Part shown: positions 1 to 43,449 of the stretch, piece by piece
Layout of the letters: the number at the start of each line of letters is the position of its first letter
Position numbering within the stretch: position 1 is the stretch's first letter
Sequence record: OQ357823.1
Source: Escherichia phage CY1_Cui-2023
Length of the DNA: 43,449 nucleotides
Direction: 5' to 3' (one strand)
Made by a program: the position numbers and the translations under genes
The notes under the pieces: model-generated
Told to the model about the DNA's origin: nothing
The model's database searches: none
The model's input: the letters and a program-made list of their open reading frames with translations, nothing else

Positions 1-3000
1 ATGGCGCAGGACATTAAAATTTACGGCAGTAAGGGCGGGCAACCGAAGCAGCACCAGCCTGTAGAGCAACCTGACAACCTAATATCTGTAAACAAGGTTA
101 AGGTTTTACTGGCCGTTTCTGATGGCGAGGTCGATAATTCGTTCTCACTAAAGGATCTGTATCTCGCTGACGTTCCGGTTCAGAATCAGAATGGAACATA
201 CAACTACGAGGGTGTAACGGCAGAATTTCGCCCAGGCACACAGAGTCAGGACTACATTGCCGGGCTAGAGGGCGCGAACTCAGAGGTGCAGGTTAACAGG
301 GAAATATCCAACTCAACACCTTACATCATTGCCGTTAACAACACTCAGCTATCAGCAATCAGGGTTAAGCTGTTCTGGCCTCGATTAATTAAACAAGAGA
401 ACAATGGCGACCTGAACGGAACATCTTGCGAGTATGCGATTGACCTGTCCGTTGATGGCGCTACATACACTGAATACACTCGAGGCGTGGCTAATGGCAA
501 GACAACCAGCGGATACGACAGGAGCATTAGGGTTAATCTTCCTGCTGAGTTCTCGAGTGCGTTGGTGAGGGTTCGCAAGATCACGGCAGATTCAGAAAGT
601 TCGACGCTGGTTAATGACATGCAAATTACGACCTATCAGGAAGTAATCGACGCCAAGTTCCGCTACCCACTTACAGCGCTGGTTTACGTTGAGTTTAGTT
701 CTGACCTCTTCCCTAACGGAATCCCGACGATTTCAATCAAGAAGAGGTGGAAGTTGATTCGCGTTCCGACCAACTACAACCCAGAGACAAGGACTTATAG
801 CGGAACCTGGAACGGAACATTTAAGATGGCTTACTCCAACAACCCAGCCTGGGTTCTTTACGATCTGGTAACGAATCAGCGTTACGGTCTGGACCAGCGT
901 GAGCTTGGTATCACGATTGATAAGTGGGGTCTGTATGAAGCTGCGCAGTTCTGTGACCAGATGGTTCCAGATGGCAAGGGTGGGATGGAGCCTAGATACC
1001 TGTGCGACGTTGTTATTCAGCAGAAGGTTGAAGCGTATCAGGTAATCCGTGACATTTGCTCTATCTTCCGTGGGTTAACCTTTTATGATGGCGAGCAGAT
1101 AGGGATTGTTGTCGATAAGCCACGCCAGCCTTCATACGTCTTTACCAACGACAACGTTGTTGATGGTCTGTTTAACCGCACGTTTGGTAGCGACAAGTCA
1201 CTGTACACAGTCGCTAACGTTCAGTTTGATGACGTTGAAAACTCATACCAACAGGATGTTGAGCCAGTATTCGAACTGGAGGCAACAAGGCGTTTCGGTT
1301 ACAACCCGGTTGACCTGACAGCCATTGGGTGTACTCGCAGGAGTGAAGCAAACCGCCGTGGTCGATGGCTGTTAAAGACAAACCTCCGCAGTGAGACAAT
1401 CAGCTTCACTACAGGTCTGGAAGGGATGATACCTATGATTGGTGAGGTGATTGCGGTTAATGACCAGGCCTGGTCTAGCAACTACACCCTCAACCTCTCT
1501 GGTCGCATCGAGTCAGTGAGTGGGTTACAGGTTTTTGTGCCGTTTAAAATTGATGCTGCTGCTGGCGACAGGATTCTAATTAACAAGCCTGACGGCATGC
1601 CTGAGTACAGGACAATTGCATCTGTATCTGAAGATGGAATGACGCTGCAACTTAACACAGCTTTTAGCTTTACTCCTCAGCCGGATACTGTGTTCGCGAT
1701 TGATAAGGAAAATCTGGCGCTTCAGCAGTATGTTGTTACCGGGATTCAAAAAGCTGATAGCGATGGAGATGATGCTTTTGGCTACACGATTACGGCAGTT
1801 GAGTACGACCCGAACAAATACGACGAGATTGATTACGGCGTAAACATTCAGGACAGACCAACGTCAATCGTTGAACCAGATACATTACTGGCGCCAGAGA
1901 ATGTTCAGGTGAGCAGCTACAGCAAGGTTGTGCAGGGTTTATCAGTTGAAACAATGATAATCACCTGGGATAAGGTTCAATACGCTAAGACCTACACAGT
2001 CCAATGGAGAAAGGAGAATGGAAACTGGATTAACGTACCGCGCACAGCGAATACAGAGATTGATATTGAAGGTATCTATGCTGGAATTTATCAGGTTCGC
2101 GTAAGGGCTGTTTCTGATACTGAAAACGTTTCTGCATGGTCTGACATTGCTTCGGCTAGCCTTACAGGTAAAATTGGAACACCGTCTGCACCAACTGTAA
2201 TCACGGCTTCAGATGATGAAGTATTTGGTATTAGGGTTAAGTGGGGCTTCCCTGAGAACTCGGCCGATACGTCATATACTGAATTGCAGCAAGTAGCCGA
2301 CAATGGTGATGGCACTTACCCTCCAGAGAATGCCAGCTTGTTAACACTAGTTCCTTACCCGAGCTACGAGTATTGGCACACTACATTACCTGCAGGTAAG
2401 GTCATCTGGTACAGGGCGCGACTAATCGACAAGATTGGTAACGTCTCTCCGTGGACTGACTTTGTGCGTGGAATGGCAAGTGATGATGTGGAATCTATCA
2501 TTGGCGAAATAAAGGTTGATATAGAGAACTCTGAGGGGTTCAAGTATCTCCAACAGAATGCCATAGCAAAGAACTCTGCTATACAGGCGCAAGCTGAATC
2601 AATTATTGAGAACGCCCTCGCGAATGAAGGTGACGTTCGAAGAATGACAAAGGAAAACGGCAAGAGGAAGGCTGAATTTGTTCAGGCAGTGAATCTTATC
2701 GCCGATGAGAAAAAGGCTCGTGTAGAGGCTCTTACGCAGCTTAAAGCACAGATAGACGATGAGGTTGTTGCATCTCTTACAAGGATTGACGTTGCACTTG
2801 CGGAAGAAACTCAAGCAAGAACCACTGCTGACACTGCATTATCAGCAAGGCTTGGTGATAATGAGGCCGCTCTAAATGAGAAGCTGGACACCTACGTTAC
2901 CGCTGATTCAATTGGTGCGCAGTACGGGGTTAAACTTGGACTTAAATACAATGGTGTTGAATACAGTTCTGGAATGAGCATGGAGCTAGCCGGTTCTGGT

Positions 3001-3387
3001 GGCAATGTTCGCAGTCAGGTTATCTTTGATGCTAACAGGTTCGCAATCAGTAACGGCATTAGCTCAGGTTCCGGTCAGTGGTCACTGCCTTTCGTGGTTG
3101 AGAATAATCAGGTGTTCATCCAGAGCGCAGTAATCCAGGATGGTTCAATCACTAACGCGAAGATTGGAAACCGGATTCAGTCTAACAATTACGTTGCTGG
3201 ATCTCAGGGATGGTCGATTGATAAGTCAGGTAGCGCCGAGTTTAGTAACGCAACCGTAAGGGGTAGTCTGTACGCCAACAGTGGTAACTTTGCATTCAAC
3301 GGCACTAATAACACGGTTCAGATTAACGGAAACGGGATCACTGTTAACCTGGCGAATGGGGGGAGGGTTGTTGTAGGTACGTTCTAA
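1..3387 (+). CDS. central tail fiber / host-specificity protein (lambda gpJ-like), 1128 aa
   Basis: Uninterrupted 1128-codon ORF from ATG at nt 1; N-terminus follows the lambda J pattern; fibronectin type III-like segment (VQWRKENGNW...VRVRAVSD); Gly/Asn-rich C-terminal receptor-binding-like tail; I-K-L-M genes sit at the other window end. Confidence 0.85.
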   Translation: MAQDIKIYGSKGGQPKQHQPVEQPDNLISVNKVKVLLAVSDGEVDNSFSLKDLYLADVPVQNQNGTYNYEGVTAEFRPGTQSQDYIAGLEGANSEVQVNREISNSTPYIIAVNNTQLSAIRVKLFWPRLIKQENNGDLNGTSCEYAIDLSVDGATYTEYTRGVANGKTTSGYDRSIRVNLPAEFSSALVRVRKITADSESSTLVNDMQITTYQEVIDAKFRYPLTALVYVEFSSDLFPNGIPTISIKKRWKLIRVPTNYNPETRTYSGTWNGTFKMAYSNNPAWVLYDLVTNQRYGLDQRELGITIDKWGLYEAAQFCDQMVPDGKGGMEPRYLCDVVIQQKVEAYQVIRDICSIFRGLTFYDGEQIGIVVDKPRQPSYVFTNDNVVDGLFNRTFGSDKSLYTVANVQFDDVENSYQQDVEPVFELEATRRFGYNPVDLTAIGCTRRSEANRRGRWLLKTNLRSETISFTTGLEGMIPMIGEVIAVNDQAWSSNYTLNLSGRIESVSGLQVFVPFKIDAAAGDRILINKPDGMPEYRTIASVSEDGMTLQLNTAFSFTPQPDTVFAIDKENLALQQYVVTGIQKADSDGDDAFGYTITAVEYDPNKYDEIDYGVNIQDRPTSIVEPDTLLAPENVQVSSYSKVVQGLSVETMIITWDKVQYAKTYTVQWRKENGNWINVPRTANTEIDIEGIYAGIYQVRVRAVSDTENVSAWSDIASASLTGKIGTPSAPTVITASDDEVFGIRVKWGFPENSADTSYTELQQVADNGDGTYPPENASLLTLVPYPSYEYWHTTLPAGKVIWYRARLIDKIGNVSPWTDFVRGMASDDVESIIGEIKVDIENSEGFKYLQQNAIAKNSAIQAQAESIIENALANEGDVRRMTKENGKRKAEFVQAVNLIADEKKARVEALTQLKAQIDDEVVASLTRIDVALAEETQARTTADTALSARLGDNEAALNEKLDTYVTADSIGAQYGVKLGLKYNGVEYSSGMSMELAGSGGNVRSQVIFDANRFAISNGISSGSGQWSLPFVVENNQVFIQSAVIQDGSITNAKIGNRIQSNNYVAGSQGWSIDKSGSAEFSNATVRGSLYANSGNFAFNGTNNTVQINGNGITVNLANGGRVVVGTF

Positions 3388-3393
3388 AATAAA

Positions 3394-3417
3394 AGCCCCG
3401 AAAGGGGCTTTATCTTT
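3394..3417. terminator. bidirectional hairpin terminator between J and the convergent leftward gene
   Basis: AGCCCC-GAAA-GGGGCT stem-loop flanked by A-run upstream and T-run downstream, so it reads as an intrinsic terminator on both strands. Confidence 0.6.
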
Positions 3418-4372
3418 AATACATGTTTGGAAGGTATGGGAGTGACATTGCTATATTTGTGTTGAATGGGAACCGTGCTCCTGTTTTCGTTGAGTAGTTA
3501 CCAATAACGCTTCCGAACTCACTCCTAACTGAGCCACCAGACATAACGACACCTTTATACCGGAGGTTGTTATAGCCACCAGTTACCCGAGTGTATGCTC
3601 CGGTTCTAAGTATTGGGAAGTACCCACCACCTATTGACTGGAATGAATTTGTTAACTGTAGAAATCCACCAAGAACAAATGGACGCTTAACTGTCGAGAA
3701 AACAACCTGACCAGCTGGGTTTACTATAGTTATTCCAGGTCCGCCAACTGGAGCTGTATTATTGAATATAACGAGATCTATAGTTACAGATGCGCCAACA
3801 TTATCAATTCCAGTATATGAGTTGCTTCTGCAAAGTATGCTGTCCCCATCAAATTCAACAGTTACATTCGGGTCACTCCACCTCCCAAAAGGAACTCCAG
3901 TAACTGGAAGTTTGTAACTACCATTTACTGTAACAGTCCCTACATATTGAGCGGTAAGTATCCTTGAGTTTGTTGTTATGGAAACAAAGTCAGTTGAGTT
4001 TGCAACCAAAATTCCCTGCCCACTTGCAGCACCCGCTATCTCAAAGCAGTTACCTGAGAAGTTTATCAACCTTCCTCTAGCACCGTTGAAGTTACTAACA
4101 TTTATCCTTCCCTGTGAGTCTGATACACGCTGGAATCCATTTAGGTAATAAACCTCAGGCACTACGCCAAAAACAACTACATCAACCGCTTTAATTGGAA
4201 GCATGAATGCAGTTGATCCACTAGTTTGTGTAAGACCGAAAGTTAAACCTCCATTTGCTGAGTTGAAACCTGACGTTGGAACTGAACCTGTCACATTTGG
4301 AATTCTCAAACCTGATGTTATCTCCATTGCCGGCCTTCCATCATTAAGGTTTATGTAGATACCTTGACCCAT
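3416..4372 (-). CDS. hypothetical Gly/Ser/Thr/Asn-rich beta-type protein (possible fiber/adhesin-like), 318 aa
   Basis: Long ORF; ATG at 4372 overlaps upstream stop as TAATG; strong SD AAGGAG 8 nt upstream; low-complexity G/S/T/N composition. Track start 4381 is GTG; ATG 4372 preferred. Confidence 0.5.
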   Translation of the reverse strand: MGQGIYINLNDGRPAMEITSGLRIPNVTGSVPTSGFNSANGGLTFGLTQTSGSTAFMLPIKAVDVVVFGVVPEVYYLNGFQRVSDSQGRINVSNFNGARGRLINFSGNCFEIAGAASGQGILVANSTDFVSITTNSRILTAQYVGTVTVNGSYKLPVTGVPFGRWSDPNVTVEFDGDSILCRSNSYTGIDNVGASVTIDLVIFNNTAPVGGPGITIVNPAGQVVFSTVKRPFVLGGFLQLTNSFQSIGGGYFPILRTGAYTRVTGGYNNLRYKGVVMSGGSVRSEFGSVIGNYSTKTGARFPFNTNIAMSLPYLPNMY

Positions 4373-4614
4373 TATTTCCACTCCTTAGAGCCGTGGTCAG
4401 CAACAGACCCGCTGTAACCGCCACCATTCATCTTAATGCCGTCGTAGCGCACATCAACTTCACCAGCCGGTAGAACCACTCCACCTTTCCATTTAGCCAC
4501 GCATACTCCGTTTGCTTGCGTTGCACACCAACCGTCAGGGCGAGGACCAGAAGAGCAACCCACCATCATGATTGCTGCTGCGGAGATGATTGAAAGTTTG
4601 ATTAAGTTAGTCAT
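4372..4614 (-). CDS. small lipoprotein, Cor-like superinfection-exclusion candidate, 80 aa
   Basis: N-terminal signal peptide with lipobox MMVGC-SS; AAGGA SD before ATG 4614; sits next to the tail-fiber gene as cor does in T1/phi80-type phages; translationally coupled to the downstream gene. Confidence 0.55.
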
Positions 4615-4682
4615 TTTCTTATTCCTTAGAATGTGCATTTCGTTTCGATGGAGTAATCATACCTCAACTGTGAGTTTTGTCT

Positions 4683-4943
4683 TTAGCAATTAATGCTATT
4701 CAACCACCTGTTATATTTATCCTTCTCATTGATTGCCTTTTCCAGTGACTTGAATCTTAAAAGTAGTGGCATGCAGTCAACACTCATAGTTAAGGATTCG
4801 TCGCAGCTATTTGAACCAGTCAGCCAAAGTGAGAAGTACTGTTGTTCGAGGCCGTAGTTCCTGTCTTTATTGACTCTAACGCTAACAACTTTGAATTTCA
4901 AACCTGCCAACTTAACCTTATCTATAAATTCTGACTTATTCAT
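4683..4943 (-). CDS. hypothetical protein, 86 aa
   Basis: ORF with AAGGAG SD 7 nt upstream of ATG 4943. Confidence 0.5.
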   Translation of the reverse strand: MNKSEFIDKVKLAGLKFKVVSVRVNKDRNYGLEQQYFSLWLTGSNSCDESLTMSVDCMPLLLRFKSLEKAINEKDKYNRWLNSINC

Positions 4944-4972
4944 CTTGTTGCTCCTTTTGAGTTTGCCTGTAA

Positions 4973-5015
4973 ATAGTACATCACCAATGAAATTTGTCTT
5001 TAGCTATTCGTGCTG
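4973..5015 (-). promoter_or_regulatory. dyad-operator promoter (CAGCA-cgaat-AGCTA, minus strand) with -10-like TACTAT
   Basis: Dyad at 5001-5015 overlaps the last codons (STNS) of the Rha-like gene; -10-like hexamer 30 bp downstream on minus strand; precedes gene starting 4943. Confidence 0.45.
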
Positions 5016-5683
5016 CTTCTTTCCAGCAACGGCTTAATGTCGATACCAAGTTTATTCTCGATCAATCCTGCCAGTGCGTCAGTCTTCTCTTTAAGAGCGA
5101 AACATTGTGCTTCATACCTAAACCTTGCTTCCATTTCATCGGAACGTGATACCCAAGACTGCCGAGCTTCACAAGCGAGAAGGTCAAGCTTCTCGTCAAT
5201 GTTCTTATCCATAAGGAGGATTTCATTGATTCGCTGCTCCGCAACGATTCGCTGGCCAAGGTGAGCGTTCTGCGCATTAGCCACACCAAGCATCACGCGC
5301 GCTTCTTTTAGCTCATCAATACTCACCATCTGGCTGATTACTTCCGTTTGTTTGTTGATGGTGGACTGCATCTCTTTAAGCTTATTAAGAACCGCACGGC
5401 GAACAGACTTTGACTCACGCATTCCAACAAGAAGCATCTGTTCCATATTAAGCACTGGTGAGTTGATTGACTTTCTATAACCCCCTCTCCTCTCACTTTT
5501 GATTACGAAACTTTCGTAGTCAAACTCAAACCCCTCAAGCTCATCCTCTATCCTCTCAACAAAGTCATTGTGCCGAACATCAGATTCACCGGCAACTAAC
5601 CTCGCTGGGTTGATAACTTCATTCAAAAACTGATAACTGTTCATTTTTACATCTTCATTTAGTAGAGTTAGGTTCATTTTCAT
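5000..5683 (-). CDS. Rha-family phage regulatory protein (putative)
   Basis: N-terminal segment LNEVINPARLVAGESDVRHNDFVERI matches the Rha-domain pattern; track ORF begins with TTG at 5710, first in-frame ATGs at 5683/5677; start uncertain. Confidence 0.5.
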   Translation of the reverse strand: MKMNLTLLNEDVKMNSYQFLNEVINPARLVAGESDVRHNDFVERIEDELEGFEFDYESFVIKSERRGGYRKSINSPVLNMEQMLLVGMRESKSVRRAVLNKLKEMQSTINKQTEVISQMVSIDELKEARVMLGVANAQNAHLGQRIVAEQRINEILLMDKNIDEKLDLLACEARQSWVSRSDEMEARFRYEAQCFALKEKTDALAGLIENKLGIDIKPLLERSSTNS

Positions 5684-5782
5684 CTCTCTTCTGGTTTTTT
5701 CATGGCTCAAATCTGAGCCATCACTTTGGTTCCCAGCCTGAAATTTAGGTTGGATGACAGCACCATTGCCGCCACGCGCCTA

Positions 5783-5825
5783 AATATACCTAAAGATAGC
5801 CAGTTGTCTTTAGCAAATCGTGCTA
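5783..5825 (-). promoter_or_regulatory. dyad-operator promoter (TAGCA-cgatt-TGCTA) with -10 TATATT, for the Rha-like gene
   Basis: Dyad 5811-5825 read on minus strand; TATATT exactly 30 bp downstream (5788-5783). Confidence 0.5.
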
Positions 5826-5854
5826 TTTATCGACAATTTCACCATAAATCACAG

Positions 5855-6020
5855 TTACACGTAACCGATGTAACTCGATGTATACAATCTCATCCGCGGG
5901 AAATGATATACTCGCTGTTACGCCAATTTACGCATTGGTTACATTAAAATATCTATATATATCAACCTTTTACTCTTATTATTATTATTATATATATTAC
6001 TGTGTATATCATGTAACTAC
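5855..6020. repeat. intergenic control region with GTAAC/GTTAC motif cluster plus (TA)n and (ATT)5 microsatellites
   Basis: GTTACACGTAACCGATGTAAC, GTTACGCC, GGTTAC at 5862-5945; (TA)4-5 at 5953-5961; TTATTATTATTATTA at 5977-5991; CATGTAAC at 6010-6017; lies between divergent genes. Confidence 0.6.
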
Positions 6021-6313
6021 TTCTATAGAGTGTTCCGGTTATAATTTTAATATCATGTGGATTTATACAGTATTGCGCGGCAGCTATACCAATGCACCCT
6101 CAGCGAGAAACGGCATACACGATATACACGATGTTTACATTGAGCTATGGCTGGCTTGAGATGCCAAAAAGCGTAACTAGTGCCAATGCCTACACGAAAT
6201 TACAAAGATTCACGCGTAAACTTAAATCAACGATTGGCAAAACCAATTGGACTGGTTACGGTGCTGAATATATAGTTACCTCATCGAAAGCAATCAACCA
6301 GAGAGATATATAA

Positions 6314-6508
6314 ATGACCTACTACATTATCAAAGAGAAAAACAACGCACTGTTCGGCGACTGCTACTTTGGAGGAGAGGCCGGTTACACCACGGATAAG
6401 AACGAAGCAGACAGATTCGAGACCAAAGGAGAAGCCCGCGATGTACTGACCGGTTACTTCACTGAAGAAGATTTGAAGTCTGTTAAAGTAGTTAAGGTCA
6501 AGGGGTGA
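6314..6508 (+). CDS. hypothetical protein, 64 aa
   Basis: ORF directly abutting the exonuclease gene; first rightward gene after the control region. Confidence 0.5.
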   Translation: MTYYIIKEKNNALFGDCYFGGEAGYTTDKNEADRFETKGEARDVLTGYFTEEDLKSVKVVKVKG

Positions 6509-6511
6509 GTT

Positions 6512-7477
6512 ATGAGCTTTAAAGTTTTTACGCGAGAGGAGCTAAGCAACGAGGCTTACCACGCTGAAACTGAACACATCTCAGGTAGCTCGCTTGTCGA
6601 GATTATCCAGGGATCACCAGCCAAGTGGAAGTTTAAGCAGCGCAACAATGATAGCAAGGCGCTTAAGTTCGGCACGCTAAGCCACACGATGATTTTAGAG
6701 CAAGATGTATTCGAAAAAGAATACCTTCGCGCAACAGACCTTGACTCGATTGAAGGCTTAATTACAAGTCAGTCTGGATTATCATCAGCACTTAAAAAAG
6801 TTGGTGTAGCTGGCACGTCAGGTAAGGGGTATAGCGAGCTTATAGAGATGATGTATCGATCTGGTGAGGATTGGCCCGTTGGATGGTTAATTGAGCAGCA
6901 GGAGAGCGCCCAGGCGCTTGCGGATGGTAAGGAGCTAGTTAGCGCAGTAGACTATGACAAGGTTGTAGCGATGCGTGAGGTCCTCTGCAACATTCCGGCG
7001 TATAATGCGATCGTGAACAGTAAGACGGCGCAGAAAGAGTTATCGATCTTCGGTGAGATTCTAGGAGTCGGCGTTAAGATTCGAATTGACCACGTTGATG
7101 TTGTTGATGGAGCAGTTCGGATCACAGATTACAAAACGACAGCAGACGCAAGCCCGGAAGGATTCGGTAAGTCAGCATTCAACCACGGATACCTTGCAAA
7201 AATGGCACTTCAGCGTGATCTGTTTGTGAAAGCATTCAACGAGAAGCGCAAGGTTGTTGTGGGGTTGCTGGCACAGGAGAAGGTGGAGCTATACTTACCA
7301 ATGCTGTACACCCTAACTGACGAACAGCTTCGCATTGGTCGTCTCCAGTATCTTGAGGCACTTGCCACTTACAAGAAGTGCAAGGAGCTAGATATCTGGC
7401 CTGGGTACTCGAACGGCATAACAGAGCAAGAACTACTAGTCCCTGAGTGGGCTCTAAAGCAATACAAAGAAATCTAA
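6512..7477 (+). CDS. PD-(D/E)XK recombination exonuclease (lambda Exo/YqaJ-like)
   Basis: Motif IDHVDVVDGAVRITDYKTT resembles the D...D/E-x-K nuclease core; SD AAGGGGTGAG; immediately upstream of erf. Confidence 0.65.
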   Translation: MSFKVFTREELSNEAYHAETEHISGSSLVEIIQGSPAKWKFKQRNNDSKALKFGTLSHTMILEQDVFEKEYLRATDLDSIEGLITSQSGLSSALKKVGVAGTSGKGYSELIEMMYRSGEDWPVGWLIEQQESAQALADGKELVSAVDYDKVVAMREVLCNIPAYNAIVNSKTAQKELSIFGEILGVGVKIRIDHVDVVDGAVRITDYKTTADASPEGFGKSAFNHGYLAKMALQRDLFVKAFNEKRKVVVGLLAQEKVELYLPMLYTLTDEQLRIGRLQYLEALATYKKCKELDIWPGYSNGITEQELLVPEWALKQYKEI

Positions 7478-7478
7478 A

Positions 7479-7521
7479 CAGCACGAATTGCTAAAACAAA
7501 ACGGGATGACTTAGGTATAGT
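7479..7521 (+). promoter_or_regulatory. dyad-operator promoter (CAGCA-cgaat-TGCTA) with -10 TATAGT
   Basis: Dyad 7479-7493; -10 at 7516-7521 exactly 30 bp from dyad centre; leader AATCAACAACGAACGAGG precedes ATG 7551. Confidence 0.55.
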
Positions 7522-7550
7522 TATCCAATCAACAACGAACGAGGTTAAAG

Positions 7551-8201
7551 ATGCAAATTTCAGAATTATGCAAATCAATTTTAAAAGCGCTTCACACTGC
7601 TAAATCGCTATTTGCGAAGGCTGAAAAGTCTAAGCAGAACTCTCACTTAAAGAATAAATACGCTACCTTAGAAGACGTTTTGGCGGCTGTTGAGCCTGGT
7701 TTATATGAGTGTGGTTTGGTGATGTTCCAGAGTGTGATTGATGACGAACAAACAAATCGCATGAAGGTCGAGACAAAGCTGTTTCATGTTGAATCTGGAG
7801 AGTGGGTAAGCTTCTTAATGATAGTCCCAATCAGCAAGAATGATGCACAAGGTTACGGATCAGCTTTAACATACGCTCGTCGCTACGGTATCACAGCTGC
7901 CTTGGGTCTTAGCCAGGCTGATGATGACGGAAATCTTGCAGCCAAAGGCGTTAAGGATTTCAAGCGAGAGCTAGAGAAATGCAATACTCTTGATGAACTT
8001 CGTAACGTCTGGAAAGAGGCTAAGCAGTCACTTGATGCGGCTGGATGGAAGGTTTTTGAACCTCACATTATCGAGCGAAAAGCAGAGATTGAGGCTAGTG
8101 CAATGACGGGCTTCAACCCAGCGAAACCTAAGCAGGTTGCACAAAAAGCTGTTCAAGAAGAAAAGGCTGAAGTACAATCTCAAGAAATCGATACATTCTA
8201 A
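7551..8201 (+). CDS. erf: Erf-family single-strand annealing protein
   Basis: YATLEDVLAAVEP and GSALTYARRYGITAALGL match the P22 Erf signature (..YARKY..). Confidence 0.8.
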   Translation: MQISELCKSILKALHTAKSLFAKAEKSKQNSHLKNKYATLEDVLAAVEPGLYECGLVMFQSVIDDEQTNRMKVETKLFHVESGEWVSFLMIVPISKNDAQGYGSALTYARRYGITAALGLSQADDDGNLAAKGVKDFKRELEKCNTLDELRNVWKEAKQSLDAAGWKVFEPHIIERKAEIEASAMTGFNPAKPKQVAQKAVQEEKAEVQSQEIDTF

Positions 8202-8241
8202 TTTAACGGGGCTTAGGCCCCAACATTAAGAGAGAAAGAAA

Positions 8242-8661
8242 ATGAGTCACGTAATTACTGGTGTTATCCGTCGCGCTCCGTTTACTAAAGAAGGTCAGAA
8301 TGCAAATGGCACCTGGAAAATGTACGCGGTTGATTTGAGTGAGCGCTACAAGGATAAGGATGGACAGGCGCATTACAGTAACTATCGAGCCGCCTTCTTC
8401 GCAAAAGAGTCAATGCTTGCATGGTATGACGAAGCGTTTCAGGAAGGTAAGGTTGTTAGCGTAAGTTGCGAAACTTTGGCTGTAGATGTTCGTGATAAAG
8501 ATGGTAAGACGTATGTAACCATTAATATGAACAATCCTCGACTTGAGTTTAGTCAGCGCGGTGAAGGTGGGCAGCAGCAGCAGAAACAACAACAGCAGCA
8601 GCAGCAACAACGACAGCCGCAGCCACAACAGCAGTTTGAAGCTGACAATATTCCTTTCTGA
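8242..8661 (+). CDS. ssb: single-stranded DNA-binding protein
   Basis: OB-fold-like N-terminus, Gln-rich linker and acidic C-terminal tail ending DNIPF, as in E. coli SSB (DDDIPF). Confidence 0.8.
   Translation: MSHVITGVIRRAPFTKEGQNANGTWKMYAVDLSERYKDKDGQAHYSNYRAAFFAKESMLAWYDEAFQEGKVVSVSCETLAVDVRDKDGKTYVTINMNNPRLEFSQRGEGGQQQQKQQQQQQQQRQPQPQQQFEADNIPF
8570..8634 (+). repeat. CAG/CAA trinucleotide repeat encoding the SSB poly-Q linker
   Basis: GGTGGGCAGCAGCAGCAGAAACAACAACAGCAGCAGCAGCAACAA... read directly. Confidence 0.8.
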
Positions 8662-8670
8662 TAAAAGATA

Positions 8671-8696
8671 AAGCCCCTTTCGGGGCTTTTTTATTT
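8671..8696. terminator. bidirectional intrinsic terminator between ssb and the convergent tail fiber gene
   Basis: GCCCC-TTTC-GGGGC hairpin with A-run upstream and T-run downstream. Confidence 0.7.
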
Positions 8697-10187
8697 GCTA
8701 ATCAATGTTGACACAATAGCTTTAAGTTCCTCCACTTCCCTTTCAAGTTTAGTCACCCTATCATCCGTCTCTCGCCCAACCTGAACAAGCAATCCAGTAA
8801 TGCCGGAATAGTCAACCATGTAGCTCCTATTCTCCAGTTGCAGTGGAGTTCCATCAGGGTTTACACCGTGAGCATCTATGTATTCAAAAGTACCACTAAA
8901 CGCTTCCGGTATAGCATCTTGAACCTCCTGTGCGATTACGCCAGCATAAGGCATTCCATTAGATTTCAAGGTATAGGTGTAACCGTTCATCATGCGTAAC
9001 TTTACAGTCGCGTCAGAGATAACTTCAATGTTATCTTTCTTTTCTCTGTCAGATGTTTGGTTAAATGCCGTAGCATTAATAGGCCCATTCACTTCGAAAT
9101 ACCTTCCTCCATCAGCGTTTTGTTGTGCGTACCAAAGAAAGCCATTATCTAGCTTGCACTCAACTACAGAAGGTCTTCCGTTGTTATTGCCCCAAGCCAT
9201 GATGGTGGCATTTCTATTAGGCTCATGCACTTCTAACGAGAATGACTTTACATTTCGCGTAGCGCTAATAACAGAACCAAACTCAGGCTGTATTGTTTTG
9301 AATGACTCAACGCTTAAAAACCTTTGCCACGCGCTCCATTTCCATGTGCCAGAATCCAAGTTGTACTGTCTTCTGTATGTTATGCCTTGTTTGTTGGAAG
9401 GAATATAATCTTGCGTAGTATGCCTGACACCATTCGCTATAGCGCTGTAAACAAAAAGAGTGCCAGCAGTTTCTTCAGGATATCCATTGGCAACGGTCGC
9501 ATTAGCTGTGTTGTTTTGGTAATAAATGCCAGTATTTTCGACTCCACTAATCGAGTCAATGTTAACGTCTGACGGAATTGGAGACGAGGAGAGATAAGGA
9601 ACCATAAGGTTATTCCTTGCTGTTTTCTTATTCTCCAGATCTGCCAGGTTCTGGCTTTTAGCCAGAAGTAGACCTGGGTTAATGCTGTCAGCGTAACCTG
9701 CCGCTTCTTGCGCTGATGCCGCTGCTGCGTCTTTATCAGAAGCTACCTGATTTGCATCATTTGATACCTGCGCTCCAATATTAACAATCTCACCATATTG
9801 CGTATTTACTTGATTTACATCACTTGCAAATTTATCCTGATTAAAATCCTTAAAAACATCAACCGCTGTTGCAACCTCAGATTCTCTCGATTGGTAGAAG
9901 CGCAGAGTTTCCGCAACATCCTGTGCCAATCCCTGAACGGTAATCCCATCATGAGCTAGAATCGCGTAACCAGTACCAGCAGGAACAGTTTCAGAATTTG
10001 GGTTGTATACATTAATCTGCGTATCGCTGATAATTTCAGAGATAGTGTAAATCTTCACTGGTTCAGTTTTGAACACAATAGTGGCGCCTACACGAATGAG
10101 AGTAAGCGGAGCCATCCAGTTGGTTCCAGTACCAGTTACGGTACCGTTGGCTGCCAGGCTTGCTGTGCCAGAATCATAAATTGCCAT
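8691..10187 (-). CDS. tail fiber protein with C-terminal intramolecular chaperone (peptidase S74-like) domain, 498 aa
   Basis: C-terminal SDREKKDNIEVIS...GVIAQEVQDAIPEAF...YSGITGLLVQ...LEREVEELKAIV matches the auto-cleaving chaperone domain of phage fibers/endosialidases; SD GGAGA before ATG 10187. Confidence 0.7.
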   Translation of the reverse strand: MAIYDSGTASLAANGTVTGTGTNWMAPLTLIRVGATIVFKTEPVKIYTISEIISDTQINVYNPNSETVPAGTGYAILAHDGITVQGLAQDVAETLRFYQSRESEVATAVDVFKDFNQDKFASDVNQVNTQYGEIVNIGAQVSNDANQVASDKDAAAASAQEAAGYADSINPGLLLAKSQNLADLENKKTARNNLMVPYLSSSPIPSDVNIDSISGVENTGIYYQNNTANATVANGYPEETAGTLFVYSAIANGVRHTTQDYIPSNKQGITYRRQYNLDSGTWKWSAWQRFLSVESFKTIQPEFGSVISATRNVKSFSLEVHEPNRNATIMAWGNNNGRPSVVECKLDNGFLWYAQQNADGGRYFEVNGPINATAFNQTSDREKKDNIEVISDATVKLRMMNGYTYTLKSNGMPYAGVIAQEVQDAIPEAFSGTFEYIDAHGVNPDGTPLQLENRSYMVDYSGITGLLVQVGRETDDRVTKLEREVEELKAIVSTLISK

Positions 10188-10252
10188 TGTAAAGTCTCCG
10201 TTTGTAAAATAGCACTAATTGATAAAATTCATTCTACCATCTTTCAGGCAAT

Positions 10253-10272
10253 AAAAAACCTCCCGAAGGAGG
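10253..10272 (-). terminator. intrinsic terminator after primase gene (minus strand)
   Basis: CCTCC-CGAA-GGAGG hairpin followed on minus strand by TTTTTTAT. Confidence 0.6.
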
Positions 10273-11196
10273 TTAGTTTAGTAAGTCGTTGGCTTTGTAT
10301 ATTTTCTTGCGTATTCCTGTTTTAAATGACCTCCCGTCGTTAGGAATCACCACATCAACATTACGATCGTCAGCGACAGCGAGTATATCAGTATCACAAT
10401 CGCGGCAAGCAATCCTGAACCTTCTTGACCTGTCGCGGTGGATAACCATCTCCATATTGTAACAGGAGAAAGCAACAAACACCTCGCGACCCCCAGTAGC
10501 AAGGTGAACATGTACGCCATCAATGTAATTGTCGACAACATAAGTGTAACTATTATCCTGCCTAGAACCAATAACGTAAACAGAATCACGAGTGTAATCA
10601 CCAGCAAGGAACTTAACATTTGAATCCTCATCAATAAACATTACGTTACAAAACTCATCACCAAGCCCATCCTCATAAACCATAGAGCATGGGGTTGCGT
10701 GAATCATTGAACCATCCTTAGCGATACCAACATCAAAACCATCACTAAGGTAAATACCCTCGTATGTCGTGAGTGGACTTGATTCGACTCTCATGGTTCT
10801 CTCCATTACCTCCAGAACTTTCTCGTGGTCGACATGGGCACCCATTTTGTATCGCTGAGTTCTCGACGCTTGCTTGTTTGCTTTAACTATAACCTCAATT
10901 GGTGTTAAGTTCAGCCAGTCACCAAGCAAATTTACTGAATCGGCGAAGGACAATCCAGTGCACTTCATGACCCATCCTATACCTGTATCATTACCGCACT
11001 GACTGCAAATTGCAGCGCCATTACCTTTCTCGTTATTTAATTCATCAGTAAAACGAAACCTATCCTTACCAAAGCAGTAAGGGCATGGCCCGTGTTTCTT
11101 GCTAAGGTTTTCTTTTGTCCAGCCCATGTGAGATTCGTAAAACTTTGACCACATGCCCTTCATTTTTGACAAAACTTCATTCTTATCGTGATGCAT
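10273..11196 (-). CDS. DNA primase (zinc-ribbon plus TOPRIM-like)
   Basis: CPYC...CSQC zinc-binding motif near N-terminus followed by acidic TOPRIM-like region; position beside helicase. Confidence 0.6.
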   Translation of the reverse strand: MHHDKNEVLSKMKGMWSKFYESHMGWTKENLSKKHGPCPYCFGKDRFRFTDELNNEKGNGAAICSQCGNDTGIGWVMKCTGLSFADSVNLLGDWLNLTPIEVIVKANKQASRTQRYKMGAHVDHEKVLEVMERTMRVESSPLTTYEGIYLSDGFDVGIAKDGSMIHATPCSMVYEDGLGDEFCNVMFIDEDSNVKFLAGDYTRDSVYVIGSRQDNSYTYVVDNYIDGVHVHLATGGREVFVAFSCYNMEMVIHRDRSRRFRIACRDCDTDILAVADDRNVDVVIPNDGRSFKTGIRKKIYKANDLLN

Positions 11197-11236
11197 AAAA
11201 AAGCCCTCGCATTTAACTTGAGGGCATTATACATAC

Positions 11237-11719
11237 TCATTCAGATCTTTCTTTAGCTTTTCGTGCGGCTTCGTTGGCAATCTTATTCTTTCGCCATGGT
11301 CGACAGGGTGGCTTTGTTGCTAGTTCTGCATCGGTAACTACGCGAAGCATATGGCGCTTCTTGCATCGAAGTGTTAGCGGTTTTCCGTTTCCGTCGAATT
11401 GCAGGTCTGGTCGGCAGAATGTAGCTCGAAATCCCTCCTTATTTCGCTTGTACGCATTATGTGCTCGCTGAGCCCCTCGAGCCGAAATCATACCGCGGTT
11501 AAACCATTCCGATACAGCTTGGTTGGACACATTTAACTGCTTTGCGATGTTCGCCTTTGTACCGTAGAAATCAAGAACCATCTCCAGGCGAGCACGTAGC
11601 CCAGCCTTTACCTCATCTTTCAATACGTAGTAGCCTGATGGTCGTTTGCGTTGCTTTTTGTCTTTTGTGCGCACGGTTCCGTTATTGCCGTTAATAGTTC
11701 GCTTGTCGATTTCACACAT
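11237..11719 (-). CDS. putative HTH DNA-binding protein (Cro/YdaS-like), 160 aa
   Basis: Segment KQLNVSNQAVSEWFNRG resembles a helix-turn-helix recognition helix; basic N-terminus. Confidence 0.45.
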   Translation of the reverse strand: MCEIDKRTINGNNGTVRTKDKKQRKRPSGYYVLKDEVKAGLRARLEMVLDFYGTKANIAKQLNVSNQAVSEWFNRGMISARGAQRAHNAYKRNKEGFRATFCRPDLQFDGNGKPLTLRCKKRHMLRVVTDAELATKPPCRPWRKNKIANEAARKAKERSE

Positions 11720-11732
11720 CTCATTACCTCAA

Positions 11733-11774
11733 TAGCACTTTTTGTTAAACAATGGGTTCGATGGCTGTTATTAT
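11733..11774 (+). promoter_or_regulatory. dyad-operator promoter (TAGCA-ctttt-TGTTA) with -10 TATTAT, for helicase gene
   Basis: Dyad 11733-11747; -10-like hexamer 11769-11774. Confidence 0.5.
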
Positions 11775-11815
11775 ACATCAATGCAACGAACTAAAGAACT
11801 ATCAGGATATTTAAA

Positions 11816-13810
11816 ATGCTTCCAGTAGAACGCTTAGTGGCAAACTTTGACCAAGAAAAGATTAAGCAGATTCAGAGAGACTATCAGTTTGGAGATATTA
11901 CGCCGTATCCATTCCAGTGCGTGACATTCGACCAAATCGGCAAGAATATTGCTAAGTACGAAGCTCCGTTCATCGCAGACCTGTCTGTATCGGCTGGCAA
12001 GACAATCATTATTGCCATGATTGGTAAACGCATGGAGCAACTTGGCCTTCCTTATATGGTACTTTCTCGCCAGTCTGAAATTATCAGTCAGAACGCTGAA
12101 GAACTTCTCAACTTTGGCATTCGTAATAGCGTATATTGCGCTGGCCTTAACGTTAAATCAGTTTATTACCCAACCATAGTGGCTAGTGAAGGAACGGCTG
12201 CCAATGGATTGTTTAAGGGTCTTGGTGACTATGTTCCTGCGGTTATCGCAATAGATGAGGCACACATGGTGGACCACATGGATATCGTAGAAGCTGAAGA
12301 GAACGAAGAGACATTTGAGCAAATGAGCACCAAGAAAGGCGAAATGGTTTTCAAGGATGGAGTGAATACCGGATTGCTTGGAACTGGTCGTGCGCAGTAC
12401 ACACTAATCATCACTGAAATGAAGCGCCGCTGCAAAGAGAAGTATGGTCGCGAGCTCCGTATATTCGGCTTGACTGGTAGCCCGTATCGTAACAACGACC
12501 ACATTGTAGTTAGTAACCCAAATATTCGTGGCTTCTGGCGCAAGACGGTAATGCAAGTTCCGACCAGTTACCTGGTTGATTTGGGATTCGTTGTTCCAAC
12601 TGTTTACGGTGAGGTTGGTGATTTGGGTTATGACCTTAGCGAGTTTGCACCTGATGGAAGTGATGGCGTTAAGGATTTCAGCAAAAAAGAAATGGATGCA
12701 ATGGCTGCAAAGATTCACGAAAACCAGACGATGACACAAAAGATAATGGGGTTCGTTATCAAAATACTTGAAACACGTAACGCCGCACTGGTAACTTGCG
12801 CTGGTAAAATGCACTGCGATGAAGCGGCTGCTGCTCTACCCGATGGTTATCCTTACGCGATAATCACTGATTCCACTGGTGAGAAGAAGAGAAGGGAAAT
12901 TCTAGATGAATGCCAGACCGGAAAGTACAAGATTATTTTTCAGATTGGATGCTTAACCACAGGCGTTTCGGTGCCTCCGTGGGACACAAGTGTCATACTC
13001 CGCAAGATTGGAAGCCTGACATTAATGATTCAGCTTCTTGGTCGTGGAATGCGAATTCTCAAGAAGAAACATATTGAAATTGGTATGAAAAAGGATGACC
13101 ACTTAGTCCTGGACTTTGCTGGCGCACTTGATGATATGGCTGAACTTTACTTTGATCCAATAATTGAAGAGATTCAGGCCGAGAAGTTTAAGTCATCACG
13201 CAATGGTGATTCAGATGTTCGAGTGTGCCCAATTTGCTCATACGAGAATTCGCCTTTTGCTCGTAGATGCGGAAATAAGATTGACGGAAAGAGATGTGAG
13301 CACTTCTTTACTTTTACAGTTTGTGAAGATATTACAGACCTGCAGACAAAGGCTATTATCAAAAAAGGGTGCGGGACTCGCAATGATATAGCAGCGAAGG
13401 TCTGTCGAGAGTGCGGAGAGATGCTTAAAGACCCCAATGCTAACCTTACAGGTAAGATGTATCGTCGTGGTGATTACCTTCGTGTTTATGATTTTCAAGT
13501 TGGCTTAAGTAAGAATCAAACCGGAATTGTTGTTAAGTACAATATCATGGCTCATAACGGAGATCGGTTTAATGCATGGGAATTCTTCAACCCCGAGTCT
13601 GACCATCGAGTTTGCAGCGTGCTATGGAAGAACTTCTGCCTTGCTCATATAGAGAATCGCGCTGAAGCCACAAGAATTGGCAGACTTCGCAATGCGAGAA
13701 TGATTATGACGAACGTAGATAAGTTCCGCGCACCAGTGCAGGTTACACATAGAAAAAACGGCAAAGGTAAAGATATAATCGCTTTTAAGAATTTTGGAGA
13801 ATTGTTATGA
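11816..13810 (+). CDS. SF2 DNA helicase (DEAH-box) with C-terminal zinc ribbon
   Basis: Walker A-like SVSAGKT, DEAH box (IDEAHMV), C-terminal CPIC...CGNK...C...CRECG cysteine cluster. Confidence 0.75.
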   Translation: MLPVERLVANFDQEKIKQIQRDYQFGDITPYPFQCVTFDQIGKNIAKYEAPFIADLSVSAGKTIIIAMIGKRMEQLGLPYMVLSRQSEIISQNAEELLNFGIRNSVYCAGLNVKSVYYPTIVASEGTAANGLFKGLGDYVPAVIAIDEAHMVDHMDIVEAEENEETFEQMSTKKGEMVFKDGVNTGLLGTGRAQYTLIITEMKRRCKEKYGRELRIFGLTGSPYRNNDHIVVSNPNIRGFWRKTVMQVPTSYLVDLGFVVPTVYGEVGDLGYDLSEFAPDGSDGVKDFSKKEMDAMAAKIHENQTMTQKIMGFVIKILETRNAALVTCAGKMHCDEAAAALPDGYPYAIITDSTGEKKRREILDECQTGKYKIIFQIGCLTTGVSVPPWDTSVILRKIGSLTLMIQLLGRGMRILKKKHIEIGMKKDDHLVLDFAGALDDMAELYFDPIIEEIQAEKFKSSRNGDSDVRVCPICSYENSPFARRCGNKIDGKRCEHFFTFTVCEDITDLQTKAIIKKGCGTRNDIAAKVCRECGEMLKDPNANLTGKMYRRGDYLRVYDFQVGLSKNQTGIVVKYNIMAHNGDRFNAWEFFNPESDHRVCSVLWKNFCLAHIENRAEATRIGRLRNARMIMTNVDKFRAPVQVTHRKNGKGKDIIAFKNFGELL

Positions 13811-14226
13811 AAGTTACAGACAAAACTGACTACCTCGAGTTCTATGGCGGCCCGGTGAAGTCATGCCCGAAGGAAGACGAAGAACAAATCTTTTGCTCTG
13901 ATTGGGTTAAGTATAACTATCCGCAGGTTGTTTACTGGCACACAGTTAATGAATCAATGAAGAGCATTGGTCAGGCAAGGAAAGACCAGGCTAAAGGACT
14001 TCTTAAAGGCGTATCAGACTGCCTATTTCTAATACCTGAGTCATTACGAGGAAGTTATCCATTTGGCGCAATAGAGCTAAAGAGGGCTGGGAAAACACAG
14101 GCTAGCCCAGTAAGTGATGAGCAAAAGTCATTCCTAAAAAGCGTAAGGGAATCAGGCGGTTTCGCAGGAGTTGCCTACGGCAGAGATGGTTTTCTTGCTG
14201 CATTCGCAGAGATGATTAGAAAATAG
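13807..14226 (+). CDS. VRR-NUC domain nuclease
   Basis: DCLFL...IELKRAGK...QKSFLKSVRESGGFAGVAYG matches the VRR-NUC PD-(D/E)XK pattern; ATGA overlap with helicase stop. Confidence 0.7.
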   Translation: MKVTDKTDYLEFYGGPVKSCPKEDEEQIFCSDWVKYNYPQVVYWHTVNESMKSIGQARKDQAKGLLKGVSDCLFLIPESLRGSYPFGAIELKRAGKTQASPVSDEQKSFLKSVRESGGFAGVAYGRDGFLAAFAEMIRK

Positions 14227-14266
14227 CACGAATTGCTAAAGACGAATTGATGAAGTGGTGTATTAT
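14224..14266 (+). promoter_or_regulatory. dyad-operator promoter (TAGCA-cgaat-TGCTA) with -10 TATTAT
   Basis: Dyad 14224-14238 overlaps the TAG stop of the VRR-NUC gene; -10 at 14261-14266; leader ATCGAAACGAAAC. Confidence 0.55.
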
Positions 14267-14304
14267 CACTTCATCGAAACGAAACACACGAAGAGAGAAA
14301 GAAA

Positions 14305-14505
14305 ATGGCTACTATCTATACTGGAAAATTCTACGAATCACGCAAGACCGGTTACCAATACTCACTTGCTATCACAGATGATGGTTATATTCTTATTGAT
14401 GTTGAAGATGTTAACTACGCATTTGAAGTCAGCCCAACTTACAAAGACGATTTAGAAACTGTTAAAAACGCGTTTGGCGAGAAATTTGATGAGGTATCTG
14501 AGTAA
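14305..14505 (+). CDS. hypothetical small acidic protein, 66 aa
   Basis: ORF with purine-rich SD; acidic composition. Confidence 0.5.
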   Translation: MATIYTGKFYESRKTGYQYSLAITDDGYILIDVEDVNYAFEVSPTYKDDLETVKNAFGEKFDEVSE

Positions 14506-14726
14506 TGGCGACTTTAACCTTTGACAAGCAGTGGGAGTTATTTCAGGCAATGGCATCGCAGGAGTTGCACAAGGCTGGATATAAAGGTGATGTTTGGGAT
14601 TTGGCTCGTTGCCTGGATTATAGTTTTGAGGAAGATTACTTGCGAACTGATATCGAAACGTGGCGCGACCGAATGGTTGCAGACATTGCAGAGATGAAGA
14701 AAGATTGCCCAGAGGATTTTAAATAA
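14505..14726 (+). CDS. hypothetical protein, 73 aa
   Basis: ORF starting at the stop of the previous gene (TAATG-type coupling). Confidence 0.5.
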   Translation: MATLTFDKQWELFQAMASQELHKAGYKGDVWDLARCLDYSFEEDYLRTDIETWRDRMVADIAEMKKDCPEDFK

Positions 14727-14851
14727 TGAAAATCTTAGATAAAGAGATGTTCGAGATTGCACAGGTTTATGCGATTGACGCTGTTAAGAATAATTCACAA
14801 TGGTCATGGATGTGCGCTCGTGAATACCTGAAAATGGCATACGGCTTATGA
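14726..14851 (+). CDS. hypothetical small protein, 41 aa (below ORF-track cutoff)
   Basis: ATG 14726 overlaps upstream TAA; stop TGA 14849-14851 overlaps next ATG (ATGA); translation MKILDKEMFEIAQVYAIDAVKNNSQWSWMCAREYLKMAYGL. Confidence 0.3.
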   Translation: MKILDKEMFEIAQVYAIDAVKNNSQWSWMCAREYLKMAYGL

Positions 14852-15090
14852 TAGTTGAAACAGGAAGGGCCGCGGTCTGGACCCACTGCGCAGAGGCTGG
14901 GCTTCAGGATGACATTAAGATGATATCTAAGTATTTTGATATAAAAGATATCAGCGTTATTTTCAACGGTAAATTTACGTACATGGATGAAAGGCCGCGC
15001 AAGTATGTCAGGGTTAAGCCTGGCGTAACGATAGACACAAATGAGTTCCTGAAAGAGCAGGGATTCAAATTTAAGATAACGAAGGGTTAG
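14848..15090 (+). CDS. hypothetical protein, 80 aa
   Basis: ORF, ATGA coupling with previous small ORF. Confidence 0.45.
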   Translation: MIVETGRAAVWTHCAEAGLQDDIKMISKYFDIKDISVIFNGKFTYMDERPRKYVRVKPGVTIDTNEFLKEQGFKFKITKG

Positions 15091-15092
15091 TT

Positions 15093-15344
15093 ATGTTTGG
15101 ATTAGATTTTCAGCCTGAGCATTATGATTTGGTGCGTGGGAGTAGTGGTGCTAAGTTTAGGGCGATACCTATTGCTGATTGGTTTCCTCCTGACTATGCG
15201 GATGTTAATGCGAAGACGAAGGATGGAAAGTGGGTTCAGATTTATTACTCGCCAGCGTGCGGCAATCTCTGCATGACTGACCTGGACGAGAAATTAGCAA
15301 TTAGTGCGAATTTAATTGATTACTGGCTGAAAGAGGTTGTATGA
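15093..15344 (+). CDS. hypothetical protein, 83 aa
   Basis: ORF with AAGGG SD. Confidence 0.45.
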   Translation: MFGLDFQPEHYDLVRGSSGAKFRAIPIADWFPPDYADVNAKTKDGKWVQIYYSPACGNLCMTDLDEKLAISANLIDYWLKEVV

Positions 15345-15425
15345 AGTACGCCGTCCTAGTAGCATTAGTACCACTGTTTAGCTTTACTATCTTATATTTT
15401 ATCGTGATGAACTAAGGATTTGAAA

Positions 15426-16559
15426 ATGACAGTAGCAAAGATTACCAACGATCAGCTAATCGAAGAACTTAAAAACGGCATGACTAACAAGGCGATTGCG
15501 GAGAAGTACGACATGAACATTCGCAACGTTGAACTTCGTCGCAGTAAGTTAGCTAAGAGTGGTTTGTTTGGGCATGGCAATGATGGTATCAAGAAGTTAG
15601 TGCCGGACGGCTATTTAGTCAAGGGTACTTCAACCATGATTGATGCGGATGGGAATGAGAAGCTGCGCTGGGTTAAGACGAGCGTTGATAATGAACGCCT
15701 TGAAATTATGCTCGAGCAAGCGCGAGAGGCTTTCTGTTCTGAGTTGCCAAAGTGTGAGGAAGTTAAGCATTCAGGCAAAGATACAAACCCTGACCTAATG
15801 ACACTGTATCCAATTTTCGACATACATATTGGAATGATGGCCCATCGCCACGAGTCTGGTGAAAATTATGACACGGCAACGGCAGAAAAACTAATGGGCT
15901 CATACTTTGACCATGCAATATCAGTTTCGCCAGCTTCAGAAAAGGCAGTCATCCTTGTTGGCGGTGATTATCTCCACTCAGATGGTCTTGAGGCGGTAAC
16001 TCCAGCTAGTGGCCACTGCCTTGACCAAGATAGCCGTTACGCTAAGTTAGTCTACATCGCAATTAGATCAATTCGTGGCGCTGTAGAAAAGATGCTTAAA
16101 AAGCATAAAAGTGTTGACATTCAAATTATCGAGGGAAATCATGACCAAAGCGGCATGATCTGGCTTCGGGCTGCGATGGCTGCATTTTATGAAAATGAGA
16201 GTCGTGTCTTTGTTGATGTAAGCCCTGCGATTATGCACAAGACAAGATTTGGCTCAACACTACTTGGCTACACTCATGGTCACACAATGAAGAAAGCGGA
16301 AGGTAGACTTGCAGCTATGGCAACCGATTACAGGAAAGACTTTGGTGAATGCGAGTTCGTTTATTGCCATTCCGGGCATTTTCACCACGCAACAGTAACA
16401 GAGTGCACTCTTGGTATTGACGAAGTACATCCAGCACTAGCAAGCAAGGATGCGTATGCAGCACGAGGGGGGTGGCGCTCATATCGTCAGGCTGCCGCGA
16501 TTGTTTATCACAAAGAGTTTGGCGAGGTTGGTCGTCATATCTATCGACCTGGAATGTAA
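15426..16559 (+). CDS. calcineurin-like metallophosphoesterase with N-terminal HTH-like extension
   Basis: Motifs DIHIG, GGDYLHSDG, EGNHDQ, GHT, GHFHH in the canonical metallophosphatase order; N-terminal ~120 aa contains TNKAIAEKYDMNIRNVE; AGGA SD before ATG 15426. Confidence 0.65.
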   Translation: MTVAKITNDQLIEELKNGMTNKAIAEKYDMNIRNVELRRSKLAKSGLFGHGNDGIKKLVPDGYLVKGTSTMIDADGNEKLRWVKTSVDNERLEIMLEQAREAFCSELPKCEEVKHSGKDTNPDLMTLYPIFDIHIGMMAHRHESGENYDTATAEKLMGSYFDHAISVSPASEKAVILVGGDYLHSDGLEAVTPASGHCLDQDSRYAKLVYIAIRSIRGAVEKMLKKHKSVDIQIIEGNHDQSGMIWLRAAMAAFYENESRVFVDVSPAIMHKTRFGSTLLGYTHGHTMKKAEGRLAAMATDYRKDFGECEFVYCHSGHFHHATVTECTLGIDEVHPALASKDAYAARGGWRSYRQAAAIVYHKEFGEVGRHIYRPGM

Positions 16560-16563
16560 TAAA

Positions 16564-16606
16564 TAGCACTTTTTGTTAAGAAATCCCAGAGAAATCTGGG
16601 TATATT
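16564..16606 (+). promoter_or_regulatory. dyad-operator promoter (TAGCA-ctttt-TGTTA) with -10 TATATT
   Basis: Dyad 16564-16578; hairpin CCCAGAGAAATCTGGG in the spacer; -10 16601-16606; leader AATCAAACACAAACGAGATGG. Confidence 0.55.
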
Positions 16607-16636
16607 AATCAAACACAAACGAGATGGTAAACAAAA

Positions 16637-17185
16637 ATGAAACAACTATATTCAATGATAAAAAAATCAATTAACAATGACTTCAAAGGTAAGCCAGTTT
16701 ATATTTTTGATTATGACGGAACGCTTTCTGACGGGGCTCACAGACTTGATAAGCTCCCAAAAACTGACCCTCACCTTACCGAGTCGTGGATTGAGTTTAA
16801 CTCACTAAGCAGATTTGATTCTCCATTTAATGATACGATAAGCGTAATGAATTCGCTTTATGATAGCGGCGCATACATAATCATTTTAACAGGAAGGTCT
16901 GATCATGTTCTAGATGAGTCACTTGATTGGCTTACTAAAAATGGATGCAAATACAACGTAATGGTAATGCGATCAGCTTCGGACAACAGGAAGGATACGA
17001 TAATTAAAGAGGAATTCTTAAATTCAATTGGGATTGAAAGAATTACGGCGGCCTGGGATGATAGCCCGAATGTAATAAATCACTTTAGGTCTCTAGGGAT
17101 AACCACTTATCAGGTTTGTGATTATGGTTATAATGTTCACAGCGGCCTTAAATCTCATGGTGTAGAAAATCTGAATTCTAAATAA
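16637..17185 (+). CDS. HAD-superfamily phosphatase
   Basis: HAD motif I FDYDGTLSDG near N-terminus; downstream Thr/Lys/Asp motifs in HAD order. Confidence 0.6.
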   Translation: MKQLYSMIKKSINNDFKGKPVYIFDYDGTLSDGAHRLDKLPKTDPHLTESWIEFNSLSRFDSPFNDTISVMNSLYDSGAYIIILTGRSDHVLDESLDWLTKNGCKYNVMVMRSASDNRKDTIIKEEFLNSIGIERITAAWDDSPNVINHFRSLGITTYQVCDYGYNVHSGLKSHGVENLNSK

Positions 17186-17234
17186 ATAAAATCAATGGGG
17201 TTTTAAATGGCCCCATTAAAATTGAGTAAATAAA

Positions 17235-17789
17235 ATGAAAAAGTTAATCATCCTTAATGGACCCCCAGGTGCTGGAAAAGATACAGTTGCAGATATCATT
17301 GTTAAACTTGGAATTTGCAAGGATAAGGTTTCTTTCAAATCACCTATGTTTAATGTGGCTAAGAGCATGCTATCAAGCGATGAGTTTGATGGATTTATTA
17401 AGAATTACGATGATCGAGAGTACAAAGAATCACCACATGAATTTCTTGGTGGAATGACTGTTCGTCAATTTATGATTTGGATTAGCGAATCAGTGATGAA
17501 GCCAGTTTTTGGTGATGAGGTTTTCGGTAAAAGGCTAGCTCAGTCTCTTGGCAATGGTTGCCACATCTGTTCAGATGGTGGATTTGCAAGTGAAATTGAG
17601 CCACTAATTGAAAGTGGTGTTGAGGTTACATTGGTTAGGCTTCATAGACCTGGTTACACTTTCGAAGGAGATAGTAGGTCATACATTAGCGGCCTCTGCG
17701 CAAGGGAAATTGATATTGATGTTATTGAAGGTGATATTAAAATAACTACAGAAAAAGTGATTGATGCAATAAATAGCACGAATCGCTAA
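17235..17789 (+). CDS. deoxynucleoside monophosphate kinase (T4 gp1-like P-loop kinase)
   Basis: N-terminus KKLIILNGPPGAGKDTVADII and internal VTLVRLHRPG parallel T4 dNMP kinase. Confidence 0.6.
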   Translation: MKKLIILNGPPGAGKDTVADIIVKLGICKDKVSFKSPMFNVAKSMLSSDEFDGFIKNYDDREYKESPHEFLGGMTVRQFMIWISESVMKPVFGDEVFGKRLAQSLGNGCHICSDGGFASEIEPLIESGVEVTLVRLHRPGYTFEGDSRSYISGLCAREIDIDVIEGDIKITTEKVIDAINSTNR

Positions 17790-17816
17790 ACAATCGCCAC
17801 AGCAATTAGGTATAAT
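17774..17816 (+). promoter_or_regulatory. dyad-operator promoter (TAGCA-cgaat-CGCTA) with consensus -10 TATAAT
   Basis: Dyad 17774-17788 lies inside the last codons (NSTNR-stop) of the kinase gene; TATAAT at 17811-17816; leader AATCGAAAACAACAGAGG. Confidence 0.55.
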
Positions 17817-17847
17817 CACCAAATCGAAAACAACAGAGGATTCAAAA

Positions 17848-18021
17848 ATGACTAAACTATACTGCGTGAAAAACAACTCAAAGACGCTTCCGTTTACTGA
17901 GAATCAGCCATACAGCGGCGAGCATCTTGGTAGCGGTTACTACAAGATTTATGGCGACGATATGACTCACATCCTTGCGCCGATTGATGGCTCTTTGGTG
18001 GAATTTATTATCGCAGATTAA
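17848..18021 (+). CDS. hypothetical small protein, 57 aa (below ORF-track cutoff)
   Basis: ATG 17848 with SD AGAGGA; translation MTKLYCVKNNSKTLPFTENQPYSGEHLGSGYYKIYGDDMTHILAPIDGSLVEFIIAD. Confidence 0.4.
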   Translation: MTKLYCVKNNSKTLPFTENQPYSGEHLGSGYYKIYGDDMTHILAPIDGSLVEFIIAD

Positions 18022-18047
18022 CACATCAAAAACATAGTTTTACAAGT

Positions 18048-18073
18048 GGGGGGCCTTTTGGCTCCCCTTTTTT
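18048..18073 (+). terminator. intrinsic terminator ahead of the lysis cassette
   Basis: GGGGGGCC-TTTT-GGCTCCCC hairpin followed by TTTTTT. Confidence 0.7.
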
Positions 18074-18077
18074 GTGC

Positions 18078-18106
18078 TTACAATCCGAACTGGCCTACTG
18101 TATTAT
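18078..18106 (+). promoter_or_regulatory. sigma70-type promoter for the lysis cassette
   Basis: TTACAA (18078-18083), 17-nt spacer, TATTAT (18101-18106), about 45 nt upstream of holin ATG. Confidence 0.45.
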
Positions 18107-18149
18107 ATTTACACTATCTATTGACAAATTAGGATTTAAAGGTGATCAC

Positions 18150-18365
18150 ATGAGGGAAGTACTTAACGCCGCCACGGCATCAACTGGCGGGGCTGCTGTA
18201 ACTGGCGCCGCAACTGGTCAAATCACAGTCGCAATAATCAGCCTTGTAGCTCTTATCGTTTTTGGGTTATGGGGGTCTTACTGGAAGTTTAAGGATAGCC
18301 AGGCGATTCGACGAGCACTTGAATCAGGAGACTTAAAAACAGCAATCAAGATAAGGAGTAAGTAA
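18150..18365 (+). CDS. holin (single-TMD, pinholin-like), 71 aa
   Basis: AGGTGA SD before ATG 18150; hydrophobic helix ITVAIISLVALIVFGLWG then charged C-terminus; immediately upstream of endolysin. Track ORF starts earlier at a non-ATG codon. Confidence 0.55.
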   Translation: MREVLNAATASTGGAAVTGAATGQITVAIISLVALIVFGLWGSYWKFKDSQAIRRALESGDLKTAIKIRSK

Positions 18366-18850
18366 TGAAGCAAAGGCTGATAATTAGTGCAGCGACGGCA
18401 GCGGCAATATACATCGCAGCGCCGGTTATTGAGCTTGTTGAGGGTGTAGAGTACAGGCCATATATGGATATTGCTGGCATACCTACGGTTTGTTCTGGTG
18501 TGACTGGCCCAGATGTTATTGTTGGTAAAGTATACAGCGCAAGGGAGTGCCGTAACTTGCTGGAGAGGCACATTAAGATTCATGGTAAGTATGTGCAGGA
18601 TGCAGTTACCTATCCAATTTCACCAGAAACAAGGGCGGCGTTAATCAGCTTTAGTTATAACGTTGGCGGTTCTGCAATGAGGAAGTCAACGGCTGTACGG
18701 CTGATTAACCAGGGTAAAGTTGAGCAGGGTTGCAAGGCTCTCGGGATGTGGAACAAGGCTCGAATAAATGGCAAGCTGAAGGTAGTCAAGGGTCTCGTAA
18801 ACAGGCGTAACGAGGAGATTAAATTGTGCTTAAGCGGGGTTGGTAAATGA
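18365..18850 (+). CDS. SAR endolysin (GH24 lysozyme)
   Basis: N-terminal weakly hydrophobic signal-anchor (LIISAATAAAIYIAAPVIELV) then E-x8-D-x5-T (EGVEYRPYMDIAGIPT) catalytic pattern of T4/P1-type lysozymes. Confidence 0.75.
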   Translation: MKQRLIISAATAAAIYIAAPVIELVEGVEYRPYMDIAGIPTVCSGVTGPDVIVGKVYSARECRNLLERHIKIHGKYVQDAVTYPISPETRAALISFSYNVGGSAMRKSTAVRLINQGKVEQGCKALGMWNKARINGKLKVVKGLVNRRNEEIKLCLSGVGK

Positions 18851-19233
18851 AGACTGTATTAATTGCTGCGGCAATTCTTCTTTCTGGTTGTTCGGCAACA
18901 TCAGCACTGACCGGATTGATTGGCAGTAAGCCAGAGATTAGCGCCCAGGCTGGAGCGGAGAACAATAAGGTTGGCGTAGGTCTGACAAACAAGGTTGATT
19001 CAAGTTCCAATGCAAAGGCTGAGTTGAAGAACTCTAATGTTGACACTCTTGATAGCTCAAGCGGTAAGAAGACTTCTGATAACTCAATCAAAGCGTCAAC
19101 AATCACAGCTGAGAAGATTGAAATCACAAACAATGATTCTTCTGCAATCCCGTGGGTTGGAAGTGGAATTATGTTGTGCATCATCATCATTCTGCTTTTG
19201 GTAATATTCAGGAAAAACAAAAAAGCCCCGTAA
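18847..19233 (+). CDS. unimolecular spanin (T1 gp11-like)
   Basis: N-terminal lipoprotein signal with lipobox LLSGC and C-terminal transmembrane helix (IMLCIIIILLLVIF) in one polypeptide; ATGA overlap with endolysin. Confidence 0.7.
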   Translation: MKTVLIAAAILLSGCSATSALTGLIGSKPEISAQAGAENNKVGVGLTNKVDSSSNAKAELKNSNVDTLDSSSGKKTSDNSIKASTITAEKIEITNNDSSAIPWVGSGIMLCIIIILLLVIFRKNKKAP

Positions 19234-19248
19234 TGGGGCTATTTTTAT
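19224..19248. terminator. bidirectional terminator after lysis cassette
   Basis: AGCCCC-GTAAT-GGGGCT hairpin with T-runs on both strands. Confidence 0.65.
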
Positions 19249-19580
19249 GCAAACAATTCTTCGTCACTCATGGTTGCTATATTCATCATCTCATTAACAT
19301 AAGCACTAGACTTACCTTCAAGGCTCATAAACTCAAACTGGAATGGCCTCTTGCCTGAACCCTTTGACCAGTACACGCCATTAACTCCATCAAGATAACC
19401 AGCCGTAAGCATTCTCGCCATAAACTCCTTCGAGCAACTAGATGCAAAATACCTTTCATCAACTCCAGCGGCCTTAGCCATCCTTGCACAATCCTTGTGC
19501 TTGTAGATGAATCTTGCCAGGTGCTGGCGGTTGAAGTTCCTGTATCCTTCGCAGAACTTGTATACGTCGAGTAGAAACAT
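19245..19580 (-). CDS. hypothetical protein, 111 aa
   Basis: ORF with GGGGTGA SD; immediately downstream of the 527-aa gene on the minus strand. Confidence 0.5.
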   Translation of the reverse strand: MFLLDVYKFCEGYRNFNRQHLARFIYKHKDCARMAKAAGVDERYFASSCSKEFMARMLTAGYLDGVNGVYWSKGSGKRPFQFEFMSLEGKSSAYVNEMMNIATMSDEELFA

Positions 19581-19583
19581 CTA

Positions 19584-21167
19584 TCACCCCAACAATCGCG
19601 GATTAATGTAAATCTTATCACCAATCAGGCATGTATAGTTTTTCTCATCAAGCATAGGAACCAAGTGGTCCTTGATGCGAGTCATTACGCCAGCCTGTCC
19701 TTCAAAAGGTTTAACTTTGCGTGCTGCTTCATACAGTGAGCGAACGCCAACAACACCCTTCCCATTCTTACCTTGCTTAATCAGGATATCAACCAGCTTA
19801 TTCATTTCAGCATTATCACCAGCATGACCAGCAGCACTAGCGGACGACAAATAAGTCTTGCTTAACTCGTGGAAAATCATAACCGCTTCTTGCATTGTTT
19901 CAAGCTCAATCTCTCTTGATTTCTGCGGACTCGACCCTGCCGGTGCGAACCAGTTGCGAATAACGTGCAATACTGAGGCAATACGGATTGCTTGCTTATC
20001 AAATTTACCAAGAGCACCACGTAACATCGTGTGGGAATATTTACCGCCATCACCAAGATGCGGTTCCATTTCCTGGCGAGCTCGGTTAAGGTAGCGCATG
20101 GATGACGCACTTACTGTCAGTTTCACTTCAACTTCATTCATAATTTCATGAACGAGACGGAAATAGTCTGCTTTAAGACCATCATCAATAGCCTCGTATG
20201 TTGAATCGCCATTCTCATCAACAAACACGCGGTCTCCAAGAAATGACTTTTCACGCACCAGAAGGAAACGCTCGGAAACACCAATACCACGCGCACCAGC
20301 ATTCATAATCGCATTGATTGTTTCATCCTGAGCAATTACAGAGATGCACCCCATTGCCACGAAACTCATGTTGTTTTCTGCGTTAGCGCGGGCAATAGAT
20401 ACGTTACCAGCATCCCACGCTTTAAGTACAAGCTCGCTGTTCGTTTTCTTGGAACCATCACCGTATGTCATGCCCAATAATGAGTTGACGCTTGTTGCCT
20501 CATCCGAGATGACCGCAAAGTTACCCTGGCGGTTGTTGATTCGTGCAAGACCTTCTGGCGTAGTATCTGAGACCGGGAATACGATATCGCACAGCTTCTC
20601 GAGCTTTTCCTCTAAATCTTCCTTCTCCTCAAACAGTGAAGCCATCTCAGATGGTGACTTCTCCTGTTTCATTTCTTTTGCTAGCGCAGACAGCTTAGCC
20701 ATAATCTTTTTGCGGTCACGTTTACGCACCTCGTTCAAACGCTCAGTCTCAGCAATCATTGGCGCAATTGACAGAGAGTTAATGGCTGACTTACCAGTAG
20801 ATGGCGGCTGGCTAGTTACCACGTAAAGCGATGTTGGCTGCTGGGTTCCGTGATACTCAACAGTAAAGCGCCCTAGCATCGCAGCGGACACACAACCCAA
20901 AAAGTGCATGTATGCTGATGACTCTGGGAACTGAACTGAGCGAGCAATATTTGCCGAGAGCTTACCAACAACATCAATGTCATTGCCTAGAGATATTACA
21001 GGGTACTTGTCATTACCTGCGTCAATCTCCACAGGTGTTTTCCAGAATGATTGAGACTGCCGATAGCCATTTGCATTAATGGCCACGCGAAGCGGTGGGA
21101 GGTTGTCGGTCGCGGCAATCGCCATAACTTGTTCAACAGATAGTTTATCTTCGTTGAAATCAAACAT
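19584..21167 (-). CDS. large P-loop-containing protein of unknown function (possibly DUF3987-like), 527 aa
   Basis: Long ORF with SD ACGGAGAG; deviant Walker A-like TSQPPSTGKS and Walker B-like AVISDEAT; N- and C-terminal segments are homologous to the 160-aa ORF at 23768-24250. Confidence 0.55.
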   Translation of the reverse strand: MFDFNEDKLSVEQVMAIAATDNLPPLRVAINANGYRQSQSFWKTPVEIDAGNDKYPVISLGNDIDVVGKLSANIARSVQFPESSAYMHFLGCVSAAMLGRFTVEYHGTQQPTSLYVVTSQPPSTGKSAINSLSIAPMIAETERLNEVRKRDRKKIMAKLSALAKEMKQEKSPSEMASLFEEKEDLEEKLEKLCDIVFPVSDTTPEGLARINNRQGNFAVISDEATSVNSLLGMTYGDGSKKTNSELVLKAWDAGNVSIARANAENNMSFVAMGCISVIAQDETINAIMNAGARGIGVSERFLLVREKSFLGDRVFVDENGDSTYEAIDDGLKADYFRLVHEIMNEVEVKLTVSASSMRYLNRARQEMEPHLGDGGKYSHTMLRGALGKFDKQAIRIASVLHVIRNWFAPAGSSPQKSREIELETMQEAVMIFHELSKTYLSSASAAGHAGDNAEMNKLVDILIKQGKNGKGVVGVRSLYEAARKVKPFEGQAGVMTRIKDHLVPMLDEKNYTCLIGDKIYINPRLLG

Positions 21168-21197
21168 TACTTCTCTCCGTATTGTTTCTGAGCGGCC

Positions 21198-21240
21198 ATT
21201 ATATCAACAGCCGCTTATAATGCATTATCAATTCGTGCTG
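21198..21240 (-). promoter_or_regulatory. dyad-operator promoter variant (CAGCA-cgaat-TGATA) with consensus -10 TATAAT, for the 527-aa gene
   Basis: Dyad 21226-21240 on minus strand; TATAAT (reverse complement of 21198-21203) exactly 30 bp downstream. Confidence 0.5.
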
Positions 21241-21594
21241 CTATTTGTAAGATGATTCAAATAGGTAAGTCTGGCAAAGAGTGTAGAAACCAACATCTTC
21301 GCTTCGATATAGCTGCCATGCATTACCATCTTCGTCGTAAATGTAACCAGCAGACTGACCCATCCCGCTATGCATTAGCACCTGGTATCTCTTTCCTTCT
21401 TTGAAATCCTTCTTAACGCCAGATTTGTGGTTAACATGTGTCACGTAAAGCGTTCTGGTCTTAATGTATTTACCACGTTCTTCCAGATTAACCCATTTGC
21501 CATCTTTCTTGATTTGCTCGACACCATCTTTAACGCGAGCTTTAAACAGTTGGTTGTCTTTGCTAATGAAATTTTTAGTTATGGTAGTAGTCAT
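21241..21594 (-). CDS. hypothetical protein, 117 aa
   Basis: ORF; ATG overlaps the stop of the upstream small ORF. Confidence 0.5.
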   Translation of the reverse strand: MTTTITKNFISKDNQLFKARVKDGVEQIKKDGKWVNLEERGKYIKTRTLYVTHVNHKSGVKKDFKEGKRYQVLMHSGMGQSAGYIYDEDGNAWQLYRSEDVGFYTLCQTYLFESSYK

Positions 21595-21758
21595 TATTCA
21601 GCCCTCTCTTTTGTAGTCCACATGAATTTGTTTGGTACTGATTTGCGCACGATACGCACAACAATCTTATCAACTTTCTGAACTAAACCGTAAATCTTTC
21701 CATCAAGCGAGGCCCTGAAAACTGCCTCTTCCATCGCGTCGTAAAAGTTGTCAAACAT
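21594..21758 (-). CDS. hypothetical small protein, 54 aa (below ORF-track cutoff)
   Basis: ATG at 21758, TAA at 21594-21596 overlapping the next ATG; translation MFDNFYDAMEEAVFRASLDGKIYGLVQKVDKIVVRIVRKSVPNKFMWTTKERAE. Confidence 0.4.
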   Translation of the reverse strand: MFDNFYDAMEEAVFRASLDGKIYGLVQKVDKIVVRIVRKSVPNKFMWTTKERAE

Positions 21759-21790
21759 GATTACTTGTTCTCTTTCGTTTCGATGAGGAA

Positions 21791-21833
21791 ACTATACAAC
21801 AAAAGCCCCGAAGGGCTTTAGCAATTCGTGCTA
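21791..21833 (-). promoter_or_regulatory. dyad-operator promoter (TAGCA-cgaat-TGCTA) with -10 TATAGT and a terminator-like hairpin in the spacer
   Basis: Dyad 21819-21833; hairpin AGCCC-CGAA-GGGCT 21804-21817; TATAGT (reverse complement of 21791-21796); leader CATCGAAACGAAAGAGAAC before ATG 21758. Confidence 0.5.
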
Positions 21834-21979
21834 TTTCTCGCCTTCTCAATCGCCTTAAGCATAATCTCGTGAGATTCAAGCAAGTCCTCGTTGAACCATT
21901 CCCCGCAAGGCCAGCCCTTGCCGCTGTAAGAACTAATAACTTCCAGATCAAAATAGTTAATCTCAGATGGTAATAGCAT
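21818..21979 (-). CDS. hypothetical small protein, 53 aa (below ORF-track cutoff)
   Basis: ATG 21979 with SD AGGTGA; translation MLLPSEINYFDLEVISSYSGKGWPCGEWFNEDLLESHEIMLKAIEKARNSTNC; last four codons and stop lie inside the dyad operator. Confidence 0.4.
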   Translation of the reverse strand: MLLPSEINYFDLEVISSYSGKGWPCGEWFNEDLLESHEIMLKAIEKARNSTNC

Positions 21980-22182
21980 TATTCAATCACCTTAAAAGTT
22001 GCGATGCCTGGGATGACGACGTAATCAAGGCATTTAAGAGCCTGAAACGTGTCGTGATGCTTATGTGGACGCTCTCCGGTAACAAGGCACATGTCATCTT
22101 TGAAATCGGTAGCGTTGTATTCAGAGCCCTTATTGAACGCGTCGTTAAAGTCTTTAATGATATTGGTGCAAAGTAGTTTCAT
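21979..22182 (-). CDS. hypothetical protein, 67 aa
   Basis: ORF in a leftward string of coupled small genes. Confidence 0.45.
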   Translation of the reverse strand: MKLLCTNIIKDFNDAFNKGSEYNATDFKDDMCLVTGERPHKHHDTFQALKCLDYVVIPGIATFKVIE

Positions 22183-22183
22183 G

Positions 22184-22402
22184 CTAACCTTCTACTGTTT
22201 CAAAAATAAGCCTATTTTTAATTGCTGCAATGACACGTCCATCATCAATGTGGCAGTAAACTGGTTTGAAGTTGTCACCAACTACGTAACCATACATTTC
22301 ATCATAAATGTAATGCTTTCCGTTTCTAAATTCCCAGGTTCCATCATTAAGATTATTTAAGCACTTAACTTTCATCATCTCATTCCTTGCCAGGGTAAAC
22401 AT
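22184..22402 (-). CDS. hypothetical protein, 72 aa
   Basis: ORF in a leftward string of small genes. Confidence 0.45.
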   Translation of the reverse strand: MFTLARNEMMKVKCLNNLNDGTWEFRNGKHYIYDEMYGYVVGDNFKPVYCHIDDGRVIAAIKNRLIFETVEG

Positions 22403-22572
22403 TCGTCACAGCCCAAGCCATCACAACATAGATACTCATCATCTGACTGGAATTGCTTAGCGAGGTCAATATCAATCTTGCCGCGCAAAACCATATCGCT
22501 GTACATCTCGTTCAACCCAATCAGAGCGCATTCCTGCTTTAGCTGCTCATACGCTTCGTCTTTAAGTTTCAT
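22375..22572 (-). CDS. hypothetical Cys-rich small protein, 65 aa
   Basis: ORF ending with CCDGLGCDEC cluster (possible metal-binding); first gene after leftward promoter. Confidence 0.45.
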   Translation of the reverse strand: MKLKDEAYEQLKQECALIGLNEMYSDMVLRGKIDIDLAKQFQSDDEYLCCDGLGCDECLPWQGMR

Positions 22573-22599
22573 ATCTCTCTCCTCGTTGTTGATGGATTC

Positions 22600-22643
22600 A
22601 TTATGGTCCCGTCGCCAATGTTTGTCATTAGCAAAAAGTGCTA
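22600..22643 (-). promoter_or_regulatory. dyad-operator promoter (TAGCA-ctttt-TGCTA) with -10 CATAAT
   Basis: Dyad 22629-22643 on minus strand; CATAAT (reverse complement of 22600-22605); leader ATCAACAACGAGGAGAGAGAT before ATG 22572. Confidence 0.5.
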
Positions 22644-22660
22644 TTCGTTGGGTTTATGTA

Positions 22661-22757
22661 TTATTGCAGTTATTGCAATGATTCATCTCATTATTGCACA
22701 TATAGCAATATTGCATCTGATGCAATGATGTTTTTGATTGTTGCAGAATTTGCAATT
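22661..22757. repeat. array of at least 7 short TTGCA/TATTGCA iteron-like repeats
   Basis: TTATTGCA at 22661, 22670, 22691; ATATTGCA 22708; TGCAAT 22721; TTGCA 22741 and 22750; direct and inverted copies within about 100 bp. Confidence 0.6.
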
Positions 22758-22829
22758 ATTGATGTGATGGTGAATGAATGGTGGATGGACTACCATACAA
22801 GTTGATTTTTATTCTGGCCGAGCCATTTT

Positions 22830-23215
22830 GCCGCATACACGTAACCGGCGTAGCGCGATGTAAGCCAACCACTATCGTTACGCGAGTTACGCGAAGCTAC
22901 GCCTAGACTTACACTATAAGTACTTAATATATATATATATCTTCTTTCTATTATTATTATTATTATTATTATTATTGTATGTAAGTCATGTAACGGGTGT
23001 TCTTCTGCTATATATATGTTTTTTCCTATCAGAGTACATATCTGCAATTTTATGGAAGAAATAGCCAGTATTGGGCAACCCCACCCAATTTATGCGTTAC
23101 AGGCGTTACCACAAACTACATTTAGCTATAGCTTGGCTAGGATGCCATTTCGCGTAACCACACCTAAAAGTTACCAAAAATTACACTTGATTACGTGTGT
23201 AAGTCGATATATGAT
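22830..23215. repeat. AT-rich control region with CGTAAC/GTTACG clusters, (TA)7 and (ATT)9 microsatellites
   Basis: ACGTAACCGG, CGTTACGCGAGTTACGCGA at 22840-22890; (TA)7 22927-22940; (ATT)9 22950-22976; CATGTAAC 22988-22995; GCGTTACAGGCGTTACC, GCGTAACC, AGTTACC, ATTACGTG at 23093-23207. Confidence 0.6.
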
Positions 23216-23246
23216 GGATTCAACCTAAACGAGAGGAGTGATAAAC

Positions 23247-23726
23247 ATGAATGAGAAAGCAACATTGGGTCAAGTGATTCGCGAGATGGTAAAACAGGCT
23301 CTAAAATCTGAAGATAAGCAATTCAGCGTTTCACTAAGGAAAATTGAAAGCATTATTGGCAGTGAAGATGGTTCCATTAAGAAGCTTAAGAGCTCATACA
23401 TCTACAACACAACAGCTCGCATGCCTGAGTTGAGAGACGCAGGTCTGAAGGCGACTCACTACTATGATGAAGATAGCGGCAAAAGCCAATTCGGCGTGAC
23501 AGAGCTATCAGATGGCAAGAGGCTGGTTATCAAACTGATCCCTGGAACTGCCAACATTGGTATCAGGAAGAAGACCAATGACGCAATCAAGGTGGAGGCA
23601 ATAACTGAATTCAAGGCTAAGATATCGAAAGTCATGCCAGACCTATCGGAGTATGAAGGTGAAGCGCTCGCAGCAGCAATGAAAGCAATTAAAGATTATC
23701 GTTTGATTATTGAGGAGATTAAATAA
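23247..23726 (+). CDS. hypothetical protein, 159 aa
   Basis: ATG 23247 with strong SD GAGAGGAG; track start 23238 is GTG; first gene right of the control region. Confidence 0.5.
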   Translation: MNEKATLGQVIREMVKQALKSEDKQFSVSLRKIESIIGSEDGSIKKLKSSYIYNTTARMPELRDAGLKATHYYDEDSGKSQFGVTELSDGKRLVIKLIPGTANIGIRKKTNDAIKVEAITEFKAKISKVMPDLSEYEGEALAAAMKAIKDYRLIIEEIK

Positions 23727-23767
23727 TGTTTAACTTTAACGATGACAAACTAACAGCATAGCAGGTA

Positions 23768-24250
23768 ATGAATATCGCCAGGCAAGATGGACTTTCGCCA
23801 GTCAGAATCGTAATAAATGCAAATGGGTATCGTCAGTCAACGCCATTCTGGGGTTCGATTGATACGTCAGATGTGTACTCAGGTGATGAGCTTGGTGTGC
23901 TAATTAAAATCATCAGGAAGATGGGAGTTAACGGGAAAGGAGTGGTTGGTGTCAGGTCTGTATATGAAGGAGCTCGAAAGGTTAAGCCTTTTGTTGGGCG
24001 TAATGGAGTGATGTTGCTCATCAAGGACAAGCTAATCCCAGAGCTCGACAAGATGAATGTTACATGTCTAATTGGCGATAAGGTTTATGTTCACCCCGCA
24101 ATACTAAATGAGTGTTTGGAGCCTAACTTCAAGGTCTACGAAGGTAAGCATCCTAGTAGACTACCATACCACTTGCGGTACAGCGAGGAAGAGGTTGAGG
24201 CGGCGATGGAGTTTTATCGGGAAGCTAAATTACTCCTGAATGGACAATAG
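23768..24250 (+). CDS. mini-paralog of the 527-aa P-loop protein (N- plus C-terminal segments only); upstream in-frame ATG 23726 is cut off by an amber codon
   Basis: Residues align with the N-terminus (RVAINANGYRQS) and C-terminus (GKGVVGVRS..ARKVKPF...TCLIGDK.Y) of the 19584-21167 product; the reading frame is continuous from ATG 23726 except for TAG at 23759-23761. Confidence 0.45.
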   Translation: MNIARQDGLSPVRIVINANGYRQSTPFWGSIDTSDVYSGDELGVLIKIIRKMGVNGKGVVGVRSVYEGARKVKPFVGRNGVMLLIKDKLIPELDKMNVTCLIGDKVYVHPAILNECLEPNFKVYEGKHPSRLPYHLRYSEEEVEAAMEFYREAKLLLNGQ

Positions 24251-24290
24251 CACGAATTGCTAAACAATCGCCGGAGAAATCCGGCATAAT
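24248..24290 (+). promoter_or_regulatory. dyad-operator promoter (TAGCA-cgaat-TGCTA) with -10 CATAAT
   Basis: Dyad 24248-24262 begins in the TAG stop of the mini-paralog; hairpin CCGGAGAAATCCGG in spacer; -10 24285-24290; leader ATCGACAACACGATGG. Confidence 0.55.
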
Positions 24291-24321
24291 TACCACATCG
24301 ACAACACGATGGAGTATAGAG

Positions 24322-24531
24322 ATGAGAATCAAGATTATTGAAGTTGACATTGCTGATGGTGACGAACTTAGCCTTGCTGATTGCGGTTTCCAGGTTGGTG
24401 ATATTGTTGATGTTTCTGGTAAGTATAAAGATGGTAGCTTATCAGTTCAGGCGATTCGTGATACTGATTTAGTAACAATCGGCAACGAGATTAGTTTGCA
24501 AGAAGGCGAATACGAGGTAATTGAAGAATGA
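24322..24531 (+). CDS. hypothetical small acidic protein, 69 aa
   Basis: ORF; about 30 percent Asp/Glu. Confidence 0.5.
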   Translation: MRIKIIEVDIADGDELSLADCGFQVGDIVDVSGKYKDGSLSVQAIRDTDLVTIGNEISLQEGEYEVIEE

Positions 24532-24707
24532 GATTCCGACAATCAGAACCAAAACTTCAGGCTAACCACTCCGACGGCTACGCAACATTCATCATTGCTC
24601 AGGCTTGCGGAATGCGTGACGAACCTCAAGTTCACACCATCCACTTAACAGAAGAGCAAGCTAGAGAACTGGCTTACGAAATTCTTGAGCAATTGAACAA
24701 GATTTAA
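24528..24707 (+). CDS. hypothetical small protein, 59 aa (below ORF-track cutoff)
   Basis: ATGA overlap with previous stop; translation MRFRQSEPKLQANHSDGYATFIIAQACGMRDEPQVHTIHLTEEQARELAYEILEQLNKI. Confidence 0.35.
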   Translation: MRFRQSEPKLQANHSDGYATFIIAQACGMRDEPQVHTIHLTEEQARELAYEILEQLNKI

Positions 24708-24717
24708 GGAAAACAAG

Positions 24718-24852
24718 ATGCACACGGAACTTATGATTGACGAGGTTTTAGTTGAGGCTTTACCATGGTTGTTGTGGTCTCTGGGCTTCGCGATTATTTA
24801 CATTATTTCGGCAGCCGTAGACGATGCTAAAACGCATTCTAACGAACTATAA
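24718..24852 (+). CDS. hypothetical small membrane peptide, 44 aa
   Basis: SD AAGGA 7 nt before ATG 24718; hydrophobic core LPWLLWSLGFAIIYIISAAV. Confidence 0.3.
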   Translation: MHTELMIDEVLVEALPWLLWSLGFAIIYIISAAVDDAKTHSNEL

Positions 24853-24870
24853 TTTAAGGCATGCGATTAG

Positions 24871-25029
24871 ATGGATAACTACGAAAAACCAAGCCAGTGG
24901 GCTAAGAGAATGATGGATGATGCTGAGACTGGCGAGATTGCCATGATGTACTTTGAGTTAATGAATATCTGGAAAGAGCGTGAGGAAAAGTGTGGTCTAA
25001 ATAAGGGCGAGGATAAGAAAAGTGCTTAA
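24871..25029 (+). CDS. hypothetical small protein, 52 aa
   Basis: ATG 24871 to TAA 25027-25029; weak SD; translation MDNYEKPSQWAKRMMDDAETGEIAMMYFELMNIWKEREEKCGLNKGEDKKSA. Confidence 0.3.
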   Translation: MDNYEKPSQWAKRMMDDAETGEIAMMYFELMNIWKEREEKCGLNKGEDKKSA

Positions 25030-25180
25030 CACATGTTTATTCCCGAAATGTGATGAATTTGTTGAGGATTTAATCTACTTCAATGAGAAATACGGTGACA
25101 CGTTTGAGTGCGATGGCGATACAGACGAAGTATTAGCAACTTTTGATAGAGGGCCAGATGTAGACAGCACGAATAGCTAA
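25022..25180 (+). CDS. hypothetical small Cys-containing protein, 52 aa, GTG start (tentative)
   Basis: GTG 25022 preceded by GAGGAT SD; ends DSTNS-stop inside the dyad operator like several other genes; overlaps previous ORF in another frame. Confidence 0.25.
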   Translation: MLNTCLFPKCDEFVEDLIYFNEKYGDTFECDGDTDEVLATFDRGPDVDSTNS

Positions 25181-25207
25181 ACGTGACAGGCATTGATGCC
25201 ATATAAT
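25165..25207 (+). promoter_or_regulatory. dyad-operator promoter variant (CAGCA-cgaat-AGCTA) with consensus -10 TATAAT
   Basis: Dyad 25165-25179; hairpin GGCATTGATGCC in spacer; TATAAT 25202-25207; leader AATCAAACAACGAGAGG. Confidence 0.55.
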
Positions 25208-25236
25208 CAACCAATCAAACAACGAGAGGGCAGAAA

Positions 25237-25473
25237 ATGTTCGGATTAGAAGATGCATACTTCAACGCAGTTAAGCACCAGGCTGACAAGCTGAACGACG
25301 AGTACGGAAAGTTGGGCGCAAAGAAGAAAGACGATAAAGTTGTCGCAGCACTGATTACTCAGGTTTGGGGTCCTGTGTCTACGCTAATTGCGAGGGATAA
25401 ATTTGTGTGGATAGCTGGGTATAGAAAAGGTCGCGTTGGCCACGATGAGAATGGGAATAGCCTTTATGAATAA
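25237..25473 (+). CDS. hypothetical protein, 78 aa
   Basis: ORF downstream of operator promoter. Confidence 0.5.
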   Translation: MFGLEDAYFNAVKHQADKLNDEYGKLGAKKKDDKVVAALITQVWGPVSTLIARDKFVWIAGYRKGRVGHDENGNSLYE

Positions 25474-25702
25474 GATCAAGTCACTAATGTTTAAGGTCGG
25501 AATTCTACATAAGCATAAATATAGATTATTCCGACGCATAAGTTGGTTTGAGGATTCGTATCAGGATGGGTGTAGGACAAAGCTAATCTGTACAGTTTGC
25601 GGGAAGATTGTTAACTCAAATGTTGACCTAATGGTTTGTAAAAGCACGCTGGATTTCGTTAGGTATGAAAAAGAGATTGCATCACTGACAGGAAAGTATT
25701 AG
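25445..25702 (+). CDS. hypothetical protein with CxxC zinc-ribbon-like motif (start uncertain: 25445 or 25466)
   Basis: ORF containing ...CRTKLICTVCGK...; overlaps the end of the previous gene. Confidence 0.4.
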   Translation: MRMGIAFMNKIKSLMFKVGILHKHKYRLFRRISWFEDSYQDGCRTKLICTVCGKIVNSNVDLMVCKSTLDFVRYEKEIASLTGKY

Positions 25703-25901
25703 TATTTATCTCGTAGGCATACGAGCTAGCCAAGCTAGAACGGCGCACGGAGCGCAACACAAAGTCCATTGCTAATTAAGTAGCGTACATGGCAAGTTGG
25801 CCAAAGAGGATAAGGCGCAAACCTCAATAACCGGTCGAGAAACTCGACGCTGGAGGCGTAACCAGCAATCTTTAAATAGCGCAATCGCTACTTAAATATT
25901 T

Positions 25902-25977
25902 GTTCTGCTGGCGTAACAGGATAACGCAAAGACCTCCTAAGTCTTAGTTGCTGGTTCGAGTCCAGCGCGGAACACCA
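25902..25977 (+). tRNA. tRNA-Arg (anticodon CCU)
   Basis: Hand-folded cloverleaf: acceptor GTTCTGC/GCGGAAC (one G-U), D-arm GCGT-AACAGGATA-ACGC, anticodon arm AAGAC-CTCCTAA-GTCTT (CCT at 25936-25938), T-arm GCTGG-TTCGAGT-CCAGC, discriminator A plus encoded CCA; 76 nt. Confidence 0.8.
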
Positions 25978-25993
25978 ATAAAGGAGATTCATT

Positions 25994-26176
25994 ATGTGGG
26001 ATGTTAAGCTTTCAATCCGCTTAATGGGTCGAAGCTGTAAGAATTGTCAGCAAGAATTTATCGCGTCGGTTACCGCTGAGTCCTCAGAGGAAGCGGTAGC
26101 GAAAGTAAAGGTAATGTCTGGTGCCGACCCGTATTACCACAAATTCCTAGTAACTTACGTTCGTGAGCGAAAGTAA
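25994..26176 (+). CDS. hypothetical small protein, 60 aa
   Basis: Strong SD AAAGGAGA before ATG 25994; contains CKNC. Confidence 0.5.
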   Translation: MWDVKLSIRLMGRSCKNCQQEFIASVTAESSEEAVAKVKVMSGADPYYHKFLVTYVRERK

Positions 26177-26228
26177 AAGAAGTTCTACTCTCTGGTTGTT
26201 TCATCTCTCTCGTTGTTGTTCGATAATT

Positions 26229-26252
26229 CGCCCTCTTCTTGAGGGCTTTTTT
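26229..26252 (+). terminator. intrinsic terminator separating the early/accessory block from the packaging genes
   Basis: GCCCTC-TTCTT-GAGGGC hairpin followed by TTTTTT. Confidence 0.7.
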
Positions 26253-26264
26253 ACGTCTGTAATA

Positions 26265-26273
26265 TGGTATAAT
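26265..26273 (+). promoter_or_regulatory. extended -10 promoter (TGGTATAAT) for the packaging/head operon
   Basis: TG-N-TATAAT at 26265-26273, 25 nt upstream of terS ATG; no good -35. Confidence 0.4.
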
Positions 26274-26298
26274 CCTACATCAACAAAGGAGGTCACAA

Positions 26299-26823
26299 AT
26301 GAAAGACGAAAACTTCACCAGCCAGGCGCAAGAAAAGATTCGCTCTGGCAACTTCAAAGCCATGTACAACAAAAAGTATTCTGACATTACAACTCTGTCC
26401 AAAAACCGAATAATGACCCCAGAGCAGCTATTCGACCTGGCCGTGAAATACTTCTCATGGGCTGAGAGCCAGGCAATCAAGGCAATTGAGACAGCCAGCT
26501 TCCAGGGTGTCGTAACCGAGAATCTGGTGCACAAGCCACGAGTCTTCACACTAACAGGATTCTGCCTTTACTGCGGTGTTACCCATAGCGCAATAGAGAA
26601 ATGGAGGAAGTCGGCGGGTTATGACGAGGTAATTGCATTCATTGATTCCGTGATTCGCGAGCAGAAGTATCAGCTGGCAGCGTCTGGCATTGTTAACCCT
26701 GGCATGATTTCCAAAGAACTTGGCATCGATAAGCCGCAGGAGATTACTATAAGCAATAACTCTTCAGCTAACGACGTTGGCACGATGAAGGAAGCGCTGG
26801 AGTCTGTGATTAGTAAGCTGTAG
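26299..26823 (+). CDS. terS: terminase small subunit
   Basis: 174-aa ORF with strong SD AAAGGAGG, positioned immediately upstream of the HNH and large terminase genes. Confidence 0.6.
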   Translation: MKDENFTSQAQEKIRSGNFKAMYNKKYSDITTLSKNRIMTPEQLFDLAVKYFSWAESQAIKAIETASFQGVVTENLVHKPRVFTLTGFCLYCGVTHSAIEKWRKSAGYDEVIAFIDSVIREQKYQLAASGIVNPGMISKELGIDKPQEITISNNSSANDVGTMKEALESVISKL

Positions 26824-26862
26824 CACTTTTTGTTAAAAGAAGAGGCCCAATCAATGAGATAA
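26821..26862 (+). promoter_or_regulatory. dyad-operator promoter (TAGCA-ctttt-TGTTA) with -10 GATAAT, upstream of HNH gene
   Basis: Dyad 26821-26835 overlaps terS stop; -10-like GATAAT 26857-26862 sits in the loop of hairpin GGCCCA...TGGGCC. Confidence 0.45.
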
Positions 26863-26891
26863 TGGGCCCAACAAACTAGCGAGGTGATCAT

Positions 26892-27398
26892 ATGAATTGG
26901 CATGATATTTTTGAATATAGAGACGGGCTTTTAATAAGAAAGGTAAAAGTAGCAAATGTATCAAAGGTTGGAGAGGTGGCCGGAAGAGTTGATAAATTTG
27001 GCTATGTGATACTAAAGTATAGACAAAAAGCATACAGGTGTCACAGGGTGGTGTGGGAGATGCACAATGGAGCAATCCCTAAAGGCATGTACATAGATCA
27101 CATAAACCAAAATAGAAGTGACAATAGAATAGAGAACTTAAGGTTAGTAAGCAATAAAGAGAACTCAAATAACAGATCACTATCATCAAGAAATAAAAGC
27201 GGAATAAACGGTGTAAGCTGGTGCAAAAGAGAGAATAGATGGCTTGTTCAGGCTAGAGAGTTTGGTAAAACAGTCTTCATATGCTACAAGGACACTATAG
27301 AGGAGGCTGCATTGGCAAGGTCGCAGTATGACAAATTGAACGGATATCATGAAAATCATGGCTCTGAAAATAAAGGCTACCTAAATACGAGAGCGTAA
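26892..27398 (+). CDS. HNH homing endonuclease with AP2-like DNA-binding domain
   Basis: HNH core (CHRVVWEMHNG...IDHINQNRSDNRIENLRLVSNKEN) followed by AP2-like segment (KSGINGVSW...W.A..F.....DTIEEA); inserted between terS and terL. Confidence 0.8.
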   Translation: MNWHDIFEYRDGLLIRKVKVANVSKVGEVAGRVDKFGYVILKYRQKAYRCHRVVWEMHNGAIPKGMYIDHINQNRSDNRIENLRLVSNKENSNNRSLSSRNKSGINGVSWCKRENRWLVQAREFGKTVFICYKDTIEEAALARSQYDKLNGYHENHGSENKGYLNTRA

Positions 27399-27400
27399 CA

Positions 27401-28972
27401 ATGAGTGAATTAATAGTCTGGGATGAACTGACTCACGCTGAAAAGATGGCTATAAAGGCAATCTCTGAGCATAGTTTCGAAGGGTTCTTGCGGTGCTTCT
27501 TTCAGATAACGCAAGGCGAGAGATTCAAAATGAATTGGCATGCTAAATACCTTTGTCGTGTCATAGATGAGATTCTTGATGGTAAGAGAAAGGATACCAT
27601 CATAAACGTAGCTCCTGGATCAGCCAAAACCGAGCTCTTTAGTATACATTTCCCTGTATATAGCATGATCAAGATTAAGAAGGTTAGAAATCTTAGTTTG
27701 TCGTTCTCTGACTCATTGGTTAAGCGTAACTCAAAGCGTGTGCGCGACCTGATTAAGTCAAAGGAGTTTCAGGAACTTTGGCCTTGCTCATTTGGGACTT
27801 GCAGGGATGATGAGATTCAGGTTCTAGATGAAGATGGAAAGGTGAGGTTTGAATCGATATCTAAGGCAATGGCTGGACAGGTGACTGGTTCGCGTGGTGG
27901 TTACATGACCGATGATTACAGTGGATGCATAATGCTTGATGACCCGCTGAAGCCAGATGATGCGCTTAGTAATGTAAGGAGGGAGGCTGTTAATATGCTT
28001 CTCAAGAACACAATTCGCTCACGAAGGGCGAGTTCAGTTAAGGGAAAAGAGACTCCAATATTAGCCGTTCAGCAAAGGCTTCATGTTCTTGACACTAGTC
28101 ACTTCATGGAGTCTGGGCAGATGGGGATAAAATTCGACGTAGTTAAAATTCCAGCAATAGTCACGGAAGAATACGCCGACACGCTTCCTGAATGGATTAG
28201 GCAGCAGTTTATAGATGACGTTCTTTCTTCGCCATTTGTAGAGCGCGATGGGGTTAAGTATTACAGCTACTTCCCAGCAAAGGAATCAATAGAAGACTTG
28301 ATAGCCATGCGTGATGCTGATCCTTACACATTCCTTAGTCAATATGCTCAGGAGCCTGTAGCTCTAGGTGGCAACCTGATTAACGTAGACTGGCTCCAGC
28401 GCATTAGTGACACCCTGCGACCGCCAGCTAAGTACGATTACAGGTTCATGACGCTTGATACCGCGATGACCACTAAAAGCTACAGTGACTTTAGTGTACT
28501 GCAACTCTGGGGCTATAAGGATGGCAAGATTTACCTGTTAGACCAGCGACGTGGTAAATGGGAGGCGCCAGAGCTAGAGGCAGAGCTATTAGACTTCGAG
28601 AGGATGGCAAGGGCATCCAATCAGACAGATGGTATCCTTCGTAAAATCATCATCGAGAAGAAAGCATCTGGTATAGGTCTGATTCAATCAGCAGGAAGGG
28701 TTATGCGAACGCCTATCGAGCCATACGTGCCAGATAACGACAAGCTGACTCGCGTAATGAGTGCACTTCCTCAGATTAAGGCTGGCAACGTTATCCTGCC
28801 GGAGTCAGCAAATTGGCTTAACGGATTGCTAACAGAGATTGCAGCATTTACGGCAGATGATTCTCACTCGCACGATGACCAGATAGACTGTTTGACGATG
28901 GCTGTCAACCTGGTACTGAACATCGCAGAAGACCCTAAAGCGAGAATGATGCGATTAGCAGGAATTAAATAA
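27401..28972 (+). CDS. terL: terminase large subunit
   Basis: 523-aa ORF with N-terminal ATPase and C-terminal nuclease-like acidic motifs (ILDDPLKPDD...), located between terS and portal. Confidence 0.8.
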   Translation: MSELIVWDELTHAEKMAIKAISEHSFEGFLRCFFQITQGERFKMNWHAKYLCRVIDEILDGKRKDTIINVAPGSAKTELFSIHFPVYSMIKIKKVRNLSLSFSDSLVKRNSKRVRDLIKSKEFQELWPCSFGTCRDDEIQVLDEDGKVRFESISKAMAGQVTGSRGGYMTDDYSGCIMLDDPLKPDDALSNVRREAVNMLLKNTIRSRRASSVKGKETPILAVQQRLHVLDTSHFMESGQMGIKFDVVKIPAIVTEEYADTLPEWIRQQFIDDVLSSPFVERDGVKYYSYFPAKESIEDLIAMRDADPYTFLSQYAQEPVALGGNLINVDWLQRISDTLRPPAKYDYRFMTLDTAMTTKSYSDFSVLQLWGYKDGKIYLLDQRRGKWEAPELEAELLDFERMARASNQTDGILRKIIIEKKASGIGLIQSAGRVMRTPIEPYVPDNDKLTRVMSALPQIKAGNVILPESANWLNGLLTEIAAFTADDSHSHDDQIDCLTMAVNLVLNIAEDPKARMMRLAGIK

Positions 28973-28984
28973 GCGTGATAAACT

Positions 28985-29007
28985 AGCCTCTTAAATGGGG
29001 CTTTTTT
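28985..29007 (+). terminator. hairpin plus T-run directly fused to the portal SD (TTTTTTATTGGAG)
   Basis: AGCCTC-TTAAAT-GGGGCT then TTTTT, immediately followed by GGAG and ATG 29022. Confidence 0.45.
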
Positions 29008-29021
29008 ATTGGAGCAAGAAA

Positions 29022-30296
29022 ATGGTAAAAGCAGATTCATACGCCACGCAGTTCCTGGGTGGAACTAGTGATGGTAGCGAGATTTACGGGCAATTCGGCA
29101 ACACTTACCTTGCGCCACCATTCGCCGATTCACTTTACGTGTCTAACTCACTGGTTCGCCGCATCGTCGATACCATCCCAGAGACAGCAATCGCCGCAGG
29201 TTTCCATATTGATGGCATTGATAACGAGGGTGAATTCTGGTCAAGGTGGGATTACCTAAAGGTCAACGAGTCAATCTCTGACGCATGGTCATGGGCGAGG
29301 TTGTTCGGCGGCTCAGCTATTGTGGCTATCGTTAAGGATAATCGTGCGCTAACTAGTCCGGTACGTGAAGGTGCTGAACTTGAATCGCTTCGAGTATACG
29401 ATCGCAGTCAGGTGAGGGTGCAAGCGAAGGAGGAGAATCCTCGCAATGTTCGATTTGGAAAACCACTAACGTACCGCATAACACCTGAAGGTAGCTCCAC
29501 GTTTTATGATGTGCATTACTCTCGAGTTCACATTATGGATGGAGAGAAGATTCCTAGCTCATTGCGTCTCGGCAATGATGGGTGGGGTGCTAGCGTTCTG
29601 GTTCCTGACCTACTGGAGGCAATCAAGGATTATCAGACGTGCGAGAAACTGGCAACCCAGTTATTGCGCCGTAAGCAACAGGCGGTATGGAAGGCGAAGG
29701 GGCTTGCTGAATTGTGTGACGACGCAGAAGGTTTTGGTGCGGCAAGGTTAAGGCTGGCTCAGGTTGATGATAATTCCGGCGTTGGTCGCGCGATTGGTAT
29801 TGATGCAGAGTCTGAAGAGTACAGTGTTCTGAACTCGGATATTGGTGGGATTGATGGATTCCTGGATAAGAAATTCGACAGGATTGTTGCTCTGAGTGGT
29901 ATTCATGAAATCATCCTCAAAGGCCGTAACGTTGGTGGTTTGTCATCAAGCCAAAACACAGCATTGGAGACATTCCATAAACTAATCGACCGCAAGAGAA
30001 ATGAAGAATTACTCCCTGTTCTTGGTTTTTTAATCCCGTTCATCACAACCGAGCAGGAATGGTCAGTTGAGTTTAATCCGCTAGCTCAGGAATCGAAGAA
30101 GGACCGCGCTGAAATACTGAAGAATAACGTTGATTCAATCGCCACTCTCATCACTAACGGAGTAATGGACGCAGATGAAGCACGAGATACCTTGCGCGCA
30201 TTAGCCCCTGAGGTTAAGATTGGTGAAGGTTCGATTGTAACTGAGCAGCCCGCACAAGAAGAATCACCAAAAGAGGAGATTGTAATTGAAAGCTAA
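29022..30296 (+). CDS. portal protein
   Basis: About 425-aa ORF after terL with SD GGAG 7 nt upstream of ATG 29022 (track start 28995 lacks an SD); acidic C-terminus. Confidence 0.75.
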   Translation: MVKADSYATQFLGGTSDGSEIYGQFGNTYLAPPFADSLYVSNSLVRRIVDTIPETAIAAGFHIDGIDNEGEFWSRWDYLKVNESISDAWSWARLFGGSAIVAIVKDNRALTSPVREGAELESLRVYDRSQVRVQAKEENPRNVRFGKPLTYRITPEGSSTFYDVHYSRVHIMDGEKIPSSLRLGNDGWGASVLVPDLLEAIKDYQTCEKLATQLLRRKQQAVWKAKGLAELCDDAEGFGAARLRLAQVDDNSGVGRAIGIDAESEEYSVLNSDIGGIDGFLDKKFDRIVALSGIHEIILKGRNVGGLSSSQNTALETFHKLIDRKRNEELLPVLGFLIPFITTEQEWSVEFNPLAQESKKDRAEILKNNVDSIATLITNGVMDADEARDTLRALAPEVKIGEGSIVTEQPAQEESPKEEIVIES

Positions 30297-31398
30297 AATT
30301 CGTTATGACAGTGCAAAAGTTAAAGCGCGATTTGACGAAAACGGATTCCTGGTAGATACACCTGTGGTTGCTCGCGTAGGCGTGCAATCATACTACCTGC
30401 CAGATGGCTCGGAACGACGCGAATTTAGGCCAGCTTCAGAGGTCTTTAAAGCTGATTCTCTTGCAAGTTATCAGGGCAAGCCGATTACCTTAGGCCACGT
30501 GTTTGTTAACGTTGATAATGCCAAGCAGGTAGTTGTAGGCTCAGTGTCTGGCTCAGCAATGCGTCAGGATTCGAACGTGGTAGTTCCACTAACCGTTTAC
30601 GACAAGGAATCAATCGAGAAAGCTAAATCTGGCATTGCCGCCGAGTTATCTGTAGGCTACTCGACTGTTGATGTTGAGTCTCCAGGTTGGGGGAGTAATG
30701 AGACTGGTGAATACAAGTTGGATGGTGATTACGAGTCCCAAGATGAAATTCCACCTGACTGGGTTCGTTTTGATGCACTGCAAACTAACATTATTGTTAA
30801 TCACGTTGCAATGGTATACAAAGGTCGCGCAGGTGTTGCAAAATTGAATATGGACGCAGAACAGGAAAACCCGTATACTGACAGCGTTGATTCTATTAAA
30901 GAGGATGTTAAAGAAATGGTTAAGATTAAACTGGATGGCGCCCAGGAGTTCGAAATCGCTCCAGAAGTTGCCGCACACATTGAAGCTATTAAAAAAGATG
31001 CAGTTGACGCTAAAACCAAAGCCGACTGCATTGAAGCTGAGCGTGATGCGCTGAAGGCTAAAGTAGACGCGATGCCTGCTGAAATCGAGAAAGCCGTTAA
31101 AGCTGCTAAAGCCGACGCTGAAGCACTTGCCGCTCTGGTTACTGTAGCCGCAGAGGTTGGAATTAAGACTGATGGTCTGGATGCTAAAGGCATCAAAGTA
31201 GCTTACGTTAAAGAAGTTTCCGGCCTTGATGTTGCTGATAAATCCGACGCATACATCGACGCAGCGTTCGACATTGCCAAGGATTCTGATAAAATGGCTG
31301 AAGTTCGTAAAGCTACCGTAGCTTCCGACAAATCTGACAAAGCTGACGAACCTAAGAAATTAGACCCACGTGCTCGTCTGGCTAAAATTAAAAAGTAA
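30286..31398 (+). CDS. head maturation protease / scaffold-like protein (TTG start)
   Basis: TTG 30286 with strong SD AAGAGGAG; C-terminal half is Ala/Lys/Glu/Asp-rich coiled-coil-like (scaffold-like); sits between portal and capsid genes. Confidence 0.55.
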   Translation: MKAKIRYDSAKVKARFDENGFLVDTPVVARVGVQSYYLPDGSERREFRPASEVFKADSLASYQGKPITLGHVFVNVDNAKQVVVGSVSGSAMRQDSNVVVPLTVYDKESIEKAKSGIAAELSVGYSTVDVESPGWGSNETGEYKLDGDYESQDEIPPDWVRFDALQTNIIVNHVAMVYKGRAGVAKLNMDAEQENPYTDSVDSIKEDVKEMVKIKLDGAQEFEIAPEVAAHIEAIKKDAVDAKTKADCIEAERDALKAKVDAMPAEIEKAVKAAKADAEALAALVTVAAEVGIKTDGLDAKGIKVAYVKEVSGLDVADKSDAYIDAAFDIAKDSDKMAEVRKATVASDKSDKADEPKKLDPRARLAKIKK

Positions 31399-31409
31399 GG
31401 AGATAGATA

Positions 31410-31904
31410 ATGGCAATTCGTTCTGTAGCTCTGGCAGGTATGGTAGCTGATACTTCCCTGTATAATATCGATGGTGCTTGTGTAGTTGGTGGTACTGCTG
31501 CCACTAGAATCCCGGTTGGAACATTCGTAGGTGTTAGCACCGCTCAGCCAGTAGATGGTCACAAGGTTGTTGCCCTTCCGGCTATATCAGGAACTGCAAT
31601 TAAACCTTACGGCGTTGTTGTTAAATCTCATTATGAGACTCCAGATGGTCAGGCTCGCGGCCTTGAGGCAGTTAACGTAATGACTTCTGGTCGTATTTGG
31701 GTTCGCACTACTCTTGCAGCTGCTCCGGCATTTGGTGACAAGGTTTTCGTAAATGAAAGTGGCGTTGTTGCCGCTAAAGTGGGACGTTCTACCTGGGGAA
31801 CTGGTTTCACATTTGCTGGTGGCTATGTATCAGCTAGTGAAAGCGTTGATGGCGCACTGGTTGAAGTTCAGCTGATTCAATCCGCAGACTCAACTGTGGC
31901 TTAA
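31410..31904 (+). CDS. putative head decoration / head-associated protein, 164 aa
   Basis: SD AAGGAG; Gly/Val/Ala-rich beta-type sequence between scaffold and major capsid genes. Confidence 0.45.
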   Translation: MAIRSVALAGMVADTSLYNIDGACVVGGTAATRIPVGTFVGVSTAQPVDGHKVVALPAISGTAIKPYGVVVKSHYETPDGQARGLEAVNVMTSGRIWVRTTLAAAPAFGDKVFVNESGVVAAKVGRSTWGTGFTFAGGYVSASESVDGALVEVQLIQSADSTVA

Positions 31905-31930
31905 CAAAATCTGAATGCACAAATAAACAA

Positions 31931-31951
31931 CCTCCTTCGGGAGGTTTTTTT
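31931..31951 (+). terminator. intrinsic terminator
   Basis: CCTCC-TTCG-GGAGG hairpin followed by TTTTTTT. Confidence 0.7.
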
Positions 31952-32046
31952 ATACCTTCCGCTTGGTCATGATAGAATCATTGCGCGGTCCTCAAACTAG
32001 TGTATAATTGACTCGTACATACCTAACTGAAAAGGAATAAACAAGA

Positions 32047-32991
32047 ATGGCCATTAAATTTGATGCAGAACAAGCAAAAATCACCGCTCACCTAGAGCAA
32101 ATGGGCGTAGATAAGGCTGATGCTGCTGGTATCTGGACCGTTAAGCAGTTAACCGCATCACTGAATCGCGCTTACGAAAAAGAATACGCAGACAACTCAG
32201 TTGTCAACATCTTCCCAGTAACCAACGAAATCCCTGGTCACGCGAAATACTTCGAATACCCTGAGTTCGATGGTGTTGGTATTGCTCAGATCATCGCTGA
32301 TTACTCTGACGACCTGCCGCTGGTTGATGCTTTCATGACCGAGAAGCAGGGTAAAGTATTCCGCTTCGGTAATGCGTTTATGATCTCAGTTGATGAGATT
32401 AAAGTTGGCGCTGCTACTGGTCAGTCACTGTCCGCTCGCAAACAGGCTTTGGCTTTTGAAGCTCACGACAACCTGCTTGATAAACTGGTATGGTCTGGCT
32501 CTGCACCTCACGGCATCGTAGGCGTATTTAACCAGCCGAACATCAACAACGTTGTTGCAACTCCAAACTGGAGCAATCCAATTAACGCGGTTAACGACGT
32601 TACCGCAATGATTGATGCTGTAGAAACCAGCACACAGGGCTTCCACCATGTAACTGACATTCTGCTGCCAGCTTCCGCTCGCCGTGTAATGCAGCGCCTT
32701 GTTGATAATACAACCCTGAGCTATGGCGAGTTGTTTACTCGTAACAACCCAGGTGTAACCCTGCGCTTTATGCAGTTCCTGGATAACTACGATGGTGCTG
32801 GCGGTAAAGCTGCGCTGGCGTTTGAAAAGGATCCGCTCAACATGAGCATCGAGATTCCGGAAGTTACAAACGTTTTACCTGGTCAGCCTCGTGATCTTCA
32901 CTTCCGCTTCCCTGTAACCTCTAAGGCGACAGGTTTGATTTTATATCGCCCTCTTACAGTGGCAGCTATCAAAGGAATTACCTTTGCCTAA
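32047..32991 (+). CDS. major capsid protein
   Basis: 314-aa ORF with SD AAGGAA, positioned after portal/scaffold/decoration genes; abundant-protein-like codon usage. Confidence 0.7.
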   Translation: MAIKFDAEQAKITAHLEQMGVDKADAAGIWTVKQLTASLNRAYEKEYADNSVVNIFPVTNEIPGHAKYFEYPEFDGVGIAQIIADYSDDLPLVDAFMTEKQGKVFRFGNAFMISVDEIKVGAATGQSLSARKQALAFEAHDNLLDKLVWSGSAPHGIVGVFNQPNINNVVATPNWSNPINAVNDVTAMIDAVETSTQGFHHVTDILLPASARRVMQRLVDNTTLSYGELFTRNNPGVTLRFMQFLDNYDGAGGKAALAFEKDPLNMSIEIPEVTNVLPGQPRDLHFRFPVTSKATGLILYRPLTVAAIKGITFA

Positions 32992-33034
32992 TAGCACTAA
33001 ATGACAAAACAATACCACCGAAAGGTGGTATTTT
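32992..33034 (+). promoter_or_regulatory. degenerate dyad operator (TAGCA-ctaaa-TGACA) with terminator hairpin in spacer, upstream of second HNH gene
   Basis: Dyad 32992-33006 right after capsid stop; hairpin ACCACC-GAAA-GGTGGT plus TTTTT 33013-33035; weak -10 TATTTT 33029-33034; leader CATCAAAACAATGGAGG. Confidence 0.35.
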
Positions 33035-33062
33035 TGTTTCCATCAAAACAATGGAGGCGAAA

Positions 33063-33659
33063 ATGAAAATTGAAGAACTACTAACTCACGAAGAGCTAAC
33101 ATCAAGACTTGAATCAGATTCTGAAAGTCCCGTTATGACATGGAAAGTAAAGCCGGGAAATGATAGGTTTACAAATGTATGGAATTCAAGGTACGCCGGA
33201 AAGGTTGCTGGAGGTGAATTCACTCCAAACCCAACATGCCCAGAAAGTAAGATGTGGAAGCTATGTATTAAAGTTTCCGGGAAGAAGTTTCACGTTTCAA
33301 TGCATAAGTTAAAGTGGTTTTATCATCACGGGAGTTGGCCGACAGGTGAGATAGATCACATTGATGGTAACTCATTAAACAATAGGGTGGAAAACCTAAG
33401 GGTTGTTACTCGAAGTGAGAACATGATGAATACGAGCCTATACAAAAGGAACAAGAGTGGATTTAAAGGTGTTAGCTACGATAAATCAAGGGGGAAGTGG
33501 AAAGCCCAGATACAAAAGGATTGCGGAGATGTAAGGATGGCTAAAAGGTTTGACACAATTGAAGAGGCTAAGGAGTGTTACGACAGTTGGTGTAAAGAAA
33601 TATTCGGCGAGTACGGAAACGCCAATGGGGTTCACGAAGGCGATTGTTTAGTGCTATAA
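33063..33659 (+). CDS. HNH homing endonuclease with AP2-like domain (paralog of 26892-27398)
   Basis: EIDHIDGNSLNNRVENLRVVTRSEN then KSGFKGVSY...GKWKAQI...FDTIEEA, parallel to the first HNH; GGAGG SD before ATG 33063. Confidence 0.8.
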   Translation: MKIEELLTHEELTSRLESDSESPVMTWKVKPGNDRFTNVWNSRYAGKVAGGEFTPNPTCPESKMWKLCIKVSGKKFHVSMHKLKWFYHHGSWPTGEIDHIDGNSLNNRVENLRVVTRSENMMNTSLYKRNKSGFKGVSYDKSRGKWKAQIQKDCGDVRMAKRFDTIEEAKECYDSWCKEIFGEYGNANGVHEGDCLVL

Positions 33660-33689
33660 TCAATCATCAATTAATAAAAGGAGCAAGTA

Positions 33690-33935
33690 ATGATTAAGTT
33701 AGAACACACTGGCGCGTGCATGATTGTTTATAAAGGTGCTAAATACTTACCTGGCGACACAATTGAAGCAAGTGAGCTTTGTGATGGACTGAAACGCCTG
33801 ATTGCTGAAGGTAAGCTCACTATTGAAGGTGACTACAAGGCAACTAAAGAAGTGGCGCAAGAAATCAACAGTAAGAAAAAACGCAAAGAACCAAAGACCA
33901 TCTCTGAAGCCGAGACTGGCAACGAGTACAAATAA
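33690..33935 (+). CDS. hypothetical protein, 81 aa
   Basis: SD AAAGGAG before ATG 33690. Confidence 0.5.
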   Translation: MIKLEHTGACMIVYKGAKYLPGDTIEASELCDGLKRLIAEGKLTIEGDYKATKEVAQEINSKKKRKEPKTISEAETGNEYK

Positions 33936-33941
33936 CAAAAT

Positions 33942-33964
33942 GGGCGCTTCGGCGTCCGTTTTTG
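33942..33964 (+). terminator. intrinsic terminator
   Basis: GGGCGC-TTCG-GCGTCC hairpin followed by GTTTTT. Confidence 0.55.
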
Positions 33965-33976
33965 TATGGAGGTAAT

Positions 33977-34093
33977 ATGTCATTATTTTTAGCGGTTATG
34001 TCAGTACTTCTATTCATCCCAATGTCTTTGGTTGGTTTGATTCTTATTGCTGCATTTATTAATGGCGACCTATTCCGGAGGTTTTATGAATGA
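33977..34093 (+). CDS. hypothetical small membrane peptide, 38 aa
   Basis: GGAGG SD before ATG 33977; translation MSLFLAVMSVLLFIPMSLVGLILIAAFINGDLFRRFYE. Confidence 0.3.
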   Translation: MSLFLAVMSVLLFIPMSLVGLILIAAFINGDLFRRFYE

Positions 34094-34481
34094 ACAAGCA
34101 TTAGCATTCATGAGGTCATTAGTTCCTGCCCTTAAGAATGTTTCTGATGAAACACTTGACGTATGGCTTGAACTGGCTAAACTTTACATCTGCACTAGTA
34201 AGTTTGGTGATGATGCTTACAAGGCACTTGCACTGTACACTATGCACATTGCCTTTCTTGATGGTGCACTTAAGCAGAATGAGTCTTTGGATGATTACGG
34301 TAAGAAGGTGGCAAGTTACTCCCTGAGTGGTGAGTTCTCTATCAGCTATGAATCAACGTCTCAATCACAATCAGCACTGACTTCCACCCCGTGGGGTCGT
34401 CTGTACTGGAACCTTCTGCGTAAGAAAGGTGGTGGCTTTGGATTGGTTACGTCCGGTGGGCGTGGGTGCGGTTGCCGATGA
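34086..34481 (+). CDS. putative head-tail connector / head completion protein
   Basis: ORF in the connector position between head and tail genes; GGAGG SD before ATG 34086 (track start 34047 is TTG). Confidence 0.45.
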   Translation: MNEQALAFMRSLVPALKNVSDETLDVWLELAKLYICTSKFGDDAYKALALYTMHIAFLDGALKQNESLDDYGKKVASYSLSGEFSISYESTSQSQSALTSTPWGRLYWNLLRKKGGGFGLVTSGGRGCGCR

Positions 34482-34849
34482 ATTACTCTCAAATCGAATC
34501 ATTAATGCGAGCGGGAATCAATATCTTTAGTGATGGCGATGGTACGTTTACCATGGAAACTGGTAAAGGTGGGGTGGAGATTGTCGATGGTGTCGAGGTT
34601 CCTGTATCTGGCGGCACTGCATTAATCAAGGGGCTGGTGAGGGAGATTAAAACCAGAGATATTGATGGTGAGTATATTCAGTTTGGCGATAAGCGTGGAA
34701 TCTTCACTTCCGAGGTGCCAATCTTGCAAGGCTACAGGATTATTGTTGATGACGAAACTTACACTGTAGTCGACCCGAGACCAGTGAAACCAACAGGTAC
34801 TGTAGTCGCATACAGGCCAATTCTGAGGAGGATTGCTGCTTATGGCTAA
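34478..34849 (+). CDS. putative head-tail joining protein
   Basis: ATGA-coupled ORF in the connector region. Confidence 0.45.
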   Translation: MNYSQIESLMRAGINIFSDGDGTFTMETGKGGVEIVDGVEVPVSGGTALIKGLVREIKTRDIDGEYIQFGDKRGIFTSEVPILQGYRIIVDDETYTVVDPRPVKPTGTVVAYRPILRRIAAYG

Positions 34850-35279
34850 TAATGTTGGTGGCTTAGCTACATTCACGAACTCTATCAATGACTGGATTTC
34901 AAGAGCTGATGATGGTTTTTCTGAAATTGTTTCAGGCACTGTAATTAAAGCAGCTAACGCCATTGTTGATTTATCTCCTGTTGATACTGGTAGGTTTAAG
35001 GCTAACTGGCAGATTACAGCAAACTCACCAGCAGTACAGTCGTTAAATGATTACGACAAGACTGGCGGTGATACAAAAAGGTACCTTGCAAGACAAGCCA
35101 GAGCAGTAGCTAACTCACCAGCAACAAAGGTTATCTACATAACCAACAGGCTAGATTATGCGTCAGATCTTGAATACGGTGCATCGCAGCAAGCGCCAGC
35201 AGGTGTACTTGGTGTAGTTAATATCAGACTTGGTCGATACTTTGAGGAAGCCGTTGCTGAAGCGAGGAGTAAACGATAA
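34842..35279 (+). CDS. putative head-tail adaptor / tail completion protein
   Basis: SD GAGGAGG before ATG 34842; coupled to neighbours. Confidence 0.45.
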   Translation: MANNVGGLATFTNSINDWISRADDGFSEIVSGTVIKAANAIVDLSPVDTGRFKANWQITANSPAVQSLNDYDKTGGDTKRYLARQARAVANSPATKVIYITNRLDYASDLEYGASQQAPAGVLGVVNIRLGRYFEEAVAEARSKR

Positions 35280-35677
35280 TGCAGTATGAGCTATCTTTAG
35301 CATCAAGGAGGTTTGTGACTGATTTGGTTAAAACGTTTCCAGTCAGGTATCCAATCTCCTACGAAAACGTAGCATTCTCTCCTCCAAGTAATGGCGGTAT
35401 GTGGCTGAAGTACGACTACACTGAGGCCGATACCGTAACCTATAGCTTGAGTCGCAAGTGCAAATACTATGTCGGCATGGTTCAGGTCTCTGTATTTTTC
35501 TCACCAGGTGATGGTGTTGATAGCGCAAGGAGGTTGGCGAATCAATTGGCAGAATCAATGCTTGATGGTACAATGCTTGACACAGGCTACATTTATGAGG
35601 GCGGAGTAGTTCACCCGGTAGTGAAGTCAAAATCTGGCTGGTTTATTCCAGTTCGTTTCTATGTTCGTCTTGACTAA
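35279..35677 (+). CDS. putative tail terminator protein
   Basis: TAATG-coupled ORF immediately upstream of the major tail gene. Confidence 0.45.
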   Translation: MQYELSLASRRFVTDLVKTFPVRYPISYENVAFSPPSNGGMWLKYDYTEADTVTYSLSRKCKYYVGMVQVSVFFSPGDGVDSARRLANQLAESMLDGTMLDTGYIYEGGVVHPVVKSKSGWFIPVRFYVRLD

Positions 35678-35688
35678 AAGGAAAATAT

Positions 35689-36348
35689 ATGGCCCATCTC
35701 AGCAATGGCACCCAGGTCTTCGTAGAGGGCACTAGGGGTAATACTATCGACGTAACAGCAATTACCAATGCTGTTGCTCCTGTTTTAACTTTGTCCGACG
35801 CCACAGGTATTGCGCGCGGGGATTACCTGCTGTTCACCAGCTCAGCTTCAACACTTCTGGCTGATAAGCAAGTTCGTGTCACCGCGGTATCTGGTTCGGA
35901 CGTAACTGTTGAAGGTATTGATACCTCCAACAACACTAAGTTTCCAGCCGGTTTAACTGGTGAAGTAGTTAAGATTCTTAGCTGGTTTGAAGTTCCTTGT
36001 GTTCAGGATGTATCCACTGACGGCGGCGAACAGCAGTTCGTTAACTTCCAGTGTTTATCTGATGACCGCGAGCAACAGATTCCAACCTATAAGTCTGCGG
36101 TAACTAACACCTACACGTTCGCGCACGAATACACCAACCCGGTATATCCGATTCTGCGTAACTATGATGAGTCTGGTCAGGTTGTTGCTATCCGTCTGTT
36201 CGTGCCTCGCGCTAGTGAGATGCGACTTCAGTCTGGCACTATCTCTTTCAACGACACCCCGAGCATTGGTGTTAACGAAATCGAAACGGTATCCATCGCG
36301 GTATCCATCCGTGGTAGGCTGAGTTCTGTGGCTTCTGAGCTAGTATAA
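35689..36348 (+). CDS. major tail protein
   Basis: 219-aa ORF with SD AAAGGAAA, followed by a strong terminator and then the chaperone and tape-measure genes. Confidence 0.65.
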   Translation: MAHLSNGTQVFVEGTRGNTIDVTAITNAVAPVLTLSDATGIARGDYLLFTSSASTLLADKQVRVTAVSGSDVTVEGIDTSNNTKFPAGLTGEVVKILSWFEVPCVQDVSTDGGEQQFVNFQCLSDDREQQIPTYKSAVTNTYTFAHEYTNPVYPILRNYDESGQVVAIRLFVPRASEMRLQSGTISFNDTPSIGVNEIETVSIAVSIRGRLSSVASELV

Positions 36349-36353
36349 AATTA

Positions 36354-36375
36354 ACCCTCTTCGGAGGGTTTTTTA
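36354..36375 (+). terminator. intrinsic terminator after major tail gene
   Basis: CCCTC-TTCG-GAGGG followed by TTTTTT. Confidence 0.7.
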
Positions 36376-36379
36376 TTGA

Positions 36380-36422
36380 TAGCACTTTTTGTTAAAGACG
36401 TGTGGCAGGGATTTGCTATTAT
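36380..36422 (+). promoter_or_regulatory. dyad-operator promoter (TAGCA-ctttt-TGTTA) with -10 TATTAT
   Basis: Dyad 36380-36394; -10 36417-36422; leader ATCGAAACGAGATGG before ATG 36462. Confidence 0.5.
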
Positions 36423-36461
36423 TACTTTATCGAAACGAGATGGATTATAGAGGTAAACAAA

Positions 36462-36602
36462 ATGATTTTAATTGGTATGCTGACCGCTTTTTTCTATTAT
36501 GCTACAGGTCTAACCTTTTGGGTATCATTAGGTGCAGCCATAGGCACTTACTTCGTATCTGCTTTGCTTGCTTTAATTGTGAGAGCGCTGCGTAATCGCT
36601 AA
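36462..36602 (+). CDS. hypothetical small membrane protein, 46 aa
   Basis: ATG 36462 after conserved leader; two hydrophobic segments (LIGMLTAFFYYATGLTFWVSLGAAIGTYFVSALLALIV). Confidence 0.35.
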   Translation: MILIGMLTAFFYYATGLTFWVSLGAAIGTYFVSALLALIVRALRNR

Positions 36603-36620
36603 AACGAGAGAGAAAACAAA

Positions 36621-36869
36621 ATGAACAACGTTAAAAATATCATCAAACTTACTGCTGCTCTTGGTGCTTTCTACCTGGCAATTCAGATTGTCAACCCAAC
36701 TGGTGGCGCAACCGCAAACTCTGATGCAATAAAGTATGAACATGAATTTAATAGTGCATATTCGCATTGTGAAAAAGTAGCTGGCGATAAGACAAACCAG
36801 ATTCTGCACTATGGTCGCGAAGTGTGCACCGAAGTTGCTCACAACATTGTAAAAAACGAATCAAAGTAA
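36621..36869 (+). CDS. hypothetical small secreted protein, 82 aa
   Basis: N-terminal signal-peptide-like IIKLTAALGAFYLAIQIV; leader AACGAGAGAGAAAACAAA. Confidence 0.45.
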   Translation: MNNVKNIIKLTAALGAFYLAIQIVNPTGGATANSDAIKYEHEFNSAYSHCEKVAGDKTNQILHYGREVCTEVAHNIVKNESK

Positions 36870-36904
36870 TATAATCATTCAACATAAACAAAGGAGATAA
36901 CGAG

Positions 36905-37219
36905 ATGGCAAAATTCAAACTTTCACTTAAGGCGCTTCCTGACTTTAAACTTCCAGTTAAGTTTCAGCTTGCGAATGGAGAGGACGCAGAAGTAGTCTTA
37001 ACAGTTAAGCACAAGAAATCATCTGAGTTACAGGAGATTCTTAATCGTGAAAACTTCAGCACTAAGGAATTGATTAGCGAAATCTGCTCTGACTGGGATT
37101 TAGAAGAACCATTTAACGATGAGAACGTCGATGAGTTTGCAAACCTTTTCCCTGGTGCAGTTCCATCGCTAATGGATAGCTACATGAAAGCACTTGCAGG
37201 GCAGCGAGTAAAAAACTAA
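36905..37219 (+). CDS. tail assembly chaperone (lambda gpG-like)
   Basis: 104-aa ORF with SD AAAGGAG directly upstream of the tape measure gene; ends at a slippery heptamer. Confidence 0.65.
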   Translation: MAKFKLSLKALPDFKLPVKFQLANGEDAEVVLTVKHKKSSELQEILNRENFSTKELISEICSDWDLEEPFNDENVDEFANLFPGAVPSLMDSYMKALAGQRVKN

Positions 37220-37533
37220 AACGCGCAGTATACTTACAATACCAGTCACCGCCAACGGATGCCGAACTCGAAGCTATCGGAATGAAACGTTCCGATTATG
37301 AAGGTGAGGAGCCTGAAGAGTTACACTTCGATGAAACAATGATGCAAAGCTGGGATGTGTACTGTGCTATGTCGACACAATGGCGAGTGGGTGCTTGCGG
37401 TGCCACAGGCCTTGATTATAATTGCCTTCCATTCTTGTTCAAAGTCTATAAAATAGATGATGAAGAAATGGTACTTAACGATATCAGAATACTTGAGGCT
37501 AAAGCCTTAGATATGATGAACGCCAAGAAATAG
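36905..37533 (+). CDS. tail assembly chaperone frameshift product (gpGT-like), made by -1 slip at 37210-37216
   Basis: After the slip the frame continues LKRAVYLQYQSPPTDAELEAIGMKRSDYEGE... to TAG 37531-37533 without stops. Confidence 0.5.
37210..37216 (+). other. programmed -1 ribosomal frameshift slippery site A_AAA_AAC
   Basis: Heptamer AAAAAAC at the last two sense codons of the chaperone gene; the -1 frame is open from here to 37533. Confidence 0.6.
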
Positions 37534-37556
37534 CCATCCTTCGGGGTGGCTTTTTT
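37532..37556 (+). terminator. hairpin plus T-run fused to tape-measure SD (TTTTTTATTATGGAGA)
   Basis: AGCCATCC-TTCG-GGGTGGCT followed by TTTTTT and GGAGA, 6 nt before ATG 37571. Confidence 0.5.
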
Positions 37557-37570
37557 ATTATGGAGACAAT

Positions 37571-40543
37571 ATGGCAACTAACGAAATTGCTGGTATCACG
37601 CTAGCCGTCGACGTCGCTCAGGTCGATAAGGGTACGCAATCATTACAGAAATTCAGGCAAGCAAACGAGCAAGCTGCAACGGGAATCAATAGCTTCATCA
37701 ACGCCGAGCTTGTAGCCAAGACTCAAGCAAGGGACACTGCAAGGCAGCTTGAGGAACAGCGCAAATCTTTCGCATCACTTCAGAAAGCCATAGACCCAAC
37801 TGCCGCTAAATTCCAGAAGTTGCAGAAGGCAGCAACTGAATTAGACAAAGCATTTGAATCTGGGATAGTTCCTGATGAAGAATTCTTCAGGCTTGGCTCT
37901 GTTATTGAAACTCAAATCAATAAGCTCAACAGGTCTAAAGCTGCTCTTAGCGAGGAAGGTCGGGCTGCACTCCAGGCATCAATAGACAAAGAAAAGGCAA
38001 CAGCAGCGGCGCAAAAGTTCATTCAATCTCTTGAGAACGAGGCGAATGCAGCAAGCCTTACAAGGACTGAACTGCTTCAGCTTAAGGCTGCTCAGCTAGG
38101 GGTTAGTGACCAAGCTGCGCCTATTATCGACAGGATTGGTAAGGCTGCCGAGGCATCTGCTGTTCAGTTGCAGAAGCAGAGTTCCGCTTTTCTTAAGTCA
38201 GGTTTAAGCGCCGGTCAGTACAAGCAAGCGATTCGCCAGCTACCCGCTCAGATTACAGATATCGGAACTTCCCTTGCTAGCGGCATGCCAGTCTGGCTTG
38301 TTGCAATCCAACAGGGTGGGCAGATTAAGGATAGTTTTGGCGGTATTGGAAATACAGCAAGGTTTGCACTGGCAGCCATTAACCCATTAACAGCAGTTGT
38401 TGGGACTCTAGGCCTGGCTCTTGGCGCTTTGGGTGTTGCGGCTTATCAGGCCGATAAGAATGCTCGAGGACTAGCATCTACGATAACGTTGGTTGGCAAC
38501 TCAACTATCACGTCTACAGCGCAGATAAATCAGGTTGTTGATGGAATTGAGAGATCAACACTAGCTACTCGCGGACTTATTCAGGAAATAGCCAATAGCC
38601 TTGTGGCAAACGGAAACCTAACTCTTACGCAGATAGACAAGATAACTAAGGCAACAGCGCAGTGGGCGGCAGTAACATCAACCGATTCAAAGACCATTCT
38701 CGGGTACTTTGACCAAATTACAAAAGACCCTGTTAAAGGCCTTGCTGAGCTTGATAAGCAATTTAACTTCCTTCAAAGTGGGCAGTTAAAACACATAGAG
38801 AACTTAAGGAAGACAGCGGGAGAGACTGAGGCTGTAACAGCAGCTACTGAGTTATTTGCTAACGTTATGGAAAACAGGCTAGAAGATGTTGCACTAAGCC
38901 TCAATCCGCTAGAAAGTGCATGGAATAGCTTCAGGAAGTTTGTAAGTAATATTTGGGATGATATCGGCAAAAGGACACTTGGTGCTCTTAACTTAATAAC
39001 TGACGTTGTTGCTGGGACGATTGAGCAGATAAGGTCGTTCATAAACTCAGGCGACATTCTTCTTGGTGAATTTGCTATCGCTGCAACCAAGACGCTTCAG
39101 TCAATCCCGGGACTTGGCGATTTAGGCAATGAAGCAATCGCTGAGCAGCAAAAGATTGTCGATGCTGCCAAGAAGCAAAACATTGAGTTAGCTAAAAGCA
39201 TAGCTGAGCGAGACGCGAGAATCAGGAAGGGTGAACTTGGTTATGTCGAGAGCAACAATAACACTAACCTGAGCGGGAATAATGCATCAACAGATAAGGA
39301 GTTCGGAGCAAGGAAGAAAGCGCTAGCAGACGAGCTTGATGCAATAAAGAAATCGAGGAGCGAGAGGAATAAGGCAGTAAAAGAAGAAATGGATTTAACT
39401 TTATCTTATGAATCTGGTGTTCTTGCACTTCAGGCTCAGTTAAAGGCTTTGCAAGAGCATAGGACGATAAATGATGTAATAAGTAACGAACGAAAGCAGC
39501 TATTCCAGGAAGAAGCTAAGTTTGCAATACTTGAACAAAGATATGCTGATGGTAGCCTGACTAAGTCTCAAGCCAAACTGCTAGCGCAGAAGGATATCAT
39601 TCTTGAGCAAGCTAAACAGAAGGCTGAACTTGGTGACCGAATCGTTCTTCAGGAGCGGTCAAACAAGTTACTTGATGACAACCTTAAGAAGACAATACAG
39701 ATTACCAATGAGGCGAAGAATGTTTCACTTGCTGCTGGTCTATCCGAAAGGGAGCGGCAAAGGGCAAGAGAACTTCAGGCGCTAGAGTCCAATCAGTTAA
39801 ACAAAGGTGGATCTGTAGATGATGTTGATTTCCAGAATCTGCTGGAAGCAAGAAAAGAATACTACAGGCAGGAAGATAACCTAAGGTCAGACTGGCAAGC
39901 TGGTGTAACTTCAACGCTTGCTGACTTAACTGAGAAGTACACTGACTTCAACCAAATTGCTAAGGATTTGACTGTCGCAGCTTTTGATGGAATTACCGAC
40001 CAGATTACAAACCTTGTAACCACTGGTGAGACTAATTTCAGGGAGTTCACGGTAAGCATCCTCAAAATGATTGCGAAGATTGCGACACAGCTTCTGATTG
40101 TTAAGGCTATTGAGTCAAGTTTGAGTAGCTTTGGTGGCACTGGCGGCGCAATTGGTTCAATTGGTAGTGCGCTTGGATTTGCTGGCGGCGGCTACACTGG
40201 TGACGGTGGGAAGTATCAACCTGCTGGAACGGTGCACAAAGGTGAATTTGTTTTCACCAAAGAAGCAACCAACAGGATTGGCGTTAAGAACCTGTACAAG
40301 CTGATGCGAGGTTATGCCAATGGTGGCGCTGTTGGTGGGCCTTCTGGCTATGCTAATGGTGGAGTTGTTGGCGGTACAAATGTTAATGTAAGCGGAATCA
40401 CTGTTAACGTGAATTCTGGAATCGGTGGCGGTAATGATGCTAAGGCGATAGAATCTGGAGTCAAGGTTATCGTGGCTGAGGAAATCAGCAAGTCATTCCA
40501 GCAGGGTGGCAGGGCCTTTGCTTTCTTGCGAGGTTATAATTAA
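37571..40543 (+). CDS. tail tape measure protein, 990 aa
   Basis: Very long Ala/Gln/Lys-rich helical ORF with C-terminal Gly-rich segment, located between chaperone and M/L/K/I genes. Confidence 0.85.
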   Translation: MATNEIAGITLAVDVAQVDKGTQSLQKFRQANEQAATGINSFINAELVAKTQARDTARQLEEQRKSFASLQKAIDPTAAKFQKLQKAATELDKAFESGIVPDEEFFRLGSVIETQINKLNRSKAALSEEGRAALQASIDKEKATAAAQKFIQSLENEANAASLTRTELLQLKAAQLGVSDQAAPIIDRIGKAAEASAVQLQKQSSAFLKSGLSAGQYKQAIRQLPAQITDIGTSLASGMPVWLVAIQQGGQIKDSFGGIGNTARFALAAINPLTAVVGTLGLALGALGVAAYQADKNARGLASTITLVGNSTITSTAQINQVVDGIERSTLATRGLIQEIANSLVANGNLTLTQIDKITKATAQWAAVTSTDSKTILGYFDQITKDPVKGLAELDKQFNFLQSGQLKHIENLRKTAGETEAVTAATELFANVMENRLEDVALSLNPLESAWNSFRKFVSNIWDDIGKRTLGALNLITDVVAGTIEQIRSFINSGDILLGEFAIAATKTLQSIPGLGDLGNEAIAEQQKIVDAAKKQNIELAKSIAERDARIRKGELGYVESNNNTNLSGNNASTDKEFGARKKALADELDAIKKSRSERNKAVKEEMDLTLSYESGVLALQAQLKALQEHRTINDVISNERKQLFQEEAKFAILEQRYADGSLTKSQAKLLAQKDIILEQAKQKAELGDRIVLQERSNKLLDDNLKKTIQITNEAKNVSLAAGLSERERQRARELQALESNQLNKGGSVDDVDFQNLLEARKEYYRQEDNLRSDWQAGVTSTLADLTEKYTDFNQIAKDLTVAAFDGITDQITNLVTTGETNFREFTVSILKMIAKIATQLLIVKAIESSLSSFGGTGGAIGSIGSALGFAGGGYTGDGGKYQPAGTVHKGEFVFTKEATNRIGVKNLYKLMRGYANGGAVGGPSGYANGGVVGGTNVNVSGITVNVNSGIGGGNDAKAIESGVKVIVAEEISKSFQQGGRAFAFLRGYN

Positions 40544-40574
40544 TTAATGTGGCTTCGGACACTAAGGATTTTAA

Positions 40575-40925
40575 ATGGCATTGCAAACTTTTAACTGGTG
40601 CTTGAACGTTCTCAATGGCGGCTCTTCATTTACTAACGCCAACAATGTTAGGGTTGTCTCATTTGGGAATGGATTTCAGCAGCGTGGTACTGGAGGCTAC
40701 AGAACGAATAAAAGGACGTATACGGTTAGCTACGTTGGTCGTGAGTGGGAAGCAGTAATGAACTTCTGCTTCGATCACATCGTAAAACCTTTCGCGTGGA
40801 CTACGCCGCAGGGTGAGTTAAAACTGTTCGTTATTCAGCAGGATAGCATTAGCGTCTCGCCAAGCACGAAAGAAGTTCAGACTGTTAGTATGCAATTTAC
40901 TGAAGTTTTCACCTCAATGAGTTAA
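40575..40925 (+). CDS. minor tail protein (lambda gpM-like)
   Basis: 116-aa ORF after the tape measure gene, SD AAGGA. Confidence 0.65.
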   Translation: MALQTFNWCLNVLNGGSSFTNANNVRVVSFGNGFQQRGTGGYRTNKRTYTVSYVGREWEAVMNFCFDHIVKPFAWTTPQGELKLFVIQQDSISVSPSTKEVQTVSMQFTEVFTSMS

Positions 40926-40929
40926 ACTA

Positions 40930-40952
40930 AGGCCCATAGAGGGCCTTTTTTA
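40930..40952 (+). terminator. hairpin plus T-run fused to SD (CCTTTTTTATTGGAGAG)
   Basis: AGGCCC-ATAGA-GGGCCT followed by TTTTTT and GGAGAG before ATG 40964. Confidence 0.5.
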
Positions 40953-40963
40953 TTGGAGAGAGT

Positions 40964-41719
40964 ATGGCAAGTGTAAAGTTTGAAAACCAACTTCAATCAC
41001 TTTTCCCTGGTGAAGTGGTTACGCTTATTGAGGTTGATGGCAGCAAGTTCGGCGCAAGGGTTTACAGGTTTCATGGGGAGAATATCTCATACACGCCTGA
41101 AGAAATCATGCAAGCCCAGGCATCTGGTCAGCCACTACCAGCCAAGACAATTACATTTCGTGGCGAAGAGTATGGAGCCAGACCTTTCGGCATTAGCGGC
41201 ATCAACCTTACATCTGATGGAAAAGCAAACAAGCTCACGCTAACTTTATCAAACGTTGACCAGGCTGTTTCCTCGCTAATCCGTCAGTACAATGGCATGG
41301 TTCAGGCGAAGGTAACAATCTGGGTTACTATCAGGGATAATATCAATGATGATGGCAGCATTGCAGATGGCGATTATCGTAAGATGGTTTACTTTATTGA
41401 GCGTCCAAAGCAGGTTGACTACAAGACTGCCTCTTTTGAGTTATCTAGCCCAATTGATATGGATGGTATCTATATTCCAGCGAGGCTAGTCCAGTCAGTA
41501 TGTTACTTTGCTTCTCGTGGATGGTATCGCAGTGGCAACGGTTGCGATTATGCTGGGAATCGCTACTTCGACAAAGACAATAATCCGGTTGATGACCCTG
41601 GGTTAGATTTTTGCGCCGGAACTGTTGATTCCTGTAAGTTGAGGTTTGGTGAAAACAACCAGCTATCATTTGGGGGGTGTGCCTCCGCAAGTTTACAAGC
41701 TAAGAATAATCAGAACTAA
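40964..41719 (+). CDS. minor tail protein (lambda gpL-like) with C-terminal Cys cluster
   Basis: 251-aa ORF; C-terminal cysteines (CYFASRGW...GCDYAG...FCAGTVDSCKLRFG) as in the lambda L Fe-S domain. Confidence 0.7.
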   Translation: MASVKFENQLQSLFPGEVVTLIEVDGSKFGARVYRFHGENISYTPEEIMQAQASGQPLPAKTITFRGEEYGARPFGISGINLTSDGKANKLTLTLSNVDQAVSSLIRQYNGMVQAKVTIWVTIRDNINDDGSIADGDYRKMVYFIERPKQVDYKTASFELSSPIDMDGIYIPARLVQSVCYFASRGWYRSGNGCDYAGNRYFDKDNNPVDDPGLDFCAGTVDSCKLRFGENNQLSFGGCASASLQAKNNQN

Positions 41720-41790
41720 TAGCATTTTTGATAAATACAAACTGCCAGGGATGGTATATAGTTACTTTACACAAACGATAGGATACAGAA

Positions 41791-42000
41791 ATGAAAAGTA
41801 AATTTATTGAATGCGTAAGATCTAGCGAATACTGGAATTTGACTATTGGTGATATCTACACTTTAAATCTCGATGGAGATGAGTCAGAATTATTCATAAA
41901 AGATGACATGGGAACAAAGCTACACCTTGAATACCTTCCTGAGTCATCAATGCTAAGCTTAATTGCGGACCATGATTGTATTTTCACTCATATCGATTAA
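41791..42000 (+). CDS. hypothetical protein, 69 aa (moron-like insert between L and K)
   Basis: ORF with its own SD in a separate intergenic island between two otherwise adjacent tail genes. Confidence 0.45.
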   Translation: MKSKFIECVRSSEYWNLTIGDIYTLNLDGDESELFIKDDMGTKLHLEYLPESSMLSLIADHDCIFTHID

Positions 42001-42026
42001 AACAAAGCAAGATTAGTGTTAAACTA

Positions 42027-42052
42027 GGTCAATCGAGAGATTGGCCTTTTTT
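42027..42052 (+). terminator. hairpin plus T-run fused to SD (CCTTTTTTATTGGAGAC)
   Basis: GGTCAATC-GAGA-GATTGGCC followed by TTTTTT and GGAGAC before ATG 42065. Confidence 0.5.
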
Positions 42053-42064
42053 ATTGGAGACAAA

Positions 42065-42811
42065 ATGCTAACACCAAAAGTTAAATTAGAAATCATGCGC
42101 CACGCCAAAGAGGATTACCCTAATGAATGTTGCGGAGTAGTAACCCAAAAAGGTATGGCTCAGAAGTACCATCGAATCACTAACACATCTAAAGACCCTG
42201 AGAATGAATTCATTCTTGATGCCAGTGGGTACATGAAGATTAGCGATGAGGAGCGAGTTGTGTACATTGTCCACTCACACACTGGAGATGGGGCCACCAC
42301 CAGACCTAGTCCAGCAGATATATGCAGTTGCAATGAGTGCGAGATTCCTTATGTAATTGTTAGTTACCCTGAGGGTGATATGCGAATCCTTGAGCCAGAG
42401 GACATGCCGTTAGCAGGAAGGCCATGGGGTTTGGGTAGCTTTGATTGCTGGGGGTTGATTATGGCATTCCACGCAAAACACGGCGTCAAACTGGCTGACT
42501 ACCGCGTTAATTACCCGTGGTGGAACAAGGAGTATGGTGAAAATATATATGATGACAATTGGATTAATGAAGGATTTGAGCTACTAGAAACTGATGATAT
42601 TCCTGTTGGCTCCATGATTATGATGCAGATTCAAAGTGAGACCACGAATCACGCAGGAATCTATATTGGCGATAACAAATTCTTGCACCATCTTTACGGG
42701 AAGATGAGTAAAGTTGATACCTATAGTGATTATTGGCGCGAGCGTACGGTTCGCATTGTTCGCCACAAAGATTTACCAGAAGGAGCAAACTACAATGCAG
42801 AGACTGATTAA
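42065..42811 (+). CDS. tail assembly protein (lambda gpK-like; JAB/MPN plus NlpC/P60)
   Basis: JAMM-type HSHTGDGATTRPSPAD motif and downstream Cys/His segment (FDCWGLIMAFHAKHG); ATG 42065 has SD GGAGAC (track start 42041 is TTG). Confidence 0.8.
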   Translation: MLTPKVKLEIMRHAKEDYPNECCGVVTQKGMAQKYHRITNTSKDPENEFILDASGYMKISDEERVVYIVHSHTGDGATTRPSPADICSCNECEIPYVIVSYPEGDMRILEPEDMPLAGRPWGLGSFDCWGLIMAFHAKHGVKLADYRVNYPWWNKEYGENIYDDNWINEGFELLETDDIPVGSMIMMQIQSETTNHAGIYIGDNKFLHHLYGKMSKVDTYSDYWRERTVRIVRHKDLPEGANYNAETD

Positions 42812-43370
42812 AATTAAATTGGGCTTATCTCTTGGCAGGAAGTACGGAAAGATTCATGAACTTTGCGTTGAGTCAGTCCCTGAGGCGTTAAGGGCATTAT
42901 CTGTGAACATTCCAGCATTCAAAGAGTTTATGCAGAGCCATGTCGGGCAGAATACCAGGTTTGCAATCTTCGCGGACGGCAAGAACCTTAACGAACATCG
43001 CATTAAAGACTTTAAGGCCGTAAAGGAGATTCGCATCATGCCAATCCCTCAGGGCCGAAAGAGTGGTGGGCTGTTCCAGACTGTTTTGGGGGCCGCACTA
43101 ATTGGTGCTAGCTTCTTCTTTACTGGTGGTATTGCAACGGCTGTTCTTGGTGCTGGCATTTCACTTGCTGCTGGCGGTATTGCTCAGTTGCTTTCACCGC
43201 AGGCAACGGGACTTAGAAACCAGGAGTCCGCACAAAACAGGGCTTCATATGCATTTGGCTCTGCGGTTAACACCGTCGCGGCTGGTTATCCAGTCTGCCT
43301 ACCTTATGGCTACCGAAGCGTTGGCGGCTCTGTATTTAGCGCCGGCAGTTACGCTCAAGATATTGCATAA
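42795..43370 (+). CDS. tail assembly protein (lambda gpI-like)
   Basis: ATG 42795 with SD AAGGAG overlapping the end of the K-like gene; C-terminal Gly/Ala-rich hydrophobic segment typical of gpI. Confidence 0.7.
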   Translation: MQRLIKIKLGLSLGRKYGKIHELCVESVPEALRALSVNIPAFKEFMQSHVGQNTRFAIFADGKNLNEHRIKDFKAVKEIRIMPIPQGRKSGGLFQTVLGAALIGASFFFTGGIATAVLGAGISLAAGGIAQLLSPQATGLRNQESAQNRASYAFGSAVNTVAAGYPVCLPYGYRSVGGSVFSAGSYAQDIA

Positions 43371-43375
43371 ATCAA

Positions 43376-43399
43376 AGCCCGCCTAGTGCGGGTTTTTTA
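43376..43399 (+). terminator. intrinsic terminator after the I-like gene
   Basis: CCCGC-CTAGT-GCGGG hairpin followed by TTTTTT. Confidence 0.65.
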
Positions 43400-43449
43400 T
43401 TTAGTGTAGAATGGCACAAACAGTCGAAAACAAAACAGGATAATGTGAT

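Follow-up and report, generated by a model that had tools for sequence, protein, structure and literature searches.

A motor-less paralogue of the MCM-like replicative helicase in one clade of Drexlerviridae phages

A small gene of a T1-like E. coli phage is, with high confidence, a partial duplicate of the phage's own replicative helicase gene that arose once in the ancestor of one clade of Drexlerviridae. With equally high confidence, this duplicate lost the motor (approximately residues 48-447) whole and acquired a new tail of 46 residues. Both genes lie in the window, meaning the whole 43,449-nucleotide sequence of Escherichia phage CY1_Cui-2023 (OQ357823.1), and both open reading frames (19584-21167 and 23768-24250) are present where the original prediction had placed them. 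Taken as a whole, the best explanation is that the short protein serves as a dispensable competitor or adaptor using the docking modules of the helicase, a reading to which we assign a probability of roughly 0.4; its mode of action, argued by analogy, is proposed with low to moderate confidence. No description of the paralogy between this family (PHROG 7327) and the helicase was found in the searched literature, and the family carries no annotation.

The long gene (19584..21167, minus strand; PHROG 2373) encodes 527 amino acids and is with high confidence the phage's MCM-like (DUF3987, AAA+) replicative helicase, built of an N-terminal three-helix element, a motor and a basic winged helix (wH). 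The assignment to DUF3987, at first a guess, was confirmed by Pfam (PF13148; 140.1 bits against a gathering threshold of 27 bits, E 1.4e-40; model positions 3-351 of 364 covered). The N-terminal element (residues 1-47; 21027..21167, minus strand) is common to the short paralogue and comprises three short helices at residues 11-41 with a NANGYR motif and W42 (secondary structure; pLDDT ~90); among 35 helicases W42 is invariant and Y35 nearly so. The AAA+ motor, missing from the short paralogue, is the DUF3987 domain (residues 81-432; 19872..20927, minus strand), whose fold is most MCM-like. It carries a Walker A motif of the GKS/T type (PPSTGKS, residues 121-127; 20787-20807, minus strand) and a Walker B motif of the hhhhDE type (VISDE, residues 219-223; 20499-20513, minus strand), in which G125, K126, S127, I220, S221 and E223 do not vary among 35 sequences. 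The basic wH at the C-terminus (residues 448-527; 19587..19826, minus strand) is again common to the short paralogue.

In its domain, Walker motifs, MCM-like fold and wH, the long protein resembles the DUF3987 proteins, a widespread group of replicative helicases of the SF6/MCM-like type that carry a wHTH at the C-terminus (Kazlauskas, Krupovic & Venclovas 2016, PMC4889955); helicase activity has been demonstrated for one member, AgaPH (PMC11724360). It differs from them in having no fused or adjacent primase, a DnaG-type primase gene being located at 10273-11196, about 9 kb from the helicase gene, and in having the three-helix element in place of PriCT. Hexamer formation, ATP-driven unwinding and a requirement for phage replication are established only for AgaPH, a distant DUF3987 protein (PMC11724360). 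Across the wider family the ends of the helicase are its most variable parts; one homologue, for example, is 72% identical overall, yet 49% (N) and 57% (C) at the two ends.

It is these two ends that recur in the short protein. BLASTP aligned residues 448-526 of the long protein with 37-113 of the short (E 8e-22, 61% identity) and residues 15-70 with 1-52 (E 1e-10, 46% identity), and returned no match to the motor part of the long protein between the two shared segments. The terminus-only resemblance that had been proposed is borne out by BLASTP and Pfam, both end segments matching and the Walker-bearing middle missing, and the PHROG families 7327 and 2373 cross-match reciprocally. A nucleotide identity of about 63%, first counted by hand, also proved accurate, the recomputed value being 63.5% over codons 1-42; the N element of the helicase and the first 42 codons of the short gene are 64% identical, and the wH regions of the two genes 61.8%. 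Because only about 40% of third codon positions are identical, the divergence of the long and short genes is old. The conserved C-terminal tail of the short protein, 46 residues long, has no counterpart in the helicase; it is acidic and is predicted, with low confidence, to be helical. AF2 modelled the short protein poorly (pLDDT 50.6), with secondary-structure elements in the same order as in the helicase wH.

The 160-amino-acid frame first noticed (23768..24250, plus strand) is, on the reading of the sequence, the remainder of a 174-codon gene and not its native form, since an in-frame amber TAG (23759..23761, plus strand) occupies codon 12 of the ancestral frame, where close relatives have CAG (Gln). 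More specifically, the ancestral frame consists of 174 codons and a stop (23726..24250, plus strand), relatives in PHROG 7327 being 174 amino acids long with an equivalent ATG, and the 160-amino-acid frame restarts at Met15, 6 nt past the amber. The ATG at 23726 has GAGGAG as its Shine-Dalgarno sequence and overlaps the gene before it (TAATG), and when the 14 upstream codons are added the similarity starts at helicase residue 1 (MFNFNDDKLTA*QV versus MFDFNEDKLSVEQV). The short protein matches the family profile to its end (E 5.9e-62; residues 1-160 on profile positions 15-179 of 179), and the 14 leading positions left unmatched are accounted for by the codons that precede the amber. Within this frame, on the plus strand, the N element occupies 23726-23866, the wH 23876-24109 and the tail (ancestral codons 129-174) 24110-24247. 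The amber at codon 12 is common to TR2, TR3 and the sister phage Rao1, which has an extra TAG at codon 44; the TR1 copy is intact. No suppressor tRNA was found within the window. The allele of this phage would thus yield at best a 160-amino-acid product, by re-initiation at Met15, and is probably weakened or already inactive.

The short gene occurs in one clade of Drexlerviridae. Its protein family comprises 285 protein clusters, and 102 phage records contain 80% or more of the short protein, whereas the helicase wH, in many cases together with the N-terminus, finds matches in 521 Drexlerviridae records. T1 lacks the short gene, and in Rtp it is cut down to a stub of 19 codons. In the tree all 17 short copies examined form one long-branched clade, whose sister group is their own helicases and which lies inside the Drexlerviridae helicase diversity. 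This indicates that part of the helicase gene was duplicated once and that the motor was lost. The original prediction had also raised the reverse history, in which the short protein came first and an ATPase module inserted into it gave rise to the helicase. Although the architecture alone (N + C versus N + motor + C) would accommodate this order of events, it is contradicted by the wider distribution of the helicase and by the nesting of the short forms beside the helicases of their own clade, and is highly improbable. Helicases that combine DUF3987 with a C-terminal wH are, in addition, known far outside the clade (PMC4889955), and searches with the short protein and its family profile confirmed no short-form homologue outside Drexlerviridae among 1.84 billion representatives, the 47 matches obtained (E <= 0.001) all being members of the T1-like clade or of doubtful significance.

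The further claim that the short gene is an old, maintained paralogue stands in part. Its age, as opposed to a recent rearrangement, agrees with the third-position divergence and the separate long-branched clade, and at the level of the family it is maintained: dN/dS is 0.20 overall (N 0.22, wH 0.18, tail 0.30; 15 pairs, dS ~0.9) rather than near 1 as in a pseudogene, and the 174-amino-acid frame is unbroken in nearly all of the best 120 protein clusters. The claim fails for the allele in the window, whose frame is broken at codon 12, and against it stand at least six independent disruptions or deletions, among them alleles with amber, ochre or opal stops and the 19-codon remnant in Rtp. Breakage of this kind, with the second amber of Rao1, the reduction in Rtp and a short gene riddled with stops in one relative (L028), is what a functionless, decaying remnant of a rearranged helicase duplicate would display. 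Such decay suits single lineages, that of the window included, but not the whole family, for which this explanation is very unlikely given the dN/dS of 0.18-0.30 in each segment at appreciable synonymous divergence, the largely unbroken frame and the conserved start and translational coupling. The helicase has a dN/dS of 0.024, and the short gene evolves roughly eight times faster. Its fast evolution, its frequent breakage and the stop at codon 12 in the window suggest that its product is probably dispensable, a modulator or decoy rather than a core replication protein, and its frequent loss argues against an important role in replication.

The roles first suggested for the short protein, as a decoy, adaptor or dominant-negative regulator, are plausible, and how it might act as a competitor or adaptor is suggested by what it has kept. 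No other parts of the helicase are as lineage-specific as the two retained modules, and by analogy with the MCM winged helices they are probably the surfaces with which it docks onto DNA and/or onto partners in loading, primase or neighbouring subunits. A protein consisting of the end modules alone could occupy the same partners without unwinding DNA, and would in this way tune how the helicase is recruited or assembled when replication begins, in an accessory and dispensable role. The C-terminal winged helices of MCM proteins bind loaders (Mcm6-Cdt1, Mcm3-ORC/Cdc6) and can also autoinhibit; in MCM2-7, where the wH is likewise placed after an MCM-type motor, the loader proteins bound are themselves wH proteins and the wH domains gate loading (PMC5538431). 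MCM2-7 differs in being a eukaryotic multi-subunit assembly and in having no described free-standing paralogue made of MCM ends only. Within the clade, however, the helicase ends are almost invariant and the identity of the short protein to its own helicase varies widely (50-79% in the N element, 31-73% in the wH), which is a poor fit with tight co-evolution of regulator and target; the NANGYR..W motif is invariant in short proteins and helicases alike. To our knowledge, no helicase loader is known in T1-like phages.

The nearest precedent for the proposed mechanism is found in phage P4, whose gp-alpha reportedly possesses an origin-binding winged helix and is accompanied by a small regulator, Cnr. 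The P4 helicase-initiator ends in a winged helix, and Cnr, itself a proposed winged helix, regulates it by pairing or competing with that domain; the short protein, through its match to the helicase wH (61% identity; low-confidence model), would share this fold. The systems differ in that gp-alpha is an SF3 primase-helicase and not MCM-like, and in that P4, a plasmid-like satellite, has to control its copy number, whereas the phage studied here is virulent; competition with the helicase wH is proposed here by analogy. Cnr is, moreover, no obvious paralogue of gp-alpha and has no copy of a helicase N-terminus. Truncated forms that modulate full-length replication proteins are also represented by T7 gp4B (versus gp4A), AAV Rep52/40 (versus Rep78/68) and papillomavirus E8^E2, which resemble the present case in that a truncated relative exists alongside the full-length protein. 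These are products of the same gene, made by internal starts or splicing, and retain the motor or the DNA-binding domain. The short paralogue, in contrast, is a separate and diverged gene (62-63% nucleotide identity) on the strand opposite to the helicase, 2.6 kb from the helicase start, with both ends kept and the middle gone.

The main rival to the competitor or adaptor reading, possible although not probable, is that the short protein takes part in an arms race, mimicking the helicase ends as a decoy, a counter-defence protein or a factor in competition between phages, where it would titrate a host or rival factor that recognises or attacks the helicase ends, or would itself trigger defence, in which case its truncation or loss would benefit the phage on some hosts. 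Such a role would account for the fast, mosaic evolution of the gene and for the grouping of its truncations before the tail. Besides the eightfold difference in rate, this is consistent with alleles such as that of phiA2-1, in which the helicase is 98.9% identical to that of the window and the short protein only 43.8%. Full-length short proteins fall into roughly nine clusters at 50% identity, whereas the helicases of the carrier phages have a single representative (P0121). Three nonsense codons, among the six or more independent disruptions, occupy a six-codon stretch immediately ahead of the conserved tail, and the gene sits in a variable, pac-proximal block of small genes. A good mimic would nonetheless be expected to remain close to the helicase, and the wH has drifted; no defence or anti-defence family was matched in Pfam, NCBIfam or PHROGs, and the searched literature yielded no experiment tying it to a defence system. 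In its most specific form, which is doubtful, the mimic would soak up an immune sensor, an inhibitor or a rival-phage factor aimed at the helicase, or be a target of defence, with the product of the neighbouring DUF7174 gene as its partner.

That gene (23238..23726, plus strand; PHROG 4841; Pfam PF23796, E 7e-48) is the first of a rightward operon, of which the short gene is, with high confidence, the translationally coupled second member. Its TAA stop runs into the ancestral start codon of the short gene (TAATG), a 1-nt overlap also annotated in L004, L005 and L008-L011, and the DUF7174 gene is retained in Rtp despite the loss of the short gene. Upstream lies the divergent intergenic region between the leftward (helicase) and rightward operons (22573..23237). 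It holds an array of ATTGCA (22660-22760), TA/TTA microsatellites (22920-22978) and, at ~22786, the counterpart of the pac cut of TR1, whose pac site is taken from PMC10450929. The location of the short gene, approximately 0.5-1 kb from this promoter and pac region with its repeat arrays, would suit a stand-alone wH protein that binds DNA and controls early transcription, or else packaging near pac, and that derives from the helicase but is no longer functionally linked to it. The wH is basic in the helicase and the short protein alike (net charge +6 and pI 9.8 in the latter), and a fold search with the short protein, while giving no significant match, returned low-confidence ones that were mostly wH DNA-binding proteins. 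Such a regulator is unlikely, as it leaves unexplained why the N element, with its invariant motif, is the best-conserved shared part; the ATTGCA array, moreover, is kept even where the wH of the short protein has diverged strongly, and it adjoins the pac cut, a better fit to recognition by terminase.

The T1-like phages are a family much used in defence-system screens. They have no DNA polymerase of their own, and no origin has been identified in them (TLS re-annotation, PMC11447400). The short paralogue provides a natural dissection of their helicase, marking the N-terminal three-helix element and the C-terminal wH as a separable unit, and the two end modules offer handles for work on binding partners, dominant-negative action and DNA targets. 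Fast evolution and recurrent truncation flag the short gene and its DUF7174 neighbour as candidate players in phage-host or phage-phage conflict. Even if the short gene is only a dispensable leftover in most isolates, PHROG 7327 could still be labelled a helicase-derived, motor-less paralogue. The sequence past the stop of the short gene is conserved across divergent alleles, and a conserved GC-rich hairpin, a terminator-like match, lies just 3' of that stop (24269..24286).

The original prediction of a large leftward protein and a small rightward relative holds at the level of the reading frames, since both the 527-aa protein (19584-21167, minus strand) and the 160-aa open reading frame (23768-24250, plus strand) are present, and the resemblance proposed for their ends alone is recovered as two significant and collinear BLASTP matches. 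More specifically, residues 1-52 of the short protein align with residues 15-70 of the long protein (E 1e-10, 46% identity) and residues 37-113 with residues 448-526 (E 8e-22, 61% identity), and no BLASTP match links the short protein to the approximately 390 intervening residues. The unmatched part corresponds to Pfam domain DUF3987 (residues 81-432, E 1.4e-40), whose Walker A (PPSTGKS, 121-127) and Walker B (VISDE, 219-223) motifs do not vary among 35 helicase homologues. The nucleotide identity counted by hand as about 63% was computed as 63.5% over N-terminal codons 1-42, and the C-terminal domains of the two genes are 61.8% identical. Identity at third codon positions is only about 40%, which agrees with the old divergence that had been proposed.

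The AF2 model of the long protein is confident (pLDDT 89.5, pTM 0.88) and runs from three short helices (11-41) through an extended linker and an AAA+ core to a long helix, with residues 451-521 forming a helix-strand-helix-helix-strand-strand domain. Published work places DUF3987 proteins among the SF6/MCM-like replicative helicases that carry a C-terminal wHTH (PMC4889955), and the modelled architecture is in keeping both with this and with the helicase activity demonstrated for one DUF3987 member (PMC11724360). The two ends are the most variable parts of the helicase across the family. The window belongs to a T1-like virulent siphovirus, and the Escherichia phages TR2 and TR3 (Drexlerviridae, Braunvirinae, Christensenvirus) are 99.7% identical to the window region. 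Its replication genes are the usual T1 complement, comprising a DnaG-type primase (10273-11196), an SF2 helicase (11816-13810), SSB, Erf, an exonuclease and the DUF3987 protein, with no DNA polymerase gene in this set.

The phylogenetic distribution of the short gene is much narrower than that of its parts. A tblastn search of 50,697 phage records with the short protein matched 521 Drexlerviridae records, of which only 102 contain 80% or more of the protein; in the others the match is to the helicase's own C-terminal winged helix and, in many, also to its N-terminus. Carriers are found in Braunvirinae and in Rogunavirus e4/1c, with helicases at least 88% identical to that of the window, and the gene is absent from T1. 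When 1.84 billion representatives were searched with a profile, 47 matches came back. They comprise full-length short proteins in approximately nine clusters, fragments, helicases and a small number of doubtful long multi-stretch matches, and none of the 47 could be confirmed as a relative outside the T1-like phage group. The closest relatives of the short proteins are the helicase ends of their own clade. In a neighbour-joining tree of the N-terminal element and winged helix, calculated without bootstrap values, all of the short proteins (17 of 17) group in a single clade on a long branch, which has their own helicases as its sister group and falls inside the helicase diversity of Drexlerviridae. 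Together, this distribution and nesting point to one event, in which the helicase gene was duplicated in part and the copy lost its motor by deletion. The reverse history, in which an ATPase was inserted into a small protein, had also been suggested and is rejected, because the short proteins nest within helicase diversity and occur in so few of the matched records.

Nearly all homologues of the short protein are 174 aa in length, and the 160-aa frame is the remainder of such a gene from Met15. The ATG equivalent to the start used in relatives lies at 23726, downstream of a GAGGAG Shine-Dalgarno sequence and sharing one nucleotide with the TAA that ends the preceding gene (TAATG); once the 14 upstream codons are restored the similarity to the helicase begins at residue 1. 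The restored gene has three parts: codons 1-47 encode the N-terminal element, codons 51-128 a C-terminal-type domain, and codons 129-174 a conserved, acidic tail of 46 residues without an equivalent in the helicase. Because tblastn alignments crossed the helicase double stop into the in-frame, conserved 111-aa gene that follows it (19245-19580, PHROG 2794), this downstream gene was considered as the source of the tail, and was rejected on an hhalign profile-profile probability of 0.3%. The double stop (TGA TAG) and, directly next in the same frame, the ATG of the 111-aa gene lie within 19578-19589, and this gene is split or shortened in the annotations of BEK2, RobRod40, 12469III and BEK1-1.

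Codon 12 of the ancestral frame (23759-23761) reads CAG in close relatives and TAG in the window. This amber codon is genuine, being common to TR2, TR3, Rao1 and near-identical metagenome contigs; the short gene of TR1 is intact and lacks it. Reading of the codon by a phage suppressor tRNA is ruled out, since the only tRNA encoded in the window is tRNA-Arg(CCT). Decoding as glutamine was likewise rejected: the 187-aa database protein P0001 is the product of the same short gene in metagenome contigs near-identical to the window, and a gene-caller artefact turned three TAGs in it into Q. Rao1 carries an additional amber, acquired at codon 44, which suggests that constraint has been relaxed in this lineage, and the window's allele may well be inactive. 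The description of the short gene as a maintained paralogue is upheld for the family and fails in the window, where the codon-12 amber interrupts the frame.

Pairwise Nei-Gojobori comparisons of six alleles gave the short gene a dN/dS of 0.20 (0.22 for the N-terminal element, 0.18 for the winged helix and 0.30 for the tail), against 0.024 for the helicase in the same genomes. These values are those of a genuine coding gene under approximately eight times less constraint than the helicase, and simple decay of the short gene is a less likely explanation at the level of the family. Alleles are mosaic, as in phiA2-1, whose short protein is only 43.8% identical to that of the window and whose helicase is 98.9% identical. 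Compared with the helicase of the same phage, short proteins show 50-79% identity in the N-terminal element and 31-73% in the winged helix. Disruptions are frequent and independent: among the related phage loci, L015 has TAA at codon 37, L028 has multiple stops, and a deletion in Rtp leaves a 19-codon stub (rtp2; L038 1064-1123). In the 12469III group, L013 and phiA2-1 a TGA or TAG occupies three different codons of a six-codon stretch, YEGEHxSR, just before the tail (by locus, at about codon 141, TGA in L010/L017 and L004 and TAG in L013), and the frame beyond is still conserved. Although the events are few, the grouping of three stops ahead of the tail suggests that losing the tail is at times advantageous.

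The best-supported reading is that the short protein would act as a motor-less competitor or adaptor, with a role that is probably accessory and dispensable. The modules that it retains are lineage-specific ends of an MCM-like helicase, with which it could occupy what the helicase itself binds (DNA, primase or loader, or neighbouring subunits) and thereby adjust how the helicase is recruited. In MCM2-7, loader proteins dock on the C-terminal winged helices, which also act in autoinhibition (PMC5538431). Small accessory relatives of replication-helicase terminal domains are a known kind of protein, to which the short protein belongs; among them it stands out for keeping both ends and for its turnover pattern. 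In phage P4, as Yeo et al. reportedly proposed in 2002, the small protein Cnr, a proposed winged helix, regulates the helicase-initiator via the C-terminal winged helix of the latter. Two features sit poorly with a competitor or adaptor, namely that within the clade the short protein differs greatly from phage to phage and the ends of the helicase hardly at all, and that the short gene is often lost. The main rival explanation, an arms-race role as a decoy, counter-defence or defence trigger, fits this variability and frequent loss about as well as competitor or adaptor function does. A stand-alone DNA-binding regulator is a less likely possibility at the family level. The helicase is acidic apart from its winged helix, which is basic (pI 9.4), as is the copy in the short protein (pI 9.8). 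The AF2 model of the short protein is poor (pLDDT 50.6), and Foldseek gave a best match that is non-significant (E 0.15), many of the matches being winged-helix proteins. Sequence searches of solved structures (PDB) with both proteins and both profiles gave no match, no NCBIfam family was found, and Pfam returned nothing above threshold for the isolated N and C segments or for divergent short proteins. The paralogue is unreported in the literature searched on DUF3987, DUF7174, Drexlerviridae origins and helicases, and defence escape mutants.

In the loci examined a DUF7174 gene (23238-23726 in the window) always comes before the short gene, its stop codon overlapping the start of the latter by 1 nt, and the two are the first and second genes of a rightward operon that leads away from a divergent intergenic region. 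In Braunvirinae (Rtp included) and in Rogunavirus e4/1c, the gene that comes first after the pac region clearly encodes a DUF7174 protein. In T1 ST77 (L007 539-1114) the match to DUF7174 is weak and below threshold, and a sub-threshold match to the anti-CRISPR AcrF2 (E 0.005) is probably due to chance. Nine copies of ATTGCA/TGCAAT within 131 bp, spaced at multiples of approximately 10 bp, form the densest such cluster in the window; the array (22660-22760) is conserved in eight related loci, and T1 has none of comparable density. A pac cut has been reported in TR1 (PMC10450929), and the array adjoins the equivalent position (~22786), for which reason it is likely to be a terminase recognition site. 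Origin iterons read by the winged helix were considered and rejected, as the array abuts the pac-cut position and is kept where the winged helix of the short protein is very different.

The divergent intergenic region also contains a very AT-rich stretch (22920-22978), a (TA)n run followed by nine to ten TTA/ATT repeats, which is a candidate unwinding element, promoter spacer or slippage-prone tract. Motifs containing GTTAC/GTAAC recur upstream of the DUF7174 gene at 22840-22905 and 23090-23200 (CGTTACGCGAGTTACGCG, GCGTTACAGGCGTTACC, CGCGTAACC and GTTACCAAAAATTAC), and CGTTAC/CGTAAC is over-represented in the intergenic regions of AugustePiccard and BEK2 as well. Directly after the TAG of the short gene lies a GC-rich hairpin (24269-24286), the sequence of which is kept between very divergent alleles and which may act in termination or RNA processing or be a junction at which alleles are exchanged by recombination.

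Follow-up and report, generated by a model that had tools for sequence, protein, structure and literature searches.

Within the window, that is, the whole 43,449-nucleotide stretch of Escherichia phage CY1_Cui-2023 DNA analysed here (OQ357823.1), the spacer of a putative promoter at 21791-21833 on the minus strand probably serves at the same time as an intrinsic terminator for the gene before it. The same double use is predicted at 33011-33042, and about half of the promoter units of this kind carry a stem-loop on the sense strand. The elements of the first site are listed here from 5' to 3'.

21818-21833, minus strand: repeat TAGCACGAATTGCTAA, a copy of the T1-family direct repeat (consensus aaATAGCACnnnTTGnTAAAA)
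21802-21819, minus strand: terminator-like hairpin AAAGCCC-UUCG-GGGCUUU with a C(UUCG)G tetraloop, from the terminator scan and from folding
21797-21803, minus strand: T-run TTTGTTG directly after the stem and before the -10; tail UUUGUUGU, 6/8 U
21791-21796, minus strand: -10-like hexamer TATAGT, 21 nt after the repeat
21756-21790, minus strand: leader with conserved CATCGAAACGAAA, purine-rich ribosome site and the ATG (21758-21756) of a 54-aa ORF

Positions 21791-21833 make up exactly one repeat unit on the minus strand. The repeat itself (21833-21818) reads gaaaTAGCACGAATTGCTAAAg, matches the T1-family consensus and is one of 17 oriented copies; its terminal TAA (21820-21818) is the stop codon of an upstream 53-aa ORF (21979..21818), and the hairpin starts 1 nt past that stop codon. 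With 7 pairs, 4 of them G-C, and a UUCG loop, the hairpin gives a spacer fold of -8.0 kcal/mol (shuffle p = 0.01). Its core stem, which reads AGCCCTTCGGGGCT at 21817-21804 on the minus strand and AGCCC-CGAA-GGGCT on the plus strand, is short (5 bp), and the fold in a 61-nt context is no better than that of shuffles (z = -1.27). From the start of the repeat to the ATG at 21758 is a distance of 75 nt.

In a comparison of 8 kb, the window proved ~99.7% identical to Escherichia phage TR3 (PP069512.1), a T1-like siphovirus (Drexlerviridae, Braunvirinae) whose record annotates CDSs and one tRNA and holds no regulatory features. T1-like phages are common and widely used coliphages whose transcription programme is largely unmapped, and the literature searched yielded no transcript-end maps for them. 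Five Braunvirinae genomes (AN_ECEAS, phiA2-1, IME542, Msk and 12397V) and T1 (NC_005833) were added to the window, giving 105 distinct units which, since orthologues are included, are not fully independent.

The motif AGCAC-N5-GCTA, with at most one mismatch allowed, occurs 34 times in the window against 9.2 +/- 3.0 times in shuffled sequence. Seventeen oriented units consist of the 16-mer TAGCAC-N5-G(C/T)TAA, 21 nt and a TATAAT-like -10, the definition of a unit being that a TAnnnT-type hexamer is present 19-23 nt after the 16-mer. The spacing from repeat to hexamer is 21 nt in 15 of the 17 units, 20 nt in one and 22 nt in one, and the hexamer found at 20-22 nt is TAnnnT or CATAAT in every case. 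All 17 units precede an ORF that has a purine-rich ribosome site, most of them continuing into the conserved leader CATCGAAACGA. The repeat contains a partial dyad, TAGCA-N5-TGCTA, and supplies the stop codon of an upstream ORF through its TAG in 26 and its terminal TAA in 18 units of the 105-unit set. Between repeat and -10, T at -17 and G at -14/-13 are enriched, with little other base-specific information.

Judged by its sequence, the "dyad operator" of the preliminary description is the published direct repeat of the T1 family. Passages of the TLS paper (PMC11447400, 2024) describe aaATAGCACnnnTTGnTAAAA as a direct repeat present in 21 copies, oriented with transcription and ~76 nt upstream of start codons, and report it for T1, Rtp and Rogue1 too; a role as stoperator, enhancer-binding site or UP element is proposed and left undecided there. 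The repeat of the window agrees with those passages in consensus and in its orientation relative to transcription, with a comparable distance to the ATG (~75 nt in the window unit), and the T1-family repeat is present in ~17-24 copies per genome. The same passages itemise terminators and repeats separately, quote a 'transcripton' idea, and contain no mention of a fixed 21-nt distance from repeat to -10 or of intervening hairpins. Recognisable sigma-70 promoters are reported to be scarce in T1-like phages, numbering 3 to 10 in the passages on TLS and the AHP24 group, and the AHP24 paper gives terminators and promoters as counts alone.

At 21833(-) the position of a -35 hexamer is taken by AAGCCC (2/6) and is occupied by the hairpin, while -35-like sequences in other units are weak, AAGACA or TAAACA (4/6). 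That a hairpin replaces such a weak sequence suggests that a -35 hexamer is apparently dispensable, though it is no evidence that an activator is involved; given its lack the 21833 unit would need the repeat or an extended -10-like contact. TTGCTA within the repeat was considered as a -35 element and rejected, lying 22 nt from the -10 and thus too far away. The repeat was also considered as a boxB-like RNA hairpin; it does fold with a 5-bp stem and a 5-nt loop, and the change from GCTAA to GTTAA keeps a G.U pair, but this reading was dropped because the units do not maintain the pairing: 12 have G.A or G.G at pair 3-13, and 12 of 105 have A.A at pair 5-11. The Pfam scan points to no binder for the repeat, since the small ORFs flanking the site gave no match and the sole candidate regulator seen, a 160-aa protein at 11237-11719(-), gave a Cro-like match below threshold.

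An intrinsic terminator was taken to consist of a stem of at least 5 bp, rich in G+C and closed by a 3-8-nt loop, at least 5 U in the 8 nt directly after it, and a co-directional gene end upstream. Four hairpins of the window have such a stem, namely 21802-21819(-), 33011-33032(+), 16585-16600 and 24270-24285, and among the window copies only the first two combine stem, U-tract and gene end. The preliminary description had assigned T-runs and a terminator function to these two copies. Both T-runs are present, at 21797-21803 (minus strand, the promoter's own) and at 33033-33042; both hairpins have all of the sequence features just named, lie nested between repeat and -10, and are found by the terminator scan. 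For these two, the proposed insulation from read-through is a reasonable reading of the sequence. As a general account of the nested hairpins a terminator function does not hold, most of them having no U-tract. The other hairpins of the window are as follows.

33011-33042, plus strand: terminator AAUACCACC-GAAA-GGUGGUAUU followed by UUUGUUUCCA; stem 33011-33032, 9 pairs; found by the scan, z = -4.15
16585-16600, plus strand: hairpin CCCAGA-GAAA-UCUGGG in the spacer of unit 16564-16606; -9.5 kcal/mol, z = -3.28
24270-24285, plus strand: hairpin GCCGGA-GAAA-UCCGGC in the spacer of unit 24248-24290; -10.7 kcal/mol, z = -4.63
25189-25200, plus strand: weak hairpin GGCA-UUGA-UGCC in the spacer of unit 25165-25207; -4.8 kcal/mol, p = 0.09, z = -0.94
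26844-26868, plus strand: stem GGCCCA...UGGGCC, its loop holding the -10 GATAAT (26858-26863) of unit 26821-26863
14247-14277, plus strand: 14-bp stem enclosing the -10 TATTAT (14261-14266) of unit 14224-14266
21191-21215, minus strand: stem AGCGGCUGUUG...UAAUGGCCGCU enclosing the -10 TATAAT (21203-21198) of unit 21240-21198; -14.0 kcal/mol
7504-7526, plus strand: stem GGAUGACU...AGUUAUCC overlapping the -10 TATAGT (7516-7521) of unit 7479-7521; -9.7 kcal/mol, z = -3.62

The hairpin at 33011-33032(+) (spacer fold -9.5 kcal/mol; tail UUUGUUUC, 6/8 U) is nested in unit 32992-33034, which precedes an HNH endonuclease gene (33051-33659), and the -10-like TATTTT of that unit (33029-33034) is part of the stem end and U-tract of the terminator. 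Upstream, a 314-aa ORF (32047-32991) whose homologues in T1 and IME542 are annotated as major head protein ends 20 nt before the hairpin. Relatives without the HNH gene have a stand-alone terminator, GCCCTCTTCGGAGGGCTTTTTTT, directly after the capsid gene, where T1 too has an annotated one. The nested hairpin is the sole terminator candidate of the window after the capsid gene and thus occupies a conserved terminator position.

Terminators annotated in T1 (NC_005833) show the same overlap with repeat units: four rho-independent terminators (38973-39001, 39998-40024, 41980-42007 and 35930-35971) each fall on a unit's spacer and -10, an overlap implicit in the coordinates only. One of these, 41980-42007, is the orthologue of the window hairpin 16585-16600. 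In the window that hairpin adjoins the -10 TATATT and has a poor U-tract (UAUAUUAA, 4/8), and at 24270-24285 the -10 CATAAT begins with the final C of the hairpin, whose tail AUAAUUAC (3/8 U) offers no U-tract. The U-tracts of these window versions are poorer than those of their T1 counterparts, which are annotated terminators with better tails running through the -10 (TATTATTGTTTT). The scan flags the minus strand at 16585 and 24270; their reading as opposite-strand terminators was rejected, there being no convergent genes at these places, and is also contradicted by a conserved GNRA loop on the plus strand.

The commonest class of hairpin encloses the -10 hexamer. It makes up 33 of 53 strong hairpins in the family. 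Counted from the first base of the hexamer, its 3' arm ends 10-17 nt downstream, approximately where transcription is inferred to start, and the A-rich leader comes next, with on average 1.7 T in 8 nt. In the window, the stems at 14247, 21191, 26844 and 7504 have 0-1 U in the 8 nt that follow. Having no U-tract, the stems of this class are not canonical terminators, and the term "terminator" accounts for a minority of the hairpins only. The largest of them in the window, at 14247-14277, has an isolated energy of -16.3 kcal/mol (66-nt fold -21.1, z = -5.38) and a 3' arm that covers the inferred start site; the unit at 26821-26863 lies upstream of another HNH gene (26892-27398). This class was not found annotated in the records and papers examined.

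For each unit, the 21-nt spacer plus one base was folded and compared with dinucleotide shuffles and random 22-mers. Strong spacer hairpins are present in units 16564, 21833(-), 24248 and 32992 (shuffle p <= 0.01 each), and 4 of the 17 spacers fold at -6 kcal/mol or below (-8 to -10.7), against 0.30 expected from random 22-mers; at a threshold of -5 the enrichment has a binomial p of 0.005. Nine spacers are essentially unstructured, including those of units with an abutting upstream gene (5015, 17774). A wider search, covering spacer, -10 and 18 nt beyond with a cut-off of -7 kcal/mol for a simple hairpin, found one in 8 of 17 units, as opposed to 5% of dinucleotide shuffles (p ~1e-6) and 8% of random genome 45-mers (p ~2e-5). 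Across the 105 units of the 7 genomes, hairpins at or below -7 are present in 50%, against 5-8% in controls; a third of the units have one at -11 kcal/mol or below, against 0.6-1.7% in controls; and spacers alone reach -6 in 18%, against 2.4%. About half of the promoter units have no hairpin.

The hairpins are thus real and non-random. Chance inverted repeats in short AT-rich intergenic DNA are a highly improbable source of the whole set: hairpins are 6 to 20 times as frequent as in random genome windows and dinucleotide shuffles, one strand is favoured, and structure is kept through sequence turnover with compensatory changes, as described below. That said, 25189-25200 alone is not significant (tail 4/8 T; energy above the -7 kcal/mol cut-off for tabulation), several 4-bp stems are likewise no better than shuffles, and in the 15-30 kb block the total of terminator-like sites returned by the scan is similar to that from shuffled sequence. 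Chance is contradicted for the strong copies and stands only for the weak ones.

All six inverted repeats quoted in the preliminary description are in the sequence. The coordinates given for 21804-21817, 26844-26868 and 33014-33029 are exact and the other three were off by 1-3 nt, the corrected positions being 16585-16600, 24271-24284 (24270-24285 with an extra G-C pair) and 25189-25200. Its figure of at least seven copies holds if stems enclosing the -10 are counted, among them 14247-14277, 21191-21215(-) and 7504-7526, which it did not list; solid hairpins confined to the spacer number only four, and 26844-26868, presented as one of these, has its 3' arm past the -10 hexamer.

Folding on both strands, one of the checks proposed at the outset, gave an enrichment of hairpins with a strong asymmetry. 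On one strand or the other, 55 units have a strong hairpin; the sense strand is the more stable in 44 of these and the antisense strand in 11 (Wilcoxon 7e-8), with mean stabilities of -11.8 and -7.7 kcal/mol, respectively; dinucleotide shuffles of the 55 show no sense bias (128 vs 179). Isolated mismatches, counted in stems of at least 7 Watson-Crick pairs, are G.T or T.G in 23 cases and A.C or C.A in 3 (p = 4e-5), even though no base is as abundant as A. The stems are capped by RNA tetraloops, most often GAAA or AGGA, with UUCG at 21802-21819, and since the loop of the 24270 hairpin varies between GAAA, GTAA and GCAA in different phages, the GNRA pattern is kept there. These observations point to structure selected on the sense strand, as RNA.

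The arms AGCCC, CCCAGA, GCCGGA, ACCACC and GGCA are unrelated to one another, and a duplex-DNA protein site is excluded by this lack of shared sequence between copies. The second protein-binding site suggested in the preliminary description is thereby not supported, stems differing between copies and orthologues alike and the excess of G.T over A.C being strand-asymmetric. More broadly, the inverted repeats might act in DNA, either as an N4-like non-template stem-loop that presents the -10 or as a dyad for a second regulatory protein. Early promoters of phage N4 contain a DNA hairpin, conserved in sequence and position, that is recognised by the virion (phage) RNA polymerase. The likeness lies in an inverted repeat at the core of a phage promoter: many of the present repeats are centred on or beside the -10, the conserved spacer bases T at -17 and G at -14/-13 form part of their 3' arms, and G.T pairs are also tolerated in single-stranded DNA. 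Even so, an action in DNA is very unlikely. Arms without relation between copies and orthologues fit no single sequence-specific protein, and the RNA-strand bias speaks against a cruciform or duplex site. In-spacer arms of 4-6 bp are too short to extrude. Arms and position both vary here, unlike in N4, with the hairpin anywhere from -33 to +5 and half of the units without one, and a phage RNA polymerase is neither annotated in TR3 nor found in the passages on TLS.

The hairpins also track an abutting upstream gene, which would be unexpected of a promoter element. An upstream ORF was counted as abutting if it is co-directional, at least 45 aa long and ends within 25 nt of the repeat or inside it. 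Of the 74 units that have such an ORF, 59% carry a strong hairpin; of the remaining 31, 29% do (Mann-Whitney p = 6e-4; Fisher p = 0.005). In keeping with this, no hairpin is present at 5825(-) and 11733(+), which are divergent first promoters; 5015(-) and 17774(+) are exceptions to the trend.

Comparison with related phages had been proposed in the preliminary description, with loss of the repeats there as its refutation; the related phages keep the hairpins. At the unit after the exonuclease gene (window 15420-16559), a hairpin is found at the orthologous place in 10 phages, built from seven unrelated stems: CCCAGA/TCTGGG, TACCCGC/GCGGGTA, AGCCGC/GCGGCT, AGCGCC/GGCGCT, GCCGTA/TGCGGC (with a U.G pair), AGCGAC/GTCGCT and CCTCA/TGAGG. 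GAAA is the usual loop; these hairpins were judged by folding statistics for each sequence, and their register shifts by 1-2 nt between phages. Orthologues of 21791-21833, defined by the 53-aa upstream ORF, are of the UUCG type in the window, AN_ECEAS, phiA2-1 (weakened) and Msk (a variant), while the site of the same ORF in IME542, 12397V and Rtp-like phages has a CGCA-AGGA-UGCG hairpin adjoining the -10; in two more distant relatives no unit was found at this site. The stem enclosing the -10 of unit 14224 aligns without gaps in 8 phages, with 98% of cells paired, two pairs changed on both sides (G-C to A-U and G-C to U-A) and four changed to or from G.U; slid alignments of this family are 27-67% paired, and 11 of 500 shuffles reach the observed score. 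Orthologues of 21191-21215 likewise have compensating arms, GAGCGGG/CCCGC and AGAGGUC/GGCCUCU. Hairpin structure is conserved while stem sequence turns over.

Selection on RNA would also be expected if the hairpins were specific RNA signals, such as processing sites, sites for an RNA-binding protein (CsrA, for example) or marks of read-through transcripts. Besides the strong selection on the sense strand, this explanation has in its favour that 33 of 53 strong hairpins enclose the -10, end near the inferred start and run into the leader CATCGAAACGA without a U-tract, and that 16 of 105 spacers have GGA in a 4-nt loop at a constant offset. It is nonetheless unlikely, as loops and stems are heterogeneous (GAAA, UUCG, AGGA, or a loop holding the -10) and present no single recognition motif. 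Stems of 5-14 bp are too short for a typical RNase III site. For a CsrA-type signal, the loop at 21802-21819 is UUCG, the other strong loops of the window are GAAA, and a GGA loop is present in the window only at 36380. No Rfam family matched the hairpins in a scan of 21500-22100 with E up to 1, and over the whole window the only match at the gathering threshold is a tRNA (25902-25974). Hairpins with a GGA loop are frequent in the relatives, but the window has almost none.

The stems that enclose the -10 might themselves constitute a dedicated device, by which a cistron would have two transcript fates (in decay, processing or translation) or a single-stranded -10 would aid opening. We consider this rather doubtful; if true, each repeat unit would combine DNA and RNA control in one composite module, with ~20 copies in a genome throughout the Drexlerviridae. 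For the stems with no U-tract or a poor one (16585, 24270, 14247, 21191, 7504, 26844), comparison with known systems suggests that they are most likely leaky terminators or end-protecting intercistronic stem-loops. Stem-loops that stabilise 3' termini occur in polycistronic bacterial mRNAs, and C(UUCG)G hairpins were reportedly described in T4 intercistronic regions by Tuerk and colleagues in 1988. A stabiliser role here is proposed by analogy with T4 and bacterial operons, whose intercistronic hairpins are alike in their short GC stems, UUCG or GNRA caps, location at gene ends and selection on the RNA strand, and of which some terminate and some do not. Unlike these, the present hairpins are systematically embedded in the putative core promoter of the next gene, and RNA initiated at that promoter would be without them.

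The favoured reading, in which the spacer serves as terminator of one gene and promoter of the next, can be put as a sequence of steps. Polymerase arriving from upstream would transcribe the repeat, stop codon included, and then AAAGCCC-UUCG-GGGCUUU with its tail UUUGUUGU, where a fraction of transcripts would end. Polymerase recruited to the repeat and -10 would start ~20 nt downstream of the hairpin, yielding an RNA that does not contain the hairpin and hence would not be terminated. The same steps would apply at 33011-33042, after the capsid gene, and termination at the U-tract would also keep elongating polymerases out of the promoter. Terminator and promoter can share DNA because the terminator is read as RNA and the spacer holds little base-specific information. 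In units of this design, RNA would start downstream of the 3' arm or inside it, so that the stem cannot form in promoter-initiated RNA and only read-through RNA would be affected. With so little information in the spacer and stop codons supplied by the repeat, gene-end RNA structure has room only inside the next promoter; tight gene packing thus places gene-end stem-loops within the promoter of the gene that follows.

Much of this is explained by known principles. The repeat, the presence of terminators in T1-like genomes and stable tetraloop hairpins between phage genes are known already, and the two true-looking terminators look like a compact variant of known signals, with no new kind of element. 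The feature is real, and the literature searched holds no description of the geometry from repeat to -10, of systematic nesting of sense hairpins or of the class that encloses the -10. A recent preprint (bioRxiv 10.64898/2026.02.12.705533) reports that T7 class II terminators act as sigma-70 promoters, which was found by accident, and calls it dogma that promoter and terminator sequences are "unrelated". As in that case, a single short DNA would serve E. coli RNA polymerase as a promoter and also signal termination; the T7 signals, however, are hairpin-independent and serve T7 RNA polymerase, whereas here hairpin terminators would act on the host polymerase within repeated, natural putative promoters.

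The repeat of T1-like phages thereby gains a fixed partner, a -10 at 21 nt, and gene-end RNA hairpins are seen to be packed systematically into the same 40 bp as the promoter. Such packing would let genes abut, with stop codons in the repeat, and yet stay insulated. The predicted transcript 3' ends are 21797-21803(-) and 33033-33042(+), and each -10 should be followed by a 5' end at a distance of 6-8 nt. Annotation pipelines need not treat an overlap of predicted terminator and predicted promoter as a conflict, and for synthetic biology the sites would offer a compact natural terminator-promoter junction whose own transcripts are predicted to escape the terminator.

Two further units of the window have a terminator close by. 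At 36380(+), a stand-alone terminator (36353-36379) lies just upstream of the repeat, and this unit is the only one of the window with a GGA loop. At 11268(-), the -10 adjoins the 5' arm of the terminator GCCCTC...GAGGGCTTTTTT (11195-11225), and the orthologue of this unit is T1 unit 35994, which overlaps the annotated T1 terminator 35930-35971.

Across the 105 units of the seven genomes, spacer position -5, counted from the -10 hexamer, is T in 67, position -2 is G in 71 and position -1 is G in 51. The pattern is reminiscent of a TRTG or extended -10-like element, and the in-spacer hairpins use these bases for their 3' arms. Many spacers of the related phages (L002-L006) carry 4-bp stems closed by AGGA, TGGA or CGGA loops (cgCAAGGATGcg, gcCATGGATGgc), and GGA is found at spacer offset -8 in 16/105 units. 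In the window, the only such GGA-loop hairpin lies at 36396-36416; examples in the relatives are as follows.

L004 (related phage genome), 11770, GGA-loop stem
L005 (related phage genome), 16796, GGA-loop stem
L006 (related phage genome), 17129, GGA-loop stem

These GGA-loop hairpins are similar either to the consensus for CsrA sites or to a sequence of Shine-Dalgarno type.

One unit is directly joined to a terminator.

11195-11268, minus strand, unit CCGCACGAAAAGCTAA...TATAAT with its terminator

This unit is located within the 3' end of a Cro-like ORF (11719..11237), and its -10 borders directly on the terminator GCCCTC...GAGGGCTTTTTT, at the 5' arm. The orthologous T1 unit, 35994, overlaps an annotated T1 terminator (35930-35971).

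The gene upstream also draws its stop codon from the repeat, an observation that covers all 17 units of the window and the other six genomes. An ORF abuts the repeat in 74 units of the seven genomes: 26 of these ORFs stop at the TAG of TAGCAC, 18 at the terminal TAA of the repeat, and 22 directly before the repeat, at offset 0 or -1. Examples from the window are:

24248-24250, 14224-14226 and 26821-26823, TAG stops in the repeat
21820-21818, 25178-25180 and 17787-17789, TAA stops in the repeat

Over all units, the central bases of the repeat 16-mers fall into the classes CGAAT (37 units), CTTTT (33) and C(T/A)AAT (11); central-base classes were previously noted in the TLS paper (PMC11447400). 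The second half-site is degenerate (pair 3-13 is G.T in 28 units and G.A in 9), so the repeat is a "dyad" only in part.

Most units in all seven genomes share a conserved leader, CATCGAAACGA(A/G)A, 6-7 nt past the -10, its onset lying at approximately the inferred start site.

21785-21773, minus strand, leader
14272-14284, leader
36428-36437, leader

This leader could enhance translation, act as a processing site or be an initial transcribed sequence.

Each of the two HNH endonuclease genes in the window has its own repeat unit.

26892-27398, HNH endonuclease gene (Pfam HNH_3)
33051-33659, HNH endonuclease gene (Pfam HNH_3 plus AP2 domain)

Because the repeat variant of these units, TAGCACTAAATG(A/G)(C/T)AA, recurs at HNH cassettes elsewhere in the relatives, the sequences suggest that the promoter moves together with the homing gene.

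Other features of the window include a tRNA gene and bidirectional terminator-like hairpins where transcription directions meet.

25902-25974, tRNA gene (Rfam RF00005, 59 bits; tRNA-Arg in the annotation of phage TR3)
3392-3411, 8670-8689 and 19224-19240, bidirectional hairpins, among them two copies of AAAGCCCC-GAAA-GGGGCTTT, plus AGCCCCGTAATGGGGCT

Follow-up and report, generated by a model that had tools for sequence, protein, structure and literature searches.

Origins of the iteron type, for example those of phage lambda and of iteron plasmids, place phased repeats for a specific initiator beside an AT-rich unwinding element, and these repeats differ between related replicons and co-evolve with their binder. 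Two-locus layouts are also familiar: SPP1 (about 44 kb), with oriL and oriR, and P4, with ori and crr, carry the same initiator-binding repeats at two separated loci, in SPP1 with an adjoining AT-rich region as well; one SPP1 copy lies inside the initiator gene, the second P4 locus has no unwinding element, and the binder of each is named. In SaPI origins and in the core origins of SV40 and polyomaviruses, short mirror-oriented repeats (pentamers in SV40) flank or adjoin an AT tract and the initiator is itself a helicase; the SV40 origin is found in a non-coding control region between divergent promoters. Virulent coliphages may have several origins, as illustrated by T4 oriF and oriG and the T7 primary origin, where an AT-rich element is combined with promoters and synthesis is primed by the transcript that a promoter sends into the element. 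Host-factor sites (DnaA boxes, IHF sites and GATC clusters) are common at iteron origins and are not obligatory. The basal unwinding system of oriC consists of double-strand binding sites beside a run of trinucleotides, each with A in the middle, at which the strands come apart; its criteria are DnaA boxes and then, within 16 bp, at least three NAN trios (PMC8287927). Origin features of the iteron type are also set out in PMC11447400.

T1 is a classical coliphage; recent genome papers on T1-like phages sought a replication origin and found none (PMC11447400; PMC7718038), and the TLS paper reports no iteron-like repeats in the TLS genome (PMC11447400). Here we describe a pair of intergenic modules that, judged by their sequence, are the best current candidate for the replication origins of these phages. 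The window, i.e. the whole stretch of 43,449 nucleotides analysed (Escherichia phage CY1_Cui-2023, OQ357823.1), is the Drexlerviridae (Braunvirinae) genome of a T1-like coliphage. Region A lies between the genes at 5000-5710 (minus strand) and 6314-6508 (plus strand) and heads recE-erf-ssb; region B lies between those at 22375-22572 (minus) and 23238-23726 (plus) and heads an operon with a DUF3987 helicase; neither region has a real gene inside. A preliminary description had ascribed one composite architecture to both, namely clusters of GTAAC/GTTAC pentamers, a (TA)n and an (ATT)n tract followed by a box, and a flanking minus-strand dyad promoter, and all of these parts are present in each region (Table 1).

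Table 1. Parts of the two divergent intergenic regions, in window coordinates
Region	Feature	Position	Strand	Remarks
A	Leftward promoter, dyad TAGCA-N5-TGCTA (5811-5825) and AAGACA-16-TATATT	5783-5832	-	Member of the 21-nt repeat family; matches aaATAGCACnnnTTGnTAAAA
A	Left array 1: GTTAC|ACGTAAC, GTAAC, GTATAC; 9-10 bp spacing	5854-5885	+	Invariant in six A-type sequences
A	Left array 2, opposite orientation: ATATAC, GTTAC, TTTAC, GTTAC; 10-11 bp spacing	5901-5942	+	
A	AT-rich core, (TA)4 and (ATT)n as (ATT)5	5939-6009	no strand	86% AT; z 5.21; second least stable 70 bp
A	IHF consensus TATCAACCTTTTA, within the core	5960-5972		
A	Conserved box GTGTATATCATGTAAC, immediately right of the core	6002-6017	+	Related forms in B, T1 and Webervirus (TGTATAKC)
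A	Right array: CATACAC, TATACAC, GTTTACA; 9-11 bp spacing	6113-6139	+	
A	Block 4: TTGAGCTATGGCTGG..GATGCCA..GCGTAAC, with AGCTATRGCT palindrome	6140-6177	+	Kept in all Braunvirinae A and B copies
A	Distal array: CTACAC, ATTACA, ATTCAC, GCGTAAAC	6189-6223	+	
A	Rightward promoter, dyad ATTGG-N5-CCAAT (6233-6247), then TGGACT-17-TATAGT	6233-6276	+	Predicted
B	Leftward promoter, dyad TAGCA-N5-TGCTA (22629-22643) and ATGACA-17-CATAAT	22600-22650	-	Predicted
B	Four or five TTGCA-N5-TGCAA dyads	22660-22770	no strand	B-specific, absent from A; candidate pac/operator
B	Left array 1: GTAAC, GTAGC, GTAAG; 9-10 bp spacing	22838-22866	+	
B	Left array 2, opposite orientation: GTTAC, GTTAC, GCTAC, CTTAC; 9-12 bp spacing	22876-22912	+	
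B	AT-rich core, (TA)7 and (ATT)9	22914-22984	no strand	89% AT; z 5.85; least stable 70 bp of the genome
B	Box TGTATGTAAGTCATGTAACG	22976-22995	+	Repeats, inverted, the GTTAC-N4-GTTAC pairs of 22876-22890 and 23095-23109
B	Right array: GTTAC, GTTAC, ACTAC; 9-10 bp spacing	23095-23120	+	
B	Block 4: CTACATTTAGCTATAGCTTGG..GATGCCA..GCGTAAC	23116-23158	+	
B	Distal array: GTTAC, ATTAC, ATTAC (11 bp spacing), then GTAAG	23170-23215	+	

The homology first noticed between 5953-6017 and 22927-22995 is real and extends far beyond the 65 bp noted at the time. By blastn, 5856-6204 aligns with 22836-23185 over 364 columns at 62% identity (E=3e-18), and the Smith–Waterman score of A against B is 52, compared with 13.5±1.7 (maximum 22) in dinucleotide shuffles. 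The alignment exceeds the AT-rich sequence, as it still scores 24 against 12.2±1.4 in shuffles when the TA and ATT tracts are masked; the two regions are paralogous over about 350 bp. Neither result that would have refuted the preliminary description, an alignment confined to low-complexity AT sequence or absence of the element from related genomes, was obtained. Each could be one copy of an ancient, duplicated origin-like module, a reading to which we give nearly even chances. A search of E. coli chromosomes and plasmids for further copies, as satellites or decoys, found none.

Exact GTAAC/GTTAC pentamers number nine in the A core and eight in the B core, i.e. 17 in 857 bp where the rest of the genome predicts 2.2 (p=2e-10), and CGTAAC occurs 8 times against 0.6 expected. 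To the clustering already described we can add a phasing that is significant in B, with six same-orientation pentamer pairs at 9-11 bp for 0.07 expected (P<0.0005), and marginal in A, with one such pair for the same relaxed motif (P=0.07); between A and B, individual pentamer columns are only a little more conserved than other columns (0.60 and 0.47, p=0.13), which, like the marginal phasing in A, speaks against the origin reading. The arrays next to each core have mirror orientation on its two sides, which is the arrangement needed by a bidirectional helicase-loading site. As in lambda ori and the iteron plasmids, phased short repeats adjoin an AT-rich element; unlike there, repeat length is 5-8 bp and not 17-22 bp, arrays of opposed orientation flank the core, each of the two modules has about 16 repeats, and the modules are intergenic rather than inside an initiator gene, the initiator being a candidate protein only. 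The two-locus layout recalls SPP1 and P4; here both copies are complete, intergenic and concerted in their evolution, and, unlike in those systems, the binder of the arrays is a putative protein.

Could the AT cores be melted? Of all duplex segments in the genome these two are the least stable (z 5.2 and 5.9; next 3.3), a ranking that holds for 40-, 70- and 100-bp windows (z 4.5-5.9) and that recurs in six other complete genomes (T1, K50_evo33, TR2, DTL, Rtp and EC3a), with core z above 5 in all seven, and the DNA unwinding element proposed in the preliminary description fits this duplex stability calculation. The 70 bp of lowest stability lie upstream of recE in 68 of 68 loci from IMG/VR. Among these 68 cores, 62 have a (TA)n tract of at least three units, and 45 have an (ATT)n tract of at least three units on the recE strand, compared with none in the other 402,764 bases. 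The (ATT)n tract is fixed to one strand across the family and, read as 3'-AAT-5' trios on the minus strand, may be likened to the trios of oriC. The (ATT)5 of A and (ATT)9 of B are not accompanied by DnaA boxes of the oriC-type unwinding system; moreover, the trio consensus at oriC is GAT rather than AAT, and the phage itself would have to supply any oligomerising ATPase. GC skew is uninformative as an origin marker, as it tracks the direction of transcription at all three divergence points.

The conservation of the module is extreme. No 150-bp window of the genome is more conserved than the A core (0.947 against four relatives), the genome-wide baseline, computed from the three distant relatives, being about 0.76; across genera the A core keeps the same length and a near-identical sequence, and its microsatellite lengths are constant. 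The module pair is found in TR2, DTL, Rtp, EC3a, AugustePiccard, T1, a Klebsiella phage and an Erwinia phage, and the paired arrangement is present in every complete Drexlerviridae genome examined as well as in Erwinia phage Snitter, of which the two regions alone were read; the KpV2811 record is without the region, and that of Salmonella phage 36 stops before region B. A pattern search of IMG/VR with block 4 returned eight true copies and three chance matches in coding DNA (L011, L012 and L014). The B core of Rtp is A-like, so the A and B cores are interchangeable. The earlier claim of a conserved function is thus strongly supported, both by the conservation of the A core and by the paired arrangement across the family.

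The repeat words themselves differ by lineage: GTAAC, TATAAC, AACAA/GAACA, GTAAGA and GGGACAA. Wherever both copies could be read, A and B of one genome have a common word or align significantly; for example, A and B of K50 align over 251 bp at 73% identity (E=1e-32), those of Snitter over 172 bp at 68% (E=3e-13) with TATAAC arrays in both copies, and those of T1 score 35 against 13.9±1.7. Words that are lineage-specific and common to, or aligned between, A and B are the pattern expected for a co-evolving, phage-encoded binder. What, then, might read them? The GTAAC repeats resemble half-sites of the OmpR/CpxR type; a host protein is, however, an unlikely binder because the repeat words are lineage-specific. 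The DUF3987 helicase ends in a winged-helix domain, a generic fold, and as in SaPIs and SV40 the modules have mirror repeats beside an AT core. Array binding by this helicase is putative, by analogy with those systems, and its winged-helix domain does not track the repeat word. In an alignment of Braunvirinae, T1 and K50, this C-terminal domain shows no simple co-variation with the word and was rejected as the repeat reader; T1 has GTAAC-like repeats as here, yet the most divergent helicase C-terminal domain.

Of the host-factor sites, the IHF consensus occurs once, in region A only; GATC sites are absent from both regions, and neither has a conserved DnaA box, a TGTGGAT near 6055 being variable among A copies. 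Within the cores, matches to the sigma-70 consensus do not exceed chance (6 against 3.2±1.5 and 5 against 3.8±2.0 in shuffles), and none of the kind aimed into the unwinding element, as in T4 and T7, exceeds shuffles when consensus sites are considered; activator-dependent promoters that depart from the consensus may exist. The clear consensus promoters are found only at the outer edges of each region and, unlike in T4 and T7, face outwards; the shared core is therefore more than a pair of promoters. Of the functions offered in the preliminary description, a conserved role is strongly supported and an unwinding element fits the stability calculation, and the sequence would be compatible with either an origin or bidirectional promoter control. 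The minus-strand sequences AAATAGCACGATTTGCTAAAG (5808-5832) and GAATAGCACTTTTTGCTAATG (22626-22650) match the 21-nt repeat aaATAGCACnnnTTGnTAAAA, which recurs at about 13 other intergenic sites and has been described as an intergenic repeat of the T1 family in TLS (PMC11447400). This repeat lies on the leftward promoters and only in the flanks; unlike it, the shared core uses GTAAC arrays, (TA)n, (ATT)n and block 4. No description of the shared core was found in the literature searched; the T1 and Rtp genome papers lie beyond that scope, and an earlier remark there is possible.

These promoters raise a different possibility, in which a phage regulator would coat the phased repeats that flank the divergent promoters and switch early transcription off or on, with the AT core acting as a flexible or supercoil-sensitive hinge, an UP-like element or an unconventional promoter. 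Both modules sit exactly between divergent promoters, of which that at 6233-6276 is predicted to drive a 64-aa gene and recE-erf-ssb, and that at 23187-23215 in B (TTGATT-17-TATGAT) is predicted to drive the DUF7174 gene. The distal array of B overlaps the -35 of the latter, and the distance from core to recE is 280-283 bp in 37 of 68 IMG/VR loci, which suggests coupling to a promoter; these two features fit transcription control at least as well as replication. Dyad operators (TAGCA-N5-TGCTA, TTGCA-N5-TGCAA and ATTGG-N5-CCAAT) occur in the same regions, lineage-specific words fit the co-evolution of regulator and operator as well as that of initiator and iteron, and a repressor or an architectural complex might likewise use many sites over 350 bp. 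On the other hand, consensus promoters inside the cores are at chance level, as noted above, and B lacks a counterpart of the weak plus-strand candidate in A (TTTACT-18-TATATT). Promoter control usually involves fewer sites and less meltable DNA, so that about 16 sites over 350 bp together with the two most meltable segments of the genome exceed it, and it is not obvious what a strand-fixed (ATT)n of invariant length would do in repression. We regard a nucleoprotein complex for transcription control as rather unlikely, albeit the main rival.

Our preferred reading, which we hold tentatively and judge to fall just short of evenly balanced, is that the two iteron-plus-unwinding-element modules are replication origins or origin-like initiator sites, located between divergent promoters and bound by a putative phage factor. 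From the anatomy, paralogy, conservation, duplex instability and lineage-specific repeat words established here, we infer protein binding, core melting and replication start at the modules. A phage-encoded, sequence-specific protein would bind, at both loci, the YGTAAC arrays that are spaced by about one helical turn and lie in opposite orientations around the (TA)n-(ATT)n core, the DNA easiest to melt; transcription from the flanking divergent promoters would add negative supercoiling; and the opened core would admit the phage replicative helicase and primase, whereupon the host polymerase would start. Because the binding sites extend into the rightward promoter of B, the array-bound complex probably also feeds back on early transcription.

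A bolder version, to which we give little weight, makes the two modules a single two-site replication control system specific to Drexlerviridae. The DUF3987 ATPase, held on the lineage repeats by a winged-helix domain or by a partner protein, would assemble along the strand-fixed (ATT)n as an oligomer growing 3 nt at a time and so melt the core, a phage counterpart of the system of DnaA boxes and DnaA trios. The B copy, beside pac and the helicase operon, would fire first, and the A copy would be a second origin or a roadblock that turns theta replication into recombination-driven concatemer synthesis; a 160-aa helicase-derived mini-protein, with the N-terminus and winged helix but no motor, might compete for the sites as a timer.

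The result is a pair of precise, family-wide candidate loci with defined parts, each of which can be deleted, swapped or cloned. If the modules are origins, the lineage repeats would represent a ready-made set of orthogonal origin/initiator pairs, and the higher conservation of these non-coding stretches relative to the capsid gene would be explained. As transcription switches, the modules would instead define the early control circuit of a phage family that is notorious for contaminating laboratories and is often a candidate for therapy.

The pac sites of P1 and SPP1 have repeat arrays flanking a central site, which the modules resemble; might the shared module be a packaging site recognised by terminase, or a nuclease break site that starts RecE/Erf recombination-dependent replication? 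The T1 counterpart of region B, an untranslated stretch, has been reported to contain the pac site (PMC7718038), several GenBank records start within or beside region B, and recE-erf-ssb is directly downstream of region A. The TTGCA-N5-TGCAA cluster of B, another addition to the earlier description, contains all three perfect copies of this dyad in the genome, and it is within the equivalent cluster that the records of T1 and Rtp have their start and that of Sf12 its end, i.e. in a part confined to B and not in the shared core. A headful pac is expected at a single locus and the shared module occurs twice per genome; two pac-like modules 17 kb apart predict two packaging series, whereas the TLS study saw a single submolar pac-HindIII fragment. 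Nothing ties the module to any phage nuclease, and we consider both the packaging and the break-site proposals very unlikely.

Finally, the shared part could hide a gene, for either a small protein or a non-coding RNA, which we regard as extremely unlikely. The ORFs at 6092-6313 and 23016-23228 have a common reading frame through 'TLSYSW..MP..VT', the block 4 frame is open in 11 of 12 sequences, and relatives annotate a fused protein of 135-143 aa (Ec3a_41; TR2 21630-22037; phrog_35664). Substitutions by codon position are nevertheless 34/37/27, with no third-position excess, compared with 9/7/40 in the adjacent real gene; DTL has a stop in frame, the start codon varies (in EC3a another codon takes the place of the ATG), and Pfam gives no match. 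No PHROG matches the ORF of the B copy, which is interrupted in DTL, AugustePiccard and EC3a. As for RNA, RNAalifold on the plus strand of ten copies gives -1.6 kcal/mol with no covarying or compensatory pairs, and Rfam at gathering threshold matches tRNA only, with no family for the regions. The 73-aa ORF at 6092-6313, annotated in some relatives, was rejected on the codon-position counts and the DTL stop. It appears that phrog_35664 reflects the fused-ORF annotations in close relatives, and ORFs inside these regions have recurrently been mis-annotated.

The window is an essentially complete T1-like siphovirus genome of 43.4 kb (Drexlerviridae, Braunvirinae), collinear with Rtp, DTL, EC3a and AugustePiccard, in which GC skew marks three points of transcriptional divergence, only two of which have long gene-free gaps; these are regions A and B. 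The preliminary description had pointed to a shared composite architecture and a 65-bp homology between them. All of the features that it named were found where it had placed them, and the homology is real and far longer: 5856-6204 aligns with 22836-23185 over 364 columns at 62% identity (E = 3e-18), with a local alignment score of 52 compared to 13.5±1.7 (maximum 22) in dinucleotide-preserving shuffles. Masking the TA and ATT tracts lowers the score to 24, still above the 12.2±1.4 of shuffles, and alignment of the rest of the genome to region A gave no further match beyond region B.

Coordinates of regions A and B and of associated features
Feature	Position	Description
Region A	5711-6313	Flanked by an anti-repressor-like gene on one side and, on the other, a 64-aa gene followed by recE-erf-ssb
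Region B	22573-23237	Left: string of small early genes leading to the DUF3987 helicase; right: DUF7174 gene toward terminase
A core	5939-6009	(TA)n-(ATT)n; z = 5.21
B core	22914-22984	(TA)n-(ATT)n; z = 5.85
Anti-repressor-like gene	5000-5710	Leftward
Hairpin	5702-5721	8-bp stem, ATGGCTCA-AATC-TGAGCCAT; spans the start codon of the anti-repressor-like gene
IHF consensus	5960-5972	Perfect, TATCAACCTTTTA; inside the region A AT core
DUF3987 protein	19584-21167 (-)	527 aa, PHROG 'DNA helicase'; in the region B leftward operon
160-aa protein	23768-24250 (+)	Second gene rightward of region B
TTGCA-N5-TGCAA cluster	22660-22770	Four or five 15-bp dyads, spacing 30, 17, 30 bp; extra insert, region B only
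TAGCA-N5-TGCTA-type dyads	4684, 5811, 7479, 10210, 11733, 14224, 15295, 16564, 17774, 21819, 22629, 24248, 25134, 26821, 36380	Intergenic
ATTGG-N5-CCAAT dyad	6233-6247	Perfect; just upstream of the recE-operon promoter

Read from left to right, both copies begin with an outward-facing promoter bearing the family ATAGCAC dyad, followed by three repeats in one orientation, four in the opposite orientation, the (TA)n-(ATT)n core, a conserved box (TGTAT..CATGTAAC), a variable stretch of about 100 bases, three further repeats, a conserved block (TACATTNAGCTATRGCTKG..GATGCCA..GCGTAAC), another three or four repeats and a rightward promoter. The repeat word GTAAC/GTTAC, with extended consensus C-R-Y-GTAAC, is present in 17 copies across both cores (857 bp in total), compared to 2.2 expected from the remaining genome (p=2e-10). 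Same-orientation pairs spaced 9-11 bp apart are highly significant in region B (6 versus 0.07 expected) and marginal in region A, where the copies are more degenerate; between A and B, pentamer columns exceed other columns in conservation by only a little (p=0.13), which tempers our confidence. Genome-wide, CGTAAC is over-represented even outside of the two regions (38 versus 12.9±3.6 in shuffles), mostly on the coding strand of rightward genes, and this excess may reflect codon usage (CGT-AAC) rather than a signal.

Duplex stability, a check proposed in the preliminary description, was calculated from nearest-neighbour energies in windows of 40, 70 and 100 bp and supports the reading of the cores as unwinding elements: no other 70-bp segment of the genome is as unstable as these two (the next has z=3.3), and the shorter and longer windows give the same ranking. 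The equivalents of regions B and A likewise hold the two deepest stability minima in T1, the Klebsiella phage K50_evo33, TR2, DTL, Rtp and EC3a. The best conserved 150-bp windows of the entire genome (versus TR2, DTL, Rtp and EC3a) start at 5876-5926, with a mean identity of 0.93-0.95 compared to 0.75-0.77 genome-wide for the three distant relatives, and exceed the helicase and major capsid genes in conservation. Although the (TA)n and (ATT)n tracts are microsatellites, their lengths are constant among A copies, and among B copies, across genera.

The paired modules are real, statistically solid and family-wide. Both regions are present in T1, where the repeats are of the GTAAC/ATTAC type and the two TA-rich cores align through GTTGTATAKCGTGT (score 35 versus 13.9±1.7 in mononucleotide shuffles). 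The A and B equivalents align with each other in K50_evo33 (251 bp, 73%, E=1e-32) and in Erwinia phage Snitter (172 bp, 68%, E=3e-13), where both regions carry a different word, GTTATAG/CTATAAC, arranged as in the window. In Rtp, the B core (46350-46219/1-300, compared with window 22836-23000) is of the A type, CAACC..ATATATATTACT.TGTATATCATGTA, unlike other B copies, which points to gene conversion between the two modules in the Rtp lineage; the left array of Rtp region B is degenerate (GTTAT). We also retrieved 80 recE-bearing loci from IMG/VR, of which the 68 with complete flanks were analysed. In every one of these, the 70-bp stretch of lowest stability lies upstream of recE, at a distance of 280-283 bp in 37; the cores contain at least three (TA)n units in 62 and at least three (ATT)n units on the recE strand in 45, the latter being found nowhere in the other 402,764 bases. 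Repeat copies directly beside the core are in mirror orientation, and the enriched flanking word varies by lineage (GTAAC, AACAA/GAACA/GAAAC, GTAAGA, GGGACAA, ATTAC).

This lineage-changing word, together with the same word in both Snitter copies and the alignment of paralogues in K50_evo33 and T1, would find a natural explanation in a co-evolving, phage-encoded binder, and a host protein seems unlikely in that role. As a candidate, we note the DUF3987 helicase. The separate 160-aa protein matches its last 80 residues (61% identity over 79 residues) and its N-terminus (46% over 56 residues, with ~36 N-terminal residues kept) and, judged by sequence, is an internally deleted helicase paralogue that lacks the ATPase core; its family is conserved, with at least 285 homologues, mostly of 174 aa. 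The C-terminal part common to both is a winged helix in the structural model, and it is plausible that the helicase carries a DNA-binding domain. A search for simple co-variation of the helicase C-terminal domain with the repeat word found none.

What do these modules do? The analysis supports the preliminary proposal that these are conserved functional elements that contain an unwinding core, whereas the specific function, origin or promoter control, is something that we infer. Quite possibly the modules are replication origins, each an iteron-plus-unwinding-element unit set between divergent promoters. The opposed binding arrays bracket the most meltable DNA of the genome, which is the layout that DNA opening and the loading of two helicases would require and, by the established twin-domain reasoning of supercoiling by transcription, divergent transcription would add negative supercoiling precisely at the core. 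There are precedents: SPP1 oriL/oriR and P4 ori/crr are separated loci with common initiator sites, and in SaPI and polyomavirus origins a helicase-initiator binds repeats flanking an AT tract. Our confidence is limited because a transcription-control complex, which we consider somewhat unlikely, would explain many of the same facts: the modules sit between promoters, the distal array overlaps the -35 of the region B promoter, the core-recE distance is stereotyped, and a co-evolving protein/site pair is equally accounted for. The two readings are compatible and non-exclusive, as iteron origins commonly double as operators. We favour an origin over a transcription switch; this would place a known type of element, the iteron-plus-unwinding-element origin, in a classical phage family. 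Next to the binding sites, the strand-fixed run of trinucleotides also resembles the DnaA-box/DnaA-trio unwinding system (PMC8287927), but only by analogy, since DnaA boxes are absent here. Published analyses of T1-like genomes sought an origin and found none (PMC11447400, PMC7718038), iteron-like repeats are stated to be absent from TLS (PMC11447400), and we found no description of the modules in the searchable literature.

The shared core is an unlikely site for DNA packaging. All three perfect TTGCA-N5-TGCAA dyads of the genome lie in the B-specific TTGCA cluster, and it is inside the equivalent cluster that the GenBank records of T1 and Rtp open and that of Sf12 closes; the one pac site of T1 is reported to lie in the untranslated region equivalent to region B (PMC7718038). 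The B-specific cluster may therefore serve in terminase recognition or act as an early operator.

These regions look like neither a hidden gene nor a structured RNA. In some relatives, ORF 6092-6313 is annotated as the first part of a 135-143-aa 'hypothetical protein' (phrog_35664) that joins it to the real 64-aa gene (26617-27048 in one relative; 21630-22037 in TR2). Across five genomes, substitutions by codon position 1/2/3 number 34/37/27, versus 9/7/40 in the adjacent real gene (6314-6508), which indicates that the upstream half is non-coding; the frame is interrupted by a stop in DTL, and the ATG is missing in EC3a. The K50_evo33 equivalents of regions A and B also carry annotations of several tiny ORFs. 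Folding of ten A and B copies with RNAalifold (+ strand) gave -1.6 kcal/mol with zero compensatory pairs, and an Rfam scan of the whole window matched only tRNA-Arg.

Several smaller observations concern the surroundings. Across region B, identity to Escherichia phages TR2, TR3 and Rao1 is 98-99%. TR2 matches the window at 97.9% identity overall but at just 69-91% from region A through the 64-aa gene to recE (about 5000-7500), indicating a recombination patch with one end in or close to the conserved A core. A hairpin spans the start codon of the gene left of region A (see table). The IHF consensus in the A core is one of three genome-wide on both strands and is absent from the B core. The fifteen TAGCA-type dyads (ATAGCAC..TGCTAAA), a 21-nt repeat known from TLS, T1 and Rtp (PMC11447400), precede TATAAT-like hexamers by about 30 bp and are thus centred near -42, which would be the position of a class II activator site. 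The ATTGG dyad, with one further near-copy at 35545, shares the geometry of the TAGCA and TTGCA dyads and is therefore a candidate for a third operator type.

Follow-up and report, generated by a model that had tools for sequence, protein, structure and literature searches.

The window analysed here is the whole 43,449-nucleotide stretch of Escherichia phage CY1_Cui-2023 (OQ357823.1), which shares 99% identity with Escherichia phages TR2, TR3 and Rao1 and, judged by its sequence, is a T1-like siphophage of the Drexlerviridae, Braunvirinae. An array of TTGCA repeats sits inside a 675-bp intergenic gap between two divergent operons (Table 1), and a gap of about 680 bp is found at the same locus in each subfamily examined. 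The DUF3987 helicase gene, 1.5 kb to the left of the array, belongs to the operon that the array precedes. On the right, the second gene beyond the packaging region (23768-24250, plus strand) encodes a 160-aa protein (phrog_7327) with a domain of about 75 aa in common with the DUF3987 helicases of T1, KLPN1 and TLS; the domain is also found in the C-terminal part of helicase phrog_2373. Further along, an HNH endonuclease gene (26892-27398, plus strand) separates terS from terL; the sequences that match it best in T1, KLPN1 and TLS occupy unrelated genome positions, as is typical of a mobile homing endonuclease. GC skew across the window tracks gene orientation only.

Table 1. Features of the TTGCA array, its flanking region and its candidate readers in the window.
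Feature	Position	Strand	Description
Site 1	22664..22678		TTGCAGTTATTGCAA; exact TTGCA-N5-TGCAA; half-sites invariant in nine phages
Site 1, extended palindrome	22660-22682		ATTATTGCA..TGCAATGAT
Site 2	22694..22708		TTGCACATATAGCAA; TTGCW-N5-WGCAA; A at position 11 kept in most relatives
Site 3	22711..22725		TTGCATCTGATGCAA; exact match; half-sites kept, inner N5 variable between phages
Site 4	22741..22755		TTGCAGAATTTGCAA; exact match; relatives keep TTGC..GCAA, inner seven bases variable
Tandem 47-bp two-site unit	22662-22708 and 22709-22755		Direct repeat, 70% identity
C-free GAT-rich tract	22754..22789	+	AATTATTGATGTGATGGTGAATGAATGGTGGATGGA; between array and predicted packaging cut
Zone homologous to relatives' packaging starts	22785..22812	+	Packaging rightward; placed by homology to relatives
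Leftward early promoter	22600..22644	-	-35 ATGACA 22623-22628, -10 CATAAT 22600-22605; promoter scan
Family-specific upstream element of leftward promoter	22628-22644	-	ATAGCACTTTTTGCTAA
Example copies of ATAGCACnnnTTGnTAA	22628-22644(-), 5810-5826(-), 11732-11748(+), 24247-24263(+)		
Left operon	starts 22572	-	Small ORFs, then DUF3987 helicase (19584-21167)
Right operon	starts 23247	+	DUF7174, small early genes, tRNA (from the TR3 annotation), TerS (26299), TerL
Candidate reader, Cro-fold HTH protein, T1 ST23 family	11237..11719	-	160 aa; recognition helix VSNQAVSEW
Small terminase TerS, alternative reader	26299..26823	+	P22 gp3 family; 3.5 kb downstream of array

The first-pass annotation had reported at least seven TTGCA copies, direct and inverted, within about 100 bp, and both observations hold: nine pentamers are packed into the 92 bp from 22664 to 22755, six on the plus strand and three on the minus strand, where 0.3 would be expected from the 141 copies in the 43,449 bp of the whole window. 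The pentamer is not enriched in the genome as a whole (141 against 164 expected), so its enrichment at the array is local. A pattern search showed that the copies pair up as four palindromes of the form TTGCW-N5-WGCAA, with the half-sites of each 10 bp apart; the pentamers are therefore half-sites of four dyad-symmetric sites, and the mixture of direct and inverted copies is a by-product of this symmetry. The palindromes extend over 15-23 bp, following ATYATTGCW-N5-WGCAATRAT. Three of the four sites match TTGCA-N5-TGCAA exactly and there is no other exact match in the 43-kb window, while the relaxed form has a single extra match, at 39072. Markov simulations give an expectation of 0.57 relaxed sites per window and, with intergenic composition, 0.0009 per 100 bp, against four observed in 92 bp; two sites within 100 bp occurred in none of the simulations. 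The centres of successive sites are 30, 17 and 30 bp apart, and the four sites consist of a 47-bp two-site unit duplicated once.

Nothing suggests that this DNA is translated, as the earlier annotation had also concluded, since no reading frame is open throughout the array in nine related phages. A search of the array region against Rfam returned no match, and neither the IHF core consensus nor GATC (Dam) sites are present in that region. Nor did the array module match E. coli genomes or plasmids, so that hitch-hiking elements bearing it are unsupported.

Within the intergenic gap, the stretch that is conserved most widely is centred on the array. When nine phages of the Braunvirinae, Rogunavirinae and Nouzillyvirus are aligned, there is little or no change in the half-sites (ATYATTGCW...WGCAATRAT) or in the 30/17/30 spacing, while the inner five bases and the spacers between sites vary; at site 4 the relatives show a symmetric double change, TTGCC-N5-GGCAA. 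Because half-sites and spacing are kept while the inner spacers vary, we read this pattern as a putative protein footprint, bearing the signature of sequence-specific binding by a dimer. What can be stated plainly is that the array is a genome-unique, non-coding and conserved set of symmetric sites with a footprint-like pattern of conservation.

Conservation of the half-sites and their spacing takes in Braunvirinae, Rogunavirinae, Nouzillyvirus, T1, Webervirus and Changchunvirus, with differences in the number of sites. T1-type genomes carry one two-site unit (TTGCAYGGTGTGCAA and TTGCTnAGAWTGCAA, 30 bp apart), and the T1 genome has two TTGCW-N5-WGCAA sites in total, both at the locus adjacent to the packaging start (pac). 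Webervirus KLPN1 likewise has a single two-site unit, with TTTCA-N5-TGCAA twice, 29 bp apart, and Changchunvirus W011D has three sites. TLS lacks TTGCA-type sites genome-wide and has two copies of TAGACCGATTGGTCTA at the equivalent place, directly after the leftward promoter element; this replacement palindrome, AGACC-N4-GGTCT, occurs exactly twice in the TLS genome, both times at the equivalent locus. In each genome examined, the sites are confined to the pac-proximal locus. Conservation in related phages had been proposed as a check on the array, and loss of the repeats from related genomes as the outcome that would count against it; the sites are in fact kept across most of the family. T1 (48768-48788) and KLPN1 (48949-48968) have another unique palindrome, TATTCC-N8/9-GGAATA, between the leftward promoter element and the TTGCA sites, and TLS (49792-49820) has TAGACC-N4-GGTCTA twice together with the GATC-containing repeats TGATCG and TGATCA, which are reminiscent of the P1 pac hexamers; the window phage carries none of these.

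A scan of viral contigs for the two-site unit returned more than 120 matches, nearly all of them coding repeats in tail-fibre genes. The pattern ATTGCW-N5-WGCAAT at every 30 nt is common in the tail-fibre genes of unrelated phages, where it encodes a 10-residue I-A-x-x-A-I repeat, and it sets a trap for motif-based searches of the TTGCA element; because such repeats dominate its matches, the scan is unusable as a guide to distribution. A corresponding scan for the promoter element gave mostly chance matches or other promoter copies. Since the same 30-nt periodicity is so common elsewhere, the array might be a decayed and non-functional tail-fibre coding repeat, or else a set of sites for a host factor, but we regard this as very unlikely. 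A decayed repeat does not fit the lack of a conserved open frame, nor a conservation that peaks in the half-sites without codon-like periodicity, and neither idea explains why a position between promoter and pac is kept in six lineages. TLS, an E. coli phage without the sites, argues against an E. coli host factor, and no E. coli regulator is known to us to recognise such a consensus. Taken together, all readings beyond the three main ones discussed below have only a slim chance of being correct.

The position of the array acquires its significance from the packaging starts of related phages. In MSK, PhageTerm placed a forward headful start at 36,862 (p 1.6e-9; PMC8421802), which aligns to 22793 in the window, 38 bp to the right of site 4. 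The UDF157lw genome was re-organised to its PhageTerm terminus (PMC10838988) and its record begins 35 nt past its own site 4; the start of SU57 was picked from PhageTerm and a coverage step (PMC7718038), and its position 1 corresponds by alignment to about 22812; position 1 of the Rao1 record aligns to 22785. The T1 record, in which 1-2800 is annotated as a terminal repeat, opens with GTTGCATGGTGTGCAAC at the edge of its first palindrome. The starts of relatives other than MSK are record conventions backed by methods statements. As the packaging starts of relatives map 30-57 bp to its right, the array abuts pac, and by homology the first cut of the packaging series would fall in that interval, with packaging proceeding rightward. 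The array thus coincides, through its relatives, with the beginning of a packaging series, and within the genome it is unique or nearly so. The pac sequence of T1-like phages has been described as unidentified but located in this region (PMC7718038), and that of TLS, which packages from the equivalent region in spite of having no TTGCA sites, was placed by restriction mapping and a six-base resemblance to P22 pac (PMC11447400).

The GATG-rich repeats that the first reading had placed after the array are confirmed, forming the C-free tract of Table 1, and the predicted cut falls at the end of this tract or just beyond. In characterised pac sites (SPP1, P1, P22), recognition repeats are typically 30-60 bp from the first cut. 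The GAT-rich tract is the sole other feature in common with TLS, whose version spans about 85 nt; C-free runs of its length are common in the window, and it is notable for its position only. Just right of the predicted cut zone, GATTTTTATTCTG (22806-22818) was likened by eye to the P22 pac core, GATTTATCTG, but the likeness needs three inserted T's, is not conserved in Rogunavirus or T1 and is probably due to chance. T1 was reportedly found by Drexler, in 1984, to begin packaging lambda DNA in the P-Q interval. A scan of the lambda genome found no TTGCW-N5-WGCAA site at all, only weak PWM hits in the P-Q interval, and nothing that resembles the pac region of T1 or of the window in any of its parts; the lambda scan is uninformative and, if anything, speaks slightly against recognition through the motif alone.

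If the sites are bound by a protein, we need to ask which. The small proteins that neighbour the array have no recognisable DNA-binding domain, and phyletic profiling identified no window protein that is present in T1 and KLPN1 yet missing in TLS; the reader would therefore be a core protein or a host factor. The obvious candidate in a packaging context is the small terminase, TerS, which is a clear homologue of P22 gp3 (PF16677, E 4e-12; PDB 3P9A, E 4e-14) and so of pac/headful type. However, the second helix of its HTH (LTGFCLYCGVTHSAIEKWRK, aligned to P22 gp3) varies freely among phages that bear the sites, and the helix is alike in T1 (SEAAIIKWK), which has sites, and in TLS (SGTALAKWK) and Vc1 (STGIIQRWK), both of which have none. 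TerS is disfavoured because its HTH fails to co-vary with site type, and it is probably not the likeliest reader.

The better candidate is a small protein whose gene is found between primase and helicase in every genome examined. It has a sub-threshold match to the P22_Cro/YdaS HTH (PF14549 P22_Cro, E 1e-5) and a strong one to phrog_2856, 'transcriptional regulator' (E 1e-81), while the core of its AlphaFold (AF2) model (pLDDT 88) superposes on the Cro proteins of Xfaso-1, N15 and P22 with TM 0.63-0.71, the N15 Cro-operator complex among them. Its recognition helix opens with [S/T]-x-Q in all site-bearing lineages examined (SNQ in the window phage and T1; TPQ in Rtp, DTL, CEB_EC3a and Sd1; TRQ in Rogunavirus; SIQ in KLPN1; SCQ in W011D) and departs from this form in three genomes that have no TTGCA-type site anywhere, namely those of TLS (NLK), Vibrio phage Vc1 (CCV) and the outgroup AAM37 (PFS); this co-variation of helix and site amounts to two or three independent contrasts. 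More broadly, 73 of the 99 cluster representatives that could be parsed, and 72 of the 73 parsable viral loci, have [S/T]-x-Q. Other forms of the helix include [S/T]xA, [S/T]xG and xxK/R, such as SMG in contig IMGVR_UViG_2595698707_000001 and SFG in the P0018 lineage. We favour this Cro-fold protein as the candidate reader, with a confidence that is a little better than even. A ranking of proteins by divergence, TLS against W011D, does not discriminate, TerS and the Cro-fold protein both being unusually diverged. Among 80 related genomes there is none with an array within 10 kb of the Cro-fold gene. The N-terminal segment of the protein, DKRxINGNNGTxRxxDxxxR, is conserved more strongly than the HTH, and the C-terminal motif FCRPDLxFDxNGK is also conserved; both are found even in the homologue beside the primase of Dibbivirus AAM37, which suggests functions beyond simple operator binding.

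The first-pass annotation saw in this locus the classic layout of an origin, iterons next to an AT-rich region, and the (TA)7/(ATT)9 tract to which it referred, about 170 bp away, is present 169 bp further on, at 22926-22976. However, the segment 22836-23185 is paralogous to 5856-6204 (62% over 364 bp, E 3e-18) in a second divergent intergenic region, 5681-6313, which has the same promoter element (leftward ATAGCAC..TTG, 5810-5826), GTAAC/ACGC repeats and a (TA)n/(ATT)n tract of its own (5939-6001), and in which there is no TTGC-N7-GCAA site. As the paralogous region lacks both, the array and the GAT tract (approximately 22645-22830) together make up an additional cassette that is found at the pac-proximal locus alone. 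The second region also carries a conserved GAGCTATGGCTGGCTTGAGATGCCA block, in keeping with the modular build of the focal region. Direct and inverted repeats of GTAAC/GTTACGC type flank the AT-rich tract at 22840-22900 and 23095-23160 (CGTAACCGGCGTAGCG / CGTTACGCGAGTTACGCGAAGCTACGCC; GCGTTACAGGCGTTACC; TTCGCGTAAC), and T1 has analogous repeats at the same places (GATTACG / AAATTACGCC / CGATTAACA).

Of the proposed origin layout, then, one part stands, in that the four palindromes are several initiator-type repeats at one locus, and the remainder is weakened. The repeated sites are palindromes, not direct iterons of the plasmid type. Their flanks are 0.61 and 0.53 AT, with no adjacent AT-rich DNA-unwinding element, and the distant tract (0.93 AT), some 165-170 bp off, belongs to a separate module that is duplicated without TTGCA sites; the argument from iterons beside AT-rich DNA loses its force. 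An origin of lambda type could still be envisaged, in which the palindromes are initiator sites that assemble an 'O-some', the Cro-fold protein recruits helicase and primase, and the pac cut is a separate neighbour. In lambda, too, the origin has four dyad-symmetric iterons, at which dimers bind (lambda record features), and such a role would suit a reader encoded between primase and helicase, whose additional terminal motifs suggest partner interactions and which apparently has one target locus per genome, as an initiator might and a global regulator would not. The proximity of the array to the helicase operon agrees with this, and no origin has been identified so far in T1-like phages (PMC7718038, PMC11447400). 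Nevertheless, 11-14 kb separate the sites from the presumed initiator gene, which is not how lambda, P22 or plasmid systems are arranged; the protein, at 130-200 aa, is small, with a plain Cro fold at its core; T1 and Webervirus manage with two sites; and the constant adjacency to the packaging cut is left unexplained. On balance we consider an origin rather unlikely.

A third reading, and to us an improbable one, makes the array a purely transcriptional operator with no role in packaging or replication, through which the Cro-fold protein modulates the leftward early promoter (by activation, or by shut-off through looping or a roadblock) or insulates the divergent early units. The array begins 20 bp upstream of the upstream element of that promoter, occupying about -65 to -155 and remaining outside the transcript, and its architecture of two to four clustered dyad-symmetric sites, with half-sites of 5-6 bp 10 bp apart, is that of Cro/CI operators. 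The candidate reader matches Cro proteins in fold, up to and including an operator complex, and databases label it a transcriptional regulator. Yet the sites avoid all -35 and -10 elements, and neither a promoter scan nor a reading of both strands revealed a convincing promoter inside the array. The upstream element, ATAGCACnnnTTGnTAA, a promoter-associated repeat described for TLS, T1, Rtp and Rogue1 (PMC11447400), is present at 17 places in the window, where 1.5 would be expected, and is oriented with transcription at each; the other sixteen copies, including the paralogous leftward copy at 5810-5826, have no TTGCA-type sites beside them. There are no sites near the gene of the Cro-fold protein itself, and the hexamers of the leftward promoter (ATGACA-17-CATAAT) are already near-consensus. 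The earlier suggestion of a regulator landing pad or multi-site operator is upheld in its form, with four symmetric sites, footprint-like conservation and a plausible Cro-fold reader. The element ATAGCACnnnTTGnTAA itself holds an imperfect palindrome, TAGCA-N5-TGCTA, with the architecture of the array sites and one base different in each half-site.

The three main readings have in common a unique and conserved array of symmetric sites, putatively bound by protein and abutting pac, and to this extent the interpretation is well supported. Our own contention, advanced tentatively and with less than even confidence, is that the array is a pac-associated landing pad, forming the recognition side of the packaging-initiation region. 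Dimers of a phage DNA-binding protein, most likely the Cro-fold protein and less likely the small terminase of P22-gp3 type, would occupy the four sites as two pairs, shifted by 47 bp relative to each other and with 30 bp between the centres of the two sites in each. The nucleoprotein complex so formed, of about 100 bp, would mark the single place on the concatemer where terminase cuts first. That cut would fall 30-57 bp to the right, at or just past the C-free GAT-rich tract, and headful packaging would then run rightward through the early genes towards terS. We infer both the identity of the reader and the need for its binding before the cut.

This proposal draws on the uniqueness of the array, on a cassette restricted to the locus and on a position adjacent to the cut in all lineages, and is supported by a terminase of the pac/headful P22 gp3 type. 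The distance of 30-57 bp to the headful start mapped in relatives makes a role in packaging at least as likely as an origin of lambda type. Several observations tell against it: the TerS helix does not co-vary with the sites, and the favoured reader is a product of the replication module and not of the packaging module; dyad-symmetric sites are not expected for a ring-shaped TerS; TLS packages without the sites; and the lambda P-Q interval has no site. It may be that the Cro-fold protein of the replication module, and not TerS, picks the packaging start of the T1 family, or that one complex serves as both origin and pac landmark, but we think either a long shot.

As types of element, operator arrays, pac sites and iterons are all familiar; this specific array is not mentioned in the T1-family literature that we searched. 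T1 is one of the seven classic T phages, and its pac sequence and origin are undefined at the sequence level (PMC7718038, PMC11447400). The array provides a short, conserved and mutable element at a mapped packaging start, with a named candidate reader, and offers an experimental handle on pac/ori control in the T1 family. T1-like phages carry out generalised transduction, are notorious for contaminating laboratories and are often candidates for therapy, and knowledge of their pac determinant would assist the prediction and engineering of transduction and help hundreds of Drexlerviridae genomes to be oriented and compared consistently. Were it true that a Cro-fold protein from the replication module licenses packaging, the array would couple replication control to the first terminase cut, a logic of pac recognition unlike the paradigm of P22, SPP1 and P1 in which TerS reads pac.

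The structural features of the array have analogues in several well-characterised systems. With the Cro/CI operator clusters of lambda (OR1-3), P22 and N15 it shares symmetric sites of about 17 bp, half-sites one helical turn apart, clusters of two to four sites and, by prediction, a reader of the all-alpha Cro fold. The array differs in standing clear of promoter hexamers and in its spacing (30/17/30 against 23-24 bp in lambda); moreover, the window phage is virulent, and the putative reader, whose gene is 11 kb distant, has additional conserved segments at both termini. The lambda origin, with its four iterons, O protein and adjacent AT-rich region, is similar in having dyad-symmetric sites (here two to four) at one locus and a reader that, if our candidate is correct, comes from the replication module, but the array has no adjacent AT-rich unwinding element and its sites are not in or beside the presumed initiator gene.

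Among packaging sites, lambda cosB (R3-I1-R2-R1, bound by gpNu1 dimers and IHF) also comprises multiple elements, partly inverted, on one side of the nicking site, which are read by a dimeric HTH domain and organise the terminase, a likeness that would extend to our candidate reader. However, the window phage is a headful pac phage and not a cos phage, its array has no IHF core, and the candidate has a Cro fold where the reader of cosB has a winged helix of MerR/Nu1 type. The pac sites of SPP1 (pacL/pacR boxes, G1P), P1 (TGATCA/G hexamers) and P22 (gp3) differ from the array in their direct boxes or asymmetric 22-mer, where the array has dyad-symmetric repeats of 15-23 bp, and in lying within or beside terS, which the array precedes by 3.5-8.4 kb; the array has no GATC/Dam component, and the TerS HTH does not track the array sites. 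The resemblance to these systems lies in their organisation: each has a unique cis site with its first, sequence-directed cut within tens of bp, as predicted here, and several short repeats on one side of that cut with unidirectional packaging, and the window TerS is homologous to P22 gp3.

Follow-up and report, generated by a model that had tools for sequence, protein, structure and literature searches.

Early nonsense mutations can be rescued by translational restart, the early ambers of lacI and T4 rIIB being the familiar cases. In some crAss-like and Lak phages, the amber codon has been recoded (genetic code 15). Nonsense mutations can also serve for escape from a defence system, as in the lactococcal phages that escape AbiV by nonsense mutations in the early gene sav. 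In E. coli, reporter experiments found termination-reinitiation to be reduced by 5–70% at +2 nt and by 80–100% at +38 nt (PMC10666635), and removal of the Shine-Dalgarno (SD) sequence cuts reinitiation by 60–90% in most gene pairs (PMC6728339). The coliphage Rao1 escapes the Kongming system by mutations in its own dnk gene (bioRxiv 10.1101/2024.12.20.629578).

The DNA analysed here, called the window, is the whole 43,449-nt sequence OQ357823.1 of Escherichia phage CY1_Cui-2023 (Drexlerviridae, Braunvirinae). One of its small genes, called here the mini gene, is interrupted by an amber codon at codon 12. As in the lacI and rIIB cases and the E. coli termination-reinitiation systems cited above, the early stop lies in a well-initiated reading frame with an in-frame AUG within 6 nt downstream, and an N-terminally shortened protein at reduced yield would be expected. 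It differs from these systems in that a mere 1 nt separates its SD-like element from the AUG, and in that restart would lose the most conserved residues of the family, so that the product may be inactive.

The mini gene resembles young pseudogenes of non-essential phage accessory genes in having a single derived stop, intact orthologs and a fully viable phage. Unlike them, it appears to have suffered at least 11 independent hits, against none in its neighbour, and the hits spare the middle 55% of its length, a pattern that would not be expected from simple neutral decay. With the TAG-recoded phages it shares an in-frame TAG in a conserved gene, and a gene caller chose code 15 for short contigs; the differences are that here TAG is a normal terminator, no suppressor tRNA is present, only one gene is affected and the host is E. 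coli. Finally, it shares with the defence-trigger genes (sav against AbiV, dnk of Rao1 against Kongming) a pattern of recurrent recent truncations in a small early gene under purifying selection, the parallel being drawn, unlike in those cases, purely from the pattern of mutations.

The interrupted gene and its family

The mini gene overlaps the end of a gene encoding a DUF7174 protein, and has a longer paralog on the opposite strand. The features are as follows, in window coordinates.

19584–21167, minus strand: long paralog, a 527-residue DUF3987 protein, phrog_2373 'DNA helicase' (Pfam PF13148, E=1.4e-40; PHROG E=1e-254)
23247–23726, plus strand: upstream gene, DUF7174, phrog_4841 (Pfam PF23796, E=7e-48; an equivalent CDS is annotated in TR2)
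23712–23717, plus strand: GAGGAG Shine-Dalgarno sequence, 8 nt 5' of the ancestral ATG at 23726
23726–24250, plus strand: whole ancestral mini gene, phrog_7327, 174 codons plus stop, interrupted at codon 12
23726–23761, plus strand: residual 11-codon ORF (MFNFNDDKLTA), terminating at the premature TAG
23759–23761, plus strand: premature amber codon 12, GAG (Glu12) to TAG by a G-to-T change at 23759
23768–24250, plus strand: 160-codon ORF that remains open from the ancestral Met15; its annotation is CY1_00036 (WDS61369.1, exact match)
24117, plus strand: window-specific substitution of T for G, which turns Trp131 (TGG; at least 90% conserved in the family) into Leu (TTG)

The TAA stop of the DUF7174 gene (23724–23726) shares its last base, the A at 23726, with the ancestral start of the mini gene, giving TAATG. 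An earlier note on this DNA had described this overlapping ATG and the peptide MFNFNDDKLTA that it encodes, and the description is exact to the base. Direct reading also bears out its account of codon 12 as TAG with the frame open beyond it: the codons that follow are CAG GTA and then the in-frame ATG at 23768–23770, so that the gap between stop and ATG is 6 nt. The SD sequence before the ancestral start is kept in relatives as GAGGAG, AGGAG or AGGA. The lone SD-like string before the ATG at 23768 is AGCAGGT (23760–23766), which ends 1 nt short of the ATG, and the note was right to call it poor. Local mRNA folding around the TAG and the ATG is unremarkable (z=0.31), and a promoter and terminator scan gave hits no more numerous than in shuffled sequence.

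The natural stop of the mini gene is also a TAG, at 24248–24250. Just 3' of it, the stretch 24251–24290 is conserved in divergent relatives and reads in frame as HELLNN or HGLLNN. It includes an inverted repeat, CGCCGGAGAAATCCGGCG, at 24269–24286, which is terminator-like in the scan on the minus strand only. The conserved stretch may be a regulatory or terminator element.

The match that the earlier note had seen between the N-termini of the mini gene and the long paralog is a homology far beyond chance. The paralog starts MFDFNEDKLSVEQVM, its codon 12 being GAA, and in BLASTP residues 1–45 of the mini gene align with 1–45 of the paralog (E=7e-21), and residues 52–128 with 448–526 (E=1e-29). 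On these alignments the mini gene is a copy of the DUF3987 helicase from which the ATPase core is missing, and which keeps the N-terminal ~45 and C-terminal ~77 residues. The remaining C-terminal tail, of ~47 residues, is specific to the phrog_7327 family. A variant mini gene is found at 1046–1432 of contig L018 (IMGVR_UViG_2974508497, 47,647 bp), in which the first ~128 residues are homologous and an unrelated acidic sequence stands in place of the usual tail; the tail module is thus exchangeable.

The phrog_7327 profile has 179 positions. An intact relative, from phage PCEc3, covers positions 1–179 (E=3.6e-75), and the 160-residue ORF of the window covers positions 15–179 (hmmscan E=5.9e-62). 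The uninterrupted ORF of ~174 codons, from an MF[DN]F start at an ATG that overlaps or abuts the DUF7174 stop, is absent from the window: the start, the SD and the first 11 codons are there, but codon 12 is TAG, and the window thus carries a truncated allele of phrog_7327. The family is well conserved, with a mean column identity of 77%. Across 77 aligned sequences, M1, F2 and L9 never vary, and conservation is at least 90% at F4, K8 and E12. Two database searches returned ~150 clusters, nearly all of 172–177 residues and ~97% intact.

The mini-protein has no Pfam or PADLOC domain match, and no sequence relatives in the PDB. An AlphaFold2 model of an intact member has a mean pLDDT of 49.7 and is confident only for residues ~11–40, which form three short helices; the first helix of this low-confidence model spans the positions of the TAG and of Met15. 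A literature search found nothing on the mini gene, and the papers on TR2 and Rao1 do not discuss it.

Origin and reading of the amber codon

The TR2 paper names CY1 as the closest relative of TR2. TR2, TR3 and Rao1 are 99.7% identical to the window at the locus, and all have the same TAG at codon 12. It is found also in four Logan contigs from separate sequencing runs, and in a 187-residue database entry (P0154), where it is translated as Q. In PCEc3, EC3a, AugustePiccard (Bas01), TR1, BEK1-1, 12210I and L029, codon 12 is GAG, and in SU57 and BEK6 it is GAA. Most of these relatives with Glu12 have an uninterrupted ORF of 174–176 codons from the upstream ATG, and the intact gene in the more distant relatives as a whole has 173–177 codons. 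All the more distant relatives have Glu at codon 12, and the TAG is therefore a single G-to-T nonsense mutation. On this distribution, the codon-12 TAG is a genuine, derived and inherited Glu-to-stop mutation that was recently fixed, and it marks the CY1/TR2/TR3/Rao1 clade of Braunvirinae coliphages. The comparison of base 23759 among related genomes had been proposed in the earlier note, which held that its reading would fall if the TAG were a sequencing error, or if relatives had a clean start at 23768 and no homology upstream. Neither is the case, as the TAG is present in independent assemblies, and the relatives do have the upstream homology.

There is next to no prospect that the TAG is an artefact of sequencing or assembly, or that it is read as Gln under code 15. 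A sequencing error at 23759 was rejected because assemblies made independently agree on the TAG: CY1, TR2, TR3 and Rao1 all show it, and so do contigs from five separate sequencing runs. For code 15 there are two database proteins of 187 residues, P0001 and P0154, which render every TAG as Q. These have Gln at both internal TAGs, and also run for 13 residues through the natural stop, which the conserved length of the family identifies as a real terminator. They are gene-caller artefacts, produced when an automated gene caller assigned code 15 to short contigs of this phage (L031–L034, from SRR17509932, SRR31643537, SRR31643531 and SRR25884694). Recoding was discarded because TAG is the terminator of 13 of the 73 TR2 genes and a suppressor tRNA is lacking. 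The TAG-terminated genes of TR2 include terS and the exonuclease, and no annotated CDS has an internal stop.

The earlier note had raised a further option, reliance on amber suppression or readthrough in a suppressor host. In this reading, supE hosts such as DH5alpha would suppress the amber and yield the full-length protein, or near-cognate readthrough at UAG-C would do so, and the TAG would be conditional or regulatory. The strain DH5alpha is supE44, and it is also infected by TR2. TAG accounts for six of the nine premature stops in the family, and a C, which after a stop codon makes a relatively weak termination context in E. coli, lies directly 3' of the codon-12 TAG. There is nevertheless only a very slim chance that this is the explanation. 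The position of the stop is not conserved, relatives reading Glu at codon 12. No suppressor tRNA is encoded in the window, the sole tRNA being Arg-CCT, and TAG is an everyday terminator in these phages, as the 13 of 73 genes noted above indicate. The share of TAG among premature stops fits mutation in a GAG-rich gene (6/9 against 46% expected, p=0.19), so that there is no significant bias towards amber. Lastly, BL21(DE3) and MG1655 are both without amber suppressors, and phages carrying the TAG are reported to grow on both. TR2 reached 3.5e9 PFU/ml on BL21(DE3) (PMC12628846), and Rao1, which has a TAG at codon 44 as well as at codon 12, is reported to plaque on MG1655, on which it is in routine use (bioRxiv 10.1101/2024.12.20.629578). 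On this basis the full-length protein is dispensable for lytic growth, and the idea that the gene relies on suppression or readthrough as a requirement is not supported.

The mutation also seems to be young. At conserved columns the window allele deviates at four positions plus the stop, compared with 3.3 ± 2.4 in intact members, and it is therefore no more degenerate than they are. The Trp131-to-Leu change is seen as well in an intact member (P0120), and so is not clearly damaging. Within the CY1/TR2/TR3/Rao1 clade, collinear blocks diverge by 0.2–0.4% genome-wide, and no excess of SNPs was found in the mini gene: it has two differences from TR2, one synonymous and one nonsynonymous, which is the expected number. 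The isolated SNPs relative to TR2 across the genome comprise 41 synonymous and 37 nonsynonymous changes. Set against the intact orthologs, the lesion is a disabling one; it turns the GAG of Glu12, a residue conserved to at least 90%, into TAG. The earlier suggestion of a recently inactivated pseudogene thus holds as regards a recent and derived lesion; inactivation is one viable reading, which is weighed below.

Several of the SNPs between CY1 and TR2 cluster at 22609–23000. This is around the intergenic stretch from which the leftward and rightward early gene clusters diverge, where a (TA)7 run is followed by a perfect (TAT)9.3 microsatellite (22929–22976). A single tRNA-Arg gene (anticodon CCT) lies at 25902–25977 in the early gene cluster, and is annotated in TR2 and TR3 too. 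An HNH/AP2-type homing endonuclease ORF (26892–27398) is located between the small and large terminase genes, and the longest terL ORF of the window (27401–28972), of 523 residues, has its start 129 nt upstream of the one that the TR2 and Rao1 records give for a protein of 480 residues. The tail-fibre and lateral-tail region (window 1–11250) is only 74–98% identical to TR2, TR3 and Rao1, or is absent there, while the rest of the genome is 99.6–99.8% identical to them. These phages are mosaics, and a divergent tail region amid such near-identity indicates recent recombinational exchange of host-range modules.

Recurrent truncation in related phages

The CY1 clade is not alone in carrying an interrupted mini gene. 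Comparison of related Braunvirinae phages indicates at least 11 independent truncations of the phrog_7327 gene, bearing in mind that some of the metagenomic lesions could be assembly errors. The lesions are listed by codon of the ancestral gene.

Codon 6: TAG, in L029
Codon 7: TAG, in L030
Codon 12: TAG, in the CY1 clade
Codon 37: TAA, in EC3a
Codon ~41: +1 frameshift, in L045
Codon 42: TGA, in L057
Codon 44: TAG, of the Rao1 type
Codon 141: TAG, in phage DTL
Codon 141: TGA, in the 12210I group
Codon 147: TAG, in L049
Codon 157: TAA, in L046

In a sample collected at the DNA level, seven of 24 distinct alleles of the mini gene are disrupted. No interruption is seen in the DUF7174 gene next to it, either in the window or in any of the 33 related loci where that gene was found, and a Fisher test of 7/24 against 0/24 gives p=0.009. 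None of the 11 lesions falls within codons 45–140, an interval chosen post hoc that holds 52% of the nonsense opportunities (P=0.003–0.012), and this fits the retention of a product containing the core. Early stops are not enriched in the unbiased sample (1/7, p=0.39), and become significant only when L029 and L030 are included, which brings an ascertainment bias because these two alleles were found by looking for proteins of 160 residues. Both have an intact 160-codon ORF from the same Met15 as the window.

The disrupted alleles otherwise resemble intact ones, apart from L046 and L049, which belong to a divergent subfamily that is absent from the reference alignment. The lesions therefore look like young events at the tips of the tree, amid purifying selection.

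The Rao1 type carries two of them. In Rao1 and four Logan contigs, codon 44 has changed from TCG to TAG (window 23856 is C, against A in Rao1, L002:1071), and the Rao1 record consequently annotates only a 109-residue ORF, from Met66. The occurrence of this double amber in four unrelated sequencing runs suggests that the clade circulates as a laboratory or fermentation contaminant.

Expression of the interrupted gene and possible causes of its loss

The earlier note had offered reinitiation at 23768 as one outcome of the TAG. We consider it most likely, with a probability of roughly 55%, that the TAG allele is a hypomorph or truncation with low-level restart, affecting a conditionally dispensable gene that has undergone repeated truncation in this phage group. 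In this mechanism, ribosomes would still load at the intact GAGGAG and ATG at 23726, with TAATG providing translational coupling to the upstream gene. The ribosomes would make the 11-residue peptide and terminate at 23759–23761, whereupon a fraction would reinitiate 6 nt downstream, at the ancestral Met15 codon at 23768. The product would be a low level of protein without residues 1–14, which comprise the MFxFxxxKLxxE motif and the beginning of the first predicted helix.

The geometry suits termination-reinitiation, in that the strong SD and ATG upstream are intact and the ATG follows the stop by 6 nt, but the downstream start has no well-spaced SD, its spacing being 1 nt. The published data suggest that a misplaced SD of this kind would cut reinitiation substantially. 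A reduced level of a protein lacking residues 1–14 is therefore plausible. The ATG at 23768 was also considered as a compensatory new restart codon. This was rejected because Met15 is already present in the closest intact relatives, P0002 and P0005 (which read ...LTAEQVMNIARQDGLSPVRI and ...LTPEQIMNIARQDGLSPVRI), from which it follows that the ATG is older than the TAG.

Whether such a product would be of use is a separate matter. No other part of the protein is as conserved as the N-terminal motif that would be lost, and the helicase has this motif too, so that the shortened protein may be inactive. In addition, Rao1 is viable with a TAG at codon 44, which is downstream of Met15, so that even the restart product is dispensable. 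A less probable but serious alternative is that the allele is a plain null, a young pseudogene: the stop would end useful expression, the ORF would be intact only because the mutation is recent, and the gene would be decaying for want of a need for it in laboratory or industrial hosts.

The second amber gained by Rao1, still a good plaque former on MG1655, speaks for a null, as do the poorly placed SD ahead of 23768, the change of a conserved Trp to Leu in CY1, and the disruption of the mini gene in 7/24 distinct alleles against 0/24 for its neighbour. Several of the truncated alleles, furthermore, come from cultured phages or industrial contaminants (the TR2 clade, DTL on E. coli K12, EC3a and 12210I). 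Other points weigh against a null. Conserved columns show no surplus of substitutions (four plus the stop, against 3.3 ± 2.4), and there is no SNP excess; a heavily decayed copy is seen nowhere, each disrupted allele having one lesion and Rao1 two; the family is strongly conserved (77% mean column identity) and intact in ~97% of ~150 database clusters; and the truncations avoid codons 45–140. A leaky allele with restart at Met15 remains the preferred reading.

Why the mutation was fixed is a further question, to which selection can be an answer compatible with either restart or a null. It may be that the full-length protein, its N-terminal motif or its C-terminal tail is sensed by a host defence, or is costly, and that the nonsense mutations are a form of escape. 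We regard this as unlikely, although several observations are in its favour: 11 independent truncations in one gene of ~525 nt, with its neighbour of about the same size free of them, all of them young on a background of long-term purifying selection, and two in succession in the Rao1 lineage. The sav mutations of lactococcal phages against AbiV are a precedent in kind, and the dnk mutations of Rao1 against Kongming show that this phage readily loses non-essential triggers. Against it, no defence system or phenotype is linked to the mini gene, and the mini-protein has no PADLOC or Pfam match. Nor is there a clear association with host type, as TR1, AugustePiccard and the BEK phages, on B or K-12 hosts, have intact genes. 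The counts are small, and some of the metagenomic lesions are possibly assembly errors.

A distinctly unlikely variant is that selection trims the protein in a modular way. The ends would be removed while expression of the core, which resembles the C-terminal domain of the helicase (codons 45–140), was kept, and the CY1 TAG with its restart would amount to a functional isoform switch. On the N-terminal side, stops at codons 6–44 would remove the helicase-like motif or the whole module, with restart at Met15 or later; on the C-terminal side, stops at codons 141–157 would remove the family-specific tail. A possible reason is that the end modules are recognised by host immunity or by the replication machinery of the phage itself.

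For annotation, the result means that the 160-residue protein called in the CY1, TR2 and TR3 records belongs to a locus that is really a nonsense allele of a 174-residue family. In itself, the event is of an ordinary kind, a recent nonsense mutation that hits an accessory gene the phage can do without, and that is probably leaky because of restart at Met15. The phages that carry the mini gene are major contaminants of E. coli fermentations, and also include model phages (Rao1 and the BASEL phage Bas01). The mini gene is a hotspot of independent truncations that spare the central domain, which hints at a conditional cost or at sensing of the protein. Its recurrent truncation flags it as a candidate for a gene that is costly under some conditions, perhaps as a trigger of defence or a modulator of replication.

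Follow-up and report, generated by a model that had tools for sequence, protein, structure and literature searches.

Does a lone tRNA gene in a phage genome supply a codon that the host reads poorly, does it shield the phage from a host defence that attacks tRNAs, or does it do nothing at all? The question is raised by a tRNA-Arg(CCU) gene of Escherichia phage CY1_Cui-2023 (OQ357823.1), which we examined within a stretch of 43,449 nucleotides, hereafter called the window. A sequence-only reading had described a canonical 76-nt cloverleaf with anticodon CCT, standing alone between small ORFs, and had taken such a gene as a sign of either codon-usage compensation for late genes or escape from a tRNA-targeting defence. 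The gene, its relatives, its genomic surroundings and the codon usage of the phages that carry it are considered in turn below; the coordinates of all features are collected in Table 1.

The window encodes a single, structurally intact tRNA-Arg(CCU)

ARAGORN identified one tRNA in the 43,449 nt, a 76-nt tRNA-Arg with anticodon cct. The same gene was recovered with Rfam RF00005, the single Rfam family above threshold within the window, which matched positions 25902-25974 over the full model (1-71) with 59.3 bits (E 1.8e-10), i.e., 30 bits over the gathering score of 29. Both predictors thus confirmed the cloverleaf and its anticodon. The stems comprise 7/4/5/5 bp with one G-U pair, located in the acceptor stem, the variable loop has 4 nt, the T-loop sequence is UUCGAGU and the gene encodes its 3' CCA. 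All the core and tertiary nucleotides (U8, A14, G18-G19, A21, U33, T-loop UUCGA and CCA) are in place: GUUCUGCUGGCGUAACAGGAUAACGC...GGUUCGAGUCC...ACCA.

Arginylation by E. coli ArgRS depends on A20, C35, U36 or G36, and A73 or G73, and U36-A37-A38 is the usual context for t6A37. The phage tRNA carries the complete set of ArgRS identity elements and, judging from these nucleotides, should be recognized by an ArgRS of the E. coli type. Its structure is maintained by selection: in 9 distinct variants of tRNA-Arg(CCU), 189/189 stem cells form standard pairs (100%), and compensatory double changes are found in 3 pairs (8 cells), namely 11-24 (C-G/U-A), 27-43 (G-C/A-U) and 49-65 (A-U/G-C). The observed covariation score was reached by none of 500 shuffles, and slid-register controls scored far lower. 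A20, C35, U36 and the anticodon are invariant over the 9 variants, and position 73 is A or G.

As for the surroundings, the gene that follows does start 16 nt past the tRNA behind a strong Shine-Dalgarno sequence, as had been stated. The tRNA does not simply stand alone, however: it is embedded in a conserved unit made of a putative promoter, a leader, a small ORF and a terminator. The ORF upstream of the tRNA ends at 25702.

Table 1. Features of the tRNA-Arg(CCU) unit, the start of the late region and related loci (window coordinates)
Feature	Position	Strand	Evidence and remarks
PNKP-type phosphatase-domain protein	16637-17185		PF25109
P-loop kinase-like protein	17235-17789		Separate, adjacent to the phosphatase-domain protein
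Putative sigma-70 promoter	25677-25705	+	-35 TTGCAT 25677-25682, 17-nt spacer, -10 TAGTAT 25700-25705; conservation
Structured non-coding leader, ~190 nt	25712-25901	+	Fold z-score -2.44
Twin hairpins	25832-25870	+	hp1 25834-25848; hp2 25849-25866, loop ending CGUAA
26-nt near-perfect palindrome TTTAAATAGCG-CAAT-CGCTACTTAAA	25871-25896	+	Between hp2 and tRNA
tRNA-Arg(CCU) gene	25902-25977	+	ARAGORN and RF00005; anticodon 25936-25938; encoded CCA 25975-25977; A20, C35, U36, A73
Shine-Dalgarno AAGGAG and 60-aa ORF	25981-26176	+	AAGGAG 25981-25986; ORF 25994-26176; phrog_2919; homologue of T1 gp56/Rtp17
Intrinsic terminator-like hairpin GCCCTC-TTCTT-GAGGGC then TTTTTT	26230-26252	+	Closes the unit before the packaging/late genes
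Extended -10 element TGGTATAAT	26265-26273	+	Directly after the terminator, 26 nt before terS
Terminase small subunit gene (terS)	26299-26823	+	PF16677 GP3_package; start of the AGG-rich late region
Hairpin-plus-T-run sites	26230, 28985, 31929, 33011, 36353, 37532, 40929, 42026, 43374	+	Between late-operon genes

The tRNA belongs to a phage lineage

Escherichia phages Rao1 and TR3 (Drexlerviridae, Braunvirinae) share 99.7% identity with the window region. The 76-nt tRNA gene is 100% identical in TR1, TR2, TR3 and Rao1, 93-97% identical in about 30 more records (Rogue1, JK06, phiEB49, the AHP24 group, Sf12, Sd1 and others) and 82% identical in the Opt-79 group. Since the same gene recurs at 82-100% identity in 40 phage records, counting those that cover at least 80% of it, its presence is not due to chance; it is conserved between flanks that diverge.

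The phage tRNA-Arg(CCU) is already known: many of the 40 records annotate it (e.g., TR1-3, Rogue1 and AHP24), and the 2012 publication on Rogue1 describes it with the words "recognizing the rare codon AGG" (PMC3496638); in the AHP24 paper, each genome is credited with "1 arginyl-tRNA" (PMC4070988). Both papers mention the tRNA only, without analysis of codon co-variation, and our literature searches found no functional study of it. The annotation is absent from the records of Rao1, ES, AN_ECEAS, JK06, C119, phiJLA23, phiKP26 and e4/1c, and in the IMM-001 record a hypothetical protein is drawn over the tRNA.

BLAST comparison of the tRNA with 5,426 complete E. coli genomes returned no match, and a 35-nt pattern (anticodon arm and T arm) had 0 exact matches in 185,579 representative genomes of bacteria and archaea. 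With both searches empty, a host origin (captured argW or a prophage copy) was ruled out; because no match was found in E. coli or in the representative genomes, the gene is assigned to a phage tRNA lineage rather than to a recent capture from the host. The E. coli argW tRNA shares with the phage tRNA the CCU anticodon, the 7-nt loop CUCCUAA, A20 and A73; however, the two show no BLAST-detectable overall similarity, and none of the acceptor, D, anticodon and T stems is the same. An integration remnant (attP) was also discarded: the annotation of the near-identical TR3 genome contains no integrase, and the Drexlerviridae, the family of the window, are generally virulent.

AGG is scarce in the host and abundant in the late genes of the phage

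Codon usage was compared between 42 annotated K-12 genes (14,748 codons) and phage ORFs of at least 100 aa (11,041 codons). AGG, which had been named as the rarest Arg codon of E. coli-type hosts, proved to be the rarest of all sense codons in the 42-gene K-12 sample (10 occurrences, 0.68 per 1000, 1.3% of Arg codons), and argW, the only host tRNA-Arg(CCU) gene, is single-copy in 5426/5426 E. coli genomes. In the phage, AGG is the commonest Arg codon (154/554, 28%, 13.9 per 1000). Relative to the K-12 sample it is also the most over-used codon, at 19.6x, followed by AGA (6.4x) and ATA (4.8x). As AGG tops this list, the single tRNA of the phage matches the largest mismatch between host supply and phage demand.

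The excess is concentrated in the late genes, i.e., those for packaging, head, tail and lysis: AGG represents 107/307 of their Arg codons (35%), compared to 37/234 (16%) in the early genes (Fisher p=5e-7). The AGG-richest genes encode the tape-measure protein (25/42 Arg codons), the tail-tip J-like protein (20/52) and the large terminase (11/33). At the other end, AGG is nearly absent from recE, erf and ssb (0/25), the helicase gene (1/38) and the gene of a DUF3987 protein (0/27). The late enrichment recurs in Rogue1 and Opt-79, with a late/early ratio of 2-3.5 across the three carriers of the CCU tRNA. AGG does not appear to be preferred for highest expression despite the tRNA, because the most abundant virion proteins avoid it (3/40 Arg codons). 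The AGG-avoiding proteins are the major capsid and major tail proteins, and the protease/scaffold and adjacent protein (32047-32991, 35689-36348 and 30286-31904). Between terS and terL, an HNH endonuclease gene (26892-27398) uses AGA for 12/16 Arg codons, unlike its neighbours, and this bias fits a mobile gene of foreign origin.

Arg codon usage follows the anticodon among close relatives

Phage Rtp gave no BLAST match to the CCU tRNA. An unannotated tRNA-Arg(UCU) is present in the syntenic slot of its genome (NC_007603.1, 4893-4969), in the gap between rtp15 and rtp16, and a tRNA-Arg(UCU) occupies the same site in Msk, 2725-N35 and several IMG/VR contigs; T1 has no tRNA. The UCU form of the Rtp-type Braunvirinae and the CCU form are ~70% identical: their acceptor stems differ in 1/7 pairs (GUUCUGC vs GCUCUGC) and the variable loop measures 5 nt in the UCU form and 4 nt in the CCU form, whereas the genomic slot, the T-stem core, A20 and the encoded CCA are the same. 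Because 6/7 acceptor pairs are alike and the T-stem core and A20 are shared, the CCU and UCU tRNAs are probably homologous. More distant counterparts are the tRNA-Arg(UCU) of T4-type phage and that of the host, argU.

Codon usage differs in parallel with the tRNA. AGG accounts for 25-28% and AGA for 12-18% of Arg codons in the carriers of the CCU form (window, TR3, Rogue1 and Opt-79), and the UCU-form carriers Rtp and Msk prefer AGA over AGG (23-24% and 15-17%); in T1, AGG represents about 10% and AGA about 14%. AGA is also favoured in 2725-N35 and other genomes with the UCU form. The G+C content is 44% in all the compared genomes. The shift was then read at conserved Arg positions of reciprocal-best orthologues. 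Positions with AGG in the CCU carrier and AGA in the UCU carrier outnumbered the reverse in every comparison (31/11, 42/11, 24/11, 25/8, 29/5 and 26/8; p 0.04 to 2e-5), whereas pairs of genomes with the same anticodon were symmetric (15/12, 15/13, 9/9 and 11/11). With T1 as the reference, CCU carriers had AGG where T1 has another Arg codon more often than the reverse (50/14, 42/5 and 49/9), and UCU carriers likewise had AGA (41/19 and 39/17). These comparisons cover about 6 complete genomes with few independent CCU/UCU events, and the genes were called by a simple longest-ORF heuristic; the whole genomes came from the annotated phage collection, as scans of IMG/VR yielded only 12 loci with TerL and 11 with the tRNA pattern.

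The shift is specific to AGR codons. The 12 other NNA/NNG synonymous pairs are symmetric (pooled 379/384, 404/412, 306/324 and 315/330; Fisher versus AGR p=0.0024 to 2.5e-5), and a general A-to-G drift at third positions is therefore ruled out as the source of the AGG enrichment. The AGR shift is again concentrated in late genes, in which AGG reaches 31-35% of Arg codons in CCU carriers and AGA 26-28% in UCU carriers, compared to 11% and 15% in T1. The compensation of codon usage for late genes that the sequence-only reading had put forward is thus supported by the 19.6x excess, the late bias and the anticodon-linked choice between AGG and AGA.

The proteins of the window are on average 77% identical to those of Rtp and 66% to those of Rogue1; AGR usage nonetheless follows the phage's own tRNA, which is 96% identical to that of Rogue1 and lies between unrelated flanks. 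Because the proteins are nearer to Rtp, the tRNA is nearer to Rogue1 and the flanks are unrelated, these sequences suggest that, in the TR/Rao1/IMM-001 lineage, recombination put a CCU cassette in the place of a UCU cassette.

The tRNA lies in a conserved unit with a putative promoter and a leader

Upstream of the tRNA lies a putative sigma-70 promoter, the -10 element of which overlaps the stop codon of the preceding ORF. Its position is conserved in 13 lineages (TTGACC-18-TAGTAT in T1, TTGACG-17-TAGTAT in Rogue1 and TTGCAT-17-TAATAT in Rtp, for example); the match was made by regular expression in 10 lineages, and by eye in the window, IMM-001, L010 and L011. In a generic promoter scan of the window this promoter stayed below threshold since its -35 element matches at just 3/6 positions, and it was recognized through conservation across lineages.

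The promoter is followed by a structured non-coding leader, with a 5' hairpin at 25710-25725 and small ones at 25726-25738, 25743-25755 and further on. Its first ~85 nt are ~83% conserved with the UCU-type Braunvirinae, and the stems of the leader hairpins vary by lineage yet stay paired. A permissive Rfam search with the 199-nt spacer gave chance-level matches only, leaving the leader with no Rfam match, and MAFFT with RNAalifold produced no consensus structure for the whole leader because the lineages differ by large indels.

The last two hairpins of the leader, hp1 and hp2, are adjacent. As the MAFFT alignment mis-registered their 5' strand, a covariance model (R2) was used, which found one plausible match per genome or locus, always in the syntenic position and including tRNA-less T1; the exceptions were an additional weak off-site match in lineage L009 (E 2.2) and a miss in L011. 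In the resulting alignment 98% of cells are paired and 6/10 pairs show double changes, figures that are inflated because the alignment was fitted to the model. Minimum-free-energy folds of the individual sequences yielded hp2 in most of them, and six different hp2 stems, all complementary, were observed.

None of the Drexlerviridae lineages examined lacks the promoter and leader, whether or not it carries a tRNA (T1, 7586-7741; Rtp, about 4615-4892). T1 and its close relatives have the Shine-Dalgarno sequence of a small ORF directly after hp2, whereas in the tRNA carriers the tRNA, in some phages together with a second tRNA-like gene, is inserted at this hp2/small-ORF junction. The junction after the leader appears to be a favoured site of tRNA insertion. 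Genes seen beside tRNA-Arg include a 93-nt tRNA-like gene with an aberrant anticodon loop in Opt-79 (47150-47242), a tRNA-Trp(CCA) in Sd1 (5966-6039) and a tRNA-Val(AAC) call in phiEB49 (10585-10661). Among the lineages compared, the 26-nt palindrome between hp2 and the tRNA is found only in the window and IMM-001; it is absent from Rtp, Rogue1 and T1, in which hp2 is directly followed by a ACTCATTCAAA-like sequence. This palindrome might act as an operator or form a hairpin, or might be a scar that recombination left at the cassette swap.

Downstream of the tRNA, the 60-aa ORF has no Pfam match, and T1 has an annotated terminator (8322-8344) at the place equivalent to that of the terminator-like hairpin that closes the unit. 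The TGGTATAAT element probably acts as the promoter of the packaging genes. Between the genes of the late operon there are at least nine hairpin-plus-T-run sites, strong and co-oriented, and the T1 record annotates a similar series of terminators.

Probable supply of an AGG decoder and competing explanations

We consider it likely that the gene encodes a functional tRNA-Arg(CCU) that supplements the scarce argW tRNA in the translation of AGG-rich phage genes, and that the codon usage of the phage has co-evolved with it. The intact gene, its conservation and the codon statistics make codon compensation well supported in silico: AGG is in large excess over host usage, is enriched in late genes and is used according to the presence and identity of the tRNA among relatives. 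A supply function predicts such an anticodon-specific co-variation of codons, whereas a decoy or a replacement for a cut tRNA does not require it. This bears on the proposal that the tRNA acts mainly in anti-defence, either by replacing a host tRNA-Arg cut by an anticodon nuclease or by resisting the nuclease, as T5 tRNA-Lys does against PARIS. Phage tRNAs are capable of such a role (PMC11464382, PMC10264068), PrrC, when overexpressed, cleaves the AGR-reading tRNA-Arg(UCU) (PMC2610378), and a C34 tRNA without a modified wobble U might escape a PrrC-like enzyme. Moreover, the anticodon stem is unlike that of argW at 4/5 pairs, the genome has genes for a PNKP-type phosphatase and for a kinase-like protein, enzyme types used in tRNA repair, and the Rtp record annotates a Stp-like PrrC activator. 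However, the signature proposed for nuclease-evading phage tRNAs consists of anticodon-loop differences from the host isoacceptor (PMC10264068), and it is absent because the CUCCUAA loop is identical in the phage tRNA and argW; position 39 is G in both. Nor is the isoacceptor a known target: literature searches, made in a searchable literature that is incomplete, returned no phage-defence nuclease directed against tRNA-Arg(CCU), and colicin D cleaves Arg tRNAs but is no phage-defence system. Rescue of AGG decoding alone would also not save the phage from a nuclease aimed mainly at tRNA-Lys. The escape from defence that had been suggested for this tRNA therefore found no support, and we regard anti-defence as an improbable main function; it and codon compensation are not mutually exclusive. 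As a separate observation, the phosphatase and kinase-like pair resembles a split T4 Pnk, the end-healing enzyme of tRNA repair; no RNA ligase was noticed in the window, and nothing ties the pair to tRNA-Arg(CCU).

A further proposal is that the tRNA acts mainly as a regulator, a temporal gate like bldA in Streptomyces: efficient translation of the AGG-rich late genes, and with it the timing of tail, packaging and lysis proteins, would depend on the build-up of the tRNA. This is a refinement of codon compensation rather than an exclusive rival, and it is favoured by AGG being 2-3.5 times commoner among late than among early Arg codons in 3/3 CCU carriers, by the early replication genes being nearly devoid of AGG and by the position of the tRNA directly upstream of the late region behind its own conserved predicted promoter. 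However, the most abundant late proteins avoid AGG, and T1 shows the same late bias in weaker form; as T1 has no tRNA, the bias is not made by the tRNA alone. Such gating is unlikely in our view. The opposite extreme, a non-functional passenger (a pseudogene in decay, a scar left by recombination or the remains of an attachment site), might be invoked because several records leave the tRNA unannotated and that of IMM-001 places a hypothetical protein across it, but it already looks refuted and we accord it almost no probability: the score lies far above the Rfam threshold, all stems pair in 9/9 variants with compensatory changes, the identity elements are intact and the tRNA is conserved amid diverging flanks.

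Proposed mode of action and significance

For a tRNA that supplies AGG decoding, the following sequence of steps appears the most likely. Host RNA polymerase would transcribe the tRNA from the conserved sigma-70-type promoter, RNase P would remove the ~190-nt structured leader, and 3' processing would part the tRNA from the small-ORF mRNA ending at the terminator. Once charged by host ArgRS, the phage tRNA would back the single-copy argW as an added decoder and relieve AGG-limited elongation. The beneficiaries would mainly be the tail, tape-measure, terminase, portal and lysis genes, which are expressed late. Codon usage has shifted towards AGG in the CCU lineages and towards AGA in the UCU lineages, with fewer of both in tRNA-less T1. 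Moderate AGR use does not strictly depend on the tRNA, because T1 reaches ~10% AGG and ~14% AGA without it.

A bolder reading of the unit joins the leader to the tRNA. The tRNA would be the first gene of the late transcript, and the promoter and twin-hairpin leader would act in cis on RNA polymerase as a small undescribed processive-antiterminator or processing RNA of the examined Drexlerviridae; the AGG decoder would be co-produced with the AGG-rich late operon and gate it, and the CCU/UCU swap would be a phage retuning its use of the genetic code. We view this scheme as doubtful.

The gene itself adds nothing new, given its annotation in near-identical genomes and its publication for Rogue1. 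What the comparison brings is that one slot among close relatives holds a CCU tRNA, a UCU tRNA or none, and that the choice between AGG and AGA follows the anticodon while other A/G-ending pairs are balanced. The CCU/UCU swap is an unusually clean natural experiment, and the slot comparison provides direct comparative evidence for codon compensation by phage tRNAs, a role that competes with the anti-defence view in a continuing debate. At a practical level, several database records, including that of the reference phage Rtp, miss the tRNA, and in standard E. coli the AGG-rich genes of these phages will be poorly expressed unless rare-codon tRNAs are supplied. The leader RNA beside the tRNA is undescribed, and this conserved structured element may merit its own study.

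Comparison with known systems

For the leader, the HK022 put RNA offers a loose parallel: it too has two adjacent stem-loops transcribed from a conserved promoter, upstream of intrinsic terminators and a long operon. Around the tRNA, the unit has its putative promoter and the terminator-like hairpin at 26230, and at least nine co-oriented terminator-like sites lie in the late operon; candidate internal promoters are present too. However, put measures ~70 nt and has two long stems and a triplex (PMC9378689), whereas the leader element measures about 35-47 nt, its two stems have 6-7 and 4-5 bp, and the two RNAs have no sequence similarity. Membership of the put RNA family is ruled out by size and architecture, and that the leader might work by analogy as a put-like antiterminator, or as a processing signal, is only a guess.

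The genomic arrangement is that of the Rogue1/JK06/AHP24-type T1-like phages (Rogunavirinae), in which a CCU tRNA, 94-97% identical to that of the window, also lies directly upstream of the small ORF and terS. The window differs from these in two respects: it belongs to the Braunvirinae, of which the other members examined (Rtp, Msk and 2725-N35) carry the UCU form, and an extra 35-nt stretch, including the 26-nt palindrome, parts its tRNA from the twin hairpins.

The tRNA also compares with the codon-compensating phage tRNAs, the original analysis of which is reportedly that of Bailly-Bechet, Vergassola and Rocha in 2007. Summaries of the hypothesis are available (PMC10264068, PMC12482277). 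As with codon-compensating phage tRNAs generally, the tRNA-Arg(CCU) of the window matches the codon in largest excess, this codon is enriched in late genes and the carrier is a virulent phage. The tRNA is, however, single and not part of a cluster, and its anticodon is swapped between CCU and UCU among close relatives.
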